Position numbers and translations under genes: made by a program
Part shown: one piece after another, positions 1-32,000 of the stretch
How the letters are laid out: every line of letters begins with the position of its first letter
Numbering within the stretch: the first letter of the stretch is position 1
The notes under the pieces: generated by a model
What the model was told of the DNA's origin: nothing
What the model saw: only the letters and a program-made list of their open reading frames with translations
The model's database searches: none
Assembly (NCBI RefSeq): GCF_000146505.1
Contig: NC_017448.1
Location: 1,740,001 to 1,772,000 of the forward strand
Direction of reading: 5' to 3'
Source of the DNA: Fibrobacter succinogenes subsp. succinogenes S85
GTDB lineage: Bacteria > Fibrobacterota > Fibrobacteria > Fibrobacterales > Fibrobacteraceae
Length of the DNA stretch: 32,000 nt

Positions 1-1639
1 CATGACAATTCTTTTGAAGGTCGATACCTTCACCAGCCGCCTCTGTGGAAATCAAAAAGCGAACTTCACCATTGTTGAATTTTTCGCAAGCATCATTTCT
101 GGAAATAGAAATGTCACGAGAACATCCATCAGGATAAACTACATCTTTTAAGGATTCATCGCCATTGATTATGGTGACACTATTGTCCCCCCATACCTTC
201 ATCAATTCTGTCATCATCAGAGATTGCGTTCTTTTATATTCCGTAAATAAAAGAACCTGATCATTCGGATATTTCTCTTTGATAATTTCAACAATGCGGT
301 TGATCCTTGTTTCTGAGGTAACCTTTGTCGCTTTTTCTAATAATAAATTGATATGGTCTATTTCATTTTCCATCAGTTTCAAAGGTTCAGCAAGAGTCTG
401 AACACTGATTGTAGCCTCATCATCAAAGCCCTCCCGTTCATCTTCACCATAATTTGATAGGAAATTTTTATACGCAGTAGCTTTCCCTTCCAAAGCTTCC
501 TTACGATTTTTCAAAGCAGACGATATCGCAGCAATAGAGCTAGATGCAATTTTCTGCAAGCAGCTCAACAACAGACCTACCGCACTTCCAGCATTCCCTA
601 AGGTTTTAGCATACATATAACCAGCAGATATGAAAGCGGTCATCGCATCATAAAATTCTTTTTCTTCAGGAGAATAAGTAAAAGTATAAGGATGCTGAGT
701 CATCTTCGTGAAAAGAATTTTTCCCTTCATATCGACAACGTTCTTCTTGTTATTTCTAATAAAATAATCCTTAAGATGAGAATATTGCGATGCTTCGTCT
801 TTACCGGGTCCAAACACACCAGGAGCCACCAGTGACATTAATGACCAAAAGCCATAATTTTTTCCTCGATGAGGCGTACCTGTAAATAGTAAGCTCGAAA
901 CAATTTTCCCATTTTCCTGCAACATTTCAAACAGTTTGAACTGAAGAGTCTTGTTCCCCTGTTCTTCTGCATTCATATGATGAGCTTCATCGACAACAAC
1001 CAAATCCCATGCTGGAGCATCACATAAATGGTCAAACCTACCATGACTATCGGCCTGCATAGTCGATGCCGAAGCAACAACAAAAGTCGCACTTGTCCAA
1101 AAATCTGGATTCGTTTTTTCAACTTCCGTTGAATAGGCAAAGAATCCTAGATTGAACATACTTTTCATACGCTCTTGCCATTGTCCGACAAGTTTTGCAG
1201 GAGCAAGAATCAAAATGCGGCGTACCTTCCCAGTACTAAAGAGACTAGTCATAATAAGACCCGCTTCAATAGTCTTTCCCAAGCCAACATCATCCGCAAT
1301 AACATATCCTATAGGCCAACGGCTCAAAACCTGTTTACATACCCACAGTTGATGTGGCAAAAGTTCTATAGACGAACTAGAAAATAGTCCCCAACTGTTA
1401 TTTATAAATTTGACCACTTCACCTTGTATATGGACAAGAGCTTTTTTTTCTATTTCATTATCAACAGAGGCTGACAATTGATCAGAGAATGATGCGACCG
1501 GAGCCAATTCCGAAATGGAGATAAACTTGCCATTTTGACGATCCGAATCAAAACGGACTACAACCTGCGAATCAGTCAATACCGCTTCAATCTTTCCTCT
1601 ACCAAACTCTTTATGAATTACAATATCGCCCTGTTGCAT
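1..1639 (-). CDS. SNF2-family (SF2) helicase, N-terminal ~546 aa; the C-terminus runs off the left window edge
   Basis: This ORF is absent from the supplied track because no stop lies in the window; I translated it by hand from ATG 1639-1637. The sequence is MQQGDIVIHKEFGRGKIEAVLTDSQVVVRFDSD...ELLPHQLWVCKQVLSRWPIGYVIADDVGLGKTIEAG (motif I)...WDLVVVDEAHHMN (motif II, DEAH)...LFTGTPHRGK (motif III-like)...FLISTEAAGEGIDLQ (motif V) at the window edge. A strong SD (AAGGAG) sits 9 nt upstream. The ATG lies 2 nt after the stop of the upstream ORF. Confidence 0.9.
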   Translation of the reverse strand, partial: MQQGDIVIHKEFGRGKIEAVLTDSQVVVRFDSDRQNGKFISISELAPVASFSDQLSASVDNEIEKKALVHIQGEVVKFINNSWGLFSSSSIELLPHQLWVCKQVLSRWPIGYVIADDVGLGKTIEAGLIMTSLFSTGKVRRILILAPAKLVGQWQERMKSMFNLGFFAYSTEVEKTNPDFWTSATFVVASASTMQADSHGRFDHLCDAPAWDLVVVDEAHHMNAEEQGNKTLQFKLFEMLQENGKIVSSLLFTGTPHRGKNYGFWSLMSLVAPGVFGPGKDEASQYSHLKDYFIRNNKKNVVDMKGKILFTKMTQHPYTFTYSPEEKEFYDAMTAFISAGYMYAKTLGNAGSAVGLLLSCLQKIASSSIAAISSALKNRKEALEGKATAYKNFLSNYGEDEREGFDDEATISVQTLAEPLKLMENEIDHINLLLEKATKVTSETRINRIVEIIKEKYPNDQVLLFTEYKRTQSLMMTELMKVWGDNSVTIINGDESLKDVVYPDGCSRDISISRNDACEKFNNGEVRFLISTEAAGEGIDLQKNCH

Positions 1640-1641
1640 TA

Positions 1642-3426
1642 TTAAAACTCCTTTTCTATAAAAAGTATATCAAATGTATCATCCATAGTATTATGATCAG
1701 GCAACATTTCGCCTATTTTTCTGAATATCCGCACAGAACTTGCATTTTTGCAATCTAAGCCAAGCATTTTGCAGATTTTTTGTCGAGGCATAAAAGTTTG
1801 TAGTTTAATCTGTTCAAGTTTTTCTGGTTCCACGGCATCTTCGCCATCCACCCAGAAACCACTCCTGAGCAATTCTCGAAGTACGAAATGGATGCCCAAT
1901 TTGAACGATCTGTTCATAGTCGCATAATCAATATCCGTACCGGATAATTCTGAATCCATGGAAGGATAAAGAAGTACTGCAATATTTTCAAAATGCTCTC
2001 TTAACGGCAATTGCCGCACAACAGTATAGAAGTCAATAAATCTTTTTTGGAAACGACGCAATCTCAACATCATTTCAAACGGACGCAAATAGCATTCTTC
2101 GGAATGGGTTTCTTTATTGAATTGATCGCGGATATCTTGAAGATTTACTTTATTACAAAAATCATCAATAAAGCCATTTTCGTTAAGGAACTGTATTGCT
2201 TTTTTGAGAGAAACTTCCTGATGGTTATAGTACGGAAGACTTTGGCACATTCCATAAAGCATCAAAATGCACCATTCCTTGGTCATTTTTAAATCATCAC
2301 TAGATTCATCAAGAATCAGAGAATTACGGAATCTTAATTTTTCATGATCAAAGAAATCACTCGAATAAAGTTTTTCATAGTATAAGGCGACGAGAGATTC
2401 CTTTTCAGACAGCAATTGAAGCAATTCTGATTCAGTCAATTCTCTGCAATTTTTCAAATCATCTTCTGAATAATAAATATTCTCTTCCTGCGATGGTTCA
2501 GACAACACATTTATTGGAGTTGGAGTCCAATAATTTGAAGCAGTTCTGAGATTATTTAATAAATTATTTTTTTCAAAAAAAGCAATGCTGTTCGATGTAT
2601 AATATGACAAATCTATTTTTTCTTTTGCCAACCATACCGATGTACCATTTACTTCATATAGTTCTCGAATGGCAACCACTAAACCATCACTTGATTTTAT
2701 ATTAAAATCAATTTTATTAAAATCTTCCCAAAAGCTAGGCTTTACATTCGGTTTGAGGATAGACTCAATTAAAATAATATTGTCCAAAAGATCAACTGTC
2801 AAAGTCTTATTTTTTATTTCGGCAAAAAGATCAGCCAGTTCCATTTTATTTATTTCAATCAGAGAACCAAATTCTGAAAGATAGCTTTCCGAAGCCAAAT
2901 GAGTCATTACAAAAGCATCGCATTTATTGATTGCCAATATATTTTGAAAAGCATTCAACAATTTAGAGTCATCTCCATCCGTATAATTAGATGCGGCGAC
3001 AGAAAAAAGCCTAATGCGGTCTTCAAATTTAGTCACAGGCCCATAACCTGAAACTAATATTTTCTCCTGTCTGAATAATTTTTGCAAAATATTTTCAGCA
3101 AAAGGAGCAAAATACTTATCATTCGTATTTCGAGTTTTCAATAATAACGTCGCAATATCGTATGCATATTTTTGATAGGAATATGATGTAGATATCATTT
3201 CCTGCAAGATGACAAAAAGACAATTAGCGATTTTTTTCATCAACGTTTCATTTTTCTTATTTCCTGCAGCAAGGTTCTTTCGACCTGTATCTATTTCAAA
3301 ATCAGCATTAATAATAAAAGGTAACGTTTCAGACGCTTCAAGTGGCGTAAGATGCCATACGCGAGGATGCCAACTATCACATTCTGTCAAGTTAACTAAA
3401 ATTCCATCTAATTCTTTAAATAACAT
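1642..3426 (-). CDS. Uncharacterised protein, 594 aa from ATG 3426 (the track's 600-aa version starts at TTG 3444); its N-terminus looks like the missing C-terminal half of the upstream protein's second GHKL module
   Basis: A long open frame in an AT-rich region. The N-terminal motif TLPFIINADFEIDTGRKNL closely matches YAVIIHAPFAIDSGRKNI, which follows the first GHKL head in the 1819-aa protein. Neither candidate start has a convincing SD, whereas neighbouring genes carry AAGGAG-type SDs. It overlaps the upstream ORF by 19-37 nt. Confidence 0.7.
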   Translation of the reverse strand: MLFKELDGILVNLTECDSWHPRVWHLTPLEASETLPFIINADFEIDTGRKNLAAGNKKNETLMKKIANCLFVILQEMISTSYSYQKYAYDIATLLLKTRNTNDKYFAPFAENILQKLFRQEKILVSGYGPVTKFEDRIRLFSVAASNYTDGDDSKLLNAFQNILAINKCDAFVMTHLASESYLSEFGSLIEINKMELADLFAEIKNKTLTVDLLDNIILIESILKPNVKPSFWEDFNKIDFNIKSSDGLVVAIRELYEVNGTSVWLAKEKIDLSYYTSNSIAFFEKNNLLNNLRTASNYWTPTPINVLSEPSQEENIYYSEDDLKNCRELTESELLQLLSEKESLVALYYEKLYSSDFFDHEKLRFRNSLILDESSDDLKMTKEWCILMLYGMCQSLPYYNHQEVSLKKAIQFLNENGFIDDFCNKVNLQDIRDQFNKETHSEECYLRPFEMMLRLRRFQKRFIDFYTVVRQLPLREHFENIAVLLYPSMDSELSGTDIDYATMNRSFKLGIHFVLRELLRSGFWVDGEDAVEPEKLEQIKLQTFMPRQKICKMLGLDCKNASSVRIFRKIGEMLPDHNTMDDTFDILFIEKEF

Positions 3427-6400
3427 TTTAAAAGGACTTCGCAATCTCTATGATCCACTAACAAAAAGACTTCGCCATTCAACTTCACTTTTTTTATAGC
3501 AGTTTCACTTTTCGACAATTCACAAACATTTTGATATTCAGGCTCGATAACCTTATCCAATAAATATATTTTATTTATCTGTTTAGAAAATACCGTTAAA
3601 AATGCGGCACATTTTTCAAACTCAGCAAAGCAATCGTTTTCGACATCAATATCGTCTCTGCATTTCAATTCAATTTTGGTACAATCATCACATGTTTTAT
3701 CATATTCAATATTTTCGTCAGGATATATACCAGCAATAATTTTGAATTGCAAGTCACCGCTGCGAACAACCGGCTCATCGCATACAGTATAAACGCTTTT
3801 GAAGCCTAACCCAAATTTACCTGTTTGGCCATTTTCTTGGCTTTTTTCCGAAGACGCGATAGACAGCATGTTTTGCAAATCACGTTTAAAAGAATTCGCA
3901 ATATCATCATCCACTTCTGGAAAACTTTGATTAATCTTTCGACCGTAATGAATTATTTCAAGTCGTTTTGCAATAGAATCAAAATGCACCTCAAATTTTT
4001 TCTTATCGGCATATTTCAAGGCAATATCTTCAGGTGCCTTTAGAAAATCGTTAACGCAATCATCTGCATTCTGAAATAATTCAAAAAGGATACTTGAACT
4101 AAAATATTGATGTTCCTTTATCTTATGACAAACGCGATCAAAAATATATCGCTGTAAATCCGGTTCTCTTATTACTGTTTCTAACATTTCATTTCGCAAA
4201 TCCCATTCTTTTTGCGATTCACTTTCAGAATTCTCATCCTTATTGTCTAGACGATTTATTTCATTATTTAATCTTTTATACTCTTTGTGTTTTACATTCA
4301 AAAAATGTAATGTAGAGAAAATTTCTCGTCTAATGTGTTTTTGAGCAGCTTTTATCGTATATTGGCTAGTTTCGTCAATTAATTTAAAAAACTCATTTTT
4401 CAATAAAAACGCTTTTTTAACATCGATCTTATAAATATTCCACAAAAGAGTTTCTATTAAACATTTAATAGACTCATCAGTATTTATTCCAGACGATTTC
4501 AGCAACCTAACATTAAATGTCTTTGAGATCAAATCAAGATTAACATTTGGATCATACGTAACTTTCGGATTTATTGGAAATTCCTCGCATGTTCCAGCAA
4601 GACTCATCGCCTTATTTGTAGATTGAGAAATAACATTTGCAGTAACATTAATTTCATCAAAAGTCCTGAATCGATTACGCTTGCTTTCTTCCGTTGGGAA
4701 AAGTTTATTGACATGACTAGACGGAATAGTAAATTCATCTCGACAAAATTCATCCAATTTACCAAGAATGGAATCTTCTAAAGCACCAGCCATTCTGCGG
4801 AATTTTCCCTGCATCAAGTATAAAGCTAAAGAAACCAATTTAGGTTGCTTACAATTCTGTCTCCAAAAATCAACAACTTCTTTAATTTCAGCATCCGTTG
4901 CTTTCGGCAAACGCTGTACCATATCATTTTGGGGTATATAATTTGAAATCAAATCATAAGTTTCAGAAGAGCACAGGTTATCTCTTTTGTAAAGTTTCTG
5001 ACCTATACTATGGGAATCAGAACATTGAGGAACAGCAATCAGTTCCGTCGCTAATTTCCATTCCCTTTCAAGTTCATTTTCTGCATTTGGAAATCTACGA
5101 ATATCAGACAACTTAAAATTTGGGTTATCTTTAATCAATTTTAAAATATGATTAAATAATTTTAAAGCATCATCTTCGCAACGGGTATTTTCAGTCAAAG
5201 TATTTAATAATTCTATTCCGTTTTCATAATCAAATGCACCAGGAATTCTTAACTGACAATAGTTCTTCAACAATTCTTCTTTTGAAATTTTTAATTTCGA
5301 ATCACTTCCGATAACCGCATATATTTTTAGTATTTTATTTTTTTGTGTAAGATTATTTATTGCGAGATTAAATATACGCTGCTTTTCATCTTTATCTTCA
5401 ATAGGAAAGTAATAGTTTGAATATTTTTCTTGAATTCGAACGTTTATTTCATCAATTAAATCTAAATTTCTCCTTTTCAAGAAACCCGTTATGTATTTTT
5501 TCTTATCATCATTTATATCTACATCTTCCAATAAAATAAAATTCAACGATTCCTTTAGGATTGCAAAAGATTCTTGTGAGCACCTATCTGTGGTAAGGAT
5601 ATCTTTTATTGAACATAGATTTTCCGAATTCTTTAAAGGAATCCAACAGATACTATCTATTTGACTTAATTCTTTATCCGAAAAAGTGACATAACGCTGC
5701 ATTCTTTCAAGAATCCAATCACAACAGTTTCTAAGAATTCTAGGTTCAAATTTATATGAAATAAGAAATTCCCTTAACGCAGCTCCCTGTGTCAAAATTT
5801 CATAACGATTTCTGTCCGAATCGCTTATAAAAAACGAATCTTGTTTACTTCTCAGCAAATCATCCTTTTCACATGGTATAATTTTACCCTCCAATGAAGG
5901 TACATCTACCTCAAATTCAATATTATGCTTATTATACCACGTTGATCCTGGAACGAAAGACACAAATTCACCTTTTTCATTTTTATGTAAAGGTATTCTA
6001 TAATACAAGTTCCTTTTTGGTTCATTAATGACTTCAAATATTTGCTTGCGATTACTCTCATTTTGATAATACTCCGTTTTCATAAAATCAAGATTATTAC
6101 CTTGAGAAAAATGTACAAGCATTTCTTGACATTCATTATTATCTAGCCATGTTATATTTTTCAAAAGAGTATTGTGATTTTCAACAAATTTTTTTTGATT
6201 TTCGCTAAGAGTTAAAAGTTCTATTGCTTTATTATCCTTTTTTAAGCAATCTTCATATATTTTTTTCCAAACTTCACTACAATTAGGCTTTAGAATACAA
6301 ATTTTTGACTGCGTTTCCTTGAACCCCATCAATAAAAATGTATAGATTCCTGAATATTCTGGTCGAATATTTTCAAGCAAACTGTTTCTATCAAAAATAC

Positions 6401-8867
6401 TTTCAAGAAAATCTTTTCTTATATCTTCATCATTTGAAATTGCAAGATATTGCTGATATTTTTCTTTCAGATAATCTAAGGCACCAGCCTTATTTGCACT
6501 ACGTGCAAATTTATTCAGGAAAGCACTTCGATTGACATCAGCATTTTCCACCATGTATAAGTTTTCATTTTCAATCAACTTTACAAGCTTGCAAATAATA
6601 TGCGACGAATCACTAAAATCAAATTCCCTAAAAAGATTTATTTTTAAAACTGCATTATAGTCTAAAAAGTCTATTGTATTGTTAAGGATATTTTTTCCCC
6701 TATCATACTGAATTTTCTGTACTTTAAAGACCTTCAAATTTGAGCGATAGTCTCTTTCTATTTTTGACAAAACAGACTTTATACTATCACCGGCAATAGC
6801 TTGTATTACACTTAACTGAGCTTTGCCTGAAAGTTTATTTTCCTCTGCACAAATACATAAAAAATAGAGAAATTCATCAAAATCATATTCAATATTACAA
6901 TTGTTATGAACTAGTGTTTGCGAAGGCAACAATATAAAGGGATTATCTTTTTCCCATAAATATGTCCACTCGTCATCTAAAATGTCAATATTCTGAATTT
7001 CGTAAAACTCTATTACACTACACAAATCCTTTATTTTATTTATAGATGTCATTACCTTGGCAACACCTAAATTCGCCAAAGCCCTTAGTATAGCTGTTCT
7101 TATGCAATTTTTTAAATTCAAATCGCTATGCAACCTAGTTTTATTTATTCCATTTATTAAAATTAATTTATGTAGAAATTCAATAATCAATTCATCTTCA
7201 AAAAGCTCGCTAGGAATAGTCGCAAGTAATTGTTCAAAAGCATTTAAATCAAATTTTATTGTTGGCGGCAAAGTAGAAACAGTATCCGTCAAAAGAAGAA
7301 CATCCATTGACCCAGCCATTTTCGTTAGCCAGTTTAACAATTTAGAATCATCTGTTTCAGGAATGTGTATATATCTACCGCCTCGCTCAACCTGAAGTAA
7401 AATCCATTCCTTTACGCCACCAGCATTTATTCTTCTAACAAACACATTTTTGGCATTAACGTATTCTAGGCGACGTTTCTCGCCATCTTCGCCTTGTTGA
7501 AGCAAATCATACAGTTTTTTACCAACATCCTTAACATCCTGTTCTAACAACACCCCATCTTTTAAAGCCTTATCTAATAACGACGGTAAACTAGGAGCCA
7601 AAATAGACTGAAAAAGTATTCTATTCCACCATCGATGAAGCGGTTTTTCCTCATCCAAAGAATATTCTACATTTTCAAAATCGTTCATTTCTACTCTATG
7701 ATGGCAGATTGTATCAAATTTGTAAATATTTTTTCTTCCAGAATCAATTGCAAATGGAGCATGTATAATTACAGCATAATTAAAATCGCAATCAATCCTT
7801 TTTATTTCCCCAATTTTTTCTTGTTTCGGCAAAGGAAGATACGAGGCAAAAGAAAGCCTCAAATTTATTTTTTCATCTTGTACAATTCTTGGAATTCGTA
7901 ACAACTGTAACACTGTAGTCCCACGAAGGCGCTCTTCAGCAAGCTCATTTATTGATTTCCCAAAATCAACGATTTTTTTCTTAGTTTTCAAAGAACCTTC
8001 GTAATCACATTTAGCCAGTCTACGTGCCAATTCGTTAACAACTCTTTTTTGTTCTTCATTTGCAAAAATACTTTCGCCAACAACATCTCTTAGTGATGAA
8101 AAAGGAACTACAATTTCGTCTTGAAAATTCAGTGAAAGTCTACAGTTATTTTCATTTACATTCAGCAGAATGTTACAATCTCCTAAATCATAGCGAAATT
8201 CTTTTAATTTTGTTCCTTTTGACGATTTCGAAAGAATTGCAAAAGTAAGAATAATATTTTGTATTAACTCAGAGCATCCTTTTTCATTTCTGTTAAATGG
8301 ATGTTTAGGATCGACCGGTTCAGAGCCAATTTTATTTTTTCCATCAACAGGAATAAAAAAAGATAAACCATCTTGTTCTTTTTCAAATTGTTCAACAAGA
8401 GCCTTTTCATCGTCTTCTGTAAGATCAGCAAATTCACCAGAATTACCATCGTCATCTTTACCTTTTAAGGGACTCAATCCATTAATAAGCTTATCTTTAT
8501 GACCATAATAGATAAATGCATCACATAAATGATAAATGCTTTTTAAGCCAAAACCATACCTACCAATTGTGGTAGCATCATTTTTTTTGTTATCGCCTCC
8601 AAACATGGCGATGTTTTTTGCATCATCTTCATCAAACTTTCCATTATTATAAACAACAATCCCAGCTCTTTTTAATAGCGGGCAATGAGCATTAGGAACA
8701 GCTGTAAACGAACGAATAACAATTTTTGTCGCATTGGCATCACTGGCATTTTGAATTAGTTCCTTTAATATGGTAAAACCAGAGCCATATTTATAGTTAT
8801 CAAGATTTAATTGAATGGTGGAAAGAATATTAGTTTCATAATTCGAAAAAGAAGATCTTTTTAGCAT
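3408..8867 (-). CDS. Giant (1819 aa) protein with two sacsin/MORC-like GHKL (HATPase_c-type) ATPase heads
   Basis: The N-terminal head has ILKELIQNASDANATKIVI (Bergerat N-box type E-x-x-QNA-D-A) followed by IGRYGFGLKSIYHLCD. The second head, near the C-terminus, has ILFELFQNADDCVND followed by GKFGLGFKSVYTVCD. Both pairs fit the ELIQNADDA / GxFGxGFxSVYHxxD signature of sacsin-repeat/NOV-type GHKL domains. About 1200 aa with no recognisable domain lie between the two heads. The start is an ATG at 8867. Confidence 0.9.
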   Translation of the reverse strand: MLKRSSFSNYETNILSTIQLNLDNYKYGSGFTILKELIQNASDANATKIVIRSFTAVPNAHCPLLKRAGIVVYNNGKFDEDDAKNIAMFGGDNKKNDATTIGRYGFGLKSIYHLCDAFIYYGHKDKLINGLSPLKGKDDDGNSGEFADLTEDDEKALVEQFEKEQDGLSFFIPVDGKNKIGSEPVDPKHPFNRNEKGCSELIQNIILTFAILSKSSKGTKLKEFRYDLGDCNILLNVNENNCRLSLNFQDEIVVPFSSLRDVVGESIFANEEQKRVVNELARRLAKCDYEGSLKTKKKIVDFGKSINELAEERLRGTTVLQLLRIPRIVQDEKINLRLSFASYLPLPKQEKIGEIKRIDCDFNYAVIIHAPFAIDSGRKNIYKFDTICHHRVEMNDFENVEYSLDEEKPLHRWWNRILFQSILAPSLPSLLDKALKDGVLLEQDVKDVGKKLYDLLQQGEDGEKRRLEYVNAKNVFVRRINAGGVKEWILLQVERGGRYIHIPETDDSKLLNWLTKMAGSMDVLLLTDTVSTLPPTIKFDLNAFEQLLATIPSELFEDELIIEFLHKLILINGINKTRLHSDLNLKNCIRTAILRALANLGVAKVMTSINKIKDLCSVIEFYEIQNIDILDDEWTYLWEKDNPFILLPSQTLVHNNCNIEYDFDEFLYFLCICAEENKLSGKAQLSVIQAIAGDSIKSVLSKIERDYRSNLKVFKVQKIQYDRGKNILNNTIDFLDYNAVLKINLFREFDFSDSSHIICKLVKLIENENLYMVENADVNRSAFLNKFARSANKAGALDYLKEKYQQYLAISNDEDIRKDFLESIFDRNSLLENIRPEYSGIYTFLLMGFKETQSKICILKPNCSEVWKKIYEDCLKKDNKAIELLTLSENQKKFVENHNTLLKNITWLDNNECQEMLVHFSQGNNLDFMKTEYYQNESNRKQIFEVINEPKRNLYYRIPLHKNEKGEFVSFVPGSTWYNKHNIEFEVDVPSLEGKIIPCEKDDLLRSKQDSFFISDSDRNRYEILTQGAALREFLISYKFEPRILRNCCDWILERMQRYVTFSDKELSQIDSICWIPLKNSENLCSIKDILTTDRCSQESFAILKESLNFILLEDVDINDDKKKYITGFLKRRNLDLIDEINVRIQEKYSNYYFPIEDKDEKQRIFNLAINNLTQKNKILKIYAVIGSDSKLKISKEELLKNYCQLRIPGAFDYENGIELLNTLTENTRCEDDALKLFNHILKLIKDNPNFKLSDIRRFPNAENELEREWKLATELIAVPQCSDSHSIGQKLYKRDNLCSSETYDLISNYIPQNDMVQRLPKATDAEIKEVVDFWRQNCKQPKLVSLALYLMQGKFRRMAGALEDSILGKLDEFCRDEFTIPSSHVNKLFPTEESKRNRFRTFDEINVTANVISQSTNKAMSLAGTCEEFPINPKVTYDPNVNLDLISKTFNVRLLKSSGINTDESIKCLIETLLWNIYKIDVKKAFLLKNEFFKLIDETSQYTIKAAQKHIRREIFSTLHFLNVKHKEYKRLNNEINRLDNKDENSESESQKEWDLRNEMLETVIREPDLQRYIFDRVCHKIKEHQYFSSSILFELFQNADDCVNDFLKAPEDIALKYADKKKFEVHFDSIAKRLEIIHYGRKINQSFPEVDDDIANSFKRDLQNMLSIASSEKSQENGQTGKFGLGFKSVYTVCDEPVVRSGDLQFKIIAGIYPDENIEYDKTCDDCTKIELKCRDDIDVENDCFAEFEKCAAFLTVFSKQINKIYLLDKVIEPEYQNVCELSKSETAIKKVKLNGEVFLLVDHRDCEVLLKCYLKN
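3414..3432 (-). other. Two candidate -1 ribosomal frameshift heptamers inside the ORF overlap
   Basis: In the frame of the 1819-aa ORF the mRNA reads GTC CTT TTA AAA TGT TAT TTA AAG AAT TAG. T_TTA_AAA occupies 3432-3426 and T_TTA_AAG occupies 3420-3414; both fit X_XXY_YYZ. A -1 slip at either site enters the frame of the 600-aa ORF (..FKMLFKELD.. or ..FKELD..). The stop follows 1 codon after the second heptamer. Confidence 0.35.
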
Positions 8868-8902
8868 GTTTATTCCATAATTTCGATGAATCTTATCTTT
8901 TC

Positions 8903-8908
8903 AATATA
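8903..8908 (-). promoter_or_regulatory. Candidate -10 box (TATATT) for the giant GHKL operon
   Basis: In gene orientation the sequence reads TTTTTATATTGAAAAG, about 35 nt upstream of ATG 8867. The same TATATT-type box recurs upstream of pilT and of the island genes. No -35 element could be assigned. Confidence 0.3.
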
Positions 8909-8941
8909 AAAAATGATTGCTCCCGCTTTTTTTTGTACATT

Positions 8942-8975
8942 AAAAAGCCCTCATTCAAAACGAGGGCTTTTTTTC
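8942..8975 (-). terminator. Rho-independent (bidirectional-looking) terminator downstream of pilC
   Basis: The stem GCCCTC (8947-8952) pairs with GAGGGC (8962-8967) around a 9-nt loop. An A-run lies on one side and a T-run on the other. It sits about 40 nt after the pilC stop and marks the right border of the AT-rich insertion. Confidence 0.6.
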
Positions 8976-9012
8976 ACTTATTTTGTAAAAACATGCAGTA
9001 TTACGCCGTTTA

Positions 9013-10215
9013 TTAGCCCTTGATTGCGTCGCCCATGCTAAACATCGGCATATACATTGCAATCAGGAGGCCACCGACGGCACCGCCCAAGAACACGATG
9101 ATGAGCGGTTCAATCATACTCACGACGGCATCAACTGCGGCGTCCACTTCTTCATCATAGAAGTCCGCGAGCTTCAAAAGCATACCACCCAAGTTACCAG
9201 TCTTTTCACCGACGCCCGTCATCTGGATCACCATGGGCGGGAAAATGCCCACTTCTTCCATCGGCTCGGCAATGGACTTACCACCAGCAATACCAATCGA
9301 TATCTTATAAATTGCCTTTTCAACAACTTTGTTACCTGCGGTTGTCGCAACAACCTTCAAGGCATCCATCACAGACACACCAGCATTCAAAAGCGTTCCG
9401 AGCGTTCGAGCAAAGCCAGCCGTCGCAGACTTAATCTGCAAATCGCCTAGCTTTGGGACTTTTAGCGTAAACTTGTCCATTGCAAATTGCGCTTGCGGTA
9501 TTCGCATTATCATCTTGTAGGCAAAAATGATAATGATAACGCCAATAAACATAAACGCACCGTTGTTGCGTATAAAGTCAGAAATATTCATCACGACTTG
9601 CGTCGGGGCCGGGAGTTCTGCATCAAGAGCAGCAAACTGTTCAGCGAACGTCGGCACCACGAACGTCATAAGTGCAATCACAACGACAATACCCACGATA
9701 ATAACCATGATCGGGTACGTCAAAGCTTTTTTCACCTTGCGTTTGAGGCGCTGGTTGTTTTCAAGAGTTTCTGCCAGACGAGCCAGAATGCCTTCAAGAA
9801 TACCACCCGCTTCACCAGCAGCCACCATGTTGCAATACAGGGAGTCAAAAACCTTCGGGTGCTGCGCCAAGGCATCAGCCAAGGAAGAACCGCCGTTAAT
9901 TGACTGCGTGAGCTTATGCACAACGTTCTTGAGTTCCGGGTTTTCGCACTGCGCTTCAAGAATGTTCAAGCACTGCAACATTGGAAGACCCGCCGAGCAC
10001 ATGGACGAGAACATACGCGTAAAACGGGTGATGTCTTCGGTCTTGATGCCGGAACCAATCTTAATCTTGATTTCGGTCGGTTTTTTCTTGAGGCTCGTAA
10101 TAATCAAGCGACGGCGGAGCAAAAGGGCTTCGGCTTCGGCCCTGTCCTTAGCTTCAAGCGTACCTTCAAAGCTATTACCCTGCGAGTTTTGGGCCTTGTA
10201 CAAAAATTCAGCCAT
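9013..10215 (-). CDS. pilC: Type IV pilus assembly platform protein PilC (GspF/T2SS-F family)
   Basis: The 400-aa protein has the typical duplicated T2SS-F architecture and three hydrophobic segments. It lies immediately downstream of pilT, with a 3-nt gap. Confidence 0.88.
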   Translation of the reverse strand: MAEFLYKAQNSQGNSFEGTLEAKDRAEAEALLLRRRLIITSLKKKPTEIKIKIGSGIKTEDITRFTRMFSSMCSAGLPMLQCLNILEAQCENPELKNVVHKLTQSINGGSSLADALAQHPKVFDSLYCNMVAAGEAGGILEGILARLAETLENNQRLKRKVKKALTYPIMVIIVGIVVVIALMTFVVPTFAEQFAALDAELPAPTQVVMNISDFIRNNGAFMFIGVIIIIFAYKMIMRIPQAQFAMDKFTLKVPKLGDLQIKSATAGFARTLGTLLNAGVSVMDALKVVATTAGNKVVEKAIYKISIGIAGGKSIAEPMEEVGIFPPMVIQMTGVGEKTGNLGGMLLKLADFYDEEVDAAVDAVVSMIEPLIIVFLGGAVGGLLIAMYMPMFSMGDAIKG

Positions 10216-10218
10216 TGA

Positions 10219-11286
10219 TTACACCCCTTCCTTTACAAACAACTGTTCCAACTGATCCGGGCTCGACGAACGAGCAAGAGCGTCAAAACGATCGACCTTG
10301 TGGTTCTTGACAAGTTCACACAAGCACATGTTCATCGTGTTCATGCCGAACTTCTGACCAATTTCAATCATGGATTCAATCTGGTGAACCTTGTCATCAC
10401 GGATCAAAGCGCGGATACCCGGCGTCACGTTCATGACTTCGTACGCCATCACGCGTCCACCGCCAATCTTTGGCAAAAGGGTCTGACAGATAACTCCCTG
10501 GAGCACAAACGAGAGCTGCGTACGCACGGTCTGCTGTTCACCCTTCGGGAAGGCGTCGACCACACGGTTGATGGTCTGCACGCAAGAGTTTGTATGAAGC
10601 GTTGCAAAAGTCAAGTGACCCGTTTCGGCAATCGTAAGCGCCGAGCGGATCGTTTCCAAGTCACGCATTTCGCCGATGAGCACCACGTCCGGGTCCTGAC
10701 GAAGAGCCATCTTGAGGGCCTGCGCAAAGCTATGCGTATCGCTACCGACTTCACGCTGGTTGATCATGCAACCCTGATGCTTATGCAAAAATTCGATCGG
10801 GTCTTCAACCGTCAGAATGTGGTCGTGACGTTCCTTGTTAATCTTGTCGATCATGGCAGCCAAGGTCGTGGACTTACCAGAACCGGTAGCACCCGTCACA
10901 AGCACAAGGCCAGAAGGACGTGTCGTAAATTCGGCCATAATCTTCGGGAGGCCGAGGTCCTTAAACGTCTTGATATCAAGCGGAATAATACGGAGGGCAA
11001 GCGCCACACAGCCACGCTGCAAGTAGGCGTTCGCACGGAATCGCGCAAGATTTGCAATACCGAATGAAAAGTCGCATTCCTTTTGCTGTTCAAAAGTCTT
11101 TTTCTGGGCTTCATTCATCAAGCTGTAAGTCATACGCATGGTTTCGTCGGGCTTAAGCTTGTTTTCCCCGATGGGGGTAAGCTTGCCGGAAAGACGAATA
11201 AGAGGGGGTGCGCCGGCCGTAATATGCAAGTCGGACGCCCCACGTTTGACCATTTCTGCTAAAAGATCTTGAATGTTATATGCCAT
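10219..11286 (-). CDS. pilT: Twitching-motility retraction ATPase PilT
   Basis: The 355-aa protein has Walker A GATGSGKSTT, the Asp box/Walker B VVLIGEMRD, and PilT-type length and N-terminus (..DLHITAGAPP..). Confidence 0.9.
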   Translation of the reverse strand: MAYNIQDLLAEMVKRGASDLHITAGAPPLIRLSGKLTPIGENKLKPDETMRMTYSLMNEAQKKTFEQQKECDFSFGIANLARFRANAYLQRGCVALALRIIPLDIKTFKDLGLPKIMAEFTTRPSGLVLVTGATGSGKSTTLAAMIDKINKERHDHILTVEDPIEFLHKHQGCMINQREVGSDTHSFAQALKMALRQDPDVVLIGEMRDLETIRSALTIAETGHLTFATLHTNSCVQTINRVVDAFPKGEQQTVRTQLSFVLQGVICQTLLPKIGGGRVMAYEVMNVTPGIRALIRDDKVHQIESMIEIGQKFGMNTMNMCLCELVKNHKVDRFDALARSSSPDQLEQLFVKEGV

Positions 11287-11337
11287 GCACTAGAATATAA
11301 TTTAAAAAGCTCAAAAATTTCATAAATTCTTTATGCA

Positions 11338-11856
11338 ATGCGTTCATCCACTTATAAAATTCTCGCATGGGTAGGGGCAATTATTTTCCTCGGCTTCGCG
11401 TTTTATGCGTTCGAAGCCAAGTCCCGACAGCGCCTGAACTACCCAGAAACGGTCGTGAACTTCACGGCTGACGATGTGATGGGCGGCAAATCGGACTACG
11501 CAAGCGAGAAGGGGACTGCAACGCTTATTGTTTTAACCGCCTCCTGGTGTCCATCATGCCGGGCGGAACTTCCGATACTCAAGCAGTTCAACGAGGAATT
11601 TGGACCGAAGGGCCTCAAGATTCTGATGATTGACGAGGACGACTCCAAGAAGGTCGCCCGCAAGTACAAGAGAAGCATGGATATCCCGTGGACGATGCTC
11701 CACTGGAACTACGACGCGCTCAAGGCGCTAGGAAGCCCGGGTGTGATCCCCGTGAGCTATGTGGTCGACAAGGACGACAAGGTCCAGCACGTTGATGTCG
11801 GAGTGCTCAACGAACTGAGAGTCCGACACGAGCTAAAGCGACTGCTGGGACAGTAA
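11338..11856 (+). CDS. Membrane-anchored TlpA/ResA-like thiol-disulfide oxidoreductase (thioredoxin fold)
   Basis: There is an N-terminal hydrophobic anchor (ILAWVGAIIFLGFAFYAF) and a WCPSC redox motif. The 172-aa length is typical of the redoxin family. Confidence 0.8.
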   Translation: MRSSTYKILAWVGAIIFLGFAFYAFEAKSRQRLNYPETVVNFTADDVMGGKSDYASEKGTATLIVLTASWCPSCRAELPILKQFNEEFGPKGLKILMIDEDDSKKVARKYKRSMDIPWTMLHWNYDALKALGSPGVIPVSYVVDKDDKVQHVDVGVLNELRVRHELKRLLGQ

Positions 11857-11881
11857 TTTAGACGAAAGATCGCTTCGCTGA

Positions 11882-11963
11882 TAGACGAAAGACGAGAGAA
11901 AAATAATGGCACTTCGTGCGTCTTTATAGGGCGGCTTAGCCGCGATTTCCTCTCTTTCGTCTA
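11882..11963. repeat. Imperfect inverted repeat / long hairpin between convergent genes (possible bidirectional terminator)
   Basis: The left arm TAGACGAAAGACGAGAGAAA (11882-11901) faces the right arm TTTCCTCTCTTTCGTCTA (11946-11963); the first 11 nt of the arms are perfectly complementary. An extra direct copy of AGACGAAAG lies at about 11867. An inner hairpin GCGGC-TTA-GCCGC is present. The right arm abuts the epmA stop. Confidence 0.45.
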
Positions 11964-11964
11964 C

Positions 11965-12936
11965 TCACGCTATCGGGCTTGGGAAGAGGATCACGTCAGC
12001 GATTTCTTCTTTACCGAGGGCGAGCATGAACAGGCGGTCGAGCCCGAGAGCCACACCAGAGCAAGCTGGCATACCCGATTCAAGAGCAGCAAGGAACCGT
12101 TCGTCAATAGGCGGTAAGGGCTTGTTCATCCCCTTACGAATTTCCAAATCAGCATAGAAACGGCGACGTTGTTCCACCGGGTCCGTAAGTTCCGTGTAAC
12201 CATTGCAAAGTTCCACCTGGTTCACGAAAAGCTCAAAGCGGCGAGCCCACGTGTAACCTTCATTATCCACGTACGTCTGTGCGAGAGCCGCCTGCGATGG
12301 CGGGTAATCCAAGATGAACTCGGGACCATTACTTGCGAGAGCAGGTTCCACGAGGAAGACCATGAGATAGTCCCACCAGTCTTCGCGCGTGAGCGTCTCG
12401 CTCTTTTCGGGTACGGGAATCTCGCGAGCGCGGCAAGCATCCGCAAAGTCCGTAAGCTTTTCACAAAACGGATTCACGCCAGCGTAATTCTTGAAAGCAT
12501 CAATCCAGCGGGTGCGGCGGGCATTTAGTTTGGTCCCAATAATTTCACTCACAAGGTCTTCGACTTCGTCCATGAGTTTGTCCTGAATCATACCCACGCG
12601 GTACCATTCCACCATCGAGAACTCGTTGTTGTGGTGGCCGCCAAATTCATCCTTGCGGAACGACTTTGTAATCTGGAAAATGTCACCGAACTTTGCAGCG
12701 AGCAAGCGCTTCATGTGAAATTCCGGGCTCGTCATCATGAACCGCTTCGGGTCTTCAATCTCAAAGTAATCGAGCTGCGGATCCGTTCCACCGTATGCAG
12801 AAAGCACAGGCGTCTCGACTTCGAGCGCATTACGACGAACAAAGAAATCACGGACGCGGGCCATCAGCGCCTGGCGCTTGACCCAAGTTTCACGCGTGCA
12901 AGTGGGCGCAAATGCGCCCGAGTTCAAATTTTCCAT
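11965..12936 (-). CDS. epmA: EF-P--(R)-beta-lysine ligase EpmA (GenX/PoxA; truncated class II LysRS paralog)
   Basis: The 323-aa protein is a class II aaRS catalytic core without an anticodon-binding domain. Diagnostic stretches include FRKDEFGGHHNNEFSMVEWY, RFELFVNQVELCNGYTELTDP and CSGVALGLDRL. Confidence 0.85.
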   Translation of the reverse strand: MENLNSGAFAPTCTRETWVKRQALMARVRDFFVRRNALEVETPVLSAYGGTDPQLDYFEIEDPKRFMMTSPEFHMKRLLAAKFGDIFQITKSFRKDEFGGHHNNEFSMVEWYRVGMIQDKLMDEVEDLVSEIIGTKLNARRTRWIDAFKNYAGVNPFCEKLTDFADACRAREIPVPEKSETLTREDWWDYLMVFLVEPALASNGPEFILDYPPSQAALAQTYVDNEGYTWARRFELFVNQVELCNGYTELTDPVEQRRRFYADLEIRKGMNKPLPPIDERFLAALESGMPACSGVALGLDRLFMLALGKEEIADVILFPSPIA

Positions 12937-14312
12937 TACTCAGCTCCGGCTACACAACGGACCGCAAGATAGAAACTCGGATCCACGGAAATGGAGCCGA
13001 CATCCTTATCGGAGCTGAACATTGTGCGAGCCTTGCCACGAGAATCTTCTTCGGAATCGGCAGTCCAGAAGTAGGCGCCCTCGCCCATCGTCGTGCAGAC
13101 GCCAGTCTTGTTGGCGTAGCCACCGAACATGGCCGTGAATGCATAATCGTCACTGCCGTTGCTCTTGAGCTTGAGTGCCGCAGAGCGTGCGCCACCGGCG
13201 TATTCTTCAAGCTTTTTCCAGTCCGCATCCGTGGCGAGATGGTAGCCTGCCGGGCAAGCCTTCTTGGCGGCTTCTTGCGTGTAAAGGCGGCCAAACGTTT
13301 TGCAGTTCGCATCATCGCGGTCGTAGCAAATCGAGCCATCAGGATCATTGTAGTTCAAGTTTTCGACGAACCAATCTACGCCACCGATTTCCTTGACCTT
13401 GTAAACTTGTTTGTCACGCTTGTCCACAAAGTTCTTGAACACCGGGCAGCGAGCGCTGAAGCCAGCCTCCGAGAGAATCGGATCGACCTTGCCCTTCCAA
13501 GCCGTGCAGAAGCGGAACAGCTGACCGCCCGGGAGCGAAGCGCCCTTATGCTTGGCGGCCCAAGACTTCACGTAATGGAGGCCCGTCACGGCGGTATCGG
13601 GAATTGAGAGCACCTTGGCATACTTGCCAGCGAGTGCGGCATACGTCCCGGCAACAGACATCGGAGCTTTCCAGAAGCCTTCGGAAAGACCTTCGCGCAA
13701 GCTTGCAAAAACCGGAGACGGTTTGTAGACCTTAATCGTCTTGTCCACCATCTGTTCAGGTTTCGTCTTGCAATTCACATCATGGTCAATCGCCATCAAT
13801 GAATTCGCATCCACCTTGCACTGGGCAATGCACTTTGTTCGTGCAGCACCCTTCTTGGGGCAAGGTTTCCAGACCGTCGTATCAACACTCACGAGCGACT
13901 GTTTTCCAAAAGCCTTCGTCTTCGTTGCAGCCTTAGCCACCTCGTCTAGCGTCTTGAGAGCCTTTGCGCTCCCCTTCTCGCCATCGGCGAGCAAATACTT
14001 GATGACACCCGAGCAGGCATTCGCGGCATTCGCCATCGAACACACCTTCGGCCCAAAGCCATACGCAAACTGGGACGGGCAAGCGGCAAACGCTTCATCC
14101 GGCATCTGCTTGAAATGCTTGCCATAAATGTTTGTCGCATTCTTCGCAGACATCTTACCGCAATAGATTTCTTCAAGTTCGCCGGAATTGACAATCTTTT
14201 TCACCTTTTTCCAGTTGTTGGAATCAACGGCCTTGCGGAGCGCTTCTTGGGCAAAACTACCCTGTGCCAAAATTGCAGAACAAACCAAACTTGCTATAAA
14301 AAGATTCTTCAT
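12936..14312 (-). CDS. Secreted protein with a C-terminal 'Fibrobacter succinogenes major paralogous domain' (FISUMP-type)
   Basis: A Sec signal peptide is present (MKNLFIASLVCSAILAQGSFAQ). The C-terminal region WFVENLNY...CYD...FGRLYTQEAA..ACPAGYHLATDADWKKLE...YFWTA...AVRCV matches the known W-x-ENLN / GxLYTW / CPxGWHLPxxxEW pattern. Its stop overlaps the epmA start (TAATG). Confidence 0.8.
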   Translation of the reverse strand: MKNLFIASLVCSAILAQGSFAQEALRKAVDSNNWKKVKKIVNSGELEEIYCGKMSAKNATNIYGKHFKQMPDEAFAACPSQFAYGFGPKVCSMANAANACSGVIKYLLADGEKGSAKALKTLDEVAKAATKTKAFGKQSLVSVDTTVWKPCPKKGAARTKCIAQCKVDANSLMAIDHDVNCKTKPEQMVDKTIKVYKPSPVFASLREGLSEGFWKAPMSVAGTYAALAGKYAKVLSIPDTAVTGLHYVKSWAAKHKGASLPGGQLFRFCTAWKGKVDPILSEAGFSARCPVFKNFVDKRDKQVYKVKEIGGVDWFVENLNYNDPDGSICYDRDDANCKTFGRLYTQEAAKKACPAGYHLATDADWKKLEEYAGGARSAALKLKSNGSDDYAFTAMFGGYANKTGVCTTMGEGAYFWTADSEEDSRGKARTMFSSDKDVGSISVDPSFYLAVRCVAGAE

Positions 14313-14492
14313 CTAAACCTCTTTTAAAACTTAACTAGATCCTTCGCTTTCGCTCAGGATGACACTATGAATAGTTTTAATATATAACGAATTATAAACA
14401 ATCCCTAATGAATAATCAAAAAAAATCTTGAACCCTAATAATATTTTACTTGAATTTGACTCCGGCTATAGAGGATTTCTATCTTTTGGAGC

Positions 14493-15716
14493 ATGAACGC
14501 AGAAGTCTTACGCAATGAATTCCCGATGTTGGTCGCAGGCGACAAAGAAGCAAAGCCGCTCGCCTTTTTGGACAGCACCGCCACAACCCAGAAGCCCGCA
14601 AGCGTCATCGACGCGATGGACGATTTTTACCGCGAGCACTACAGCTCCGTGAAGCGCGGGGTTTACCGTCTCAGCGCACGCACTACCGAAGCCTTTGAAA
14701 AGACCCGCAAAGACGTTGCGAAGTTTATCAACGCAAAATCCGAAGACGAAATCGTCTTTACTCGCGGCACCACCGAAAGCATCAATCTCGTTGCCTGGAG
14801 CTACGGACGCAAGTTCTTTGAAGCGGGCGATGAAATTTTAATCAGCGGTTTGGAACACCACGCCAATATCGTAAGCTGGCAGCTCGTCGCCGAAATGAAG
14901 GGCGCAAAGATCAAGGTCATTCCCGTCCGCGATGACGGCGATTTGGACTTGAGCAAGCTCCCCGAGCTTCTCACGCCGCGCACCAAAATGGTCGCCGTTG
15001 CCCACGTGAGCAACTCCGTAGGCACAGTGAACCCGATTGCAGAAATCATTGCAACCACCCGCAAGCTCGCCCCACAAGCAAAAGTTTTGATAGACGCCGC
15101 CCAGAGCTCTAGCCACATCAAGATTGACGTGCAGAAGCTCGACTGCGATTTCCTCGCTTTCAGCGGCCACAAGATGTACGGCCCGACTGGCATCGGCGTT
15201 CTTTACGGCGAGTACGACGTGCTCGACAGCATGCCGCCATGGCACGGCGGTGGCGAAATGATTAAGAACGTCACGTTCGAAAAGACGACTTACGCTGACG
15301 TCCCGGCTCGCTTTGAAGCTGGCACACCTGCCATTGCCGAAGTCATCGGCCTCGGGAAAGCCATCGAATGGCTGAACAATGTTGGCCTTGACAATATTCG
15401 CAAACACGAAGAACAAATCACACAGTATGCTCTGAAGCAGCTCGCCGAAATCCCGCAAGTAAAAGTCCTCGGCAACCCGAAGGAACGCGGAGCGCTTATC
15501 AGCATTACGTTGGATGGCATCGCCGTCGGTGATGCAGCCATGATTCTTGACGAAGAAAACGTCGCCGTGCGCAGCGGTCACCATTGCGCGCAACCGGTAA
15601 TGGACCGTTTTGGCGTAGATGCCACGCTCCGCCTGAGCTTTGGCGTTTACACACTCGAGCGCGACATTGACCGTTTTGTCGCCGGCATCAAGCGCGTCGT
15701 CCGTCTGTTCGCCTAA
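14493..15716 (+). CDS. sufS: Cysteine desulfurase, group II (SufS/CsdA family, PLP-dependent)
   Basis: The 407-aa protein has the PLP-lysine motif SGHKMYGPTGIGVLYG and the catalytic-cysteine loop RSGHHCAQP. It is followed by tcdA, as in csdA-csdL type arrangements. Confidence 0.88.
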   Translation: MNAEVLRNEFPMLVAGDKEAKPLAFLDSTATTQKPASVIDAMDDFYREHYSSVKRGVYRLSARTTEAFEKTRKDVAKFINAKSEDEIVFTRGTTESINLVAWSYGRKFFEAGDEILISGLEHHANIVSWQLVAEMKGAKIKVIPVRDDGDLDLSKLPELLTPRTKMVAVAHVSNSVGTVNPIAEIIATTRKLAPQAKVLIDAAQSSSHIKIDVQKLDCDFLAFSGHKMYGPTGIGVLYGEYDVLDSMPPWHGGGEMIKNVTFEKTTYADVPARFEAGTPAIAEVIGLGKAIEWLNNVGLDNIRKHEEQITQYALKQLAEIPQVKVLGNPKERGALISITLDGIAVGDAAMILDEENVAVRSGHHCAQPVMDRFGVDATLRLSFGVYTLERDIDRFVAGIKRVVRLFA

Positions 15717-15741
15717 ATTCCGCCAGTTTTGCAGGATTCTC

Positions 15742-16575
15742 ATGGGAATTGAAAAAGGCATTTTCAACCGCACATCGCTCCTTCTCGGAGACGATGTTAT
15801 GGACTGTATCTACCAAAAACGCGTCATCATTTTTGGACTCGGCGGAGTCGGCAGTTGGTGTGCCGAAAGCCTGGTGCGTTCCGGCATCAAGGAACTCGTG
15901 CTCGTCGATTCTGACCGCGTGTGCGTCACCAACATAAACCGCCAGCTGATGGCCACCACCAAAACCGTGGGCCAAGTCAAAGTCGAAGTGCTTAAAAACC
16001 GCTTGTTAGAAATCAATCCGCACGCAAACGTCATCGCACTGCAGGACATCTACGAAGAAGCGAATACGGACAAGTTCCAGCTAGACACATTCGATTACAT
16101 CATCGACGCTATCGACAGCCTCGAAAACAAGATGCAGTTGCTTTGGCACGCCACGCACACCAAGGCAACCGTATTCTCGTCGATGGGAGCCGCCCTCAAG
16201 ATGAACCCCACAAAAATCAAGGTCGCCGAATTCTGGAAGGTTACAGGTTGCCCGCTCGCACGCGCACTTCGCGACAAGTTCAAGCGAAAAAAATTGTGGC
16301 TCAAGAAAAAAGTACTTTGCGTTTATAGCGACGAACTCTTGAAAAATCGCGGTCAAAATTCTTCTTGCGGAACCGACGCCTGCATGTGTCCTAAAGTCCG
16401 CCAAGAACGCAGTGAAGCGGAACTCAAGAACGCCGAACTTGTCGATCACGAATGGTGTAGCAGCAAGGCTCAAATCAACGGCACCATGGCACATGCCACG
16501 GCCATTTTCGGCTTTATGATTGCAGGTCTTGTGATGAACGACATTTATCAGAAAGCGCTAACGCAAGCTGAGTGA
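15742..16575 (+). CDS. tcdA: tRNA threonylcarbamoyladenosine dehydratase TcdA (CsdL; ThiF/E1-like)
   Basis: It has the ThiF-type nucleotide loop IFGLGGVGSW and DSDRVCVTNINRQ, and it pairs with the upstream cysteine desulfurase. I place the start at ATG 15742 (MGIEKG..), because the track's 15640 start overlaps sufS by 77 nt. Confidence 0.8.
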   Translation: MGIEKGIFNRTSLLLGDDVMDCIYQKRVIIFGLGGVGSWCAESLVRSGIKELVLVDSDRVCVTNINRQLMATTKTVGQVKVEVLKNRLLEINPHANVIALQDIYEEANTDKFQLDTFDYIIDAIDSLENKMQLLWHATHTKATVFSSMGAALKMNPTKIKVAEFWKVTGCPLARALRDKFKRKKLWLKKKVLCVYSDELLKNRGQNSSCGTDACMCPKVRQERSEAELKNAELVDHEWCSSKAQINGTMAHATAIFGFMIAGLVMNDIYQKALTQAE

Positions 16576-16587
16576 TTTAACTTGCTC

Positions 16588-16616
16588 TTGACTTTTTTAA
16601 CTTAATAAGTTAAATT
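16588..16616 (+). promoter_or_regulatory. Sigma70-like promoter (TTGACT-17-TAAATT) with an embedded perfect 8-1-8 palindrome
   Basis: TTGACT lies at 16588-16593 and TAAATT at 16611-16616, with a 17-nt spacer. The palindrome TTAACTTA-A-TAAGTTAA at 16597-16613 overlaps the spacer and the -10 box. The SD AAGGAGAG and ATG 16636 follow. Confidence 0.45.
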
Positions 16617-16635
16617 AAAGTTAAAAGGAGAGAGC

Positions 16636-18372
16636 ATGAGCATCGGCGGAATTACATTTAAGACCATCAACGGCAAGCGTTACGCTTACTATCAATGGAC
16701 CGAAAACGGCAAGCAGCACAGTCGCCGTGTCAAGGATGATGAATTTGCGGAACTCGCTGCAAAAATTGCGACAGAAAAAGCGAAAAAGAATTCGTCAAGA
16801 AACATTCAGCAACTAGTGGTCGCCGAAAACACCGCTCCATATTCAGCAAAACCCGAATTCAAAACCGACATAAAAATTGGAGCACAGCTTACCCGTTTTT
16901 TCGAACCCGTCATGAAATGGAAAAAGCGTGAATGGTTCAGCGCGCTCCACGATTACATTTACGGAGAAAACAACGACCGAGTTCTCATCCTATACGGGCT
17001 ACGTCGCACAGGCAAAACGACGCTCATCCGCCAACTTATTGGCGAAATGTCTGCCGACATGCAACAGAAAACGGCGTTTATTCAGCTGAGCTCTAGACAT
17101 TCGCTCGCCGACGTCAACCACGACCTGAAACAATTAGAATTGCTTGGTTTTCGTTACGTATTCATTGACGAAGTGACATTGCTAAACGATTTCATCGAAG
17201 GTGCCGCATTATTCTCCGATATTTTCGCCGCCGGCGGGATGAAGGTGGTCCTATCGGGAACCGATTCCTTGGGATTCGTTTTTTCCGAAGACGAGCAACT
17301 TTATGACCGTTGCATTTTATTGCACACGACATTCATCCCCTATCGGGAATTTGAAAACGTTCTTGGAATTGCAGGCATTGATAAATTTATCGAATTCGGT
17401 GGAACGATGAGCATGGGCGGGAGCAACTACAACACAGACAAGTTTACTTTTGCCACACAAAAAAGCGCAAACGATTACGTGGATTCCGCCATTGCACGCA
17501 ACATCCAACATTCCCTCAAATGCTACCAGCACGAAGGGCACTTCCGCGCATTGCAAGATCTATACAATGCTGGCGAATTAACGAGCGCCATCAATCGCAT
17601 CGTCGAAGACGTCAACCACAGATTTACCATAGACGTACTGACTAAAAAATTCAAGTCAAGCGATTTGAGAATTTCAGCATCGAATTTGCGTCGCGACAGA
17701 AACAAGCCCACCGACATTCTCGACCGCATCGATATCAATGCTTTTACAAAACAACTAAAACATCTTTTGCTCATCAAGGACAAAGCAGAACAATCTGTAG
17801 AAATCAGCGAGCCACACCGCATAGAAATCAAGGAATATCTCGACTTACTCGATTTGACTTGCGGCATCGATATTGTCAACATGTCCAACCTGAACGAGCA
17901 CCGTACACGTACAGTTCTTTCGCAACCAGGACTCCGTTACGCCCAAGCATCAGCACTCATCAAGAGCCTTTTGCTAGACGAGACGTTCAAACAAGTTCCG
18001 ATTACTGAGCGTATGGCAATCGAGAAACGAATTCTCGATGAAATCCGTGGACGCATGATGGAAGAAATCGTACTCCTGGAAACCAAAATTGCAAAACCCA
18101 CAAAGCAAGTTTTCCAATTACAGTTTGCCGTCGGAGAATTCGACATGGTGGTATTCGACCCACAAAATGCCTGTTCCGAAATTTACGAAATCAAGCACAG
18201 CGACAAAATTGCCAAAGAGCAATGTCGCCATTTGCTTGACCCCAAGAAATGTGCCGAGACGGAATTCCGCTACGGAAAAATCTTAAGCAAGAACGTCATC
18301 TACCGCGGAGCAAAAGACCGCTTTGGCGATATTAATTATTTGAATGTAGAAGAGTATCTGAAAGGGCTATAA
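16636..18372 (+). CDS. AAA_14/DUF4143-like ATPase with a C-terminal nuclease-like D..ExK motif
   Basis: It has Walker A GLRRTGKTTL and Walker B YVFIDEVT. The C-terminal segment FDMVVFDPQNACSEIYEIKHS resembles a PD-(D/E)XK core. The overall layout matches the widespread ATP-binding-protein (DUF4143) family. Confidence 0.75.
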   Translation: MSIGGITFKTINGKRYAYYQWTENGKQHSRRVKDDEFAELAAKIATEKAKKNSSRNIQQLVVAENTAPYSAKPEFKTDIKIGAQLTRFFEPVMKWKKREWFSALHDYIYGENNDRVLILYGLRRTGKTTLIRQLIGEMSADMQQKTAFIQLSSRHSLADVNHDLKQLELLGFRYVFIDEVTLLNDFIEGAALFSDIFAAGGMKVVLSGTDSLGFVFSEDEQLYDRCILLHTTFIPYREFENVLGIAGIDKFIEFGGTMSMGGSNYNTDKFTFATQKSANDYVDSAIARNIQHSLKCYQHEGHFRALQDLYNAGELTSAINRIVEDVNHRFTIDVLTKKFKSSDLRISASNLRRDRNKPTDILDRIDINAFTKQLKHLLLIKDKAEQSVEISEPHRIEIKEYLDLLDLTCGIDIVNMSNLNEHRTRTVLSQPGLRYAQASALIKSLLLDETFKQVPITERMAIEKRILDEIRGRMMEEIVLLETKIAKPTKQVFQLQFAVGEFDMVVFDPQNACSEIYEIKHSDKIAKEQCRHLLDPKKCAETEFRYGKILSKNVIYRGAKDRFGDINYLNVEEYLKGL

Positions 18373-18375
18373 AAT

Positions 18376-18861
18376 TTACATATAATTATTTTCATTCCAG
18401 ACGTTTTGCGGGATTAGCATAAAGAGTTTCGGACTTTCGTTCGTTTCTTTTGCAGAGAATTCCACAACACCATTGGTAAAAGCTTTTACCGTTTTTTCTG
18501 AGTAAAAATCAGGGTACTTCGAAATCCAAGAAGTCGAATCCCATTCAGAACACGTAAAGCAACTAAGAAATTCGCGGAGCTTGGCGACCGTTACAGGAGA
18601 TTCCGTGTCTTCGCAGCGATATTCAGCCACGTCGCAATAAAGAACAATATACGGAGAATCCTTTTTGCAACTGTTTACAAGCAGCCGGCAATGTTCCGTA
18701 GCAGCGAAATCATCCCATTCTTCGCCCACCTCGTCCTTGAAAACGTCAACATCTTCCCACATAGGGCAATTACCGAGTGCGGCAACAATTCGCTCACTAA
18801 GGTCCTTACCTTGCACAACGCAAAACAGGGTTTTTGCTTTTAGAAATTCTTTGATAGTCAT
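18376..18861 (-). CDS. Hypothetical acidic, Cys-rich 161-aa protein
   Basis: The evidence is an open frame, an SD (AAGAGGA) and element copy 1 lying 27 nt upstream. I recognise no domain. Confidence 0.55.
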   Translation of the reverse strand: MTIKEFLKAKTLFCVVQGKDLSERIVAALGNCPMWEDVDVFKDEVGEEWDDFAATEHCRLLVNSCKKDSPYIVLYCDVAEYRCEDTESPVTVAKLREFLSCFTCSEWDSTSWISKYPDFYSEKTVKAFTNGVVEFSAKETNESPKLFMLIPQNVWNENNYM

Positions 18862-18888
18862 GAATCCTCTTTTTTTGAGACTATCAAG

Positions 18889-18931
18889 AATGTAGATTCA
18901 ACGGACGACAATTAACGTCGTCCGACATACC
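18889..18931 (-). promoter_or_regulatory. Island element copy 1 (AATGTA box - N10 - ACGAC N7 GTCGT palindrome)
   Basis: AATGTA lies at 18889-18894. GGACGAC-AATTAAC-GTCGTCC lies at 18903-18923 (7-bp arms). The element is 27 nt upstream of ATG 18861 and 17 nt downstream of the GNAT stop. It shares more than 40 nt with copy 3, differing at only a few positions. Confidence 0.6.
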
Positions 18932-18939
18932 AACAGAAT

Positions 18940-19533
18940 TTAATTTGACAACAGCATCAAATCAAAATACATCATGCGAGTATGCAAAGATGCAGACGAC
19001 TCTATATTCCGATACTGGCACTCCTGTTCTTCAGATGAAAACATGTACCGAAAGCCATTAGCCTCATAAAACGAAAGCGGAATTGGCAGATTGTACGCAT
19101 CAACCACAAGATAACGACACCCGGTCTTGTTATCAGGATCTACAAACCACTGTTTGATATAGTCAAGCAGCTCACTTCCGACATGCTGTTTTTTAAAAGG
19201 AACACCTACGCCAAGTCGGCCAATCAACACAGCAGGATATATCAAATCCCGTTTTTCCCAAGGTAGATTTTTACCAATCTGTTTCTTTCGTGCATTGGGA
19301 AGATAGTTTGTAAAAATACTTGCATTAGATACAGTAAAAGCACAAACTACATCTTTTAAGGTAGATGAATCTACAAAAACATAAGTTTTGCCCATCAGTT
19401 GTTGGCTATACATGACAGCATCCTTAGAAAAGAACGAATCCAAGTCTTCGTTACCACAAGAAAAAGCATTACAACGATTTAAAACTGATGGAGTCAGAGC
19501 CGTGCGAATGCAATTAGATTCTAAAAAGGCCAT
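18940..19533 (-). CDS. GNAT-family acetyltransferase, TacT/KacT/ItaT-like type II toxin candidate
   Basis: The 197-aa protein has F.CGNEDLDSFF near the N-terminus, the acetyl-CoA loop PAVLIGRLGVGVPFKKQHVGSELL, and VVDAYN...FYEANGF. It overlaps a small upstream ORF by 13 nt. Confidence 0.72.
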   Translation of the reverse strand: MAFLESNCIRTALTPSVLNRCNAFSCGNEDLDSFFSKDAVMYSQQLMGKTYVFVDSSTLKDVVCAFTVSNASIFTNYLPNARKKQIGKNLPWEKRDLIYPAVLIGRLGVGVPFKKQHVGSELLDYIKQWFVDPDNKTGCRYLVVDAYNLPIPLSFYEANGFRYMFSSEEQECQYRNIESSASLHTRMMYFDLMLLSN

Positions 19534-19715
19534 TTTCCTTCGGCCCTCAGTTTAGCAATTCGTGCAGCATTGCGCATATCAAACCCACTCCACTCAGAAT
19601 GTTGCCGAGTAAAGTCGATAGATCCGCGGTTACGTTCTGCCTCTTCCGCATTTTTCACGAAAGATTCCGCCACCGCATCCGTCAAAATTGGGATATTGCT
19701 AATTGCTAAGGCCAT
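19521..19715 (-). CDS. Small partner ORF of the GNAT toxin (putative antitoxin), 64 aa from ATG 19715; alternative ATG at 19736
   Basis: A strong SD (TAGGAGAACAAATATG) precedes ATG 19715. The 13-nt overlap with the GNAT gene is typical of TA pairs. The track's 109-aa version (start 19850) runs into a terminator hairpin and is unlikely. The sequence is not obviously DUF1778/RHH. Confidence 0.5.
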   Translation of the reverse strand: MALAISNIPILTDAVAESFVKNAEEAERNRGSIDFTRQHSEWSGFDMRNAARIAKLRAEGKWPF

Positions 19716-19831
19716 ATTTGTTCTCCTAATATACATTTTACCGTTTCGATTTGCAATTCTAAATACCGCCGTTGCCGGAATCCAACTGAATACGAACGTG
19801 TTTTTTCTTGACTCATTTAGCCTCCTAGTTT

Positions 19832-19868
19832 TGAAAAAAAGAAAAAGCATCCGAAATTTTTCGGATGC
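19832..19868 (-). terminator. Rho-independent terminator after the tandem AAA+ gene
   Basis: On the minus strand the stem GCATCCG pairs with CGGATGC (19847-19853 / 19862-19868) and is followed by TTTTTCTTTTTTT. Confidence 0.7.
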
Positions 19869-19955
19869 CTGAGGCCTTTTCTAGGGTCATGCATTAATGT
19901 ATCAATATTTGAATATAGCGACAAGTGCCGATTTGTAACTTTACTGTAAAATAAA

Positions 19956-22259
19956 TTACAGCCCCAATCTGCGTCCTTGATGGTCATCTTTGTTGGCAAT
20001 TTCTTCGAGCATGTTCTGCATAATCAGTTCTCGCGTGCGCAAGTCAGCGGGAACGTAGACAAGTTTACGGCGAACATTTTGGAAATCGCTGATAGACACG
20101 TTATCGCAAGCAAGAACTTCTCTTGGGCATTTATCCCCAAAAAACGATGTCCATGTTTTCGAAACCTGCTTAGAGTCCATATAGTCAAACGCTAGCTTCA
20201 GCTGAAAACGCCGGCGGATCGCCCAATCCAAAACGTTCTCGTAATTCGTGGCTGCAATAAGCATTCCGTTGAACGAATCCATTTGGCATATAAACTCATT
20301 TACCAAAGTCACTTCCCAGTGATTTTTTGCATTACCACGATTTTCAAAAAAGCTATCAGCTTCGTCAATGAAGAGAATAGCATCGCTCTGTTCAGCTTCT
20401 CTGAACATTTCACGAATGTTGCGTTCCGTATCGCCCACAATTCCGCCAAGGATATCGCTTGCACGTTTCACGAGCAAATCGCGACCAAGAATATCTTGAG
20501 CAATATGCTTTGCATAAGCCGACTTCCCCGTTCCCGGAGGACCATACAAAAAGATGTTCAAGTTTTCTCTGCGACCATTCAATGTCGAAGATCGCCATTG
20601 CGCATCAAAATTTTTGAGCATCGGAATGACATAGTCAATATTCTTTATATCCCCGCTAGAAATGCGGACACATTCCATATTGTATTCAAATTCTTTCGCC
20701 TTCTGCGAGCCCATCGATATGCCCAAAAGTTTGGCATGAGACGACGCAATCTCACGCACCACATTCAACGGGGAAAAATCCGCCGCCTGCATCCGCTGCG
20801 CCTGACGCACCGCCAAAGTTATGCTCCCCGCCATCACGGGAATTTCCTTGGCAATATTCTCTATTTCGTCGTTGCACAAAATCGATTCAGCCTGCTGCGC
20901 TTTAAGAACAGACTGCCAAATTGCAACACGTTCTTTATTACTGAACGTAAAAAATTCCAGCGAATAGTCAAACCGGCGACGAGTACTATTTTCAATACAC
21001 GCAATATTATTCGTAATCCAAATAACAGGCGTTTTCAGATTTTCAAAAATGATATTCAGCAAACCTTTCTCCGCCTGATTCAAGACCAAATCAGCTTCGT
21101 CCATCAGAATTATGCCACCACACCGCTCACATTCCCAATCAGCAAGCAACATGGAACGCAAACGAGTCTGCAAAAGGGATTCCTTATCCATAGATTCATC
21201 GCCCATGCCCACAGCAAGCATAGGGACATTCAACTCCTGAGCAAGCGCTTTCGCAAGTTCCGTTTTTCCCGTCCCTTCACGACCGTAAAAAAGAATATTG
21301 AGAGGCGAACCCTTCTGATGAGTTTTCAGCATCTGCAAAACAAAGAACGCCTGCGGATTCGTCTTGACAATTTGCGCATAACCAACGCAAGGTTTTGGCG
21401 CAGTTTTCAAATCCATAATCCTTGATATATCCGAAAAACCAGACAGGAAATCGCTTACCTCGCTCGCCAAATACAGTTCACGCCGCTTGATTTTCAAATC
21501 TGCATTTCGATTCGTTTCCTCCATACGCACCAGCTGAAACTTGATAAGCGCGCTCTCCTTTGAACAGAGTTCATGCAACGTTTCCGGCTCCAACCCAGCA
21601 ATCAAAGAAATTCGCCTAAACGATCCCCGTTCGGACGGATCAAAGTAATCAAACATTTTCGAGATCTTTTCAACCTTAAAAAACATGTTATGATGATCGC
21701 GCAGCCATAAATACAGCACAAGATCCAAGGCTTCATCCGAAAGATGGAAAAGACGCTTCAATTCAAAAGCCCTCTGCATCGACACATCGCTTTCATCGCA
21801 TCCGCCAGCAAGCCAGTTTGCGGAACACTCTTGAATTGACCGAGAAAGCAACAGGCGTGTATAAACATCACCATCGCCCCAATGAGCAACAAAGCTCAGG
21901 AAATGCTTTGCAAAAATGATTCTTCGGCTTTTATGGAATTCTTCAAGAAGATCCTTCGCCTTGTACCACTTATTCTCAATCTCCGTCGTAATTCCAGTAG
22001 GGAGTTCAATGCGTTCACGGGCTTCATACACTCTATCCAAAAAAGTCGCAACGCATTCATCTGTTATATACTTGTCGCAAAAGACCCGACAATCCCCATC
22101 TGGATAATACCGCATAAAGCGGCTCCAAAATTCCATAATTTTCAAGTCCATAAAAGTCGGCTGACCGCTCAGAGACTTTTCAGAGACACCTTCTTTACCA
22201 AGCATTTTGCGCTTATTTTTAAAGTAATTTTCGATTGTATTTTCGTAATGTAACTGCAT
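19956..22259 (-). CDS. Tandem classical AAA+ ATPase (two ATPase modules) with an uncharacterised ~330-aa N-terminal region
   Basis: Module D1 has Walker A YGREGTGKTELAK and Walker B GIILMDEAD. Module D2 has Walker A YGPPGTGKSAYAK, Walker B ILFIDEADSF and a second region of homology (ATNYENVLDWAIRRRF). I place the start at ATG 22259 (MQLHYEN..), which has a GAGG SD. The track's 22343 start would run through element copy 2. Confidence 0.85.
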   Translation of the reverse strand: MQLHYENTIENYFKNKRKMLGKEGVSEKSLSGQPTFMDLKIMEFWSRFMRYYPDGDCRVFCDKYITDECVATFLDRVYEARERIELPTGITTEIENKWYKAKDLLEEFHKSRRIIFAKHFLSFVAHWGDGDVYTRLLLSRSIQECSANWLAGGCDESDVSMQRAFELKRLFHLSDEALDLVLYLWLRDHHNMFFKVEKISKMFDYFDPSERGSFRRISLIAGLEPETLHELCSKESALIKFQLVRMEETNRNADLKIKRRELYLASEVSDFLSGFSDISRIMDLKTAPKPCVGYAQIVKTNPQAFFVLQMLKTHQKGSPLNILFYGREGTGKTELAKALAQELNVPMLAVGMGDESMDKESLLQTRLRSMLLADWECERCGGIILMDEADLVLNQAEKGLLNIIFENLKTPVIWITNNIACIENSTRRRFDYSLEFFTFSNKERVAIWQSVLKAQQAESILCNDEIENIAKEIPVMAGSITLAVRQAQRMQAADFSPLNVVREIASSHAKLLGISMGSQKAKEFEYNMECVRISSGDIKNIDYVIPMLKNFDAQWRSSTLNGRRENLNIFLYGPPGTGKSAYAKHIAQDILGRDLLVKRASDILGGIVGDTERNIREMFREAEQSDAILFIDEADSFFENRGNAKNHWEVTLVNEFICQMDSFNGMLIAATNYENVLDWAIRRRFQLKLAFDYMDSKQVSKTWTSFFGDKCPREVLACDNVSISDFQNVRRKLVYVPADLRTRELIMQNMLEEIANKDDHQGRRLGL

Positions 22260-22286
22260 GGTTTTAACCTCAATTTTGCACCATGC

Positions 22287-22321
22287 AATATAAAAGAAAC
22301 GCACGACAATTAATGTCGTGC
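22287..22321 (-). promoter_or_regulatory. Island element copy 2
   Basis: AATATA lies at 22287-22292. GCACGAC-AATTAAT-GTCGTGC lies at 22301-22321 (perfect 7-bp arms). The element is 27 nt upstream of ATG 22259 and 29 nt downstream of the stop at 22350. Confidence 0.6.
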
Positions 22322-22349
22322 GAGATTTTTTAACAAGCCACACAAAATC

Positions 22350-23567
22350 CTACATGGCTTCATTTGCTTTATTCTCTACTTTCGCCTCATTTACAATTTT
22401 TTCAGTTTTTTTGTACACATCATACAAACCATCCACAATTTGTTTATCATCATTTTCATCTATAGATTGTACAATAATACTCCATTTTTCATTCTGTGAC
22501 AAATCATGAGTCGTTTTTATAACATCTATTTTACCATCAATCAACTTTTTATACAAAGCTTCCCTGGCTCTATCACCATCACCTTGCCATACACTAAGGC
22601 TAATATCAAATTTTTTCTTATTAAAACCAGCCTCTATTCCTAATGCGTATTTAGGATTATTTTCTTCAAAACATCCTTTTAGATAAAAATAACGCCTCTT
22701 ATCCCGAGGATTTATCCAAATCTCTTTCTTCATAAATTCGCAAAAAGTTGCATTTTCCTTTAAGGCAAGAAGATTCTTTATTTTATCAATATGTTGATTA
22801 TTTTCAACTCTTTGTTTTTCCAAAAAAAGATTTCTGCGTTCAATTAGTTGTTCTATAATTCTATTATTTTCATCATTAAGAAAGAAATCTTTTTCATCTT
22901 TAGAAAAATCCGACATATAGCCTCCCTTTCGGTCTAAAAATAAGATAAAATCTGTTAAAACAGGAAGATATTTGGAATTACATTGTGTTAAATAATTACC
23001 TAAATTTTGTTTTAACTTTTCTAAAAACTCTCTATAATAAATCGTTTTAAAATTAGGATTTACATTCTCATATTCAGCCTTTTGACATAAAGCAAAAAGA
23101 ATACACACCGTGTGTAAATCATAACATTCACTTTCATTTTTAACATAATCATAATAATCATTAAAATCATTGTACGCAGGAGCATCAATTTTATTTTCTA
23201 TACACACTTTTAAGCAATCTGTTGTCAACAGTAAATCAATGCGATTCCCTTTTTCAGTATATATTTCTGTTTCAGCACAAACGCTTCGAGTATGCATGAT
23301 ATTTTTCTTATCAAAATTCTCCACTTCTACTGGATACTTTTCTCGATAAGCATCAAAAAGCGAATTAAAAAAAAGAGTTCTAAACCCATGTGGATTTCTT
23401 GAATCAAAGAAAAAAGCGAATATTCTCGAGCATATTTCTTCTAGCCGATTCCACGGATACTCGCACAATTCCAAATAAGTCGGCTCATACATCGGCTTGG
23501 GAAGAAAGTTGTTAAACTTGTTAAGAAGTTCTTTAAACTTTTCAAGCTGATTTTCATCTTTTTCCAT
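22350..23567 (-). CDS. PD-(D/E)XK nuclease family protein (PDDEXK_4-like), 405 aa
   Basis: The core GNRIDLLLTTDCLKVCIENKIDA fits the D...E-x-K pattern. The N-terminal EEICSRIFAFFFDSRNPHGF resembles the E..HS.fLa.LL.P...Hg stretch of this family. It is a paralog of the 24473-25612 protein. The gene is AT-rich. Confidence 0.7.
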   Translation of the reverse strand: MEKDENQLEKFKELLNKFNNFLPKPMYEPTYLELCEYPWNRLEEICSRIFAFFFDSRNPHGFRTLFFNSLFDAYREKYPVEVENFDKKNIMHTRSVCAETEIYTEKGNRIDLLLTTDCLKVCIENKIDAPAYNDFNDYYDYVKNESECYDLHTVCILFALCQKAEYENVNPNFKTIYYREFLEKLKQNLGNYLTQCNSKYLPVLTDFILFLDRKGGYMSDFSKDEKDFFLNDENNRIIEQLIERRNLFLEKQRVENNQHIDKIKNLLALKENATFCEFMKKEIWINPRDKRRYFYLKGCFEENNPKYALGIEAGFNKKKFDISLSVWQGDGDRAREALYKKLIDGKIDVIKTTHDLSQNEKWSIIVQSIDENDDKQIVDGLYDVYKKTEKIVNEAKVENKANEAM

Positions 23568-23612
23568 AAGTAAATCCTCTTAACATTAAATATGATTATA
23601 TCAGACTAGAAG

Positions 23613-23654
23613 AATGTAGATTCAACGCACGACAATTAACGTCGTCAGCATACC
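23613..23654 (-). promoter_or_regulatory. Island element copy 3
   Basis: AATGTA lies at 23613-23618. GCACGAC-AATTAAC-GTCGTCA lies at 23627-23647 (5-bp perfect core). The element is 45 nt upstream of ATG 23567 and 27 nt downstream of the stop at 23674. Confidence 0.6.
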
Positions 23655-23673
23655 TCCTTAACTTTTTTGACAT

Positions 23674-24351
23674 TTATTTCCATAGGGCGCAAATCTTCTG
23701 AATAATCTCTTCCTGTACTTTTCCCTGTGGATGCGGGACGACAATGCAGCAATGCATTTTTCCAGATTCGCCTACTAGGGTAAATTCGCCCGTAGATTCG
23801 TTTTTAGACTTCAATTGACCGCAGGGTTCCCAGCGTTCAAAGAATCGACCAACACCTTTTCCACTTTCGTAGATACCGGTCAAGAAAACGGAAAAACAAG
23901 GATCTAAATCATCCATTTCTGCAAGCAGCAATTGAGCACATTCATTAATCTGTTCACTCCTTAAGCCCTGCGTGGTTCCCTGTTTCGCACGGAAATTAAT
24001 TTTATACAAATCACTCCAATAAAAATCATGGAAAACGTCCGGACCATACGACTCTCCGCGAACTCTTTCAAGAACATGACCGACAACTCGCCAAAAAGGA
24101 GAATCATCATAATAATAACCATCCCTAGATTTGAGCCAGTTCAGTTCATCGTATTCGTAATCGGTCACAAGCGGAACCTTGTCTTGCCCAAGACCGTAAG
24201 TATCACGACCAACGAACATCGGCAACCCTTTCTTAAAGTGGCTTTGCGGACCAACAAAATGCGTCGGCATAATGCCCAAAGCATCGCTATTGGGCAAAGA
24301 TTTCGTCTTTTCGTAAAGGATTTTGTAAAGTTGTTTAACTTGTGGCGTCAT
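23674..24351 (-). CDS. Hypothetical 225-aa protein, possibly uracil-DNA-glycosylase-superfamily fold
   Basis: The coding call rests on the open frame and operon position. The fold idea rests only on FVGRDTYG (compare GQDPYH, motif A) near the N-terminus and VVPHPQG (compare HPSP, motif B) near the C-terminus, in the right order and spacing. This is weak evidence. Confidence 0.55.
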   Translation of the reverse strand: MTPQVKQLYKILYEKTKSLPNSDALGIMPTHFVGPQSHFKKGLPMFVGRDTYGLGQDKVPLVTDYEYDELNWLKSRDGYYYDDSPFWRVVGHVLERVRGESYGPDVFHDFYWSDLYKINFRAKQGTTQGLRSEQINECAQLLLAEMDDLDPCFSVFLTGIYESGKGVGRFFERWEPCGQLKSKNESTGEFTLVGESGKMHCCIVVPHPQGKVQEEIIQKICALWK

Positions 24352-24472
24352 GGTAGAATTCCCTATTTTAAAATTTCATCAAGGTTTTCTTCAATCAAAT
24401 TTTTATTCGTTTGAACGAATTCATCATTTTTAAATTTATAAAAGCCTTATTATTTTCATTTGCATCTAGTTT

Positions 24473-25612
24473 CTAACTAAGCTCTTGAATAGCATCATTC
24501 AATTCTTTTACAAGAGTCGTAAAAGAATCAGGAAGTTTATTGTATTCCAAAGCATCTACAAACGAGCTCTCATTTGGAAATAAAGGTATATTATCTGAGT
24601 AGAATCTCCATTTCATATTTGAGTCATCAACACGAAAACAACTGCATTTCGTTAAAAGTAGCTTTATTATATCATCATCTAACTGATTCGCATTTTTTCT
24701 AAGCAATCCGACTATAAATTTTCCATAATACTCTTTTTGGAACTCAACTGTTAAGAGCCATCGTTCATTGAAAATAATATCAAAACTAGAATACTTTTCC
24801 CAAAGTTTTTCTACATTTGAAATTTTAAAATTCAATTCGTTTGCAAACTGCAACAGCCATTCTTTTATTTTATCAGCAAAACACTTTTTTATTTCTAGCT
24901 GACATTGCATCATATAAAAGAAAAGTTTTAATTTATCTTCTGTACTTGTAAACTCAGACACCAATTCTCTTTTTTCTTCTTGAATCATACCTTGTCCTGT
25001 AAGCTTTAATATTAATTCTCTATATTGATCAATAAGTGAATAAATCCGATATTTTGAATTCGTTTCATCCAAACAACTATTAAGCCACTCTAAAATAAAT
25101 GTATCATAAGAAATACTTTTATACAGATTATTTGGTAAACCATCAAGGCTTTTTGCAGACGGGTCTTTTCCATCTAAAGTCAAATACAACAATTGTGCTT
25201 TAGGATACACATCATGATATTTTGCAAGCTGATTATTTTGATCATCTGCGTAAATTTTATTTTCAATCACAACGCTGTTTTCTTTTTTATCAGTCTCTAA
25301 AAAAATGTCAATAAAGCCTTTGCCATATTTTTCAGATTCAACTTTTTTTTCGCACACCACATTACATAAATCGTCATACCTCAAATTTAATCGTTGAAAA
25401 AATAATTTTAAATATTTTGACGATTGTTTATGAGAACCTTTGGGATTCAACAACTCAGCAATAAAAGCAGAATGTTTTTTTTCTACATTTTCCAATTTTA
25501 GCACTTCAAATACATTGAATAGATCCTTTTCTTTTTTTACATTTTCATATTTTCGTTTAATTGATTCTATTTTCGAAAGCAGATTGGATAATATTTCTGT
25601 ATTAGCATTCAT
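24473..25612 (-). CDS. PD-(D/E)XK nuclease family protein (PDDEXK_4-like), 379 aa from ATG 25612
   Basis: It has NVEKKHSAFIAELLNPKGSHKQSSKYLKLF and the core GFIDIFLETDKKENSVVIENKIYADDQNNQLAKY (D...E-x-K plus QL.(R/K)Y). The track's 25645 start is a TTG; ATG 25612 has an AGGGA SD. Confidence 0.7.
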   Translation of the reverse strand: MNANTEILSNLLSKIESIKRKYENVKKEKDLFNVFEVLKLENVEKKHSAFIAELLNPKGSHKQSSKYLKLFFQRLNLRYDDLCNVVCEKKVESEKYGKGFIDIFLETDKKENSVVIENKIYADDQNNQLAKYHDVYPKAQLLYLTLDGKDPSAKSLDGLPNNLYKSISYDTFILEWLNSCLDETNSKYRIYSLIDQYRELILKLTGQGMIQEEKRELVSEFTSTEDKLKLFFYMMQCQLEIKKCFADKIKEWLLQFANELNFKISNVEKLWEKYSSFDIIFNERWLLTVEFQKEYYGKFIVGLLRKNANQLDDDIIKLLLTKCSCFRVDDSNMKWRFYSDNIPLFPNESSFVDALEYNKLPDSFTTLVKELNDAIQELS

Positions 25613-25647
25613 AGGAATCCCTAAATCAAACTTTTCACAGCCCAAAG

Positions 25648-25785
25648 CTATTTTTTTTCATCTTTCCTCTTTTTTTTCCACTCTTTATACTTTTTAACCC
25701 CCTTTTCAGCGCCTTTTTTGATTCCGAATACAGCAATTAGCGCTTTTACGACTGTAAAAATATCACGTTGAGTAGCCTTATCCAT
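25648..25785 (-). CDS. Unannotated 45-aa ORF: short hydrophobic helix plus a Lys-rich tail
   Basis: It falls below the track's size cutoff, so I translated it by hand: MDKATQRDIFTVVKALIAVFGIKKGAEKGVKKYKEWKKKRKDEKK. A strong SD (AAGGAG) lies 8 nt upstream. The ATG lies 2 nt after the upstream stop, and its own stop lies 36 nt before the next ATG. Confidence 0.5.
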   Translation of the reverse strand: MDKATQRDIFTVVKALIAVFGIKKGAEKGVKKYKEWKKKRKDEKK

Positions 25786-25787
25786 AT

Positions 25788-26837
25788 TTAAACTCCTTCT
25801 AGCAACAATTCCTTTTTATAGGCAATTATTTCCTTACTTTGCATTTCCACTGACTTTAACCATTTTGTTGAAGTATCCAATTTCGGCTTAAAATTATCAA
25901 TCCAATAATTTTCTTTCTTTTCAAACAATCTAAATAAATATTTACCATGCGTTTGACTTCGCATAAGTTCAATTCGATCCTTAGTAAACAATCTCTGAAT
26001 TTTACAACGAATTCGGTTTGATTCTGCCGCTAACGCAGGAAATTCATTTGATTGTTGCAAAAGCAACAACTTAATTTGCCAGGATTCAAACAGAAAAGGT
26101 ATATGCTTTATCAACATATCCATATGTTTTTTCGCTTTACCACGACTATCCCTAAATCCTAGATTTTCACATTTTTCAATTTCATCTTCTAATGAGCGAG
26201 TAATTTCACTTTCCCCACAACATATCAAATGTAAAGCGTTTGTTATTACTTGCATTTTTCTTTCTGGACTTTCTATATGTTGGGCCAAAAACAACTCATT
26301 TTTTGCGGCATCAACTTTTGCAAACCTATCATTCCACTGACCTTTGTATATATCGTCTATAGATTCCTGCATATTTTGCAAAGTTTCCTGAATTGCCGCC
26401 ATTTGAGAAGATAACGAAGCTAAAGCCATCGCCATTTCGGGATTACCCGTAGGCAAAAAACGCTCTTCTAGATCAACTTGTCCGACAAGTTCATTATTTG
26501 TTCCTCGTAAATTTGGAGAAAGAGCATCTCTTGCTGAATTTTTTAACAATTTGGCACCGATCTTCGCCATTTTCATCATTGTTTTTTGAGTGACGCAATA
26601 AATTTTTTCTCCTTTATTTTTTTCAGAAAGAAAATTCACAAGATGCGGACCAAAATTTTTCAAAGTATCATAAGCCAAATTTCTAGCTTCTATTGCAATA
26701 TCTTTTAATGTTTCCGATTGACTATTTTCAATTATCGAAACATCTCCAAGATTTTCATCATTCTCTTGAAGCAATTGCAGCAGTTTATCTTCACAAACCT
26801 GCAAAGATTTGTGATTTTCATTTACATTTTCACTCAT
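25788..26837 (-). CDS. Hypothetical 349-aa, predicted mostly helical protein (no recognised domain)
   Basis: The evidence is a long open frame in an AT-rich segment and a strong SD (AAGGAGTTTTTATG). It is the first gene of a four-ORF string. Confidence 0.65.
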   Translation of the reverse strand: MSENVNENHKSLQVCEDKLLQLLQENDENLGDVSIIENSQSETLKDIAIEARNLAYDTLKNFGPHLVNFLSEKNKGEKIYCVTQKTMMKMAKIGAKLLKNSARDALSPNLRGTNNELVGQVDLEERFLPTGNPEMAMALASLSSQMAAIQETLQNMQESIDDIYKGQWNDRFAKVDAAKNELFLAQHIESPERKMQVITNALHLICCGESEITRSLEDEIEKCENLGFRDSRGKAKKHMDMLIKHIPFLFESWQIKLLLLQQSNEFPALAAESNRIRCKIQRLFTKDRIELMRSQTHGKYLFRLFEKKENYWIDNFKPKLDTSTKWLKSVEMQSKEIIAYKKELLLEGV

Positions 26838-27029
26838 AAAAACTCCTTCTTAAAAAGAAATATACCCTCGTTTTCAGGAAATAGCTTAAAAACAGATCCG
26901 AAATCTTTAATTCACCCTCCCATATTCCAAACGGAACCATTCAACGGTTCCAGTGCAGTATTTTCCTGTTTTTCTCTCATATTTTCCGTAAGTCCTCGCA
27001 TTTATTCTTTGGTTTTGCCGACCATTCCC

Positions 27030-27068
27030 AATATAGAACGGGGCCGCGACAATTACAGTCGTCAGCCC
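27030..27068 (-). promoter_or_regulatory. Island element copy 4 (imperfect, bulged arms)
   Basis: AATATA lies at 27030-27035. GGGCCGCGAC-AATTACA-GTCGTCAGCCC lies at 27041-27068, with the core GCGAC/GTCGT and outer GGGC/GCCC pairing. The element is 192 nt upstream of ATG 26837, inside a 507-bp ORF-poor gap. Confidence 0.5.
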
Positions 27069-27344
27069 TTGGCTTGCATTTTTTTCCCACAAAAAAAGCG
27101 TGGAGTTTATGCAATTTACTCAATCGCGGTTCGGCAAAACCTATACGGAATAAACACAAAAACCCACGCCACGAGGCGCGAGTCAGTGCGCTCAGTCTTC
27201 CGTATATTCAAAATTTTGCCGATTTCGATTGAAAGCCAAGAGCAGAGCTCAAACTTATGTCAAAAACTTGATTACCTTATGAAAACCTCTTTTTTCAGTA
27301 ATATAATCAAATTTTCACAAGGCATGCACGCAAAAGCGCGTTTT

Positions 27345-28631
27345 CTACACTTTTTCAGATCCAAGACTCCACTCTAGTGCGTTTTTTATGTGGATGGTCT
27401 TGCCTTTTACAATCTCGTCACGACTTTCGTCGAAGCAAACCAAAGTCAATTCATTGCACTTGAGCACGTCCGAAGCCTGGACCAAGGCCGAGGTTTCGCG
27501 ATTAAACGCTTTGGTAGAATCAATCTCGTATGCGACTTGCACGAGTTCCTTTGCTTTATCTTGTCTGCAAACAACGAAATCGACTTCTTTAGATTGCGAC
27601 GACGGCTTATAATAATACACGTCATCGAACTCCTTCGCGGCTCGACGCAACAGTTCGATGTAAACCATGTTTTCAAGTCGCCAGCCTAGATTCTCTTGCG
27701 AGAGGGCGTTTTCACGATTGGCAATAAATCCGGTATCAATCACATAAGCCTTGCTGTTACGGAGCCGGACTTTGCTCTTGAACGAATGCTTGCTCAACAG
27801 CCCAATCAAGAAAGCCTGTTTAAGATAATCCACGTATTTTATGGCGGTCGTGGTGCTGTTCAGTCCAAAATTCTCAGCCAGGGATTTGTAATTGACCTCT
27901 TGGCAAGAATTGTTGATTATGTGGTTCGCGATGGTACGGAGAACTTCGGCATGGCGAATTTTGAATCGACCCGCGATATCCTTTAGTATTATAGAGTTAA
28001 ATAAACTTTGTATGTAAGCACGTTTGTTGTTAATGTTTTGCAGTTCCGGGAACCCGCCATATTGCAGATATTCAAGGAAGGCCGATTTACGAGCGGCCTC
28101 TGCCTTAGTCGTAACATCTTGCAGATTCACCTGATGAAAGGCGCAGTATTCCGCAAACGAAAGCGGATAGAGACGAATTTCATTGTAACGTCCGGTCAGA
28201 TGCGTCACAAGTTCGCTACTCAGCAGCTTTGCGTTGGAGCCAGTAACAAACACGTGCAATCCCTGTCGCAAAAGACGGTTCACAAACAAATGCCAACCAT
28301 CGACATTTTGAATTTCATCGAGGAGTATGTACTGGATATCCGTACCGTAGAGTTGATAAAGGCAAAGCAGAAGCGTGTTCAAGTCTTCAACAGAAAGCGA
28401 CATCAACCGATCGTCATCTAGGTTCGCATAAGCATAGTTGATGCCATGATCTTGCAGCACCTTGTGGCATATCGTCGATTTTCCACTGCGGCGAACACCG
28501 ATGACCACCTGTGCAAGCGAACTATCCATTTCAAACAGGGCTTCTTCACTACGAGGCACCCAAGAATCACGCCTAGTCGTGATTTCTTCTTTCTGTTCCG
28601 CAAGAACCTGTAACAGTTTCTTTTCGTCCAT
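27345..28631 (-). CDS. AAA_14/DUF4143-like ATPase, 428 aa
   Basis: It has Walker A GVRRSGKSTICHK and Walker B YILLDEIQNVDGW, plus the C-terminal segment KEVDFVVCRQDKAKELVQVAYEI typical of this family. An SD (AAGAGG) is present. Confidence 0.8.
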   Translation of the reverse strand: MDEKKLLQVLAEQKEEITTRRDSWVPRSEEALFEMDSSLAQVVIGVRRSGKSTICHKVLQDHGINYAYANLDDDRLMSLSVEDLNTLLLCLYQLYGTDIQYILLDEIQNVDGWHLFVNRLLRQGLHVFVTGSNAKLLSSELVTHLTGRYNEIRLYPLSFAEYCAFHQVNLQDVTTKAEAARKSAFLEYLQYGGFPELQNINNKRAYIQSLFNSIILKDIAGRFKIRHAEVLRTIANHIINNSCQEVNYKSLAENFGLNSTTTAIKYVDYLKQAFLIGLLSKHSFKSKVRLRNSKAYVIDTGFIANRENALSQENLGWRLENMVYIELLRRAAKEFDDVYYYKPSSQSKEVDFVVCRQDKAKELVQVAYEIDSTKAFNRETSALVQASDVLKCNELTLVCFDESRDEIVKGKTIHIKNALEWSLGSEKV

Positions 28632-28643
28632 AAAGTACCTCTT

Positions 28644-28723
28644 AATGGACTAAAATATAGGTTTTTATCCATCAAAATGGACTAAAATACAGAAAATAAC
28701 CCATCATAATGGACTAAAATATA
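28644..28723 (-). repeat. Three direct 16-bp repeats at an exact 32-bp period, upstream of the AAA_14 ATPase gene
   Basis: AATGGACTAAAATATA lies at 28644-28659, AATGGACTAAAATACA at 28676-28691 and AATGGACTAAAATATA at 28708-28723. Copies 2 and 3 share further upstream context (CCATCA.AATGG). In gene orientation each reads TATATTTTAGTCCATT, so each contains a TATATT box. Confidence 0.75.
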
Positions 28724-28761
28724 AAATTTGATATTTTTCGCTCAAAAAAGCCAAATCCACA

Positions 28762-29292
28762 TCACAGAATCAAGTTCACGACGAGCTTGACCATGGTTTC
28801 GCGCTCTTCGGGTTTGCTTTCGGCGATGAGCAGCGTGAGTGCGACGAGAGCACCATCGCTCAAAATTTTGGAGCCGTCCACGCGGTAGAGGATTTCGTTG
28901 CGGGACATGTACCACAAGAAAATGAATGCGGCTATGCGCTTGTTGCCATCGATAAAGGAATGGTTCTTGACGAGAAGATAGAGGAGCGTTGCGGCTTTCA
29001 GCTGTACGGTCGGATAAAGGTCCTTGCCGTCGAAGGTCTGGTAAATTTGTCCGAGAGAACTTTTGAAAGAGGCGTCTTTTTCAACGCCGAAGATGCCGCT
29101 GTCGCGGAACTTTTCCTTGAGCACAGCGATAGCGTCCACAGCGAGTTCGTATGTTATGGCACCTTTCGTTTCGGCGTAGTCGCCTGCCTTGGGGATTTCA
29201 AGTTGTTGATGGTCGTACCGGTCCAGCGTTTCGAGGGCCGTTCTAAAGTCGCTGATGACGTTTGCAATTTCAAGTTTTTCGTTTTTATCCAT
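28762..29292 (-). CDS. Fic/Doc-family protein (Doc-type motif)
   Basis: HSFIDGNKRIAAF matches the Doc variant HxFx(D/N)(A/G)NKR of the Fic core. The protein is 176 aa and has a strong SD (AAGGAG). No Phd-like small ORF lies adjacent. Confidence 0.8.
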   Translation of the reverse strand: MDKNEKLEIANVISDFRTALETLDRYDHQQLEIPKAGDYAETKGAITYELAVDAIAVLKEKFRDSGIFGVEKDASFKSSLGQIYQTFDGKDLYPTVQLKAATLLYLLVKNHSFIDGNKRIAAFIFLWYMSRNEILYRVDGSKILSDGALVALTLLIAESKPEERETMVKLVVNLIL

Positions 29293-29322
29293 GACGTACT
29301 CCTTTTGTAGGGGAACGTCAAG

Positions 29323-29355
29323 AATATAGAATGACGATGCGACAATTACTGTCGC
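29323..29355 (-). promoter_or_regulatory. Island element copy 5
   Basis: AATATA lies at 29323-29328 and GCGAC-AATTACT-GTCGC at 29339-29355. The element is 30 nt upstream of ATG 29292 and 6 nt downstream of the PLD stop. Confidence 0.6.
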
Positions 29356-29360
29356 TTAGA

Positions 29361-29882
29361 TTACTTGATTCTATCGCTGCAGAATTCCTGGCGGCCGCAT
29401 TTTTCGCAGTGGGCACCCATCCAGAGCGTGTCGAATTGCTCGATGGCGGGTTCGACGATTTGCGGGTCGTTCGTGAGGATTCCCGCTTCGAAGTTGCGAC
29501 GGAGGGAACTTTTCATGCCGATGCCTGCGCCGGTCAAATTTGCGGAGCCGATGTAGGCGGTTTCAAGGTCGAATATCATCATCTTGAAATGCACTCGCGG
29601 ACACATGACGCGTTCAAGGTCGGTCGCGAGAATCTTATAGCGGTCGAAATCTTCGCGGAAGTTCGGGCCGGGTTCCTTGGCGTGAATGAGCCGCACACCT
29701 ACGCCGCGCTTGAGGAGTCCTGCGAGTTGTCCGAGCAGCGGGATTGATTCGCCGTTCTGTTTCACATAAACATCCTTGATGTCGGCGGTACCGATCCAGA
29801 GCGTTTCGTGGACTGTTGCGATACGGGAAATCACTTCGGAATAGTGTTCTTCGTTTTGGATGTACTTGGTAAACGTGGACAT
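29361..29882 (-). CDS. Single-HKD phospholipase D-superfamily protein (Nuc-like endonuclease candidate), 173 aa from ATG 29882
   Basis: It contains a perfect HxK(x)4D(x)6GSxN motif: HFKMMIFDLETAYIGSANLT. The small size implies a homodimeric Nuc/BfiI-like active site. The C-terminus carries CEKCGRQEFC. The track's 29912 start is a TTG inside element copy 6. Confidence 0.85.
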   Translation of the reverse strand: MSTFTKYIQNEEHYSEVISRIATVHETLWIGTADIKDVYVKQNGESIPLLGQLAGLLKRGVGVRLIHAKEPGPNFREDFDRYKILATDLERVMCPRVHFKMMIFDLETAYIGSANLTGAGIGMKSSLRRNFEAGILTNDPQIVEPAIEQFDTLWMGAHCEKCGRQEFCSDRIK

Positions 29883-29889
29883 AGAAAGA

Positions 29890-29938
29890 AATATAGTATT
29901 GTCGCACGACAATAAATGTCGTCGGATTTATATATATT
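29890..29938. promoter_or_regulatory. Island element copy 6, flanked by divergent -10 boxes (PLD to the left, WYL regulator to the right)
   Basis: ACGAC-AATAAAT-GTCGT lies at 29906-29922. An outward-facing TATATT box sits exactly 10 nt away on each side: AATATA at 29890-29895 (minus strand) and TATATT at 29933-29938 (plus strand). Confidence 0.6.
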
Positions 29939-29996
29939 GAAAATACAAGATGGCGATGCCGGAACGGAGTCCGGCATGACAAGGAAAGAGGTTTTT

Positions 29997-31013
29997 ATGG
30001 AAAATCCGGGTCGCGGCGAACGCATGGTGCGAATTTTTGTGTACCTGATGGCACACTATAACAATCGTTATAGCGTTACGGACATCATGCAGCATTTGGA
30101 TATTCCCGCAAATGAATTGCGAAGCGTGCAGCGCGATATGCAGGCCTTGACAAATCTTGAAAGCCGTTACATCCAACGCATTACTGACAGTGGCAAGACT
30201 TATTACCAGGCGGCGCTTGAACGTGCGAACAAGCTCGTATTCCCAGAGTTTGGCGACATGGTTTTGCATTTCGTCTTTTTGCAGCGCATCGCAAACTTGT
30301 ACCCGGCAACAGCTAGCCTTATCGATGACCTCACCAAGAGAATCACGCAGGATTTGCCCGCGAAGCAGCAAGATGTTTTGAAGAGCTATTCAAAAGAATT
30401 GAGCGGGCGCATTCTCTTTATGGGGACTCCGCCCAATTACGACGAAGACGTGAGCAAGCACCTGCCGACCATTCTTAACGCGATTCGTCAAAAACGGAAA
30501 GTACAGATAAAATATACAGACAATTGGGGAACGCCATCGGATAAGCCACGCATTCCGCTGATGGTCGCCATAAGTCATGGAGACATTTATATCGGTTGCG
30601 TTTCGCAGCACCACCCCGACAAAACTTACGCGTTAAAATTGCAACGCATCGAGTCGGTAAAATTGCTGAAGGAAACTTTTGAAGAAGACCCGAAGGTTGT
30701 TGAATCACTGCGCAAGCGCATCCGCACGGGATCTTTGCTTTTGGGCGAACAGAATCCGCAAGAGGAAAAGGTCGTCATTTACTTCCCGAAATACGCCAAG
30801 AACTTTTTGAAGGAACGTCCGTACCACCGCTCCATGGAAATGGAAGACGCGCCAGGCGACGAGATCCGCGTAACGATGAAGGTCGAGGTGAACGAGCTGC
30901 TCAAGCAGTGGATTATGTATTATGGGAACATCGCGACGGTTGAACAGCCGAAAAAGTTGAGGCAGATGATACTGGAAACGGCAAAAAAGCTGGTGGAAAA
31001 GTACGAAAAGTAA
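29997..31013 (+). CDS. WYL-domain transcriptional regulator (HTH - WYL - C-terminal extension)
   Basis: The N-terminal wHTH-like segment is RMVRIFVYLMAHYNNRYSVTDIMQHLDIPANELRSVQRDMQAL. The WYL-type core is KVQIKYTDNWG...PRIPLMVAISHGDIYIGCVS....YALKLQRIESVKLL. I place the start at ATG 29997, which has the SD AAGGAAAGAGG. The track's 29916 start would run through the operator. Confidence 0.8.
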   Translation: MENPGRGERMVRIFVYLMAHYNNRYSVTDIMQHLDIPANELRSVQRDMQALTNLESRYIQRITDSGKTYYQAALERANKLVFPEFGDMVLHFVFLQRIANLYPATASLIDDLTKRITQDLPAKQQDVLKSYSKELSGRILFMGTPPNYDEDVSKHLPTILNAIRQKRKVQIKYTDNWGTPSDKPRIPLMVAISHGDIYIGCVSQHHPDKTYALKLQRIESVKLLKETFEEDPKVVESLRKRIRTGSLLLGEQNPQEEKVVIYFPKYAKNFLKERPYHRSMEMEDAPGDEIRVTMKVEVNELLKQWIMYYGNIATVEQPKKLRQMILETAKKLVEKYEK

Positions 31014-31103
31014 GGAAAATCCACTCGTTATTACCAAAATTACGGTCTTGTTATAGCTTTTATTTATATATAAGTAACTTTTCTAGAAAAATTTTATAAT
31101 TCA

Positions 31104-31140
31104 CCCTACTTTCCTATTGGACTAGTAGGGTTTTGTTTTT
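31104..31140 (+). terminator. Rho-independent terminator after the WYL regulator gene
   Basis: The stem CCCTACT (31104-31110) pairs with AGTAGGG (31124-31130) and is followed by TTTTGTTTTT. Confidence 0.7.
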
Positions 31141-31374
31141 AAATTATGCACATCAAACGAACGAGGCACCCCGAAAGGGAAAAGCCTGGAGGATTTCGCT
31201 ATGCGATGTCGAATGTGTAACCAAGCTGAAGGCGGGCGGGCCTAATACCGCCAAAATTTAACGCTCAGGATTGAGCAAAACTATTAACTATCGCGTCGCC
31301 CGACGCCAACAGTAACAAAACGTTCGGGCGAACGCGAAAATTTCGCGCCAAGCGCACAAAAGGATTTAAATAAT

Positions 31375-32000
31375 ATGACGACTCAGAATAAGCTCCATTT
31401 CGAAACTCTTCAGCTCCACGTTGGTCAGGAACAGGCAGACCCGGCAACCGATTCCCGAGCAGTTCCTATATACCAGACCACCTCTTACGTGTTCCACAGC
31501 GCTCAGCACGCTTCTGACCGTTTCCATCTGAAGGATGCAGGCAACATTTACGGCCGCCTCACCAACACCACGCAGGACGTTTTTGAAAAGCGCATCGCTG
31601 CTCTCGAAGGCGGTATCGCAGGTCTCGCAGTCGCTTCCGGTGCAGCAGCTCTTACTTATGCCATCACGGCTCTCGCTCGCAAGGGTGACCACGTGGTCGC
31701 ACAGCGCTCCATCTACGGCGGCACCTACAACCTCTTGGAACATACGCTTTCCAAGTTCGGCATTGAAACGACTTTCGTCGACATCCACAACCTCAAGGAA
31801 GTCGAAAACTCTATCAAGTCCAACACCAAGCTCATCTTCATTGAAACGCTCGGCAACCCGAACTCCGACATCCCGGATATCGAGGCCATCTCCGAACTCG
31901 CTCACAAGAACAAGATTCCGGTCGTGATCGACAACACCTTCGGTACTCCGTACTTGATTCGTCCGCTCGAACACGGTGCTGATATCGTCGTGCATTCTGC
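31375..32000 (+). CDS. metY: O-acetylhomoserine sulfhydrylase / aminocarboxypropyltransferase (Cys/Met-metabolism PLP enzyme), 5' part; continues past the right edge
   Basis: Hand translation from ATG 31375 gives MTTQNKLHFETLQLHVGQEQADPATDSRAVPIYQTTSYVF...AGNIYGRLTNTTQDVFEKRIAALEGG...IFIETLGNPN...VIDNTFGTPYLIRPLEHGADIVVHS, a textbook MetY/CysD N-terminus. The ORF is absent from the track because it has no stop in the window. Confidence 0.85.
   Translation, partial: MTTQNKLHFETLQLHVGQEQADPATDSRAVPIYQTTSYVFHSAQHASDRFHLKDAGNIYGRLTNTTQDVFEKRIAALEGGIAGLAVASGAAALTYAITALARKGDHVVAQRSIYGGTYNLLEHTLSKFGIETTFVDIHNLKEVENSIKSNTKLIFIETLGNPNSDIPDIEAISELAHKNKIPVVIDNTFGTPYLIRPLEHGADIVVHS

What the first reader, a model, noticed from the sequence alone, without database searches (positions are those of the whole stretch)
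1..8867. AT-rich operon pairing a giant double sacsin-type GHKL ATPase with an SNF2 helicase: candidate uncharacterised defence/DNA-surveillance system
- **Layout:** three tightly coupled minus-strand ORFs are joined by a 37-nt overlap and then a 2-nt gap. By eye they are roughly one-third G+C, against about half in the adjacent pilTC genes. The block starts right after the pilC terminator, which suggests horizontal acquisition.
- **Content:** the 1819-aa product has two Bergerat-fold heads of the sacsin/NOV type (ELIQNASDA + GRYGFGLKSIYHLCD; ELFQNADDC + GKFGLGFKSVYTVCD). About 1200 aa that I cannot assign lie between them. The downstream helicase has canonical SNF2 motifs (DDVGLGKT, DEAHH, STEAAGEGIDLQ).
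- **Context:** GHKL (MORC-like) ATPases paired with SF2/SNF2 helicases are known from restriction-modification-like and defence contexts. Here no methyltransferase or nuclease is visible, and the double-headed 1.8-2.4 kaa architecture does not match any named system I can recall.
- **Limit:** the operon continues beyond the left edge, so the effector may lie outside the window.
Basis: partly seen in the sequence, partly recalled or inferred. Interest (0 to 1): 0.85.

Follow-up and report, generated by a model that had tools for sequence, protein, structure and literature searches.

The report
Two-headed sacsin ATPase plus SNF2 helicase
A 10-kb foreign DNA island in Fibrobacter succinogenes carries just two genes, a giant protein with two Hsp90/sacsin-type ATPase heads (broken here by a one-base deletion) and a RapA-like SNF2 motor; the pair recurs across many bacterial phyla among anti-phage genes and has no name or known mechanism.

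Summary
The sequence facts hold: ORF coordinates, the 37-nt overlap, the 2-nt gap, the motifs and the G+C contrast (about 0.31 against 0.50).

- **Two genes, not three.** The 1819-aa and 600-aa ORFs are halves of one roughly 2400-aa gene, split by a 1-nt deletion at window 3439-3452. All homologs are single proteins of 2217-2656 aa.
- **Nothing is hidden off the left edge.** Fibrobacter relatives have pilC followed directly by a radical-SAM gene. In this strain the SNF2 stop lies 20 nt from that same gene. The island is therefore about 10 kb and holds the giant gene plus the SNF2 gene only.
- **Partial matches to known models.** The helicase matches PADLOC's "DrmD" model PDLC02634 over its full length. 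The giant matches Tiamat TmtA only in its heads.

The pair is widespread. At least 310 genome hits were found, and SNF2 lies directly downstream in 55 of 73 evaluable loci, with a modal 4-nt overlap. Neighbours vary and are defence-like (McrBC, GmrSD, restriction-modification, DrmABC, BrxL, WYL regulators). Two loci have an SF1 helicase fused to the giant instead. No nuclease or methylase was detected. The SNF2 N-terminus resembles RNA-polymerase-binding Tudor domains.

Best reading: an unnamed GHKL-plus-helicase defence-island module, probably inactivated in this strain. Defence function and mechanism are inferred, not shown.

The parts
8940..8996 (-). Right end of the inserted island. It includes a hairpin plus T-run (about 8973-8940) that now terminates pilC.
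   Evidence: Similarity to Fibrobacter relatives stops after GCGTAATACT at window 8997. The hairpin was read directly. The pattern scan did not list it because its loop is 9 nt.
8877..8904 (-). Weak sigma-70-like promoter match upstream of the giant gene (TTGAAA-16-AATTAT).
   Evidence: 9 of 12 positions match. One site was found against 1.4 expected by chance, so this is not evidence on its own.
3408..8867 (-). Giant gene, 5' part (ORF of 1819 aa, corresponding to residues 1 to about 1808 of the reconstructed 2408-aa protein).
   Evidence: It is 100% identical to P0001, which NCBI names a 'sacsin N-terminal ATP-binding-like domain-containing protein' of F. succinogenes.
7578..8867 (-). Head 1 (aa 1-430): a sacsin/Hsp90-type GHKL N-domain (E36, N40, D43, G102xxGxG) followed by a middle-domain motif (H369, F372, D375, R378).
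   Evidence: Pfam SACS and HATPase_c_3. Profile match to the sacsin SRR1 structure 5v44, E 2.8e-27. The listed residues are invariant in the 24 sequences of A1; E36, N40, D43, the three glycines, F372 and R378 are also invariant in the 19 of A6.
4188..7577 (-). Central region (aa 431-1560), fast-evolving and of mixed alpha/beta structure, with no assignable enzymatic domain.
   Evidence: AlphaFold model with pLDDT 84 and no PDB match at E <= 0.001. Only 8 hits among 1.84 billion representative proteins. Median identity to the window protein is 15% across 47 loci.
2599..4187 (-). Head 2 (reconstructed aa 1561-2090): a second GHKL N-domain (E1596, N1600, D1602/3, G1683xxGxG) plus an Hsp90-like middle domain (G1862, R1863). 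The frameshift falls inside it.
   Evidence: The ORF2 model resembles the Hsp90 middle domain (Foldseek probability 0.96, E 0.035).
3439..3452 (-). Site of the 1-nt deletion that splits the giant gene.
   Evidence: The tblastn alignment with P0003 switches frame between 3453 and 3438, with 14 nt standing for 5 residues. Homologs read ...IDC[RK]STNNPFKMLF through this site. The same split appears in an independent Logan assembly.
1642..3444 (-). Giant gene, 3' part (ORF of 600 aa): the rest of head 2 plus a helical C-terminal domain (aa 283-600; window 1645-2598).
   Evidence: (TmtA profile positions 295-481). The conserved motif is G2325, R2331-E-L, R2335. It is not a canonical HEPN motif.
1..1639 (-). 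SNF2 helicase gene: the first 546 of 876 codons. The remaining 992 nt lie left of the window.
   Evidence: (P0033, 876 aa, 100% identity). Nearest solved relative is RapA, E 6.5e-47. PADLOC DrmD model PDLC02634, E 1.8e-132.
1505..1639 (-). N-terminal Tudor-like domain of the SNF2 protein (aa 1 to about 45; invariant H9, G13, G15, F30).
   Evidence: The family profile hits the UvrD C-terminal Tudor domain 7egt, E 4.8e-4. Eight of 18 members give sub-threshold CarD_TRCF_RID matches and 6 of 18 give PcrA_UvrD_tudor matches.

Best explanation
**What it is**

A self-contained, horizontally acquired two-gene module of about 10 kb, inserted between pilC and a radical-SAM gene.

- **Gene 1** encodes a protein of about 2400 aa. 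It has two complete sacsin/Hsp90-type GHKL ATPase modules, each with an ATP-binding N-domain and an Hsp90-like middle domain carrying a conserved Arg. About 1130 aa of rapidly diverging alpha/beta domains separate the modules, and a helical C-terminal domain of about 320 aa follows. In this strain a 1-nt deletion inside head 2 splits the gene into ORFs of 1819 and 594-600 aa, so this copy is probably crippled.
- **Gene 2** is translationally coupled to gene 1. It encodes an 876-aa RapA-like SWI2/SNF2 ATPase with an N-terminal Tudor-like domain of the CarD / Mfd-RID / UvrD-CTD kind.

**How it probably works (all steps inferred)**

The module belongs to the GHKL-ATPase-plus-SF2-helicase class of restriction-like, anti-mobile-element systems.
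1. The SNF2 protein is an ATP-driven double-stranded-DNA translocase, possibly docked on RNA polymerase through its Tudor domain.
2. The giant is an ATP-gated clamp or sensor. Its two catalytically intact heads dimerise on ATP binding, as other GHKL ATPases do. They may pair with each other within one chain. Dimerisation would close the long variable middle region around invader DNA or a nucleoprotein target.
3. No nuclease or methylase is present. The outcome would therefore be blocking or remodelling of invader transcription or replication, or hand-over to nucleases encoded elsewhere, such as DrmABC where it is adjacent.
For: **Shown here**
- *Single gene.* All 25 bacterial homologs from the protein search are single proteins of 2217-2656 aa, apart from one 1631-aa sequence. 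The frame switch lies at 3439-3452.
- *Both heads look active.* The Bergerat motifs and the middle-domain Arg of both heads are invariant in two independent alignments.
- *Conserved pairing.* At least 310 relatives were found in GTDB species genomes. Of 73 evaluable loci, 55 have the roughly 880-930-aa SNF2 directly downstream, most often with a 4-nt overlap.
- *Only the pair is conserved.* No other neighbouring gene family recurs widely.
- *Helicase linkage by another route.* Two Cloacimonadota giants carry a C-terminally fused SF1 helicase and have no SNF2 partner, an independent link between the giant and a nucleic-acid motor.
- *Defence-like neighbours.* McrBC, GmrSD, MmeI-type, type I and type III restriction-modification, DrmA/B/C, BrxL, AIPR, WYL regulators and a NucS-domain nuclease.
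- *Island limits.* pilC is followed directly by the radical-SAM gene in 6 of 7 contigs from Fibrobacter relatives (one has a PDDEXK_2 gene in the slot). Here the SNF2 stop is 20 nt from that gene. G+C is 0.29-0.40 inside the island and 0.50-0.54 in the flanks.
- *Uneven evolutionary rate.* Median identity to the window protein across 47 loci: SNF2 45.5%, head N-domains 36-39%, central region 15%, C-terminal domain 19%.
- *Relatives of the helicase.* The nearest solved structure is RapA. The Tudor-like N-terminus is supported. The RNA-polymerase-binding role of such domains is documented in PMC7585439 and PMC8318588.

**Precedent**
GHKL ATPases linked to SF2 helicases in restriction-modification-like operons were described in PMC2292703.
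Against: - No experiment exists for any member of the family.
- No effector domain (nuclease, methylase or toxin) was found by Pfam, PADLOC, a PDB sequence profile or Foldseek. The way it would cause immunity is therefore open.
- The defence-island context was judged by inspection, not by an enrichment statistic. The bulk PADLOC scan was uninformative.
- Eukaryotic sacsin is described as a protein chaperone, so the giant might act on proteins rather than DNA.
- The copy in this window is frameshifted and may do nothing.
- The Tudor-domain matches are below Pfam's curated cut-offs.
- Head-to-head pairing within one chain is pure inference.
Confidence: 0.55

Rival explanations
1. The pair is not autonomous. 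It is an accessory or alternative arm of DISARM/ARMADA-type systems, in which the giant takes the place of the large methyltransferase that normally accompanies the RapA-like helicase (DrmD/ArmA). It would then depend on a DrmAB(C)/YprA-type helicase-nuclease.
For: - The helicase matches PADLOC's DrmD model PDLC02634 end to end (E 2e-247 for the L019 protein).
- In L003/L014 the giant lies between DrmC and the SNF2, directly after DrmA-DrmB-DrmC.
- DrmA or DrmB also lie next to the pair in L016, L018 and L022, and DrmB/DrmC lie nearby on Trichormus plasmid C.
- Several loci hold a second, canonical DrmD-like SNF2 with PglX-like methylases.
- ARMADA pairs a RapA-like helicase with a methylase and a YprA helicase.
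Against: - DrmA-like genes occur in only 4 independent loci of about 79.
- In this genome the island holds the pair alone, and no MZB/DUF1998 or PLD gene was seen among the 18 larger ORFs scanned between 9 and 31 kb.
- The NCBIfam DISARM_DrmD equivalog score is far below its cut-off, 185 against 610, on the partial protein.
Confidence: 0.15
2. The pair is not an immune system. It is a maintenance or quality-control machine carried by mobile DNA. One possibility is an Hsp90/sacsin-like chaperone acting on RNA polymerase or nucleoprotein complexes, together with a RapA-like polymerase-recycling motor. Another is a selfish addiction or partition module.
For: - The closest solved relatives are a chaperone-type ATPase (sacsin, Hsp90) and RapA, a polymerase-recycling factor.
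- The SNF2 protein carries a Tudor-like domain of the polymerase-binding kind.
- No nuclease is present.
- The pair occurs on plasmids and megaplasmids.
Against: - Distribution is sporadic and horizontally transferred, with no fixed housekeeping context.
- Neighbours are dominated by restriction and abortive-infection genes.
- The non-catalytic parts diverge extremely fast. This fits an arms race better than a conserved client.
Confidence: 0.15
3. In this particular genome the locus is simply a decaying pseudogene remnant with no current function, whatever the family does elsewhere.
For: - A 1-nt deletion inside the second ATPase module separates the ATP-binding domain from its middle domain.
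- No homopolymer or conserved slippery site explains it. The T TTA AAA heptamer at 3432-3426 lies downstream of residues (SPFK) that are already conserved in the new frame.
Against: - Apart from this one lesion, both halves stay open for 1819 and 600 codons in DNA of about 31% G+C. The SNF2 gene is intact at 876 codons. The lesion is therefore recent, or the split is tolerated.
- An ATG at 3426 could restart translation.
- A Bacillota genome (L013) has an in-frame stop at the same inter-domain position.
- Cyanobacteria carry a stably split giant.
Confidence: 0.5

Closest known systems
Tiamat (TmtA), a single-gene anti-phage system
   Same: TmtA starts with the same sacsin-type GHKL module. PADLOC TmtA models hit both heads of the giant and the middle-domain part of head 2 (best E 2.1e-25).
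   Different: - Matches cover only about profile positions 28-134 and 295-481 of models 1300-1780 positions long.
- TmtA has one head and no helicase partner.
- A preprint groups TmtA with PD-(D/E)XK nuclease-containing systems. No nuclease was detected in the giant.
DISARM class 1 DrmD, ARMADA ArmA and BREX BrxHII: RapA-like SNF2 helicases of defence systems
   Same: The partner helicase is a RapA-like SWI2/SNF2 ATPase. It matches PADLOC DrmD model PDLC02634 over its full length, and BrxHI/HII, HmaA and DpdE models more weakly. The pair is occasionally adjacent to DrmABC.
   Different: - In DISARM and ARMADA the helicase travels with a large methyltransferase and a YprA/DrmAB helicase. Here it travels with a double-GHKL giant and nothing else.
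- The NCBIfam DrmD equivalog cut-off is not reached.
Prokaryotic MORC/paraMORC GHKL ATPases linked to SF2 helicases in restriction-modification-like operons (Iyer, Abhiman and Aravind 2008; PMC2292703)
   Same: A GHKL ATPase with a middle (S5-like) domain is encoded next to a SWI2/SNF2 or other SF2 helicase in laterally mobile, restriction-like loci.
   Different: - Those operons usually include nucleases (HNH, restriction-endonuclease fold, Vsr) and methylases.
- Their ATPases are single-headed and a few hundred residues long.
- The heads here are of the sacsin/Hsp90 kind, far closer to sacsin than to MORC2 (E 2.8e-27 against 7e-4).
Eukaryotic sacsin
   Same: A giant protein with several repeated Hsp90-like ATPase modules. 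The head N-domain is the best structural and sequence match (5v44).
   Different: - Sacsin has three modules plus ubiquitin-like, DnaJ and HEPN domains and is described as a chaperone.
- The bacterial giant has two modules and no DnaJ domain.
- Its C-terminal R-x6-H-like string is not conserved.
- Outside the heads no similarity was detected.
RapA, the RNA-polymerase-associated SWI2/SNF2 ATPase
   Same: It is the closest solved structure to the helicase motor (E 6.5e-47). Both have N-terminal Tudor-type folds, which in RapA, Mfd, CarD and UvrD contact RNA polymerase.
   Different: - RapA is a conserved housekeeping gene of about 968 aa.
- This helicase is an accessory gene locked to the giant.
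- The NCBIfam RapA score is 124 against a cut-off of 576.

Membership tests
Sacsin-type GHKL ATPase (Pfam SACS PF25794; NCBIfam NF047352) | Score above the curated cut-off, with Bergerat-fold motifs (ExxxNxxD, GxxGxG). | tested here: met
   SACS scores 108.9 bits against 32.8, in two stretches. NF047352 scores 119.7 against 50. The motifs are invariant in both heads.
SWI2/SNF2 helicase | SNF2-related N-lobe and Helicase_C lobe above Pfam cut-offs, with Walker A and DEAH motifs. | tested here: met
   SNF2-rel_dom scores 59.8 against 24.9 and Helicase_C 33.6 against 23.5. GLGKT and DEAHH are read. The full-length homolog is 876 aa.
Tiamat (TmtA) | Near full-length match to a TmtA model. | tested here: not met
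   Only profile positions of about 28-134 and 295-481, out of 1300-1780, are matched.
Tiamat (TmtA) | A stand-alone single gene with one GHKL head. | tested here: not met
   There are two heads in one protein, and a helicase partner is conserved (55 of 73 loci).
Tiamat (TmtA) | PD-(D/E)XK nuclease domain, as reported for TmtA in preprint 10.1101/2024.10.26.620412. | tested here: inconclusive
DISARM class 1 | The core genes DrmA (helicase), DrmB (DUF1998/MZB) and DrmC (PLD) are present in the locus. | tested here: not met
   The island holds only the giant and the SNF2. No MZB or PLD domain was seen among the 18 larger window ORFs scanned. DrmA/B occur in only 4 independent related loci.
DISARM class 1 | DrmMI adenine methyltransferase. 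| tested here: not met
   No methyltransferase domain was found in the island or in the conserved pair.
DISARM class 1 | DrmD SNF2 helicase. | tested here: inconclusive
   PADLOC DrmD model PDLC02634 is matched end to end. NCBIfam DISARM_DrmD equivalogs score 185 and 137 against cut-offs of 610 and 950 on the 546-aa fragment.
ARMADA | A RapA-like helicase together with a PglX-like methyltransferase and a YprA-family helicase (10.1101/2025.09.15.676423). | tested here: not met
   Only the RapA-like helicase is present. There is no methylase or YprA/DUF1998 gene in the island.
MORC/paraMORC restriction-like operons (PMC2292703) | A GHKL ATPase with an S5/middle domain encoded next to an SF2 helicase. 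| tested here: met
MORC/paraMORC restriction-like operons (PMC2292703) | Associated nuclease and/or methylase, and the MORC-specific S5 motif. | tested here: not met
   There is no conserved nuclease or methylase partner. The heads are much closer to sacsin than to MORC2. The MORC S5 motif itself was not examined.

The most novel reading that the evidence does not exclude
A widespread two-gene immune system that needs neither a nuclease nor a methylase. A single-chain, two-headed Hsp90/sacsin-type ATPase closes like a clamp on invader DNA or nucleoprotein. It works with a RapA-like SNF2 motor that rides on RNA polymerase through a Tudor domain. This would be transcription-coupled surveillance that silences or evicts the invader rather than cutting it. 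It would also be a bacterial antecedent of the multi-headed eukaryotic sacsin architecture.
Probability: 0.2. Interest if true: 0.9.

Novelty: new variant of a known kind. Interest (0 to 1): 0.68.

Why it matters
**What would be new.** If the pair is a defence system, it adds a large, phylogenetically broad family to the bacterial immune repertoire. Its parts are unusual: two chaperone-type ATPase heads in one chain, no recognisable nuclease, and a motor with hallmarks of RNA-polymerase association.

**Questions it could open to experiment.**
- What do sacsin-type ATPase modules do mechanistically? This is unresolved even for human sacsin.
- Why do RapA-like helicases recur in DISARM, ARMADA and BREX?

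**Practical point for annotation.** Current tools would label the helicase "DrmD" and the giant "hypothetical protein" or sacsin-like. This hides a conserved module.

**Limit.** The copy in this window is not the one to study, because it is frameshifted. Cultured carriers with intact pairs are listed under next steps.

Tried and rejected
- **Programmed -1 frameshift.** A T TTA AAA heptamer lies at 3432-3426 in the overlap. It was rejected because the new-frame residues SPFK, upstream of the heptamer, already match the homologs' NPFK. The shift therefore lies further upstream, at 3439-3452, where there is no slippery or homopolymer sequence.
- **C-terminal HEPN domain, as in sacsin.** The local R-x6-H string is not conserved: His is present in only 23 of 67 sequences. 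The invariant residues are G, R-E-L and R.
- **Whole-unit internal duplication.** Profile-profile comparison repeats only the GHKL N-domain (probability 97%), with a weak hit (probability about 4%) to the short DxGR motif region.
- **Membership in Tiamat, DISARM or ARMADA.** Rejected for this locus; see the membership tests.
- **Bulk PADLOC scan of 101 neighbouring proteins.** The summary table was swamped by redundant SNF2 models and gave no usable enrichment figure.
- **Single-sequence search with the middle region.** Only 8 hits were returned. This shows fast divergence but gives no new domain information.
- **Carriage by phages.** There was no match in 50,697 phage records.
- **tRNA or known RNA at the insertion site.** None was found. 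No direct repeats were seen at the junctions.
- **Literature search for a description of the pair.** Nothing was found. The library lacks most subscription journals, so a prior description cannot be excluded.
Full report
**1. The observation**

- 3408-8867, 1819 aa.
- 1642-3444, 600 aa from a TTG start, or 594 aa from the ATG at 3426.
- An ORF starting at 1639 that runs off the left edge, with 546 aa in the window.

The 37-nt overlap and the 2-nt gap are exact. G+C is 0.29-0.39 over the first 9 kb and 0.49-0.55 over the next 5 kb. The flanking genes are PilC-type (T2SSF, 9013-10215) and PilT-type (T2SSE, 10219-11286). A nearby gene has the Fibrobacter-specific Fib_succ_major domain. The 1819-aa protein is 100% identical to an NCBI protein of Fibrobacter succinogenes from a 3,843,004-bp contig.

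All quoted motifs are present. The domain calls pass curated cut-offs:
- Pfam SACS, 108.9 bits against 32.8, in two stretches.
- NCBIfam sacsin ATP-binding-like domain, 119.7 against 50.
- SNF2-rel_dom, 59.8 against 24.9.
- Helicase_C, 33.6 against 23.5.

A hairpin plus T-run follows the pilC stop. The simple terminator scan did not list it because its loop is 9 nt.

**2. Two genes, not three**

- Every bacterial homolog of the 1819-aa ORF in the 5.8-billion-protein collection is a single protein of 2217-2656 aa, apart from one 1631-aa sequence.
- A tblastn alignment with the 52%-identical P0003 runs in one frame down to window 3453 and resumes in another frame at 3438. Fourteen nucleotides stand for five residues.
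- The homologs read ...IDC[RK]STNNPFKMLF... across this point. The window's second frame reads ...RSPFKMLF....
- PADLOC TmtA models confirm that the 600-aa ORF begins with the middle-domain part of the second ATPase module.

The lesion is therefore a 1-nt deletion at 3439-3452, inside head 2. There is no homopolymer at that site. A T TTA AAA heptamer lies downstream at 3432-3426, but the conserved SPFK residues upstream of it are already in the new frame. I therefore reject programmed frameshifting.

The same split is present in an independent Logan assembly, so it is not an error of one assembly. Both halves are otherwise open, and an ATG at 3426 could restart translation. A Bacillota genome (L013) has an in-frame stop at the same inter-domain position. 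A tolerated split therefore cannot be excluded. The simplest reading is a recent inactivating mutation.

**3. Where the island ends**

The window cuts the SNF2 gene at codon 546. The full protein is 876 aa (P0033). Two Logan contigs that are 99.9% identical to the window carry the rest of the gene. Twenty nucleotides after its stop lies the 3' end of a convergent radical-SAM gene with G+C 0.54.

I examined seven contigs from Fibrobacter relatives whose PilC is 85-89% identical. Their gene order is aminotransferase, Fib_succ_major protein, tRNA synthetase, redoxin, PilT, PilC, about 250 nt of spacer, radical-SAM gene on the opposite strand, then cellulase or glycosyl hydrolase. One contig (L089) has a PDDEXK_2 gene in the same slot. 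Flank similarity to the window stops at 8997.

The island is thus about 10 kb and contains only the giant gene and the SNF2 gene. The hairpin at 8973-8940 belongs to the island. No effector is hidden left of the window. No tRNA, known RNA or junction repeat marks the insertion.

**4. A widespread conserved pair**

I analysed 79 loci with my own ORF caller and phmmer.
- Of 73 evaluable loci, 55 have an SNF2 protein of about 880-930 aa directly downstream of the giant, or one small called ORF away in three of them (E 1e-77 to 1e-283 against the L001 helicase, all but one below 1e-165).
- The most common spacing is a 4-nt overlap.

Hosts include Treponema, Fibrobacter, beta-, gamma- and deltaproteobacteria, Verrucomicrobia, Planctomycetes, Acidobacteria, Chloroflexi, Gemmatimonadota, Poribacteria, Hydrogenedentes and Bacillota. 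Seven plasmids also carry the family, among them Trichormus variabilis ATCC 29413 plasmid C and Deinococcus megaplasmids. On the two plasmids inspected the giant is annotated "hypothetical protein". No phage record carries it.

All-against-all clustering of 961 neighbourhood proteins shows that only the giant and the helicase are widely conserved.

Three variants exist:
- **(a) Giant plus SNF2.** This is the majority form.
- **(b) Giant with a fused SF1 helicase.** Two Cloacimonadota giants carry a C-terminal SF1 helicase (Walker A at 2293 and 2307; Pfam AAA_11/AAA_12) and have no SNF2 partner. This independently ties the giant to a nucleic-acid motor.
- **(c) Split giant plus Macro-domain protein.** Seven cyanobacterial loci have a giant stably split into about 855 and about 1950 aa, followed by a 222-aa Macro-domain protein. 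That protein resembles the DarG macro domain (PADLOC E 1.8e-54).

**5. Genomic context**

The neighbours differ from locus to locus and are mostly restriction or abortive-infection genes:
- McrBC and RloB/AAA_15 (L001).
- MmeI-type methylase-nucleases and two GmrSD proteins (L002).
- A type III restriction-modification system, DrmA-DrmB-DrmC, AIPR and McrBC (L003).
- Type I HsdR, BrxL, PglX/Eco57I-like methylases and WYL regulators.
- A NucS-domain nuclease with a type I methylase (Deinococcus).

This fits defence islands, but I could not compute an enrichment statistic. The bulk PADLOC scan was uninformative. DrmA-like genes accompany the pair in only 4 independent loci.

**6. Anatomy**

Both heads keep the full Bergerat set, in two independent alignments:
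- Head 1: E36, N40, D43, G102xxGxG.
- Head 2: E1596, N1600, D1602/3, G1683xxGxG.
- Each head also keeps a downstream DxGR motif (R378 and R1863).

The family profile hits the sacsin SRR1 crystal structures at E 2.8e-27 and MORC2 at only 7e-4.

An AlphaFold model of the 600-aa ORF (pLDDT 81.5) places an Hsp90-middle-domain-like fold in its first 250-280 residues (Foldseek probability 0.96, E 0.035). A helical C-terminal domain follows with no match. The model of residues 420-1570 (pLDDT 84) is a string of alpha/beta and helical domains with no PDB match at E <= 0.001.

Profile-profile comparison shows that only the head motifs are repeated. The C-terminal R-x6-H string is not conserved, so there is no canonical HEPN site. 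Pfam finds no nuclease or methylase in 19 diverse giants.

Divergence is very uneven. Median identity to the window protein across 47 loci:

| Region | Median identity |
|---|---|
| SNF2 partner | 45.5% |
| Head N-domains | 36-39% |
| Head middle domains | 16-17% |
| Central region | 15% |
| C-terminal domain | 19% |

The central region alone finds only 8 proteins among 1.84 billion representatives.

**7. The helicase**

- It matches PADLOC "DrmD" model PDLC02634 end to end (L019 homolog: residues 10-879 against profile positions 7-895 of 900, E 2e-247).
- It matches BrxHI/HII, HmaA and DpdE models more weakly.
- NCBIfam's DISARM_DrmD equivalogs are far below their cut-offs.
- The closest solved structure is RapA (E 6.5e-47).

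Its first 45 residues or so (invariant H9, G13, G15, F30) match the C-terminal Tudor domain of UvrD (7egt, E 4.8e-4; also 6yi2, 7egs, 4c2t). Eight of 18 members give sub-threshold CarD_TRCF_RID matches, and 6 of 18 give PcrA_UvrD_tudor matches. In UvrD and PcrA this domain mediates binding to RNA polymerase (PMC7585439, PMC8318588). From my own knowledge, not tested here, the same holds for Mfd and CarD. Polymerase docking of the partner helicase is therefore a reasonable but unproven lead. No motif typical of a nuclease is invariant in residues 600-876. I could not model that region.

**8. Mechanism**

*Shown:*
- A mobile two-gene module.
- Two catalytically intact GHKL modules in one chain.
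- An obligatory link to a helicase, by adjacency or by fusion.
- A fast-evolving non-catalytic body.
- No detectable nuclease or methylase.

*Inferred:* the SNF2 protein translocates on double-stranded DNA, perhaps tethered to RNA polymerase. The giant acts as an ATP-gated clamp or sensor whose heads dimerise on ATP binding, as in Hsp90, MutL, topoisomerase and MORC ATPases. The heads may pair with each other within one chain. Its variable middle would recognise or enclose the target. Immunity would come from blocking or remodelling the invader's transcription or replication, or from passing the target to unlinked nucleases.

My estimates:
- About 0.9 that the pair is a conserved, mobile functional unit.
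- About 0.6 that it defends against phages or plasmids.
- About 0.2-0.25 for the specific clamp-plus-polymerase-docking mechanism.

**9. Comparison with known systems and novelty**

The general theme, a GHKL ATPase next to an SF2 helicase in restriction-like loci, was described in 2008 (PMC2292703). Sacsin-type heads occur in Tiamat's TmtA. RapA-like helicases occur in DISARM, ARMADA and BREX.

This pair fails the defining tests for each:
- **Tiamat:** only the heads match TmtA, there are two heads, and there is a helicase partner.
- **DISARM:** no DrmABC and no methylase.
- **ARMADA:** no methylase and no YprA helicase.

None of the papers I could search describes it. The papers on ARMADA and on modularity-based discovery do not mention a GHKL or sacsin partner. 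The library lacks most subscription journals. I rate it a new variant of a known kind.

**10. Verdict**

Its interpretation is partly supported. It is corrected on gene count, on the completeness of the island and on the state of this copy. The family deserves experimental attention, using intact homologs rather than the frameshifted F. succinogenes locus.

Noticed in passing
window 19956-31013: There is a second AT-rich block (22000-27000, G+C 0.29-0.35). It holds two PDDEXK_4 nuclease-family ORFs (22350-23567 and 24473-25645) and two ORFs with no Pfam match (23674-24351 and 25788-26837). Flanking it are a 795-aa protein with two AAA+ domains (19956-22343), an AAA_14/DUF4143 ATPase (27345-28631), a Fic-domain ORF (28762-29292) and a WYL/WCX regulator (29916-31013). 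It may be another defence or mobile-element island.
   Followed up: partly
L013 550-8346 (Bacillota metagenome-assembled genome): The giant gene is interrupted by an in-frame stop, giving ORFs of 1843 and 750 aa separated by 12 nt. The break lies at the same place as the window's frameshift, between the ATP-binding and middle domains of head 2. It is unclear whether this is coincidence or a tolerated split point.
   Followed up: partly
L022, L037, L040, L049, L061, L074, L080 (cyanobacteria); for example L061 16475-17143: In this variant the giant is stably split into about 855 and about 1950 aa. It is followed by a 222-aa Macro-domain protein that resembles the DarG macro domain (PADLOC E 1.8e-54), not by the SNF2 helicase. 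A canonical DrmD-like SNF2 with a PglX-like methylase often lies nearby on the other strand.
   Followed up: partly
L012 4954-13302 and L031 3328-11793 (Cloacimonadota): These giants of 2783 and 2822 aa carry a C-terminally fused SF1 (AAA_11/AAA_12, Upf1/Dna2-like) helicase and have no SNF2 neighbour.
   Followed up: yes
L087, L088, L090, L092, L093 at 10204-10310 (Fibrobacter relatives, just after pilC): A conserved GC-rich element of about 100 nt with a long predicted hairpin fills the pilC to radical-SAM spacer in relatives. It is absent from the window strain, where the island sits. It matches no Rfam family. There is too little sequence variation to test the structure.
   Followed up: partly
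L089 10453-11412: In one Fibrobacter relative the same pilC to radical-SAM slot holds a PDDEXK_2 (Rpn/transposase-like) gene. This suggests the slot is a recurrent insertion site.
   Followed up: no
window 16636-18372 and 27345-28631: Two AAA_14-family ATPase genes, one of them with a DUF4143 domain, lie in the same 32-kb window.
   Followed up: no

What the first reader, a model, noticed from the sequence alone, without database searches (positions are those of the whole stretch)
3408..3444. The second GHKL module is split across two ORFs whose overlap contains two -1 slippery heptamers
- **Domain split:** after the first GHKL head the 1819-aa protein carries YAVIIHAPFAIDSGRKNI. The equivalent motif for the second head (TLPFIINADFEIDTGRKNL) lies not in that ORF but about 45 aa into the next ORF, which is in the -1 frame.
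- **Slippery sites:** the 37-nt overlap reads ..C_CTT_TTA_AAA_TGT_TAT_TTA_AAG_AAT_TAG. This gives two X_XXY_YYZ heptamers, T_TTA_AAA (3432-3426) and T_TTA_AAG (3420-3414), just before the stop. X_XXA_AAG heptamers are the classic efficient bacterial -1 sites.
- **No SD:** the downstream ORF has no convincing SD, whereas neighbouring genes have AAGGAG.
- **Interpretation:** this fits either programmed -1 frameshifting, giving a ~1.8-kaa product and a ~2.4-kaa fusion at a set ratio, or an indel in an A/T run (sequencing error or pseudogenisation).
Basis: partly seen in the sequence, partly recalled or inferred. Interest (0 to 1): 0.7.

Follow-up and report, generated by a model that had tools for sequence, protein, structure and literature searches.

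The report
One-base deletion splits one gene
The two overlapping ORFs are one 2408-residue ATPase gene of Fibrobacter succinogenes S85 that has lost a single T in this genome record, so this is an ordinary frameshift defect or sequencing error and not programmed ribosomal frameshifting.

Summary
ORF1 (3408-8867, -) and ORF2 (1642-3444, -) overlap by 37 nt. ORF2 is in the -1 frame. T_TTA_AAA and T_TTA_AAG lie in ORF1's zero frame. The second GHKL module is cut in two.

The cause is mundane. The window is F. succinogenes S85, from the record with the 3,843,004-bp chromosome and FSU_ tags. The other S85 genome (Fisuc_1049) and at least ten independent read assemblies encode one 2408-aa protein. 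Over 11.3-11.9 kb they match the window exactly except for one base: GAAGTTCCTTTT there, GAAGT-CCTTTT here (next to window 3436).

This missing T lies upstream of both heptamers. The heptamers are the in-frame Phe-Lys codons TTT AAA read out of register. Such heptamers are common in this 31%-GC gene: 31 in 1819 codons.

All 80 relatives from other phyla read through the junction in one frame. No downstream RNA structure exceeds shuffled controls.

The split allele recurs in one further run (SRR29904083). It may therefore be a real mutation in one laboratory line rather than a base-calling error. Either way it is not recoding.

Seen in passing: the gene belongs to a widespread, apparently uncharacterised cassette with a DrmD-like SNF2 helicase.

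The parts
3436..3437 (-). Site of the single-base deletion. The intact allele reads G-T-T-C-C (codons GTT CCT, Val1811-Pro1812). The window reads G-T-C-C, with one T of the TT pair missing.
   Evidence: Ten independent assemblies (L001-L010) are identical to window 1..11867 apart from this single gap. Protein P0024 reads ...DCEVPFKMLFKELD....
3436..8867 (-). N-terminal 1811 codons of the single 2408-aa sacsin-like two-headed GHKL ATPase gene. It holds head 1 with its DSGRK motif, a long linker, and the Bergerat-fold part of head 2.
   Evidence: ORF1 residues 1-1811 are identical to P0024 residues 1-1811.
3408..3434 (-). Out-of-frame tail of ORF1 (LLKCYLKN plus TAG). This is sequence of the true gene read in the wrong register after the deletion.
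   Evidence: These 8 residues replace PFKMLFKE of the intact protein.
1642..3435 (-). C-terminal 597 codons of the same gene, in ORF2's frame, starting at CCT (Pro1812). It includes the strand carrying FIINADFEIDTGRK, which completes head 2, and the conserved C-terminal region. The annotated 594-aa protein FSU_1502 starts at the internal Met1815 (ATG 3426).
   Evidence: In alignment A1 the nearest homologue reads NVPFQILFR against the intact EVPFKMLFK, so conservation runs upstream of ORF2's ATG to the exact indel site.
3426..3432 (-). T_TTA_AAA heptamer. It is fortuitous: the in-frame Phe-Lys codons TTT AAA of the intact gene read one base out of register.
3414..3420 (-). T_TTA_AAG heptamer. 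It is fortuitous: the second in-frame Phe-Lys (TTT AAA G) of the intact gene read one base out of register.
1..1639 (-). First 546 codons of the partner gene, an 876-aa DrmD-like SNF2 helicase. It starts 3 nt after the stop of the 2408-aa gene and runs off the window, so the ORF listing does not show it.
   Evidence: PADLOC DrmD PDLC02634, E 2.4e-194, full length.

Best explanation
The locus is one gene, not two. It encodes a 2408-residue protein with two sacsin-like GHKL (Hsp90-type) ATPase modules. This record of F. succinogenes S85 lacks one T (GTTCC has become GTCC, next to window 3436).

**Consequence for translation (inferred):** translation from ATG 8867 stays correct to Val1811, then runs out of frame for 8 codons to TAG 3410-3408. 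The remaining 597 codons sit in the -1 frame. Gene callers rescue them as a separate 594-aa ORF from the first internal ATG. The expected product is a truncated 1819-aa protein. It would lack the last strands and the DxGRK loop of head 2 and the whole C-terminal region.

**The heptamers:** they are a by-product. The true frame encodes Phe-Lys twice as TTT AAA, which becomes T_TTA_AAN when read one base off.

**Shown:** the one-base difference; the intact state in the same strain; the intact state in all relatives examined.

**Inferred (origin of the missing base):** I lean, at about 60:35, to a real non-programmed frameshift mutation carried by one laboratory line of S85, rather than a base-calling error in the record. 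The reason is that one independent sequencing run reproduces both broken ORFs exactly. Under either origin this is not a recoding signal (about 0.97 for that combined statement).
For: **Strain and alleles**
- ORF1 and ORF2 are WP_041917831.1 and FSU_1502 of S85, on the 3,843,004-bp chromosome. The same 90% cluster holds Fisuc_1049, a 2408-aa protein from the 3,842,635-bp S85 chromosome, seen on 54 contigs.
- (PMC3079729): the two accessions, CP002158 and CP001792, are the same strain.
- Fisuc_1049 equals ORF1 residues 1-1811, plus PFK, plus ORF2.
- the intact protein is indexed in 55 blocks of the collection. The ten loci fetched all translate to it.

**DNA-level difference**
- L001-L010 match window 1..11867 with 0 mismatches and exactly 1 gap, which is the T.
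- L011 matches window 9956..32000 at 100%. That T is therefore the only difference found in the 32 kb.

**Relatives**
- the nearest homologue keeps V-P-F at the junction.
- 80 of 80 relatives from many phyla cover the junction and the DxGRK motif in one frame.
- the Fibrobacter MAG has a single 2318-aa ORF.

**Structure and frameshift signals**
- in a model of head 2 (pLDDT 73.5, pTM 0.77) the break falls just before a beta-strand. The fragment aligns better to Hsp90 or TRAP1 N plus middle domains (TMq 0.50-0.57) than to N-domains alone (about 0.4).
- no downstream RNA structure.
- such heptamers are frequent.

**Real mutation versus error**
- exactly the same ORF1 and ORF2 are also called on an 8328-nt contig assembled from run SRR29904083.
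Against: - I could not see reads or traces, so error and mutation are not separated.
- SRR29904083 gave no DNA and no metadata. It could be simulated or reference-derived data. That would remove the only support for a real variant.
- 55 blocks carry the intact allele against one run with the split. This shows the split is at best a minority line.
- The AlphaFold model rests on only 7 sequences and has moderate confidence.
- Nothing tested here says whether a truncated protein is actually made.
Confidence: 0.6

Rival explanations
1. Base-calling or assembly error in this genome record. The organism has GTTCC and an intact 2408-aa gene. One T was dropped during sequencing or finishing. The two RefSeq proteins (1819 aa and 594 aa) are annotation artefacts.
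For: - The same strain's other finished genome and 55 blocks of independent assemblies carry the intact gene.
- The window differs from them by that base alone in 32 kb.
- Finished genomes of that era allow an error of this order; the sister project states less than 1 in 100,000 bp (PMC3079729).
Against: - An independent run (SRR29904083) yields a contig with exactly the same two broken ORFs. An error confined to one record would not predict this unless that run derives from the record.
- The site is a TT pair, not a long homopolymer.
Confidence: 0.35
2. Programmed -1 ribosomal frameshifting at T_TTA_AAA or T_TTA_AAG. This would give an 1819-aa product and a roughly 2408-aa fusion at a set ratio.
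For: - Both heptamers are in the correct phase just before the stop.
- ORF2 has no SD.
- The domain continues in the -1 frame.
- X_XXA_AAG motifs are shift-prone in E. coli (PMC4066793).
Against: - The intact allele in the same strain needs no frameshift. There the heptamers are out of phase.
- The frame change maps to a missing T upstream of both heptamers.
- 80 of 80 relatives and the Fibrobacter MAG are single-frame.
- No downstream structure exceeds shuffles, and there is no GGAG-like stimulator upstream.
- Heptamers without stimulators gave only 2.1-10 times a 0.055% background in E. coli.
- 31 such heptamers occur in ORF1 alone.
Confidence: 0.03
3. Two genuinely separate genes, as a natural fission of the two-headed protein. 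Relatives do encode the two heads as two adjacent proteins.
For: In L012 the heads are 892-aa and 1460-aa genes overlapping by 4 nt. In L014 they are 1204 aa and 1044 aa.
Against: - The natural boundary corresponds to residues 891-924 of the S85 protein, between the modules. The window's break is at 1811/1812, inside head 2.
- That break separates the Bergerat fold from its DxGRK strand.
- No relative is split there.
- The same strain has the intact gene.
Confidence: 0.01

Closest known systems
Frameshift-disrupted gene: a pseudogene allele or sequencing-error split ORF, as commonly seen between two assemblies of one strain
   Same: A single-base indel is present. The upstream ORF ends a few out-of-frame codons later. 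The downstream part is rescued from an internal ATG without an SD. The intact version exists in the same strain and in all relatives.
   Different: Nothing differs in kind. The only unusual point is that the out-of-frame tail happens to contain two slippery heptamers.
Bacterial programmed -1 frameshift sites (dnaX A_AAA_AAG; IS3/IS911 A_AAA_AAG)
   Same: An X_XXA_AAR heptamer lies in the zero frame shortly before a stop, with the continuation in the -1 frame.
   Different: The two-frame layout is not conserved. There is no downstream hairpin or pseudoknot and no upstream SD-like stimulator. The heptamers are out of phase in the wild-type allele. The frame change is caused by a deletion upstream of them.
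Sacsin / SACS-domain GHKL ATPases (Pfam PF25794, NCBIfam NF047352; Hsp90-like head plus following domain, repeated in sacsin)
   Same: There are two repeats of a Bergerat-fold head: ELIQNASDA...GRYGFGLKS and ELFQNADD...GKFGLGFKS. Each is followed by a strand plus a D-x-GRK loop. The predicted fold matches Hsp90, TRAP1 and GyrB N plus middle domains.
   Different: The protein is bacterial. It has no DnaJ or HEPN domain. It carries a different, uncharacterised C-terminal region, and its gene is coupled to an SNF2 helicase gene.
DISARM (DrmD SNF2 helicase, DrmA, DrmB, DrmC, methylase) and Tiamat (TmtA)
   Same: The neighbouring helicase matches PADLOC DrmD model PDLC02634 over its full length. 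In some relatives (L012, L030) DrmA and DrmB follow directly. The GHKL heads match the N-terminus of TmtA models.
   Different: No DrmA, DrmB, DrmC or methylase is seen next to the pair in S85 within the DNA available. Only about 100 residues of the 1300-1780-position TmtA profiles are matched.

Membership tests
Programmed -1 ribosomal frameshift site | Slippery X_XXY_YYZ heptamer in the zero frame, upstream of the zero-frame stop | tested here: met
   T_TTA_AAA at 3432-3426 and T_TTA_AAG at 3420-3414. Such heptamers occur 31 times in ORF1.
Programmed -1 ribosomal frameshift site | The two-frame gene layout and the heptamer are conserved in orthologues and other isolates | tested here: not met
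   The same strain's other genome and 10 of 10 fetched assemblies are single-ORF. So are the Fibrobacter MAG, with a single 2318-aa ORF, and 80 of 80 relatives.
Programmed -1 ribosomal frameshift site | Stimulatory element: a downstream hairpin or pseudoknot at 5-9 nt, and/or an upstream SD-like sequence | tested here: not met
   Downstream folds are no better than shuffles (z -0.17, +0.18, +0.05). There is no GGAG, AGGA or GAGG in the 25 nt upstream.
Programmed -1 ribosomal frameshift site | Two protein products at a defined ratio | not testable with these tools
   Needs a reporter assay or proteomics.
Sacsin-type GHKL ATPase (PF25794 / NF047352) | Profile match above the curated cut-off, with Bergerat motifs (E-x-x-x-N-A-x-D; G-x-x-G-x-G) | tested here: met
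   Pfam SACS scores 108.9 bits against a cut-off of 32.8, in 2 stretches. NF047352 scores 119.7 bits against 50, in 2 stretches.
Sacsin-type GHKL ATPase (PF25794 / NF047352) | Hsp90-like fold of the head plus the following domain | tested here: met
   Model pLDDT 73.5, pTM 0.77. Foldseek against PDB gives full-length Hsp90, TRAP1 and GyrB43 as best hits, with E about 3e-7 and TMq 0.50-0.57. Confidence is moderate.
Sacsin-type GHKL ATPase (PF25794 / NF047352) | ATP binding and hydrolysis | not testable with these tools
   Biochemistry required.
DISARM | DrmD-type SNF2 helicase | tested here: met
   PADLOC PDLC02634, E 2.4e-194, residues 2-854 against profile positions 6-869 of 900.
DISARM | Core genes drmA, drmB (DUF1998) and drmC, plus a methylase, in the same locus | tested here: not met
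   In S85 the SNF2 gene is followed by a 154-aa gene, and only about 370 nt beyond it was available. PilC lies upstream. DrmA and DrmB are adjacent in only 2 of the 50 SNF2-positive loci among the 60 relatives with enough flank, plus L012. The S85 flank was not fully seen.
Tiamat (TmtA) | Full-length match to a TmtA profile | tested here: not met
   Only the roughly 100-residue GHKL head aligns. For example, residues 9-117 match profile positions 27-132 of 1655.

The most novel reading that the evidence does not exclude
This reading needs two things to hold. First, the deletion allele is real in a living S85 line. Second, the two fortuitous heptamers in the 27-nt out-of-frame tail allow low-level spontaneous -1 slippage. 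That slippage would restore a nearly wild-type 2408-aa protein, differing at 2 residues (..EVLLKMLFK..) or 6 residues (..EVLLKCYLKELD..). The frameshift mutation would then be leaky rather than null. This would be an accidental 'saviour' frameshift, not an evolved signal.
Probability: 0.12. Interest if true: 0.2.

Novelty: not a real feature. Interest (0 to 1): 0.08.

Why it matters
As a recoding candidate it does not matter. It is a one-base defect private to one record, or to one laboratory line, of a much-studied strain.

Practical value:
- Two RefSeq proteins (WP_041917831.1, 1819 aa, and WP_014545787.1, 594 aa) are halves of one protein. They should not be used as family members or as domain-architecture evidence.
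- It is a cautionary example for scans. In AT-rich genes, a frameshift error readily produces 'slippery heptamers' just before the stop, because Phe-Lys codons (TTT AAA) read out of register are X_XXY_YYZ.

The more interesting by-product is the conserved gene pair of a two-headed sacsin-like GHKL ATPase and a DrmD-like SNF2 helicase. It is found across many phyla and sometimes joined to DrmA and DrmB. It looks like an uncharacterised defence-type module.

Tried and rejected
- **Word-indexed protein search.** The junction-spanning fusion returned no close relative (best 36%) and did not return the strain's own proteins. The exact look-up was what revealed the intact allele.
- **Position of the missing base.** My first guess was that a C was missing from a CCC run. 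This was inferred from the protein alone and was wrong. The DNA shows a T missing from GTTCC.
- **Exact-pattern scans.** Scans of genome contigs and metagenome contigs for either allele found nothing. This gave no information on natural populations.
- **Literature searches.** I searched for the SRR accessions, for Fisuc_1049 and FSU_1502, and for DISARM combined with GHKL or sacsin. None found anything relevant.
- **Apparently non-coding DNA at 1-1641.** I considered that the ORF-free stretch meant degraded DNA and a pseudogene-rich genome. I rejected this because the stretch is the SNF2 gene running off the window.
- **Natural fission.** I considered that the split was the natural fission seen in relatives. 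I rejected this because that boundary is at residues 891-924, not 1811.
- **Pfam coverage.** The Pfam SACS profile does not reach the junction in head 2: it matches profile positions 13-150 of 247. Continuity across the junction therefore rests on homologue alignment and the structure model.
Full report
**1. What is in the window**

ORF1 (3408..8867, minus strand, 1819 aa) ends at TAG 3410-3408. ORF2 (1642..3444; TTG at 3444, first ATG at 3426) lies one base upstream in phase, so it is in the -1 frame.

In ORF1's frame the 37-nt overlap reads GTC CTT TTA AAA TGT TAT TTA AAG AAT TAG. T_TTA_AAA (3432-3426) and T_TTA_AAG (3420-3414) are therefore true zero-frame X_XXY_YYZ heptamers. Pfam SACS (PF25794) and NCBIfam NF047352 each hit ORF1 twice. 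The motif that follows head 1 (HAPFAIDSGRKNI) has its head-2 counterpart (INADFEIDTGRKNL) in ORF2.

**2. Identity of the sequence, and the decisive comparison**

Exact look-up shows that ORF2 from ATG 3426 is FSU_1502 (ADL25638.1). ORF1 is WP_041917831.1 of Fibrobacter succinogenes S85, on a 3,843,004-bp chromosome. The same 90% cluster contains Fisuc_1049 (ACX74654.1, 2408 aa). That protein comes from the other finished genome of the same strain (3,842,635 bp) and was seen on 54 contigs. Suen et al. 2011 (PMC3079729) confirm that CP001792 (Fisuc_ tags) and CP002158 (FSU_ tags) are two projects on strain S85.

Fisuc_1049 equals ORF1 residues 1-1811, then PFK, then the 594-aa ORF2.

Ten independent read assemblies that encode the 2408-aa protein were fetched, out of 55 index blocks. 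Over 11.3-11.9 kb they are identical to the window with 0 mismatches and exactly one gap. They read GAAGTTCCTTTTAAAATG where the window reads GAAGT-CCTTTTAAAATG. Another assembly matches window 9956..32000 at 100%. So the missing T, next to 3436, is the only difference found in the 32 kb.

**3.

The frame change sits upstream of both heptamers, not in them. The intact gene reads GTT CCT TTT AAA ATG TTA TTT AAA GAA (V P F K M L F K E). The two heptamers are simply the two Phe-Lys codon pairs TTT AAA read one base off.

Heptamers of this type are abundant in this 31%-GC gene. There are 31 in ORF1's zero frame, including A_AAA_AAG and another T_TTA_AAG. Across all genes of the window there are 79 per 9412 codons.

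RNA downstream of either heptamer folds no better than shuffled sequence (z -0.17, +0.18, +0.05). No SD-like stimulator precedes them. In E. coli, heptamers without stimulators give only 2.1-10 times a 0.055% background (PMC4066793).

ORF2's lack of an SD is what one expects of an internal Met codon. It is weak evidence in any case, because ORF1, pilT and the thioredoxin gene also lack one.

**4. Relatives**

- **Nearest homologue.** P0001 (36% identity over the best local alignment to the junction query; 27% over the full-length comparison with P0024) aligns straight through the junction: NVPFQILFR against EVPFKMLFK. Conservation therefore runs upstream of ORF2's ATG to exactly the indel.
- **Survey.** A scan of one genome per species found 274 relatives. 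All 80 kept loci, from many phyla, cover the junction and the DxGRK motif in a single reading frame.
- **Closest genus-level relative.** An uncultured Fibrobacter MAG has one 2318-aa ORF.
- **Natural fission.** Some relatives do encode the two heads as two adjacent genes: 892 + 1460 aa in L012 and 1204 + 1044 aa in L014. That boundary corresponds to residues 891-924 of the S85 protein, between the modules, and not to 1811.

**5. Structure**

I built an AlphaFold model of head 2 from a 7-sequence alignment (pLDDT 73.5, pTM 0.77). It places the break immediately before a beta-strand (FKMLFKEL). A further short strand, the strand carrying FIINA, the DTGRK loop and a long helix all follow the break.

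Foldseek finds full-length Hsp90, TRAP1 and GyrB43 as best matches. TMq is 0.50-0.57 for these, against about 0.4 for isolated N-domains. The fragment therefore includes more than the nucleotide-binding domain.

By analogy with GHKL enzymes, the conserved Lys/Arg of D-x-GRK may be the residue that contacts the gamma-phosphate. This is inference, not tested here.

**6. Error or mutation?**

The same two broken ORFs are also called on an 8328-nt contig assembled from run SRR29904083. No DNA or metadata could be obtained for it. If that run holds real reads, the deletion exists in a living line of S85. It would then be an ordinary loss-of-function, or at best leaky, frameshift mutation in a probable defence gene. 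If the run derives from the record, a base-calling error remains fully adequate.

I lean 60:35 to a real lineage-specific mutation. Programmed frameshifting gets about 3%.

**7. Context noticed**

The 2408-aa gene and the following 876-aa SNF2 helicase form a low-GC insert (31-39% GC) next to pilC and pilT (49-51% GC). The helicase gene starts 3 nt after the stop. Window 1-1639 is its 5' part.

The helicase matches PADLOC DrmD model PDLC02634 over its full length (E 2e-194). Among 60 related loci with at least 6 kb of downstream DNA, 50 have such a helicase on the same strand directly after the GHKL gene (39-51% identity to the S85 helicase). In L012, L030 and L056, DrmA and DrmB are also present.

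I found no paper linking DISARM components with sacsin-like GHKL proteins in the searchable library. This pair looks like a widespread, uncharacterised defence-type module.

**8. Verdict**

The programmed-frameshift interpretation is not supported. Interest as a recoding site is low.

Noticed in passing
window 1-8867 (- strand); loci L001, L012, L014, L016-L097: There is a conserved cassette: a two-headed sacsin-like GHKL ATPase (one gene, or two adjacent genes) directly followed by a DrmD-like SNF2 helicase (PADLOC PDLC02634, E 2e-194 to 9e-284). 50 of 60 related loci with enough flank have it. They span Fibrobacter, Treponema, cyanobacteria, Proteobacteria, Desulfobacterota, Planctomycetota, Chloroflexota and others. 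DrmA and DrmB also follow in L012 and L030 and lie nearby in L056. No literature on this pairing was found.
   Followed up: partly
window 1642-8867; public protein records: RefSeq carries the two halves as separate proteins: WP_041917831.1 (1819 aa, named 'sacsin N-terminal ATP-binding-like domain-containing protein') and WP_014545787.1 (594 aa, hypothetical). They are not flagged as one frameshifted gene. The intact protein is WP_015731905.1 (2408 aa).
   Followed up: yes
Logan run SRR29904083, 8328-nt contig (no DNA available): This is the only other place where the exact 1819-aa and 594-aa ORFs occur. It suggests that the deletion allele may exist in a real culture or community. The nature of the run is unknown.
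   Followed up: partly
window 1-8867 versus 9013-16575: There is a sharp GC drop. The GHKL gene is 31-33% GC and the SNF2 gene 39%. The flanking housekeeping genes (pilC, pilT, epmA, sufS) are 49-55%. The pair looks horizontally acquired.
   Followed up: partly
window 16636-32000: A second low-GC stretch (41%) is rich in defence-type genes. It holds a 795-aa double-AAA protein with an IetA/IteA-like C-terminal ATPase (19956-22343). It also holds two PDDEXK_4 / PADLOC PDC-S26 proteins (22350-23567, 24473-25645) and two AAA_14/DUF4143 PDC-S01-like proteins (16636-18372, 27345-28631). A Fic/Doc toxin lies at 28762-29292. According to the gene table of L011, a PLD-family protein and a WCX-domain protein lie beyond it.
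   Followed up: partly
L012 (892 + 1460 aa), L014 (1204 + 1044 aa) versus S85 (2408 aa), L019 (2318 aa), L030 (2163 aa): The two GHKL modules are fused into one giant protein in some lineages. In others they are encoded as two adjacent, sometimes 4-nt-overlapping, genes. The boundary lies between the modules, at S85 residues 891-924.
   Followed up: partly
L015 (ERZ25039538) and L017 (ERZ25072076): Other assemblies show the head-1 gene in pieces: 163 + 505 + 638 aa with a DDE_3 transposase inserted in L015, and 124 + 891 aa on a 1x-coverage long-read contig in L017. Fragmentation of these giant AT-rich genes by errors or insertions seems common.
   Followed up: no
window 12936-14312 (- strand): A 458-aa protein carries a C-terminal FISUMP (Fibrobacter succinogenes major paralogous) domain (TIGR02145, E 1.5e-36). 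This gave the first clue to the organism.
   Followed up: no

What the first reader, a model, noticed from the sequence alone, without database searches (positions are those of the whole stretch)
18889..29938. Six copies of a rigid AAT(A/G)TA-N10-RCGAC-N7-GTCGY element punctuate the island, one before each minus-strand unit
- **Copies:** 18889-18923, 22287-22321, 23613-23647, 27030-27068, 29323-29355 and 29890-29922.
- **Shared structure:** every copy has a 5-7 bp inverted repeat built on (A/G)CGAC...GTCG(T/C), around a 7-nt AT-rich centre (AATTAAC, AATTAAT, AATTAAC, AATTACA, AATTACT, AATAAAT). In all six copies the gap between the AATRTA box and the first half-site is exactly 10 nt.
- **Position:** all copies are intergenic and co-oriented with the minus-strand genes. 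In gene orientation each reads palindrome-N10-TAYATT. The TAYATT box lies 27, 27, 45, 192, 30 and 7 nt from the next start codon.
- **Specificity:** TATATT-like boxes without the palindrome occur upstream of pilT and the GHKL operon. The box therefore looks like a general -10 element, while the palindrome is island-specific.
- **Preferred reading:** with TAYATT as the -10, the palindrome spans about -39 to -23. That is a repressor/activator operator position for a dimeric HTH, with half-site centres 12 bp apart.
- **Consequence:** the 161-aa protein, the tandem AAA+, the PD-(D/E)XK nuclease, the four-ORF module, Fic/Doc and the PLD nuclease would form one co-regulated regulon. I do not know of such multi-promoter wiring being described for defence islands.
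- **Alternative:** copies 2 and 4 coincide with the G+C shifts bounding the AT-rich segment, and copies 1 and 3 share more than 40 nt of near-identity. The elements could therefore double as module-exchange (cassette-junction) sites.
Basis: partly seen in the sequence, partly recalled or inferred. Interest (0 to 1): 0.85.

Follow-up and report, generated by a model that had tools for sequence, protein, structure and literature searches.

The report
WYL-activator boxes wiring a Fibrobacter island
The repeated palindrome is most likely the binding site of the neighbouring WYL-domain regulator. It sits at the same fixed distance from the -10 box as in the known DriD and PafBC DNA-damage regulons. 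Seven promoters of a variable, defence-like gene island in Fibrobacter are therefore probably switched on together.

Summary
Six CGAC-N7-GTCG palindromes lie exactly 11 nt (Y + N10) from a TAYATT box, where shuffles give none. The sixth palindrome carries a box on both sides, so there are seven promoter readings.

The element matches the known operator of homodimeric WYL activators:
- Caulobacter DriD binds ATACGAC-N7-GTCGTAT with an AT-rich spacer.
- The DriD authors' own constructs place the -10 hexamer 11 nt after GTCG.
- The PafBC consensus tGTCgg-N10-tAnnnT has the same geometry.

The adjacent 338-aa WYL/WCX protein models as wHTH, three helices, WYL, WCX. Its best structural matches are DriD, then PafBC, then the repressors CapW and BrxR.

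None of the seven promoters has a -35 hexamer. The two island units without the palindrome do have one.

A scan of 185,579 species genomes found the composite motif almost only in Fibrobacterota. There it sits before the WYL gene and before the same variable cassettes (PLD nuclease, Fic, tandem AAA+, PD-(D/E)XK). Two Bacteroidota hits sit before WYL genes.

Best reading: a DriD-type, probably ssDNA-triggered activator regulon confined to a cassette island. This is a new member of a known kind. Activation, the ligand and a defence role are all inferred.

The parts
18889..18921 (-). Promoter element P1: palindrome 18905-18921 (arms extend to GGACGAC/GTCGTCC) and -10 box TACATT 18894-18889. It drives the 161-aa gene.
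   Evidence: The start codon lies 27 nt after the box. The same promoter class precedes homologues of the 161-aa gene in 5 other loci.
22287..22319 (-). Promoter element P2: palindrome 22303-22319 (9-bp arms, 22300-22322) and TATATT 22292-22287. It drives the tandem AAA+ gene.
   Evidence: It is conserved before AAA+ orthologues in 8 loci. The scan also flags it as terminator-like on both strands.
23613..23645 (-). Promoter element P3: palindrome 23629-23645 and TACATT 23618-23613. It drives the 405-aa PD-(D/E)XK (PDC-S26-like) gene.
   Evidence: It is 36/37 identical to P1, although the downstream genes are unrelated.
27030..27062 (-). Promoter element P4: palindrome 27046-27062 and TATATT 27035-27030. 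It has a 192-nt leader and drives the unit 26837-23674 (349 aa, a small ORF, a 390-aa PD-(D/E)XK and a 225-aa gene).
   Evidence: Related P4-type promoters in L029 and L046 also have long leaders (179 and 293 nt).
29323..29355 (-). Promoter element P5: palindrome 29339-29355 and TATATT 29328-29323. It drives the Fic/Doc gene.
   Evidence: The same promoter class precedes Fic orthologues in 6 other loci. The palindrome starts 5 nt after the PLD stop codon.
29890..29938 (.). Bidirectional element P6/P7: one palindrome, 29906-29922. TATATT at N10 on the left (29895-29890, - strand) points at the PLD nuclease. TATATT at N10 on the right (29933-29938, + strand) points at the WYL regulator.
   Evidence: matches on both strands. 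The same bidirectional arrangement occurs in L002, L014, L027, L032, L037, L042, L044 and L056.
29997..31013 (+). Gene for the 338-aa wHTH, three-helix linker, WYL, WCX regulator. It is the presumed binder of the palindromes.
   Evidence: Pfam WYL + WCX. AlphaFold model with pLDDT 81. Foldseek best hits are DriD at 3.5e-14, PafBC at 1e-10, CapW at 1e-7 and BrxR at 3e-6. hhalign to a DriD orthologue gives 286 colinear columns, E 4e-4.
29361..29882 (-). PLD-family (DrmC-like) nuclease gene. Its ATG lies 7 nt after the -10 box, so the mRNA is probably leaderless.
   Evidence: The distance is 7 nt in all 7 lineages.
28762..29292 (-). Fic/Doc gene (PDC-S23-like).
23674..26837 (-). Multi-gene unit downstream of P4. 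Its 390-aa member is PDC-S26-like (PD-(D/E)XK).
22350..23567 (-). 405-aa PD-(D/E)XK gene (PDC-S26-like).
19956..22259 (-). 767-aa tandem AAA+ ATPase gene (IetA/IteA-like second domain). An intrinsic terminator follows at 19870-19845.
18376..18861 (-). 161-aa gene with no family match.
28718..28745 (-). Internal control: the ordinary sigma-70-like promoter (TTGAGC-16-TATATT) of the DUF4143 ATPase unit. This unit has no palindrome.
19728..19756 (-). Internal control: the ordinary sigma-70-like promoter (TTGCAA-17-TATATT) of the antitoxin/GNAT pair. This unit has no palindrome.

Best explanation
**What the element is.** Each element is a hybrid promoter that depends on the WYL-domain regulator encoded at 29997-31013.

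**Proposed mechanism.**
1. The regulator binds as a homodimer to CGAC-N7(AT-rich)-GTCG through its winged-HTH domains.
2. With TAYATT taken as -12 to -7, the palindrome covers about -38 to -24. That is where a -35 hexamer would normally sit, and none is present.
3. The bound dimer recruits sigma-70 RNA polymerase to the TAYATT -10 box. This is only possible at one helical register, which explains the rigid 11-nt distance from GTCG to the -10.
4. By analogy with DriD, PafBC and CapW, the WYL domain probably senses single-stranded DNA made during DNA damage or phage replication.
5. The PLD nuclease, Fic/Doc, the two PD-(D/E)XK units, the tandem AAA+, the 161-aa gene and the regulator itself would then be induced together.

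**Shown:**
- the motif, its geometry and the lack of a -35;
- the fold class of the regulator;
- co-occurrence of motif and regulator;
- placement of the motif before start codons in many genomes.

**Inferred:** the binding itself, activation rather than repression, the ligand, and a defence role for the cargo.
For: **1. Same operator as DriD.**
- The DriD consensus is ATACGAC(N7)GTCGTAT, and an AT-rich spacer is needed for binding (PMC10853764).
- DdaA binds CGWCA-N5-TGWCG (PMC12392091).
- Here the consensus is RCGACA-N5-TGTCGY.

**2. Same geometry as DriD and PafBC.**
- In the DriD authors' 'optimised -35' construct the -35 hexamer replaces the last C of CGAC plus 5 spacer bases. Seventeen nt later comes CAATCT, so the -10 starts 11 nt after GTCG (PMC13004042).
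- The didA and bapE promoters align the same way.
- The PafBC consensus tGTCgg(N10)tA(N3)T equals GTCG-N11-TAnnnT (PMC8635444).
- Here the arrangement is GTCG-N11-TAYATT in 7 of 7 readings.

**3. The spacing holds beyond the ascertained hits.** Of 76 unique palindromes in the window plus fetched loci, only one (L024 2429) lacks TAnnnT at N11 on both sides. This includes secondary sites that the search pattern did not select.

**4. Regulator fold.**
- The model shows wHTH, three helices (85-135), WYL and WCX.
- The three-helix linker is the feature that separates DriD-type activators from BrxR/CapW repressors (PMC10853764).
- The Foldseek ranking is DriD, then PafBC, then CapW, then BrxR.

**5. 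Internal control for the -35.** None of the seven element promoters has a -35 hexamer with at least 4 of 6 matches. The two units without a palindrome do (TTGCAA-17-TATATT and TTGAGC-16-TATATT).

**6. Distribution.**
- The strict pattern carries 37 bits, so about 9 chance hits are expected in 596 Gb.
- It gave 47 loci, 40 of them Fibrobacterota.
- 36 of those 40 carry homologues of genes in this window within 8 kb. Most are island genes; L016 matches only the flanking nifS and thiF.
- 22 loci carry the WYL gene.
- Two Bacteroidota hits sit directly before WYL+WCX genes.

**7. Unbiased check.** Six lineages of WYL homologues (41-66% identity) were fetched by protein, not by motif. All have at least one box within 10 kb. 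The isolate Fibrobacter sp. UWB11 has 4 palindromes and 5 promoters in the same layout as the window.

**8. Promoter-like placement.** A start codon lies within 60 nt of the box in 64 of 75 sites. Footprints show that the palindrome, the -10 and the RBS are conserved while the upstream flanks are unrelated.
Against: - No experiment exists. Binding, the transcription start sites and induction are all untested.
- Sequence similarity to DriD is marginal: HMM against PDB gives E about 1, only over the WCX domain. Identity in the structural alignments is 14%. hhalign probability is only 35%.
- The register of the recognition helix against DriD is ambiguous. The invariant R42/Q45/R46 cannot be equated with DriD R37/E40/R41.
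- The three-helix region has only moderate model confidence (pLDDT 60-76).
- A protein bound at -38 to -24 could equally occlude RNA polymerase, which is how CapW and BrxR work.
- In Caulobacter the bidirectional driD promoter is activated in one direction only, and driD is not autoregulated. Symmetric use here is therefore uncertain.
- The 'defence' label for the cargo rests on PADLOC candidate families and weak matches.
Confidence: 0.72

Rival explanations
1. The palindromes are operators of the same WYL protein, but it acts as a repressor, as CapW and BrxR do. It would sit over the -35 region and be released by a phage or DNA-damage signal.
For: - WYL regulators next to defence systems that have been characterised (BrxR, CapW) are repressors. 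CapW is released by ssDNA (PMC9122601; PMC11662680 abstract).
- A site covering about -38 to -24 would occlude RNA polymerase.
- The regulator gene carries a box in its own promoter, as autorepressors typically do.
Against: - The fold is the activator type: a three-helix linker rather than a helix plus beta-hairpin. DriD and PafBC rank 4-8 orders of magnitude better than CapW and BrxR.
- The operator sequence and its distance to the -10 are those of DriD/PafBC-activated promoters.
- BrxR boxes are 11-5-11 repeats lying downstream of the -10.
- The promoters lack a -35, so they should be weak and hardly need repression. Palindrome-free promoters in the same island have a -35.
- A repressor does not need one exact spacing in more than 70 sites.
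Confidence: 0.15
2. The elements are primarily cassette-junction or recombination sites. Modules are exchanged through them at a chromosomal hotspot, and the promoter role is secondary.
For: - The island sits next to nifS-thiF, and its content differs between genomes while the same cassettes recur in other orders.
- Homology blocks end within a few bases of the distal edge of the palindrome, for example at 22322-22325 and 29356-29358.
- P1 and P3 are 36/37 identical before unrelated genes.
- G+C content shifts at P2 and P4.
Against: - No integrase or recombinase is in the window.
- Intergenic spacers are so short (the palindrome starts 5 nt after the preceding stop) that any gene-sized block must end there.
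- The rigid link to a -10 box and to start codons, the bidirectional copy at the regulator, and the identity with the DriD operator are not explained by recombination.
- The motif is absent from viral contigs.
Confidence: 0.08
3. The palindromes act at the RNA or DNA-structure level, as terminators, stabilising hairpins or a REP-like repeat. Their nearness to promoters would then be incidental.
For: - As RNA they fold at -8.8 to -17 kcal/mol, with z-scores of -3 to -6.6 in five of six copies.
- Copy 2 has a 9-bp stem followed by a T run and is flagged as terminator-like.
- The flanks outside the core show more complementarity than shuffles do.
Against: - Only copy 2 has a U tract.
- The elements lie upstream of the -10, so they are not in the transcripts they precede.
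- They also occur where no gene is upstream, and in a bidirectional form.
- There is no Rfam match.
- They are not dispersed through genomes but are confined to the WYL island.
- The excess complementarity is confounded by orthologous copies.
Confidence: 0.03

Closest known systems
DriD regulon of Caulobacter crescentus (homodimeric wHTH-3HB-WYL-WCX activator, ssDNA-sensing)
   Same: - Operator core CGAC-N7-GTCG with an AT-rich spacer.
- The -10 hexamer starts 11 nt after GTCG.
- No -35 hexamer.
- A box lies in the bidirectional promoter of the regulator gene.
- Several promoters are served by one regulator.
- Same domain order, and best structural match.
   Different: - Only about 14% identity, and no significant sequence hit.
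- Different phylum.
- The outer arm positions are not ATA/TAT but variable.
- The targets are not DNA-repair or division genes. They are a compact, variable island of nuclease, Fic and AAA+ cassettes.
- The regulator's own side also carries a -10 at the activating distance, whereas driD itself is not activated.
PafBC sigma-adaptation promoters of mycobacteria
   Same: - The consensus tGTCgg(N10)tA(N3)T gives the same GTCG-N11-TAnnnT geometry.
- There is no -35.
- The activator is a WYL protein triggered by ssDNA.
   Different: - PafBC is a heterodimer. It reads a single half-site and cannot bind DNA without RNA polymerase.
- Here there is one gene and a full palindrome.
DdaA of Moraxellaceae (WYL activator of DNA-damage and anti-phage genes)
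   Same: - Near-identical motif, CGWCA-N5-TGWCG.
- A WYL activator has sites at the promoters of defence systems (Zorya, RM, CRISPR-Cas).
   Different: - DdaA is a genome-wide DNA-damage regulator that replaces SOS.
- Its sites are reported about 50 bp upstream of the TSS.
- Here the regulon appears confined to one island. No repair genes turned up in the strict scan.
BrxR / CapW (WYL repressors of BREX, CBASS and defence islands)
   Same: - A WYL regulator is encoded at the edge of a defence island.
- It binds inverted repeats.
- pEFER has two boxes in one island.
   Different: - The linker fold differs (helix plus beta-hairpin).
- The operators differ (11-5-11 repeats downstream of the -10).
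- They repress.
- They are weaker structural matches.
Integron cassette arrays (attC sites)
   Same: A short imperfect palindrome lies between successive, variable, co-oriented cassettes.
   Different: - There is no integrase and no attC-like R/L boxes.
- Each cassette here carries its own promoter, whereas integron cassettes are promoterless (my own knowledge).
- The palindrome is tied to a -10 box.

Membership tests
DriD-type homodimeric WYL activator regulon | The regulator has the domain order wHTH, three-helix bundle, WYL, WCX. | tested here: met
   Pfam finds WYL + WCX. The AlphaFold model shows an HTH with wing (6-72), helices 85-101, 103-118 and 122-135, then WYL and WCX. DriD chains are the best PDB matches at E 3.5e-14. 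Confidence in the helical linker is only moderate.
DriD-type homodimeric WYL activator regulon | The operator is CGNC-N7-GNCG with an AT-rich spacer. | tested here: met
   All six palindromes are RCGAC-N7-GTCGY, and each spacer has at most one G or C. The DriD consensus is in PMC10853764.
DriD-type homodimeric WYL activator regulon | The operator lies at one fixed distance from the -10 and overlaps the -35 position. | tested here: met
   GTCG-N11-TAYATT holds in 7 of 7 readings here and in nearly all of 76 palindromes in related loci. It equals the spacing in the DriD authors' constructs.
DriD-type homodimeric WYL activator regulon | The regulated promoters lack a -35 hexamer. | tested here: met
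   None of the seven is called by the sigma-70 scan, while the two palindrome-free units in the island are. The position-weight table shows no TTG at the -35 position.
DriD-type homodimeric WYL activator regulon | A box lies in the promoter region of the regulator gene itself. | tested here: met
   The box is at 29906-29922, 74 nt before the WYL start codon. A box precedes the WYL gene in 17 promoter variants.
DriD-type homodimeric WYL activator regulon | Detectable sequence homology to DriD, with the base-reading arginines conserved. | tested here: inconclusive
   The HMM against PDB hits DriD only at E about 1, over the WCX domain. hhalign to a DriD orthologue is colinear over 286 columns at E 4e-4 but with probability 35%. 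R42/Q45/R46 are invariant, but the register against DriD R37/E40/R41 is ambiguous.
DriD-type homodimeric WYL activator regulon | [quoted passage not shown] | not testable with these tools
   This needs EMSA or fluorescence polarisation, in-vitro transcription, and in-vivo induction.
PafBC sigma adaptation | A heterodimer of two WYL paralogues reads a non-palindromic -26 element. | tested here: not met
   There is a single regulator gene and a full palindrome. Only the geometry from the proximal half-site to the -10 is shared.
BrxR/CapW-type WYL repressor | The linker between HTH and WYL is a helix plus beta-hairpin, and the operator lies at or after the -10. | tested here: not met
   The model has three helices in the linker. 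The operator lies upstream of the -10. CapW and BrxR rank below DriD and PafBC. The criteria come from PMC10853764 and PMC9122601.
Integron-like cassette array | A tyrosine integrase lies next to the array, and promoterless cassettes end in attC sites. | tested here: not met
   No integrase domain was found among the window proteins scanned. Every cassette has its own -10 box.
Intrinsic terminator / REP-like repeat | A hairpin followed by a U tract, or genome-wide dispersal between convergent genes. | tested here: not met
   Only copy 2 has a T run. The hits are confined to WYL islands. There is no Rfam family.
Known anti-phage defence systems (PADLOC) | The cargo genes match complete, validated systems. 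| tested here: inconclusive
   Matches are to candidate families only (PDC-S26 twice, PDC-S23), plus partial IetA-like and DrmC-like matches far below NCBIfam cut-offs.

The most novel reading that the evidence does not exclude
**Portable promoters.** The roughly 35-45-nt 'WYL box plus -10' may be a portable, plug-and-play promoter.
- At a chromosomal hotspot next to nifS-thiF, Fibrobacter strains swap single-gene toxin, nuclease and ATPase cassettes.
- Each cassette carries this box. Recombination between boxes shuffles them, which would explain P1 and P3 being 36/37 identical before unrelated genes.
- Any captured gene is then automatically placed under one ssDNA-triggered activator.

**A wider rule.** GTCG-N11-TAnnnT without a -35 would then be a promoter grammar shared by WYL activators in at least four phyla: Actinomycetota, Pseudomonadota, Fibrobacterota and Bacteroidota. 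It would be usable to predict their regulons from sequence alone.
Probability: 0.25. Interest if true: 0.7.

Novelty: new member of a known kind. Interest (0 to 1): 0.45.

Why it matters
**What it adds**
- It extends the DriD/PafBC type of activator-dependent hybrid promoter to Fibrobacterota, and by two hits to Bacteroidota. The regulators there share only about 14% identity, yet keep the same operator core and the same base-pair spacing to the -10. This suggests a very old and predictive promoter grammar for WYL activators.
- It gives a concrete, testable wiring diagram for a variable island of mostly uncharacterised candidate defence or toxin genes. One sensor, seven promoters and a predicted trigger (ssDNA from DNA damage or phage replication).
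- It shows how single-gene cassettes can each carry their own copy of the regulator's box.

**What is not new**
- The principle of a WYL regulator controlling defence genes from several boxes is already published.

Tried and rejected
1. **Sequence searches against PDB.** I used the full protein, its N-terminal 141 residues and a 19-sequence profile. There was no usable DriD hit in the HTH domain.
2. **Residue-level match of the recognition helix.** I rebuilt a DriD orthologue from a frameshifted contig (L054) and ran hhalign. The alignment is colinear overall, but the helix register is ambiguous. I therefore dropped the claim that R42/R46 equal DriD R37/R41.
3. **Search for full-length DriD homologues.** The search with the DriD C-domain returned only proteins of 288 aa or fewer, shorter than DriD's 327.
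4. **Rfam.** Only a sub-threshold Flavo-1 match (22 bits against a 42-bit gathering score) at 18843-18894. I rejected it.
5. **Viral contig scan for the composite motif.** No hits, so the element is not phage-borne.
6. **Terminator or hairpin reading.** The energies are favourable, but only copy 2 has a U tract.
7. **Covariation of the outer arm positions.** I looked for hairpin selection and found an excess, but it is confounded by orthologous copies, so I did not use it.
8. **Integron or recombinase reading.** No recombinase domain was found.
9. **Literature search for Fibrobacter plus WYL.** Nothing relevant.

Full report
**1. The observation**

The composite pattern AATRTA-N10-RCGAC-N7-GTCGY is present at all six stated positions. 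It has a seventh match on the other strand at 29906-29938. None of 100 dinucleotide-preserving shuffles gave a single match. The bare palindrome occurs exactly only at these six places in the 32-kb window. A relaxed scan finds no further copies.

The seventh match is informative. The palindrome at 29906-29922 has TATATT exactly 10 nt from each outer base. One box faces the PLD nuclease gene. The other faces the WYL gene that starts at 29997.

So is the composition shift around 22.35-26.84 kb.

Two minus-strand units have no element: an antitoxin/GNAT pair (18940-19715) and a DUF4143 ATPase (27345-28631).

**2. The genes**

The window comes from a Fibrobacter, since a Fib_succ_major domain protein lies at 12936-14312. 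The island runs from just after thiF (16575) to the WYL gene.

| Coordinates | Product | Evidence |
|---|---|---|
| 18376-18861 | 161-aa protein, no family | |
| 19956-22259 | tandem AAA+, IetA/IteA-like second domain | |
| 22350-23567 | PD-(D/E)XK, candidate family PDC-S26 | |
| 23674-26837 | four-ORF unit, including a second PDC-S26-like nuclease | |
| 28762-29292 | Fic/Doc, PDC-S23-like | |
| 29361-29882 | PLD-family nuclease, DrmC-like | |
| 29997-31013 | 338-aa WYL + WCX protein | |

None of the cargo amounts to a complete validated defence system. 'Defence-like' is therefore an inference.

**3. What the palindrome is**

The literature on WYL regulators gives a direct match.
- Caulobacter DriD binds ATACGAC(N7)GTCGTAT. 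The conserved core is CGNC-N7-GNCG, and an AT-rich spacer is needed for binding (PMC10853764).
- The related activator DdaA binds CGWCA-N5-TGWCG (PMC12392091).
- The Fibrobacter sites read RCGACA-N5-TGTCGY.

The 2026 cryo-EM study of DriD states three things. [quoted passage not shown] They overlap the place where a -35 would be. The promoters lack -35 hexamers (PMC13004042).

The figure with the alignment is not readable, but the oligonucleotides are.
- In the 'optimised -35' construct, TTGACA replaces the last C of CGAC plus five spacer bases. Seventeen bases later comes CAATCT. The -10 therefore starts 11 nt after GTCG.
- The didA and bapE promoters align the same way, with CAAGGT and CAAGCC.
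- The mycobacterial PafBC consensus tGTCgg(N10)tA(N3)T has the same arithmetic (PMC8635444).

**4. The regulator**

- Sequence searches against solved structures give only marginal hits.
- An AlphaFold model from 19 homologues has mean pLDDT 81. It shows a winged HTH, three helices (85-135), a WYL beta domain and a WCX domain.
- Foldseek against the PDB ranks DriD first (3.5e-14), then PafBC (about 1e-10), then CapW (1e-7) and BrxR (3e-6).
- According to the DriD structure paper, a three-helix bundle between HTH and WYL marks homodimeric activators. The repressors have a helix plus beta-hairpin there.
- A DriD orthologue rebuilt from L054 aligns colinearly over 286 columns (hhalign E 4e-4, probability 35%).

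The family-invariant R42, Q45 and R46 in the predicted recognition helix recall DriD R37/E40/R41 and PafB R46/R50. The register is ambiguous, so I do not claim equivalence.

**5. Internal control for the missing -35**

The simple sigma-70 scan calls none of the seven element promoters. It does call the two island units that lack the palindrome:
- TTGCAA-17-TATATT before the antitoxin/GNAT pair;
- TTGAGC-16-TATATT before the DUF4143 ATPase.

Fibrobacter promoters can therefore have ordinary -35 hexamers. In the boxed promoters the palindrome takes that place.

Intrinsic terminators at 19870-19845 and 27184-27161 separate the units.

**6. Distribution**

The strict pattern RCGACNNTWAWTGTCGY-N10-TAYATT carries 37 bits. 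About 9 chance hits are expected in 596 Gb on two strands. It matched 47 stretches in 185,579 species genomes, and 40 of them are Fibrobacterota.

- Several contigs carry three or four hits, and eight loci have the bidirectional form.
- 22 loci hold a WYL homologue within 8 kb.
- 36 of the 40 Fibrobacterota loci hold homologues of genes in this window, mostly island genes and often next to nifS-thiF. L016 matches only nifS and thiF.
- Among 76 unique palindromes, all but one have TAnnnT exactly 11 nt after GTCG on at least one side. This includes secondary sites that the pattern did not select.
- A start codon follows within 60 nt in 64 of 75 oriented sites.

The downstream genes fall into classes:

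| Downstream gene | Promoter variants |
|---|---|
| WYL regulator | 17 |
| tandem AAA+ | 8 |
| PLD nuclease | 7 |
| Fic | 7 |
| 161-aa protein | 6 |
| PD-(D/E)XK | 2 |
| truncated GyrA-like protein | 2 |

Single or small groups include a SprT-like protein, small zinc-ribbon peptides and small glycine-rich peptides.

Alignment of each class shows that the palindrome, the -10 and the RBS are conserved while the upstream flank is unrelated.

Two of the seven hits outside Fibrobacterota (Salinimicrobium marinum and a Weeksellaceae MAG) sit directly before WYL + WCX genes. The remaining five are about what chance predicts.

No hit was found in viral contigs.

**7. Check without ascertainment by motif**

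I fetched loci for six WYL homologues of 41-66% identity by protein, not by motif. All have at least one box within 10 kb.

| Locus | Source | Sites |
|---|---|---|
| L048 | Fibrobacter sp. UWP2 | four |
| L050 | F. intestinalis | one, before the tandem AAA+ |
| L052 | metagenome | one |
| L055 | metagenome | one |
| L056 | Fibrobacter sp. UWB11 (isolate) | four palindromes serving five promoters (AAA+, PD-(D/E)XK, 227-aa gene, PLD and WYL), same layout as the window, next to nifS |
| L057 | metagenome | two, one without a clear -10 |

**8. Mechanism proposed**

The homodimeric WYL protein binds the palindrome. The palindrome spans about -38 to -24 if TAYATT is -12 to -7. The protein recruits sigma-70 holoenzyme to a promoter that has a good -10 but no -35. 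This only works at one helical register, hence the invariant spacing.

By analogy with DriD, PafBC and CapW, the trigger is probably ssDNA bound by the WYL domain. The island genes and the regulator would then be induced together on DNA damage or phage replication.

- Shown: the motif, its geometry, the lack of a -35, the fold class, the co-occurrence and the placement.
- Inferred: the binding, the direction of regulation, the ligand and the biological role.

I put 0.72 on this reading.

**9. Rivals**

- **Repressor reading (0.15).** It fits the precedent of BrxR and CapW next to defence genes. The fold, the operator type and position, the missing -35 and the strict spacing argue against it.
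- **Recombination-site reading (0.08 as the primary function).** In favour are the cassette mosaicism, block ends at the boxes, the near-identity of P1 and P3 and the G+C shifts. Against it, no recombinase is present, and intergenic spacers are so short that blocks must end there anyway. It may still be true as a by-product of 35-45-nt repeats.
- **RNA hairpin, terminator or REP reading (0.03).** It fails on the U tract, on position and on distribution.

**10. Comparison and novelty**

This works like DriD. It meets every DriD-type feature that sequence analysis can test, except clear sequence homology (see the membership table).

It is not PafBC-like in subunit composition, and not BrxR/CapW-like in fold or operator.

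The general idea that a WYL regulator controls defence genes from several boxes is published: BrxR with two boxes in pEFER, and DdaA at Zorya, RM and CRISPR promoters. No paper in the searchable library links Fibrobacter and WYL regulators.

I file it as a new member of a known kind. Three features are unusual:
- the regulon seems confined to one variable hotspot island;
- nearly every cassette carries its own box;
- the same GTCG-N11-TAnnnT grammar now appears in four phyla.

Noticed in passing
window 28644-28739: Three tandem 32-nt direct repeats (AATGGACTAAAATA...) lie between the sigma-70-like promoter (28745-28718) and the start codon of the DUF4143/AAA_14 ATPase at 28631. They look like operator or iteron repeats. 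The cassette is 88-96% identical at the DNA level in L022 and L046.
   Followed up: no
window 29882-29895; also L002, L027, L032, L036, L037, L042: The PLD nuclease ATG lies exactly 7 nt after the -10 box in all seven lineages, so the mRNA is probably leaderless. pilT in the same window has the same arrangement (TATATT 11299-11294, then ATG at 11286).
   Followed up: partly
window 29958-29975; leaders of WYL genes in L016, L023, L025, L037, L039, L043, L047: The 5' leader of the WYL regulator gene holds a G+C-rich hairpin (GCCGGAACGGAGTCCGGC). Several other lineages have a hairpin at the same place with a different sequence, for example CCCCGCCTCGCGGGG and GGAGCCCGTTTCGGGGCTC. This hints at a conserved leader structure. 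Other lineages have short leaders without it.
   Followed up: no
window 22300-22322: In copy 2 the arms extend to 9 bp and are followed by T runs on both strands. The same element that serves as the AAA+ promoter box is therefore scored as an intrinsic terminator for the upstream PD-(D/E)XK gene. This extended form is conserved before AAA+ orthologues.
   Followed up: partly
73 unique palindromes in the window and loci L002-L053: The three to six bases outside the CGAC/GTCG core are variable in sequence but complementary more often than column shuffles predict, for example GCA...TGC, AGA...TCT and CCG...CGG. The DriD consensus has fixed ATA/TAT there. The excess is confounded by orthologous copies and remains unexplained.
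   Followed up: partly
window 18940-19715: A 60-aa ORF overlaps a 197-aa weak GNAT-domain ORF. Together they look like a type II toxin-antitoxin pair (antitoxin plus acetyltransferase toxin) inside the island. The pair has its own -35/-10 promoter and no WYL box.
   Followed up: no
L010 1279-1311 (Salinimicrobium marinum); L015 2755-2787 (Weeksellaceae MAG): The same composite motif sits 17-26 nt before 299-aa WYL + WCX genes in two Bacteroidota. In L015 the box reads TATATTTG, which matches the Bacteroidetes-type -7 element TAnnTTTG (my own knowledge).
   Followed up: partly
L018 and L045 (338-aa ORFs); L042 (126-aa ORF): In other Fibrobacter genomes the box drives a truncated GyrA/ParC N-terminal-domain protein (Pfam DNA_topoisoIV, 2.8e-37) and a SprT-like protein. 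These cargo functions are linked to DNA topology and DNA-protein crosslinks rather than to classic defence.
   Followed up: no
window 26838-27029; L029, L046: The P4-type promoter has unusually long leaders (192, 179 and 293 nt). Its first roughly 40-60 nt travel with the 3' flank of the DUF4143 ATPase cassette in other genomes. The window leader contains a hairpin (GGAACCGTTGAATGGTTCC). Its function is unknown.
   Followed up: no
L012 2248-2296 (Chitinivibrionales MAG): A bidirectional box lies between an HD-domain gene and a large PD-(D/E)XK_1 (AddB-like) gene. No WYL gene is detectable within 5.6 kb. This suggests the grammar extends to relatives of Fibrobacter with DNA-repair-like targets.
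   Followed up: no

What the first reader, a model, noticed from the sequence alone, without database searches (positions are those of the whole stretch)
23674..26837. AT-rich four-ORF string: 349-aa unknown + 45-aa peptide + PD-(D/E)XK nuclease + 225-aa protein
The four ORFs lie head to tail on the minus strand, with gaps of 2, 36 and 121 nt. They are driven from element copy 4, are visibly more AT-rich than the flanking island segments, and have strong SDs on the first two genes. Only the nuclease has a recognisable family (IDIFLE...VVIENKI). The 349-aa protein matches nothing I can name. An unknown large subunit, a tiny basic/hydrophobic peptide, a nuclease and a possible base-recognition enzyme together form a plausible self-contained defence cassette of unknown mechanism.
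Basis: partly seen in the sequence, partly recalled or inferred. Interest (0 to 1): 0.65.

Follow-up and report, generated by a model that had tools for sequence, protein, structure and literature searches.

The report
Mosaic defence operon in Fibrobacter island
The four genes are real and are probably transcribed together, but they are a patchwork of separately inherited pieces rather than one four-part machine: an uncharacterised protein with its tiny membrane-type peptide, a stand-alone nuclease that was inserted later, and a probable DNA-glycosylase-like gene that belongs to the island backbone.

Summary
Four head-to-tail minus-strand ORFs (349, 45, 379 and 225 aa) lie between two copies of a repeated element, with no terminator-like site inside.

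The "self-contained four-gene cassette" reading is only partly supported.
- **A+B (349 aa + peptide):** this is the invariant pair. A B-like peptide follows A in 34 of 34 related loci.
- **C (nuclease):** it is PDDEXK_4, which matches PADLOC's single-gene candidate PDC-S26. It sits on a 1.2-kb presence/absence block. The A-B-C-D order was found in one other contig (L030).
- **D (225 aa):** its G+C matches the island backbone. It also occurs without A-B, and it gives weak but repeated uracil-DNA-glycosylase-superfamily signals. Every A-B locus with enough flank carries such a UDG-like gene.
- **The repeated element:** CGAC-N7-GTCG, then 11 nt, then TAYATT. The core matches the binding site published for the WYL activator DriD. 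A copy also precedes the island's own WYL regulator gene.

Best reading: this is one regulator-controlled operon in a Fibrobacter defence island that stacks independent modules. A-B matches no known family, and its mechanism is inferred only.

The parts
27030..27061 (-). Promoter/operator-like element upstream of A: CGACTGTAATTGTCG, an 11-nt spacer, then TATATT.
   Evidence: 7 copies in the window against 0 expected. The core equals the published DriD box CGAC-N7-GTCG.
27161..27184 (-). Terminator-like hairpin with a T-run that closes the upstream AAA_14/DUF4143 unit.
   Evidence: It lies in a non-coding stretch that is 74-85% conserved in L012, L009, L021 and L031.
25788..26837 (-). A: 349-aa protein of an uncharacterised family. 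It is mostly long helices plus a small beta region at residues 78-127, with a conserved GQWNDRFAK motif.
   Evidence: No match in Pfam, NCBIfam, PHROGs, PADLOC or PDB.
25648..25785 (-). B: 45-aa peptide with a polar N-terminus, a Gly/Ala-rich hydrophobic core and a Lys-rich tail. Its start lies 2 nt after the stop of A.
   Evidence: an equivalent ORF follows A in 34 of 34 loci.
24428..25638 (-). 1211-nt presence/absence block that carries the nuclease gene. The closest relative L012 has 6 nt in its place.
   Evidence: The block has a G+C of 0.28.
24473..25612 (-). C: 379-aa PD-(D/E)XK nuclease of Pfam family PDDEXK_4, matching PADLOC candidate PDC-S26.
   Evidence: E 8e-31; E 1.4e-88, full length. 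The nearest non-Fibrobacter relatives are about 36% identical.
23674..24351 (-). D: 225-aa protein, probably a divergent uracil-DNA-glycosylase-superfamily fold. It is part of the conserved D-E-F backbone.
   Evidence: Its G+C of 0.43 matches the backbone.
23613..23644 (-). Next element copy. It starts the following unit, gene E.
22350..23567 (-). E: a second, unrelated-in-detail PDDEXK_4/PDC-S26 nuclease of 405 aa, alone behind its own element.
   Evidence: BLASTP finds no significant similarity between C and E.
29997..31013 (+). WYL-WCX transcription regulator with its own element copy at 29907-29938. It is the candidate controller of all the element-bearing units.

Best explanation
The four ORFs form one transcription unit in a strain-variable defence island of a Fibrobacter genome. 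The unit is an evolutionary mosaic of functionally separable modules, not one four-subunit machine.

1. **A+B** is a tightly coupled two-gene module. A is a cytoplasmic, mostly helical protein of an undescribed family. B is a 40-50-aa peptide with a Gly/Ala-rich hydrophobic core and a Lys-rich tail. Inferred: B inserts into or perturbs the membrane, and A senses or gates it. This would resemble two-part abortive-infection modules that pair a soluble sensor with a small membrane effector.
2. **C** is an autonomous PD-(D/E)XK DNA nuclease, PADLOC single-gene candidate PDC-S26. It landed between B and D as a 1.2-kb block and is merely co-expressed.
3. **D** is a divergent UDG-fold protein that belongs to the conserved backbone (D-E-F). 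Inferred: it recognises or excises a non-canonical base in invading DNA, as the UDG-family defence glycosylases Brig1 and Brig2 do.

The unit is transcribed from a promoter whose -35 region is replaced by a CGAC-N7-GTCG box. Inferred: the island's wHTH-WYL-WCX regulator binds this box and switches the unit, and the other five minus-strand units, in response to single-stranded DNA or DNA damage during infection.

Shown: gene order, the indel, the mosaic structure, the family matches and the motif array. Inferred: every biochemical activity, and whether regulation is by activation or repression.
For: **Operon structure**
- Elements flank A-D and none lies inside.
- No internal terminator-like site was found.

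**A-B coupling**
- A B-like ORF lies within -14 to +22 nt of the A stop in 34 of 34 loci, giving 23 distinct peptides with the same architecture. This includes remote relatives with A at about 19-30% identity.

**C is separable**
- The window aligns to L012 on both sides of a 1211-nt block that L012 replaces with 6 nt.
- L030 has the same insertion site relative to L012.
- C matches PDC-S26 models end to end.
- E, another PDDEXK_4 gene, stands alone behind its own element.
- A different gene, x378, occupies the same position in L018, L032 and L033.

**D belongs to the backbone**
- Against L018, identity is 95% up to 8 nt before A's ATG, then 68% or no alignment across A-B-C, then 86-88% from 11 nt before D's ATG through E and F.
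- D follows a DUF3944 module without A-B in L021-L025.
- G+C is 0.43 for D against 0.28-0.34 for A-C.

**D is UDG-like**
- 18 of 20 family members give sub-threshold Pfam UDG hits, best E 0.0018.
- Foldseek on a pTM 0.78 model gives a crAssphage uracil-DNA glycosylase at rank 2 (probability 0.77) and human TDG at rank 8.
- Conserved positions F46-x-G48-R-D50, N119 and H207-P208 lie where UDG motif A, the Asn and motif B would sit. The motif assignment is from my knowledge of the superfamily.

**Regulation**
- The box matches the published DriD site and search pattern (PMC10853764).
- A copy precedes the WYL gene in the window and in the related loci that include a WYL gene.
- The PLD gene's ATG lies 7 nt after TATATT, which fits TAYATT acting as a -10 box.
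- A profile of the WYL proteins hits PafB, DriD, BrxR and CapW.
Against: - No experiment exists for any part.
- A-B-C-D does recur in a second lineage, L030, with C at 77% identity. C could therefore be a beneficial add-on to the module rather than a bystander.
- Every A-B locus with enough flank also has a UDG-like gene. This argues that at least D-type genes may work with A-B, not independently.
- The UDG assignment never reaches significance: Pfam hits are below the gathering score, and Foldseek E-values are 0.085 and 0.27.
- The model of A is poor (pLDDT 67), so nothing structural supports the sensor role.
- B's hydrophobic stretch of about 15-18 residues is short for a transmembrane helix.
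- WYL regulators of defence loci (BrxR, CapW) are repressors, so activation is not established.
Confidence: 0.55

Rival explanations
1. A, B and a UDG-fold protein (D here) form a genuine three-component defence system. The UDG-fold protein detects or excises an unusual phage base. A-B converts that signal into membrane damage or growth arrest. C is an optional extra effector.
For: - Every A-bearing locus with about 2.5 kb or more of flank carries a D225- or 'GESHY'-family gene.
- This holds even where the order is rearranged: upstream of A in L010, L011, L026 and L039, and on the opposite strand in L027.
- 2 of 10 GESHY members hit Pfam UDG, best E 6.7e-5.
- L031 has three such genes in a row after A-B.
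Against: - UDG-like genes also occur with a different upstream module and no A-B (L021-L025).
- The D225 and GESHY families are not detectably homologous to each other.
- D's recombination history and G+C follow the backbone rather than A-B.
- Most of the examined loci are from Fibrobacter or have Fibrobacter-type neighbours, so shared descent of one island could produce the co-occurrence.
Confidence: 0.25
2. All four proteins act as one self-contained four-component system.
For: - The four genes share one element-bounded unit.
- The same order recurs in L030 with diverged sequences: A 89%, C 77%, D 90%.
Against: - C is missing from equally close relatives (L012-L015) and is replaced by another gene in L018, L032 and L033.
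- A-B occurs without D, and D occurs without A-B.
- C belongs to a family that PADLOC models as a single-gene candidate.
Confidence: 0.05
3. The unit is part of a DNA-damage response rather than antiviral defence. On this reading it belongs to a DriD/PafBC-type regulon. B would be a damage-induced small membrane protein that blocks cell division, like Caulobacter DidA, and C and D would be repair enzymes.
For: - The box is identical in form to the DriD site.
[quoted passage not shown] DriD also activates DNA-transaction genes (PMC10853764).
- The closest solved relatives of the regulator are PafB and DriD.
Against: - The genes are strain-variable, AT-rich and mosaic.
- They sit among PADLOC-type candidates, GmrSD in relatives, and Fic and PLD genes. 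This pattern is typical of defence islands, not of core repair regulons.
- WYL regulators are documented next to many defence systems (PMC9122601).
Confidence: 0.1
4. The string belongs to a prophage, an integron or another mobile element, or A-B is a toxin-antitoxin pair that merely stabilises the island.
For: - The content is AT-rich and variable.
- The genes are short and coupled.
- A repeated sequence lies between cassettes.
Against: - A-D give no PHROGs hits.
- No relative of A was found in 2.9 million viral contigs.
- No tRNA was found.
- Pfam scans of 25 of the window's ORFs found no integrase or transposase.
- The repeat carries a -10-like box and a regulator-type palindrome and precedes start codons, so it is not an attC-type site.
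- The island sits at conserved chromosomal positions between housekeeping genes.
Confidence: 0.05

Closest known systems
PADLOC candidate PDC-S26 / Pfam PDDEXK_4 (PF14281) nucleases
   Same: C matches the PDC-S26 models over its full length (E 1.4e-88) and PDDEXK_4 (E 8e-31). The D...E-x-K signature (IDIFLE...VVIENK) is visible in the sequence. Like the candidate, it behaves as a single movable gene.
   Different: Here it is embedded inside another operon, not behind its own promoter. Defence activity of this family is a prediction in PADLOC, not shown here.
UDG-family antiviral DNA glycosylases Brig1 and Brig2 (PMC11078745; bioRxiv 10.1101/2025.10.29.685425)
   Same: D is a small stand-alone protein in a defence island with UDG-like sequence and fold signals. 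Relatives sit next to GmrSD, a modification-dependent restriction enzyme family.
   Different: There is no significant sequence or fold match to any UDG, and no direct comparison with Brig1 or Brig2 was possible. The target base is unknown, and catalysis is unproven. D has G-R-D and H-P-Q where classical families have other motif residues.
wHTH-WYL-WCX regulators: DriD, PafBC (activators) and BrxR, CapW (repressors of defence loci)
   Same: The island encodes a WYL-WCX protein. The repeated box CGAC-N7(AT-rich)-GTCG is the DriD site pattern and also precedes the regulator's own gene. As with BrxR and CapW, the regulator sits beside defence genes.
   Different: Seven boxes lie in 12.5 kb, one per small unit, each at a fixed 11 nt from a -10-like hexamer. 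The N-terminal DNA-binding part shows no detectable similarity to DriD. The ligand and the sign of regulation are unknown.
Two-part abortive-infection modules with a soluble sensor and a membrane effector (lambda RexA/RexB is the classic case, cited from my own knowledge)
   Same: A soluble protein is translationally coupled to a small hydrophobic, basic peptide. Membrane-type neighbours (DUF1232, Gly-zipper peptides) occur in relatives.
   Different: There is no sequence or fold relationship. B is far smaller than RexB. Membrane action is inferred from composition only.

Membership tests
PD-(D/E)XK nuclease, Pfam PDDEXK_4 (gene C) | Score above the Pfam gathering threshold across the domain | tested here: met
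   107.8 bits against a cutoff of 22.3; residues 32-192 cover profile positions 1-176 of 183.
PD-(D/E)XK nuclease, Pfam PDDEXK_4 (gene C) | Catalytic D ... (D/E)-x-K signature present | tested here: met
   Read directly from the translation: GFIDIFLE...VVIENKIYA. Activity itself was not tested.
PADLOC PDC-S26 single-gene defence candidate (gene C) | Full-length match to a PDC-S26 model | tested here: met
   PDLC04980, E 1.4e-88; residues 6-376 cover profile positions 4-383 of 389.
PADLOC PDC-S26 single-gene defence candidate (gene C) | Acts alone, as a single-gene system | tested here: inconclusive
   It behaves as a single-gene indel, and its paralogue E is a one-gene unit. Function was not tested.
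Uracil-DNA glycosylase superfamily (gene D) | Significant match to a UDG profile | tested here: not met
   the window protein has E 0.18, and the best family member has E 0.0018. All are below the 24.3-bit cutoff, although 18 of 20 members hit the same family.
Uracil-DNA glycosylase superfamily (gene D) | UDG alpha/beta fold | tested here: inconclusive
   The model has pTM 0.78. Foldseek gives a crAssphage UDG at E 0.085, probability 0.77 and TM 0.36-0.42, and human TDG at E 0.27. No hit reaches E <= 0.001.
Uracil-DNA glycosylase superfamily (gene D) | Motif A after strand 1 and an H-P motif B near the C-terminus | tested here: inconclusive
   Conserved F46-x-G48-R49-D50, N119 and H207-P208 sit at the expected relative positions. 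Residue identities differ from the classical families, and the comparison is from memory.
WYL (DriD-type) regulated promoter | CGAC-N7-GTCG palindrome with an AT-rich centre in promoters, including the regulator's own | tested here: met
   The pattern is as published in PMC10853764.
WYL (DriD-type) regulated promoter | A regulator with wHTH-WYL-WCX architecture encoded nearby | tested here: met
   WYL E 4.4e-5 and WCX E 1.3e-10. PafB, DriD, BrxR and CapW hits to the WYL-WCX part. The wHTH part was not detected by sequence.
WYL (DriD-type) regulated promoter | Binding of the regulator to the box, and response to single-stranded DNA | not testable with these tools
   This needs EMSA or ChIP, and transcript measurements.
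Any described defence system (genes A and B) | Match to a PADLOC, Pfam, NCBIfam or PHROGs model, or to a solved structure | tested here: not met
   The best fold hit is JukB at E 0.13 on a pLDDT-67 model. DefenseFinder was not available.

The most novel reading that the evidence does not exclude
A, its coupled mini-peptide B and a UDG-fold partner form an undescribed three-part antiviral system. A base-recognising glycosylase-fold protein reports modified phage DNA to a membrane-acting effector pair. Extra effectors such as nuclease C plug into a fixed position between B and the UDG-fold gene. The whole island is wired to a single-stranded-DNA-sensing WYL regulator through portable promoter-operator cassettes, which also serve as recombination junctions for swapping defence genes.
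Probability: 0.2. Interest if true: 0.7.

Novelty: new variant of a known kind. Interest (0 to 1): 0.45.

Why it matters
This case shows how one apparent "four-gene system" breaks down, under comparative analysis, into layers with different histories. That is a useful caution for predicting defence systems from gene strings.

It also leaves three testable leads:
- An uncharacterised protein-plus-mini-peptide pair, always found near UDG-fold genes. It has 31 close homologues, all named ones from Fibrobacter, and up to 271 more distant cluster representatives.
- Several divergent UDG-like families that may extend the recently recognised class of antiviral DNA glycosylases.
- A defence island in which each small unit carries its own copy of a WYL-regulator box. 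This would be an unusually explicit case of one sensor coordinating many defence genes.

Fibrobacter is a major rumen fibre degrader, and I found no published description of its phage defences in the paper library.

Tried and rejected
- **Integron-like array.** Rejected. The scanned ORFs include no integrase. The repeat is a palindrome plus a -10-like box about 7-60 nt upstream of start codons, not an attC-type site.
- **Prophage or satellite.** Rejected: no PHROGs hits for A-D, no viral contig relatives of A and no tRNA.
- **Non-coding RNA in the conserved spacer.** Rfam found nothing at the gathering thresholds over the whole window. A permissive search of 22000-30000 gave one chance-level hit.
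- **C and E as recent duplicates.** Rejected: no significant BLASTP similarity.
- **Fold of A.** The AlphaFold model is weak (pLDDT 67). The Foldseek hits to JukB, ClyA and CorA are all non-significant, so I do not use them.
- **Profile searches with A.** Searches against PDB sequences returned only coiled-coil noise.
- **Link between the two UDG-like families.** hhalign of the D225 family against the GESHY family is not significant.
- **Link between A and x373.** hhalign of A against the 373-aa protein of the alternative module is not significant.
- **Target-site duplication or inverted repeats at the C indel.** None is convincing.
Full report
**1. The observation**

The ORF list shows four consecutive minus-strand ORFs:
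- A, 25788-26837, 349 aa.
- B, 25648-25785, 45 aa.
- C, 24473-25612 from its ATG, 379 aa.
- D, 23674-24351, 225 aa.

The spacers are 2, 35 and 121 nt. A and B are preceded by AGGAG, and C and D by weaker GGGA-type sites.

The pattern CGAC-N3-W-ATTGTCG-N11-TAYAWT occurs seven times in the window against zero in 100 shuffles. One copy lies at 27030-27061 upstream of A and the next at 23613-23644 just after D, with none in between. A terminator-like hairpin at 27184-27161 closes the upstream gene, and no such site lies inside A-D. The four ORFs are therefore best read as one transcription unit.

The AT-richness claim holds for A (G+C 0.33), B (0.34) and C (0.28), but not for D (0.43). D matches the neighbouring backbone genes at 0.44-0.46.

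**2. Organism and setting**

A Fib_succ_major domain protein in the window points to Fibrobacter. So do the database names: "uncultured Fibrobacter", and F. succinogenes MAGs. The exact C protein occurs on a 3.84-Mb contig.

The segment 18.4-31.0 kb is a defence-island-like stretch. It contains:
- a Fic gene (PDC-S23);
- an AAA_14/DUF4143 gene (PDC-S01);
- two PDDEXK_4 genes (PDC-S26);
- a double AAA+ ATPase with an IetA-like domain;
- a PLD nuclease;
- a WYL-WCX regulator.

**3. What each gene is**

- **C** is a PDDEXK_4 nuclease (E 8e-31). It matches the PADLOC single-gene candidate PDC-S26 end to end (E 1.4e-88).
- **A and B** match nothing in Pfam, NCBIfam, PHROGs or PADLOC, and A and its family profiles match nothing significant among PDB sequences.
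- **A's predicted structure** is of low confidence (pLDDT 67). It shows long helices and a small beta region, and has no significant Foldseek match.
- **A's wider family.** A profile of the family finds 271 cluster representatives of similar length at E <= 0.001, but only 5 at E <= 1e-30. Some of these hits may be helix-composition matches.
- **D's family** gives sub-threshold Pfam UDG hits in 18 of 20 members (best E 0.0018). Its model has pTM 0.78. Foldseek finds a crAssphage uracil-DNA glycosylase at rank 2 (E 0.085, probability 0.77) and human TDG at rank 8 (E 0.27). This evidence is convergent but never significant. I call D "probably UDG-fold".

**4. Gene-order comparison, the decisive test**

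I examined 42 related loci, fetched by exact-protein look-ups and pattern scans.

- **A-B is invariant.**
  - A B-like ORF starts within -14 to +22 nt of the A stop in 34 of 34 loci that have enough downstream sequence.
  - These give 23 distinct peptides. All have a polar N-terminus, a Gly/Ala-rich hydrophobic core and a Lys-rich tail.
  - Three distant relatives instead have CxxC...CxxC N-termini.
- **C is an indel.**
  - Against L012/L013 (A 89% identical), window 26848-25639 and 24427-23662 align. The 1211 nt in between are replaced by 6 nt.
  - L030 carries C (77% identical) at the same site, giving A-B-C-D-E.
  - In L018, L032 and L033 a different 378-aa gene sits there.
  - Outside these few Fibrobacter contigs, the nearest C relatives are about 36% identical. 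Most of the named ones are from Bacteroidota.
- **D belongs to the backbone.**
  - Against L018, identity is 95% up to 8 nt before A's ATG. It falls to 68% or nothing across A-B-C, then returns to 86-88% from 11 nt before D's ATG through E and F.
  - In L021-L025, D follows DUF3944, a 373-aa gene and a 219-aa gene, with no A-B.
- **A-B occurs without D** in L002-L008, L010, L011, L017, L039 and L040.

**5. An unexpected regularity**

Local HMMs were built from the D family and from a second family, here called "GESHY" after its conserved motif. The second family includes the 235-aa, 219-aa and 216-aa proteins and the N-terminal halves of the 366-378-aa proteins.

Every A-bearing locus with about 2.5 kb or more of flank carries at least one member of one of these families, in various positions and orientations. 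Two of ten GESHY members hit Pfam UDG (best E 6.7e-5). The GESHY alignment shows G-E-S-H-Y, A-F-x-N-F and H-P-S blocks in the order of UDG motifs. The D and GESHY families are not detectably related to each other.

L031 has A-B followed by three such genes and then GmrSD. This keeps open a functional tie between A-B and UDG-fold proteins. However, the UDG-like genes also occur without A-B.

**6. The element**

Its core, CGAC-N7-GTCG with an AT-rich centre, is the site and search pattern published for the wHTH-WYL-WCX activator DriD. DriD is switched on by single-stranded DNA (PMC10853764).

- The box always sits 11 nt upstream of TAYATT. It lies 24-58 nt upstream of most start codons, and 192 nt upstream of A.
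- The PLD gene's ATG lies 7 nt after TATATT. This fits a -10 box and a leaderless transcript.
- A copy also precedes the WYL gene itself, in the window (29907-29938, true ATG at 29997) and in related loci.
- A variant, TGAC-N7-GTCG-N11-TATTTT, precedes the WYL gene in a distant low-G+C genome that also has an A-like gene with a mini-peptide.
- A profile of the regulators hits PafB (2e-6), DriD (2e-5 to 1e-4), BrxR (1e-4) and CapW (0.014).
- WYL regulators next to defence systems are documented (PMC9122601, PMC11662680).

I infer that the island's units, including A-D, form one regulon of this WYL protein. Activation versus repression is open.

**7. Mechanism**

Most likely (0.55): a co-regulated stack of separable modules.
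- A-B: a soluble partner plus a membrane-active mini-peptide.
- C: an autonomous nuclease.
- D: a base-recognising UDG-fold enzyme comparable in role to Brig1 and Brig2 (PMC11078745; 10.1101/2025.10.29.685425).

Rivals:
- A three-part A-B-UDG system (0.25).
- A DNA-damage response with B as a DidA-like division inhibitor (0.10).
- A true four-part system (0.05).
- A mobile-element or toxin-antitoxin module (0.05).

**8. Verdict**

The nuclease is a known candidate type. A-B and the UDG-like families are undescribed, but they are documented here only by comparative genomics. Interest is moderate.

Noticed in passing
window 18889-18920, 22287-22318, 23613-23644, 27030-27061, 29323-29354, 29890-29921 (all -), 29907-29938 (+): An array of seven DriD-type boxes (CGAC-N7-GTCG, 11 nt, TAYATT), one ahead of each small unit of the island and one ahead of the WYL regulator gene. 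Sequence variants of the element travel with their downstream gene across loci, and several recombination breakpoints between strains lie at or near them.
   Followed up: partly
window 27357-28759: The AAA_14/DUF4143 gene (PADLOC PDC-S01) is itself a clean single-gene presence/absence block. In L018 and L035 the flanks, which are 95% identical, join directly.
   Followed up: partly
window 26849-26992 versus L012 9381-9989: Many relatives carry a DUF1232 membrane-protein gene, and sometimes a Gly-zipper mini-ORF, between the element and A. The window has only 144 unrelated nucleotides there, which include a GGAACC...GGTTCC hairpin.
   Followed up: partly
window 29361-29882 (-): The ATG of the PLD-family nuclease gene lies 7 nt after the TATATT of its element, which suggests a leaderless transcript.
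   Followed up: partly
window 28644-28739: Three tandem 32-nt repeats (AATGGACTAAAATATAG...) lie between the Fic stop and the AAA_14/DUF4143 start. Their function is unknown.
   Followed up: no
window 26993-27344: A non-coding stretch downstream of the AAA_14 gene is 74-85% conserved in L009, L012, L021 and L031 and contains the terminator-like hairpin. No Rfam family matches it.
   Followed up: partly
window 1642-8867 (-): A second AT-rich block (G+C 0.31-0.33) holds a 1819-aa Sacsin/HATPase_c_3 protein and a 600-aa protein with no family match. It may be another defence-type insertion next to type II secretion/pilus genes.
   Followed up: no
L031 7186-11550; L012 12051-14069: Relatives place up to three different UDG-like genes in a row after A-B. 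These are followed by a GmrSD modification-dependent restriction gene where the window has nuclease E.
   Followed up: partly
L021 4617-7676: An alternative module sits where the window has A-B. It consists of a DUF3944 (MsyB-like) protein, a 373-aa unknown and a 219-aa GESHY-family protein, ahead of D-E-F.
   Followed up: partly
window 19956-22262 (-): A double AAA+ ATPase whose C-terminal half matches IetA/IteA anti-phage ATPase models below the family cutoff. It sits behind its own element, with no IetS-like protease gene noticed nearby.
   Followed up: no

What the first reader, a model, noticed from the sequence alone, without database searches (positions are those of the whole stretch)
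29890..29996. Copy 6 sits mirror-symmetrically between back-to-back promoters of the PLD nuclease and the WYL regulator
The palindrome ACGAC-AATAAAT-GTCGT (29906-29922) has an outward-facing TATATT box exactly 10 nt from each arm (29890-29895 on the minus strand, 29933-29938 on the plus strand). One bound dimer could therefore control both divergent genes. This is the classic layout of an autoregulated repressor and its target, and it nominates the WYL protein as the factor recognising all six copies. The PLD ATG lies only 7 nt from its box, which implies a leaderless mRNA. The WYL leader contains a 7-bp hairpin, TGCCGGA-ACGGAG-TCCGGCA (29957-29976).
Basis: partly seen in the sequence, partly recalled or inferred. 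Interest (0 to 1): 0.65.

Follow-up and report, generated by a model that had tools for sequence, protein, structure and literature searches.

The report
DriD-type WYL box driving divergent promoters
A short DNA palindrome between a nuclease gene and a WYL regulator gene in a Fibrobacter genome is the binding box of a DriD/DdaA-type regulator, and it most likely switches on, rather than represses, both genes and five neighbouring defence-like gene cassettes.

Summary
ACGAC-AATAAAT-GTCGT (29906-29922) has an outward TATATT exactly 10 nt from each arm. The PLD ATG lies 7 nt from its box, and the hairpin at 29957-76 exists. The composite TGTCG-N11-TAnnTT occurs 7 times in the window (0.2 expected), marking seven promoters at six sites. 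The true sixth site is 29339-55; 15285 is chance.

In 72 Fibrobacter loci encoding homologues of the WYL protein, 109 of 125 intergenic CGAC-N7-GTCG sites carry TAnnnT at this exact spacing. They sit in front of about 28 unrelated gene families. The mirror form recurs at the WYL/divergent-gene junction.

The "autoregulated repressor" reading is not supported:
- The palindrome equals the experimentally defined DriD box (ATACGAC-N7-GTCGTAT) and the DdaA box.
- The spacing equals the PafBC motif tGTCgg-N10-tAnnnT.
- The predicted fold is closest to DriD and PafBC.
- The site replaces the genus' own -35 (TTG at 23 nt in generic promoters, absent here).
- The repressors BrxR and CapW bind on or downstream of the -10.

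The most likely mechanism is a ligand-gated (probably ssDNA) activator firing -35-less promoters in both directions. A leaderless PLD mRNA is supported (10/10 orthologues). The leader hairpin is a dispersed REP-like repeat.

This is a new member of a known kind.

The parts
29906..29922 (.). Palindromic regulator box ACGAC-AATAAAT-GTCGT (site 6), shared by two divergent promoters
   Evidence: identical in form to the DriD consensus ATACGAC(N7)GTCGTAT (PMC10853764) and the DdaA motif CGWCA-N5-TGWCG (PMC12392091)
29890..29895 (-). -10 box TATATT of the PLD promoter, 10 nt from the left arm
   Evidence: conserved in L001-5, L014, L020, L022
29933..29938 (+). -10 box TATATT of the WYL promoter, 10 nt from the right arm; predicted TSS near 29945
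   Evidence: a box at this offset points at the WYL gene in 41 of 71 loci
29361..29882 (-). PLD-family nuclease gene (173 aa); its ATG lies 7 nt after the -10 box, so the mRNA is probably leaderless
   Evidence: Pfam PLDc_2 2.4e-14; DrmC-like in PADLOC; 10 of 10 orthologues have d=7 and 173 aa
29997..31013 (+). WYL regulator gene (338 aa): wHTH, three-helix bundle, WYL, WCX
   Evidence: Pfam WYL+WCX; AF2 model pLDDT 78.8; Foldseek best hits DriD 1e-13 and PafBC 4e-10
29957..29976 (+). 7-bp hairpin in the WYL 5' leader; member of the dispersed repeat GAT[TG]CC[CG]G..loop..C[GC]GG[AC]ATGAC (29955-29980)
   Evidence: 22 copies in the loci, mostly intergenic and unrelated to WYL leaders
29981..29991 (+). 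Shine-Dalgarno-like AAGGAAAGAGG ahead of the WYL ATG
   Evidence: N-terminus fixed by alignment of homologues
29323..29355 (-). Site 5: GCGACAATTACTGTCGC (29339-55) plus box (29323-28), promoter of the Fic/DOC gene 28762-29292
   Evidence: missed by the 17-mer search
27030..27062 (-). Site 4: GCGACAATTACAGTCGT plus box, promoter of 25788-26837 and probably 24473-25615 (PD-(D/E)XK, PDC-S26) and 23674-24351
23613..23645 (-). Site 3: ACGACAATTAACGTCGT plus box TACATT, promoter of the PD-(D/E)XK gene 22350-23567
22287..22319 (-). Site 2: ACGACAATTAATGTCGT plus box, promoter of the tandem AAA ATPase 19956-22262 (then 19521-19850 and GNAT 18940-19533); the extended 9-bp stem also scores as a terminator-like hairpin
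   Evidence: the same promoter-gene module occurs in 11 other loci
18889..18921 (-). Site 1: ACGACAATTAACGTCGT plus box TACATT, promoter of the 161-aa gene 18376-18861

Best explanation
[quoted passage not shown] Its wHTH pair binds the palindrome (A/G)CGAC-N7-GTCG(T/C).

At every target the half-site nearest the promoter sits exactly 11 nt upstream of a TATATT -10 box. That places it about -28 to -23, with the whole palindrome at about -39 to -23. It therefore occupies the place of a -35 element, which these promoters lack.

The most likely mechanism is activation. When the WYL domain is loaded with its ligand, the dimer binds the box and recruits or adapts the housekeeping RNA polymerase to these otherwise weak promoters. 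By analogy with DriD, PafBC, SiwR and CapW, the ligand is probably single-stranded DNA produced by DNA damage or phage replication.

Because the site is two-fold symmetric, a -10 box 10 nt outside either arm makes a working promoter. At 29906-29922 both arms have one. The same bound dimer can therefore fire the PLD nuclease gene leftwards, as a leaderless mRNA starting at or next to the A of its ATG. It can also fire its own gene rightwards, which is positive autoregulation.

Five further copies drive the other minus-strand cassettes of an 11-kb defence-like island: PD-(D/E)XK nucleases, a tandem AAA ATPase with a GNAT pair, Fic/DOC, and proteins of unknown function.

Shown here: the sequence anatomy, its conservation, the fold similarity and the absence of a -35. 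Inferred: binding, the direction of regulation, the ligand and the transcription start sites.
For: 1. Site-gene linkage. CGAC-N7-GTCG lies within 200 nt upstream of the WYL start in 44 of 71 loci, including all of L001-L031. The background rate is 0.11 per kb. Composite-site density is 0.71 per kb in the first upstream kb and about 0.03-0.1 per kb further out.

2. Rigid spacing. 121 of 250 flanks carry TAnnnT at offset 11 from the 15-mer, and the next best offset has 22. 109 of 125 intergenic sites have the box, against 3 of 21 intragenic sites. The boxes precede about 28 unrelated downstream gene clusters. The spacers differ in sequence but not in length.

3. No -35 element. None of the seven window promoters is found by a TTGACA-N16-18-TATAAT scan. 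As an internal control, 30 of 126 generic Fibrobacter TATATT boxes have TTG exactly 23 nt upstream (a 17-nt spacer). Only 1 of 77 site-linked boxes does, while 64 of those 77 have TTG at 17, which is the half-site.

4. Asymmetry. The promoter-proximal half TTGTCG is better conserved than the distal half CGACAn.

5. Fold. The Foldseek ranking is DriD 1e-13, PafBC 4e-10, CapW about 5e-7, BrxR about 2e-6. The model contains the three-helix bundle between the wHTH and the WYL domain.

6. Literature.
- The DriD site is ATACGAC(N7)GTCGTAT with an AT-rich centre. It is read by R37 and R41 and is also present in the driD promoter (PMC10853764).
- DriD sites overlap the -35 position at a fixed distance from the -10, and those promoters lack a -35 (PMC13004042).
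- The PafBC motif is tGTCgg(N10)tA(N3)T, which gives the same GTCG-N11-TAnnnT spacing (PMC8635444).
- DdaA binds CGWCA-N5-TGWCG and activates DNA-damage and defence genes (PMC12392091).
- The Fibrobacter family has invariant R42, Q45, R46, D47 and M48 in the recognition helix.
Against: - No experiment exists for this protein or genus. Binding, the ligand and the sign of regulation are inferred.
- A repressor bound at -39 to -23 would also block RNA polymerase. Fixed spacing could partly reflect shared ancestry of a promoter module rather than a functional constraint.
- Sequence similarity to DriD is too low for a residue-level alignment. HMMER finds only the WCX region. Equating R42/R46 with DriD R37/R41 therefore rests on motif spacing.
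- The model has low confidence (pLDDT 50-67) across the helical bundle.
- My reading of the published Caulobacter oligonucleotides gives 10-12 nt to the -10, not demonstrably 11.
- Positive autoregulation needs some basal expression, and I did not identify its source.
- No classical DNA-repair gene was seen under a box within the 10 kb fetched on each side.
- The housekeeping promoter rules of Fibrobacter are unpublished, so they rest on my own statistics.
Confidence: 0.62

Rival explanations
1. BrxR/CapW-style repressor. The WYL dimer sits on the palindrome in uninfected cells and blocks RNA polymerase at both divergent promoters and at the five other cassettes. A ligand releases it.
For: - Defence-associated wHTH-WYL-WCX proteins characterised so far (BrxR, CapW) are repressors (PMC9122601, PMC9122588, PMC11662680).
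- The regulated genes are defence-like or toxic: PDC-S01, PDC-S23 and PDC-S26 hits, a PLD nuclease and Fic/DOC. Tight repression of such genes is plausible.
- A site at -39 to -23 would occlude sigma region 4.
- The protein also matches CapW and BrxR structurally at about 1e-6.
Against: - Known WYL repressor boxes overlap the -10 (CapW) or lie downstream of it (BrxR). They do not replace the -35.
- Repression does not require the single-nucleotide spacing seen at 109 of 125 sites in front of unrelated genes.
- The promoters lack the -35 that generic Fibrobacter promoters have. They should be weak without help, so there would be little to repress.
- The structural ranking and the identity of the DNA motif point to the activators DriD, DdaA and PafBC.
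Confidence: 0.27
2. Dual switch. The apo or low-affinity form occupies the box and keeps the promoters off, and the ligand-bound form activates, in the manner of MerR or AraC.
For: This is compatible with all of the geometry. It is also compatible with the need to keep nucleases and toxins silent.
Against: Apo DriD is auto-inhibited and binds its DNA site only weakly (PMC10853764, PMC13004042). Nothing in the sequence discriminates this model from plain activation.
Confidence: 0.08
3. The palindromes are not regulator sites. They are cassette-boundary elements: terminators, REP elements or recombination sites of an integron-like array.
For: - The copies lie between same-strand cassettes of differing GC content.
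- The copy at 22300-22322 scores as a terminator-like hairpin on both strands.
- Flanks show extra complementarity up to 4 bp beyond the core: a mean of 3.3 paired positions out of 8, against 2.5 in shuffled partners.
Against: - No recombinase is present in the island.
- Most copies lack a T-tract.
- A fixed -10 box follows almost every copy.
- A copy precedes the WYL gene in every close orthologue, whatever lies upstream.
- The sequence equals a biochemically defined protein-binding site (PMC10853764).
- Flank symmetry is expected for a symmetric dimer.
Confidence: 0.03

Closest known systems
DriD (Caulobacter crescentus), ssDNA-activated WYL transcription activator
   Same: - It is the best structural match (8tp8, E 1e-13).
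- It has the same domain order, including the three-helix bundle.
- It has the same palindrome, CGAC-N7-GTCG, with an AT-rich centre.
- The site sits in the regulator's own divergent intergenic region.
- The site replaces the -35 at a fixed distance from the -10.
- Its regulon includes an endonuclease, BapE (PMC10853764, PMC13004042).
   Different: - Sequence identity is only about 14%, and the phylum differs (Fibrobacterota against Alphaproteobacteria).
- In Caulobacter the shared site fires only the divergent operon. Here both sides carry a consensus -10.
- The targets seen here are a local island of defence-like cassettes, not recA, recJ, dnaG or didA.
- One target here is leaderless.
DdaA (Moraxellaceae), WYL activator of DNA-damage and anti-phage genes
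   Same: Its motif, CGWCA-N5-TGWCG, is the same as CGACA-N5-TGTCG here. It activates defence systems (RM, Zorya, CRISPR-Cas) as well as repair genes. Basal members are self-regulated (PMC12392091).
   Different: DdaA controls a genome-wide regulon that replaces SOS. Here I can only see a clustered regulon next to the regulator. Its authors place the motif at a distance they consider different from the PafBC arrangement, whereas the Fibrobacter spacing equals that of PafBC.
PafBC (Actinobacteria), sigma adaptation at -26-element promoters
   Same: Its promoter grammar tGTCgg-N10-tAnnnT matches GTCGy-N10-TATATT exactly. Its promoters have no -35. Two Arg residues at i and i+4 read the GTC triplet. 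It senses ssDNA (PMC8635444, PMC11804915).
   Different: PafBC is a heterodimer that uses a single half-site. Here there is one gene, a full palindrome is required, and half-site-only promoters are not above chance.
BrxR / CapW, WYL repressors of BREX, CBASS and defence islands
   Same: They share the wHTH-WYL-WCX architecture and a palindromic operator in a shared divergent promoter region. They associate with mosaic defence islands. BrxR has two boxes in one island (PMC9122601, PMC9122588).
   Different: Their operators overlap or follow the -10. They lack the three-helix bundle organisation. Their motifs differ (11-bp repeats with a 5-bp gap, or 19-24-bp palindromes). They are weaker structural matches (about 1e-6).
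SiwR (Mycobacterium smegmatis), homodimeric WYL activator
   Same: It is a homodimer with an imperfect palindrome just upstream of the -10, between the regulator gene and a divergent target operon. It needs ssDNA-binding residues (PMC10693628).
   Different: It has a single known target operon of DinB-like genes. Its 19-bp palindrome has a different sequence.

Membership tests
DriD/DdaA-type WYL activators | wHTH, three-helix bundle, WYL, WCX architecture | tested here: met
   Pfam WYL 3.8e-05 and WCX 1.1e-10. The AF2 model has helices 85-101, 103-118 and 122-135 between the wHTH and the WYL domain. The top Foldseek hits are full-length DriD chains. The bundle region has low pLDDT (50-67).
DriD/DdaA-type WYL activators | Cognate site CGAC-N7-GTCG with an AT-rich centre, present in the regulator's own promoter | tested here: met
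   The site is present at 29906-22 and upstream of the gene in 44 of 71 homologous loci. Physical binding was not testable.
DriD/DdaA-type WYL activators | Site overlaps the -35 position at a fixed distance from the -10, and the promoters lack a -35 | tested here: met
   Offset 11 in 121 of 250 flanks. No sigma70-type match at the seven window promoters. TTG at the -35 position in 30 of 126 generic boxes against 1 of 77 site-linked boxes.
DriD/DdaA-type WYL activators | Two base-reading arginines spaced i and i+4 in the recognition helix | tested here: inconclusive
   R42 and R46 are invariant in 30 and 29 homologues, within the pattern (R)R-N/S-V-Q-R-D-M. Equivalence to DriD R37/R41 or PafB R46/R50 is inferred from spacing. 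HMMER could not align the HTH to any WYL structure.
DriD/DdaA-type WYL activators | ssDNA binding to the WYL domain switches on DNA binding and activation | not testable with these tools
   Only a conserved basic pair, K214 and R217, in the WYL domain was noted.
DriD/DdaA-type WYL activators | Regulon includes DNA-damage response genes | tested here: inconclusive
   Within 10 kb on each side, boxes precede nucleases, ATPases, Fic/DOC, an AbiEii-like ATPase and a GyrA N-terminal-like gene. No recA or uvr genes were seen. Whole genomes could not be scanned.
PafBC sigma-adaptation system | PafB/PafC heterodimer acting on a single half-site | tested here: not met
   There is a single regulator gene. 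Full palindromes are required. Half-site-only composites occur at chance level.
PafBC sigma-adaptation system | Promoter grammar tGTCgg-N10-tAnnnT without a -35 | tested here: met
   GTCG(T/C)-N10-TAtaTT in 117 non-identical promoters, matching PMC8635444.
BrxR/CapW WYL repressors | Operator overlapping or downstream of the -10 (steric repression) | tested here: not met
   The palindrome ends 10 nt upstream of the -10 at all seven window promoters. BrxR and CapW geometry is taken from PMC9122601 and PMC9122588.
BrxR/CapW WYL repressors | Co-localisation with phage-defence genes | tested here: met
   PADLOC hits to PDC-S01, PDC-S23, PDC-S26, IetA-like and DrmC-like models. These are candidate systems, not validated ones.

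The most novel reading that the evidence does not exclude
A portable promoter module of about 40 bp (DriD box, 10 nt, TATATT) has been attached to many unrelated, horizontally acquired defence or toxin cassettes of differing GC content in Fibrobacter. A whole mosaic island then stays silent until one ssDNA-sensing WYL activator fires it. At the regulator's own locus a single symmetric box acts as a shared -35 surrogate for two opposed promoters, coupling a leaderless nuclease mRNA to positive autoregulation.
Probability: 0.35. Interest if true: 0.62.

Novelty: new member of a known kind. Interest (0 to 1): 0.45.

Why it matters
This extends the DriD/DdaA/PafBC promoter grammar (GTCG-N11-TAnnnT, no -35) to a fourth phylum, Fibrobacterota. 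It implies that the DNA specificity and the polymerase-docking geometry of this WYL branch are ancient.

It also gives a clean natural example of a two-fold symmetric activator site serving two opposed promoters. It shows a defence-like island wired by activation rather than by the repression described for BrxR and CapW.

Practically, the composite motif predicts which uncharacterised Fibrobacter genes are induced together. About 28 gene families carry it, and many have no known domain. They are candidates for DNA-damage or phage-induced functions in an important rumen fibre degrader.

Tried and rejected
- The hit at 15285 as a sixth copy. Rejected: it is intragenic and shares no flanks.
- The leader hairpin as a WYL-specific riboregulator. 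Orthologues looked like compensatory change. However, the same GAT[TG]CC..GG[AC]ATGAC hairpin occurs at 22 places, mostly intergenic and unrelated to WYL leaders. Rfam finds nothing in the window.
- The palindromes as RNA or DNA hairpins under structural selection. Flank complementarity is only modestly above shuffled partners and is limited to 4 bp, which fits a symmetric dimer.
- Half-site-only promoters of the PafBC type. These are at chance level.
- Sequence-level alignment to DriD, PafBC, CapW or BrxR. phmmer and profile searches of the PDB failed, apart from a weak WCX match to PafC.
- The metagenome pattern scan. It returned mostly chance matches, for example inside a serine-recombinase ORF. 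About 22 of 120 hits lie next to WYL homologues, so it was uninformative about a genome-wide regulon.
- A literature search for Fibrobacter promoter consensus or Fibrobacter WYL proteins. Nothing relevant was found.
- The exact DriD box-to-(-10) distance. It could not be fixed from the published oligonucleotides; I read 10-12 nt.

Full report
**1. The observation**

Reading 29700-30200 directly confirms every coordinate.
- The palindrome ACGAC-AATAAAT-GTCGT lies at 29906-29922.
- AATATA at 29890-95 is TATATT on the minus strand, and TATATT lies at 29933-38 on the plus strand. Each box is 10 nt from its arm.
- The PLD start codon (minus strand, 29882-29880) is 7 nt beyond its box.
- The hairpin TGCCGGA-ACGGAG-TCCGGCA lies at 29957-76.
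- The WYL gene starts at 29997 (MENPGRGER...), preceded by AAGGAAAGAGG. It does not start at the upstream in-frame ATG at 29916, because homologues align from this methionine.

ACGAC-N7-GTCGT with up to one mismatch occurs 6 times against 0.38 expected. One of those hits, at 15285, is inside a SufS-like ORF and shares no flanks, so it is chance. A true copy with G/C outer bases, GCGACAATTACTGTCGC at 29339-55, was missed by that search. The composite TGTCG-N11-TAnnTT gives exactly seven hits in 32 kb against 0.20 expected. These are six sites, and site 6 counts twice because it has a box on both sides.

**2. Surroundings**

All six sites lie in intergenic gaps of an 11-kb block (18.4-31.0 kb). 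Every gene there except the WYL gene is on the minus strand.

| Coordinates | Gene product |
|---|---|
| 18376-18861 | protein of unknown function (161 aa) |
| 18940-19850 | GNAT protein plus a small partner |
| 19956-22262 | tandem AAA ATPase (IetA-like) |
| 22350-23567 | PD-(D/E)XK protein (PDC-S26) |
| 23674-24351 | protein of unknown function |
| 24473-25615 | PD-(D/E)XK protein (PDC-S26) |
| 25788-26837 | protein of unknown function |
| 27345-28631 | AAA_14/DUF4143 protein (PDC-S01) |
| 28762-29292 | Fic/DOC protein |
| 29361-29882 | PLD nuclease |

GC content is mosaic, 29-35% at 22-27 kb and 42-50% elsewhere in the block. The rest of the window holds housekeeping genes (pilC/pilT-like genes by my reading of the translations, EpmA-like, SufS-like by my reading of its translation, ThiF) and has no box.

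**3. Comparative evidence**

The WYL protein has more than 180 homologues. Every homologue that carries an organism name comes from Fibrobacter. One scan of genome contigs returned 72 loci.
- CGAC-N7-GTCG lies within 200 nt upstream of the WYL start in 44 of 71 loci. That includes every locus whose protein is at least 48% identical. The overall rate is 0.11 per kb.
- Across the window and the loci there are 125 intergenic and 21 intragenic occurrences. 109 of the intergenic ones carry TAnnnT exactly 11 nt after the 15-mer (10 nt after the 17-mer) on one or both sides. Only 3 of the intragenic ones do.
- Of 250 flanks, 121 have the box at offset 11, and the next best offset has 22.
- The boxes point at about 28 unrelated gene clusters. 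These include WYL genes, tandem AAA ATPases, PLD, Fic/DOC, an AbiEii-like ATPase, a GyrA N-terminal-like protein, a Fib_succ_major protein and many proteins with no domain.
- The 10-nt spacers differ in sequence but not in length.
- Promoter-gene modules move as units. The AAA-ATPase module lies upstream of the WYL gene in some loci and downstream in others.
- The mirror form, with TATATT on both sides, occurs 12 times. Eleven of these are at the junction of the WYL gene with a divergent gene.

**4. Identity of the factor**

Pfam finds WYL and WCX domains. [quoted passage not shown] The Foldseek ranking against the PDB is DriD (1e-13), PafBC (4e-10 to 3e-9), CapW (about 5e-7) and BrxR (about 2e-6).

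DriD's experimentally defined consensus is ATACGAC(N7)GTCGTAT with an AT-rich centre. Arg37 and Arg41 read it, and a copy lies in the driD promoter region (PMC10853764). The Moraxellaceae activator DdaA binds CGWCA-N5-TGWCG (PMC12392091). The Fibrobacter box is the same sequence. The Fibrobacter family has an invariant R42-x-x-Q45-R46-D47-M48 recognition helix.

The claim that the WYL protein recognises all copies is therefore strongly supported, although binding was not shown.

**5. Activator or repressor**

The geometry argues otherwise.
- DriD sites overlap the position of the -35, sit at a constant distance from the -10, and belong to promoters without a -35 (PMC13004042).
- PafBC promoters read tGTCgg(N10)tA(N3)T (PMC8635444). 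That is GTCG-N11-TAnnnT, identical to the Fibrobacter grammar.
- SiwR is a third WYL activator with a palindrome just upstream of the -10 in a divergent region.
- The repressor CapW binds palindromes that overlap the -10. BrxR binds repeats downstream of the -10.

In the window, a sigma70-type scan finds none of the seven promoters.

I also built an internal control from the loci. Among 126 TATATT boxes upstream of genes without a site, 30 have TTG exactly 23 nt upstream. That is a -35 with a 17-nt spacer and consensus cTTGC, and no neighbouring offset has more than 6. Among 77 site-linked boxes, 1 has it, while 64 have TTG at 17, which is the half-site. The site-linked promoters therefore lack the genus' own -35 and carry the regulator half-site instead.

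The position matrix of 117 non-identical promoters shows that the promoter-proximal half (TTGTCG) is better conserved than the distal half. It also shows a T at box position 5 in 117 of 117 promoters. Half-site-only promoters are at chance level, and distant paralogues tolerate CGTC in the distal half. This fits a DriD-like homodimer rather than a PafBC-like heterodimer.

I rate activation at about 0.6-0.7, plain repression at about 0.25-0.3, and a non-regulatory role for the palindromes at about 0.03.

**6. The symmetric site**

With a two-fold symmetric dimer, either half-site can act as the proximal element. At 29906-22 both arms are followed by TATATT. The two -10 boxes are 37 bp apart, and the predicted start sites (29882 and about 29945) are about 64 bp apart. 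One bound dimer could therefore serve both promoters. Whether two polymerases can load at once is unknown.

In Caulobacter the corresponding site fires only the operon divergent from driD. In Fibrobacter the box pointing at the WYL gene is present in 41 of 71 loci at the strict offset. That implies positive autoregulation.

**7. Leaderless PLD**

All 10 PLD orthologues that sit behind a box have exactly 7 nt between the box and the ATG, and all are 173 aa. This includes L030, where the PLD gene is not paired with the WYL promoter.
- The 7 nt vary (TCTTTCT, TCCTTAT, TTAAAAC, TCATCCC) and contain no Shine-Dalgarno sequence.
- Codons 2-6 differ by synonymous changes (ACG/ACC/ACA/ACT, TTT/TTC, AAG/AAA).
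- The Pfam PLDc_2 match starts at residue 20.

This supports a leaderless or near-leaderless mRNA, provided the box is the -10.

**8. The hairpin**

The hairpin is real, with a leader MFE of -14.8 and z of -2.4. However, it belongs to a family, GAT[TG]CC[CG]G..loop..C[GC]GG[AC]ATGAC, with 22 copies in the loci. Most are intergenic and unrelated to WYL leaders, for example directly after the WYL stop codon in L001 and L002, and an identical copy sits in L032. Many orthologues with short leaders lack it. It is best described as a dispersed REP-like repeat that happens to lie in this leader.

**9. Novelty**

A WYL activator with this box is known from DriD. A WYL activator that controls anti-phage genes has been published as DdaA (2025). 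What is new here:
- the phylum;
- the exact match to the PafBC spacing combined with a DriD palindrome;
- the clustered, cassette-by-cassette wiring of a mosaic island;
- the bidirectional use of one box;
- the leaderless target.

I file it as a new member of a known kind, with moderate interest.

Noticed in passing
window 29339-29355 (box 29323-29328): A true sixth copy of the box, GCGACAATTACTGTCGC, lies between the PLD stop codon and the Fic/DOC start. The 17-mer search missed it because its outer bases are G/C.
   Followed up: yes
window 29955-29980; L001 9333 and 11022; L002 9876, 11022, 16051; L032 20675; others: A dispersed REP-like hairpin family, GAT[TG]CC[CG]G..loop..C[GC]GG[AC]ATGAC, has 22 copies in the loci. 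The stems vary with compensatory changes (CCGGA/TCCGG, CCCGC/GCGGG). Its function is unknown and Rfam has no match.
   Followed up: partly
window 22300-22322: In the AAA-ATPase module the box extends to a 9-bp stem (CGCACGAC...GTCGTGCG) followed by T-rich tails on both strands. It scores as a terminator-like hairpin and may also terminate the upstream cassette.
   Followed up: no
window 18.4-31 kb, especially 22-27 kb: GC content is mosaic, 29-35% against 42-50% elsewhere in the block. Cassettes of apparently different origin all carry the same box-plus-TATATT promoter module. The same module-gene units appear on either side of the WYL gene in other genomes.
   Followed up: partly
L032-L072 (e.g. 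L036 9961, L059 6425/7804/8683, L060 4039/5150): Fibrobacter genomes carry several WYL paralogues of 40-45% identity. Their boxes often read CGTC-N7-GTCG with the spacer ATTATTT. A box frequently sits just after the WYL stop codon, pointing at the next gene (46 nt to its ATG).
   Followed up: partly
L001-L072, generic intergenic regions: There is statistical evidence for the ordinary Fibrobacter promoter, cTTGC-N17-TATATT. TTG lies exactly 23 nt upstream of 30 of 126 TATATT boxes. I found no published consensus.
   Followed up: partly
L015, L018, L019 (record titles): Contigs labelled Alistipes onderdonkii, Methanomethylophilaceae archaeon and Senegalimassilia sp. encode WYL proteins 63-67% identical to the Fibrobacter one, with the same box. 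Binning contamination is likely.
   Followed up: no
L023 12621, L031 14409: A 337-342-aa protein matching only the N-terminal part of GyrA/ParC (PF00521, 1.5e-52) sits directly behind a box. It may be a gyrase-related decoy or toxin. DdaA also regulates gyrA and gyrB.
   Followed up: no
window 1642-8867 (minus strand): A low-GC (about 30%) block encodes an 1819-aa protein with Sacsin and HATPase_c_3 domains and a 600-aa protein with no domain. It may be a separate defence-like locus, and it carries no WYL box.
   Followed up: no
L079, L081, L103, L105 (6310), L107, L129, L137, L180, L185: Nine metagenome hits to the composite pattern share the identical sequence CGACAATTATTGTCGAACTATATAAGTATATT. 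In L105, the only one examined, it lies inside a serine-recombinase (resolvase) ORF. These are chance matches, not promoters.
   Followed up: yes
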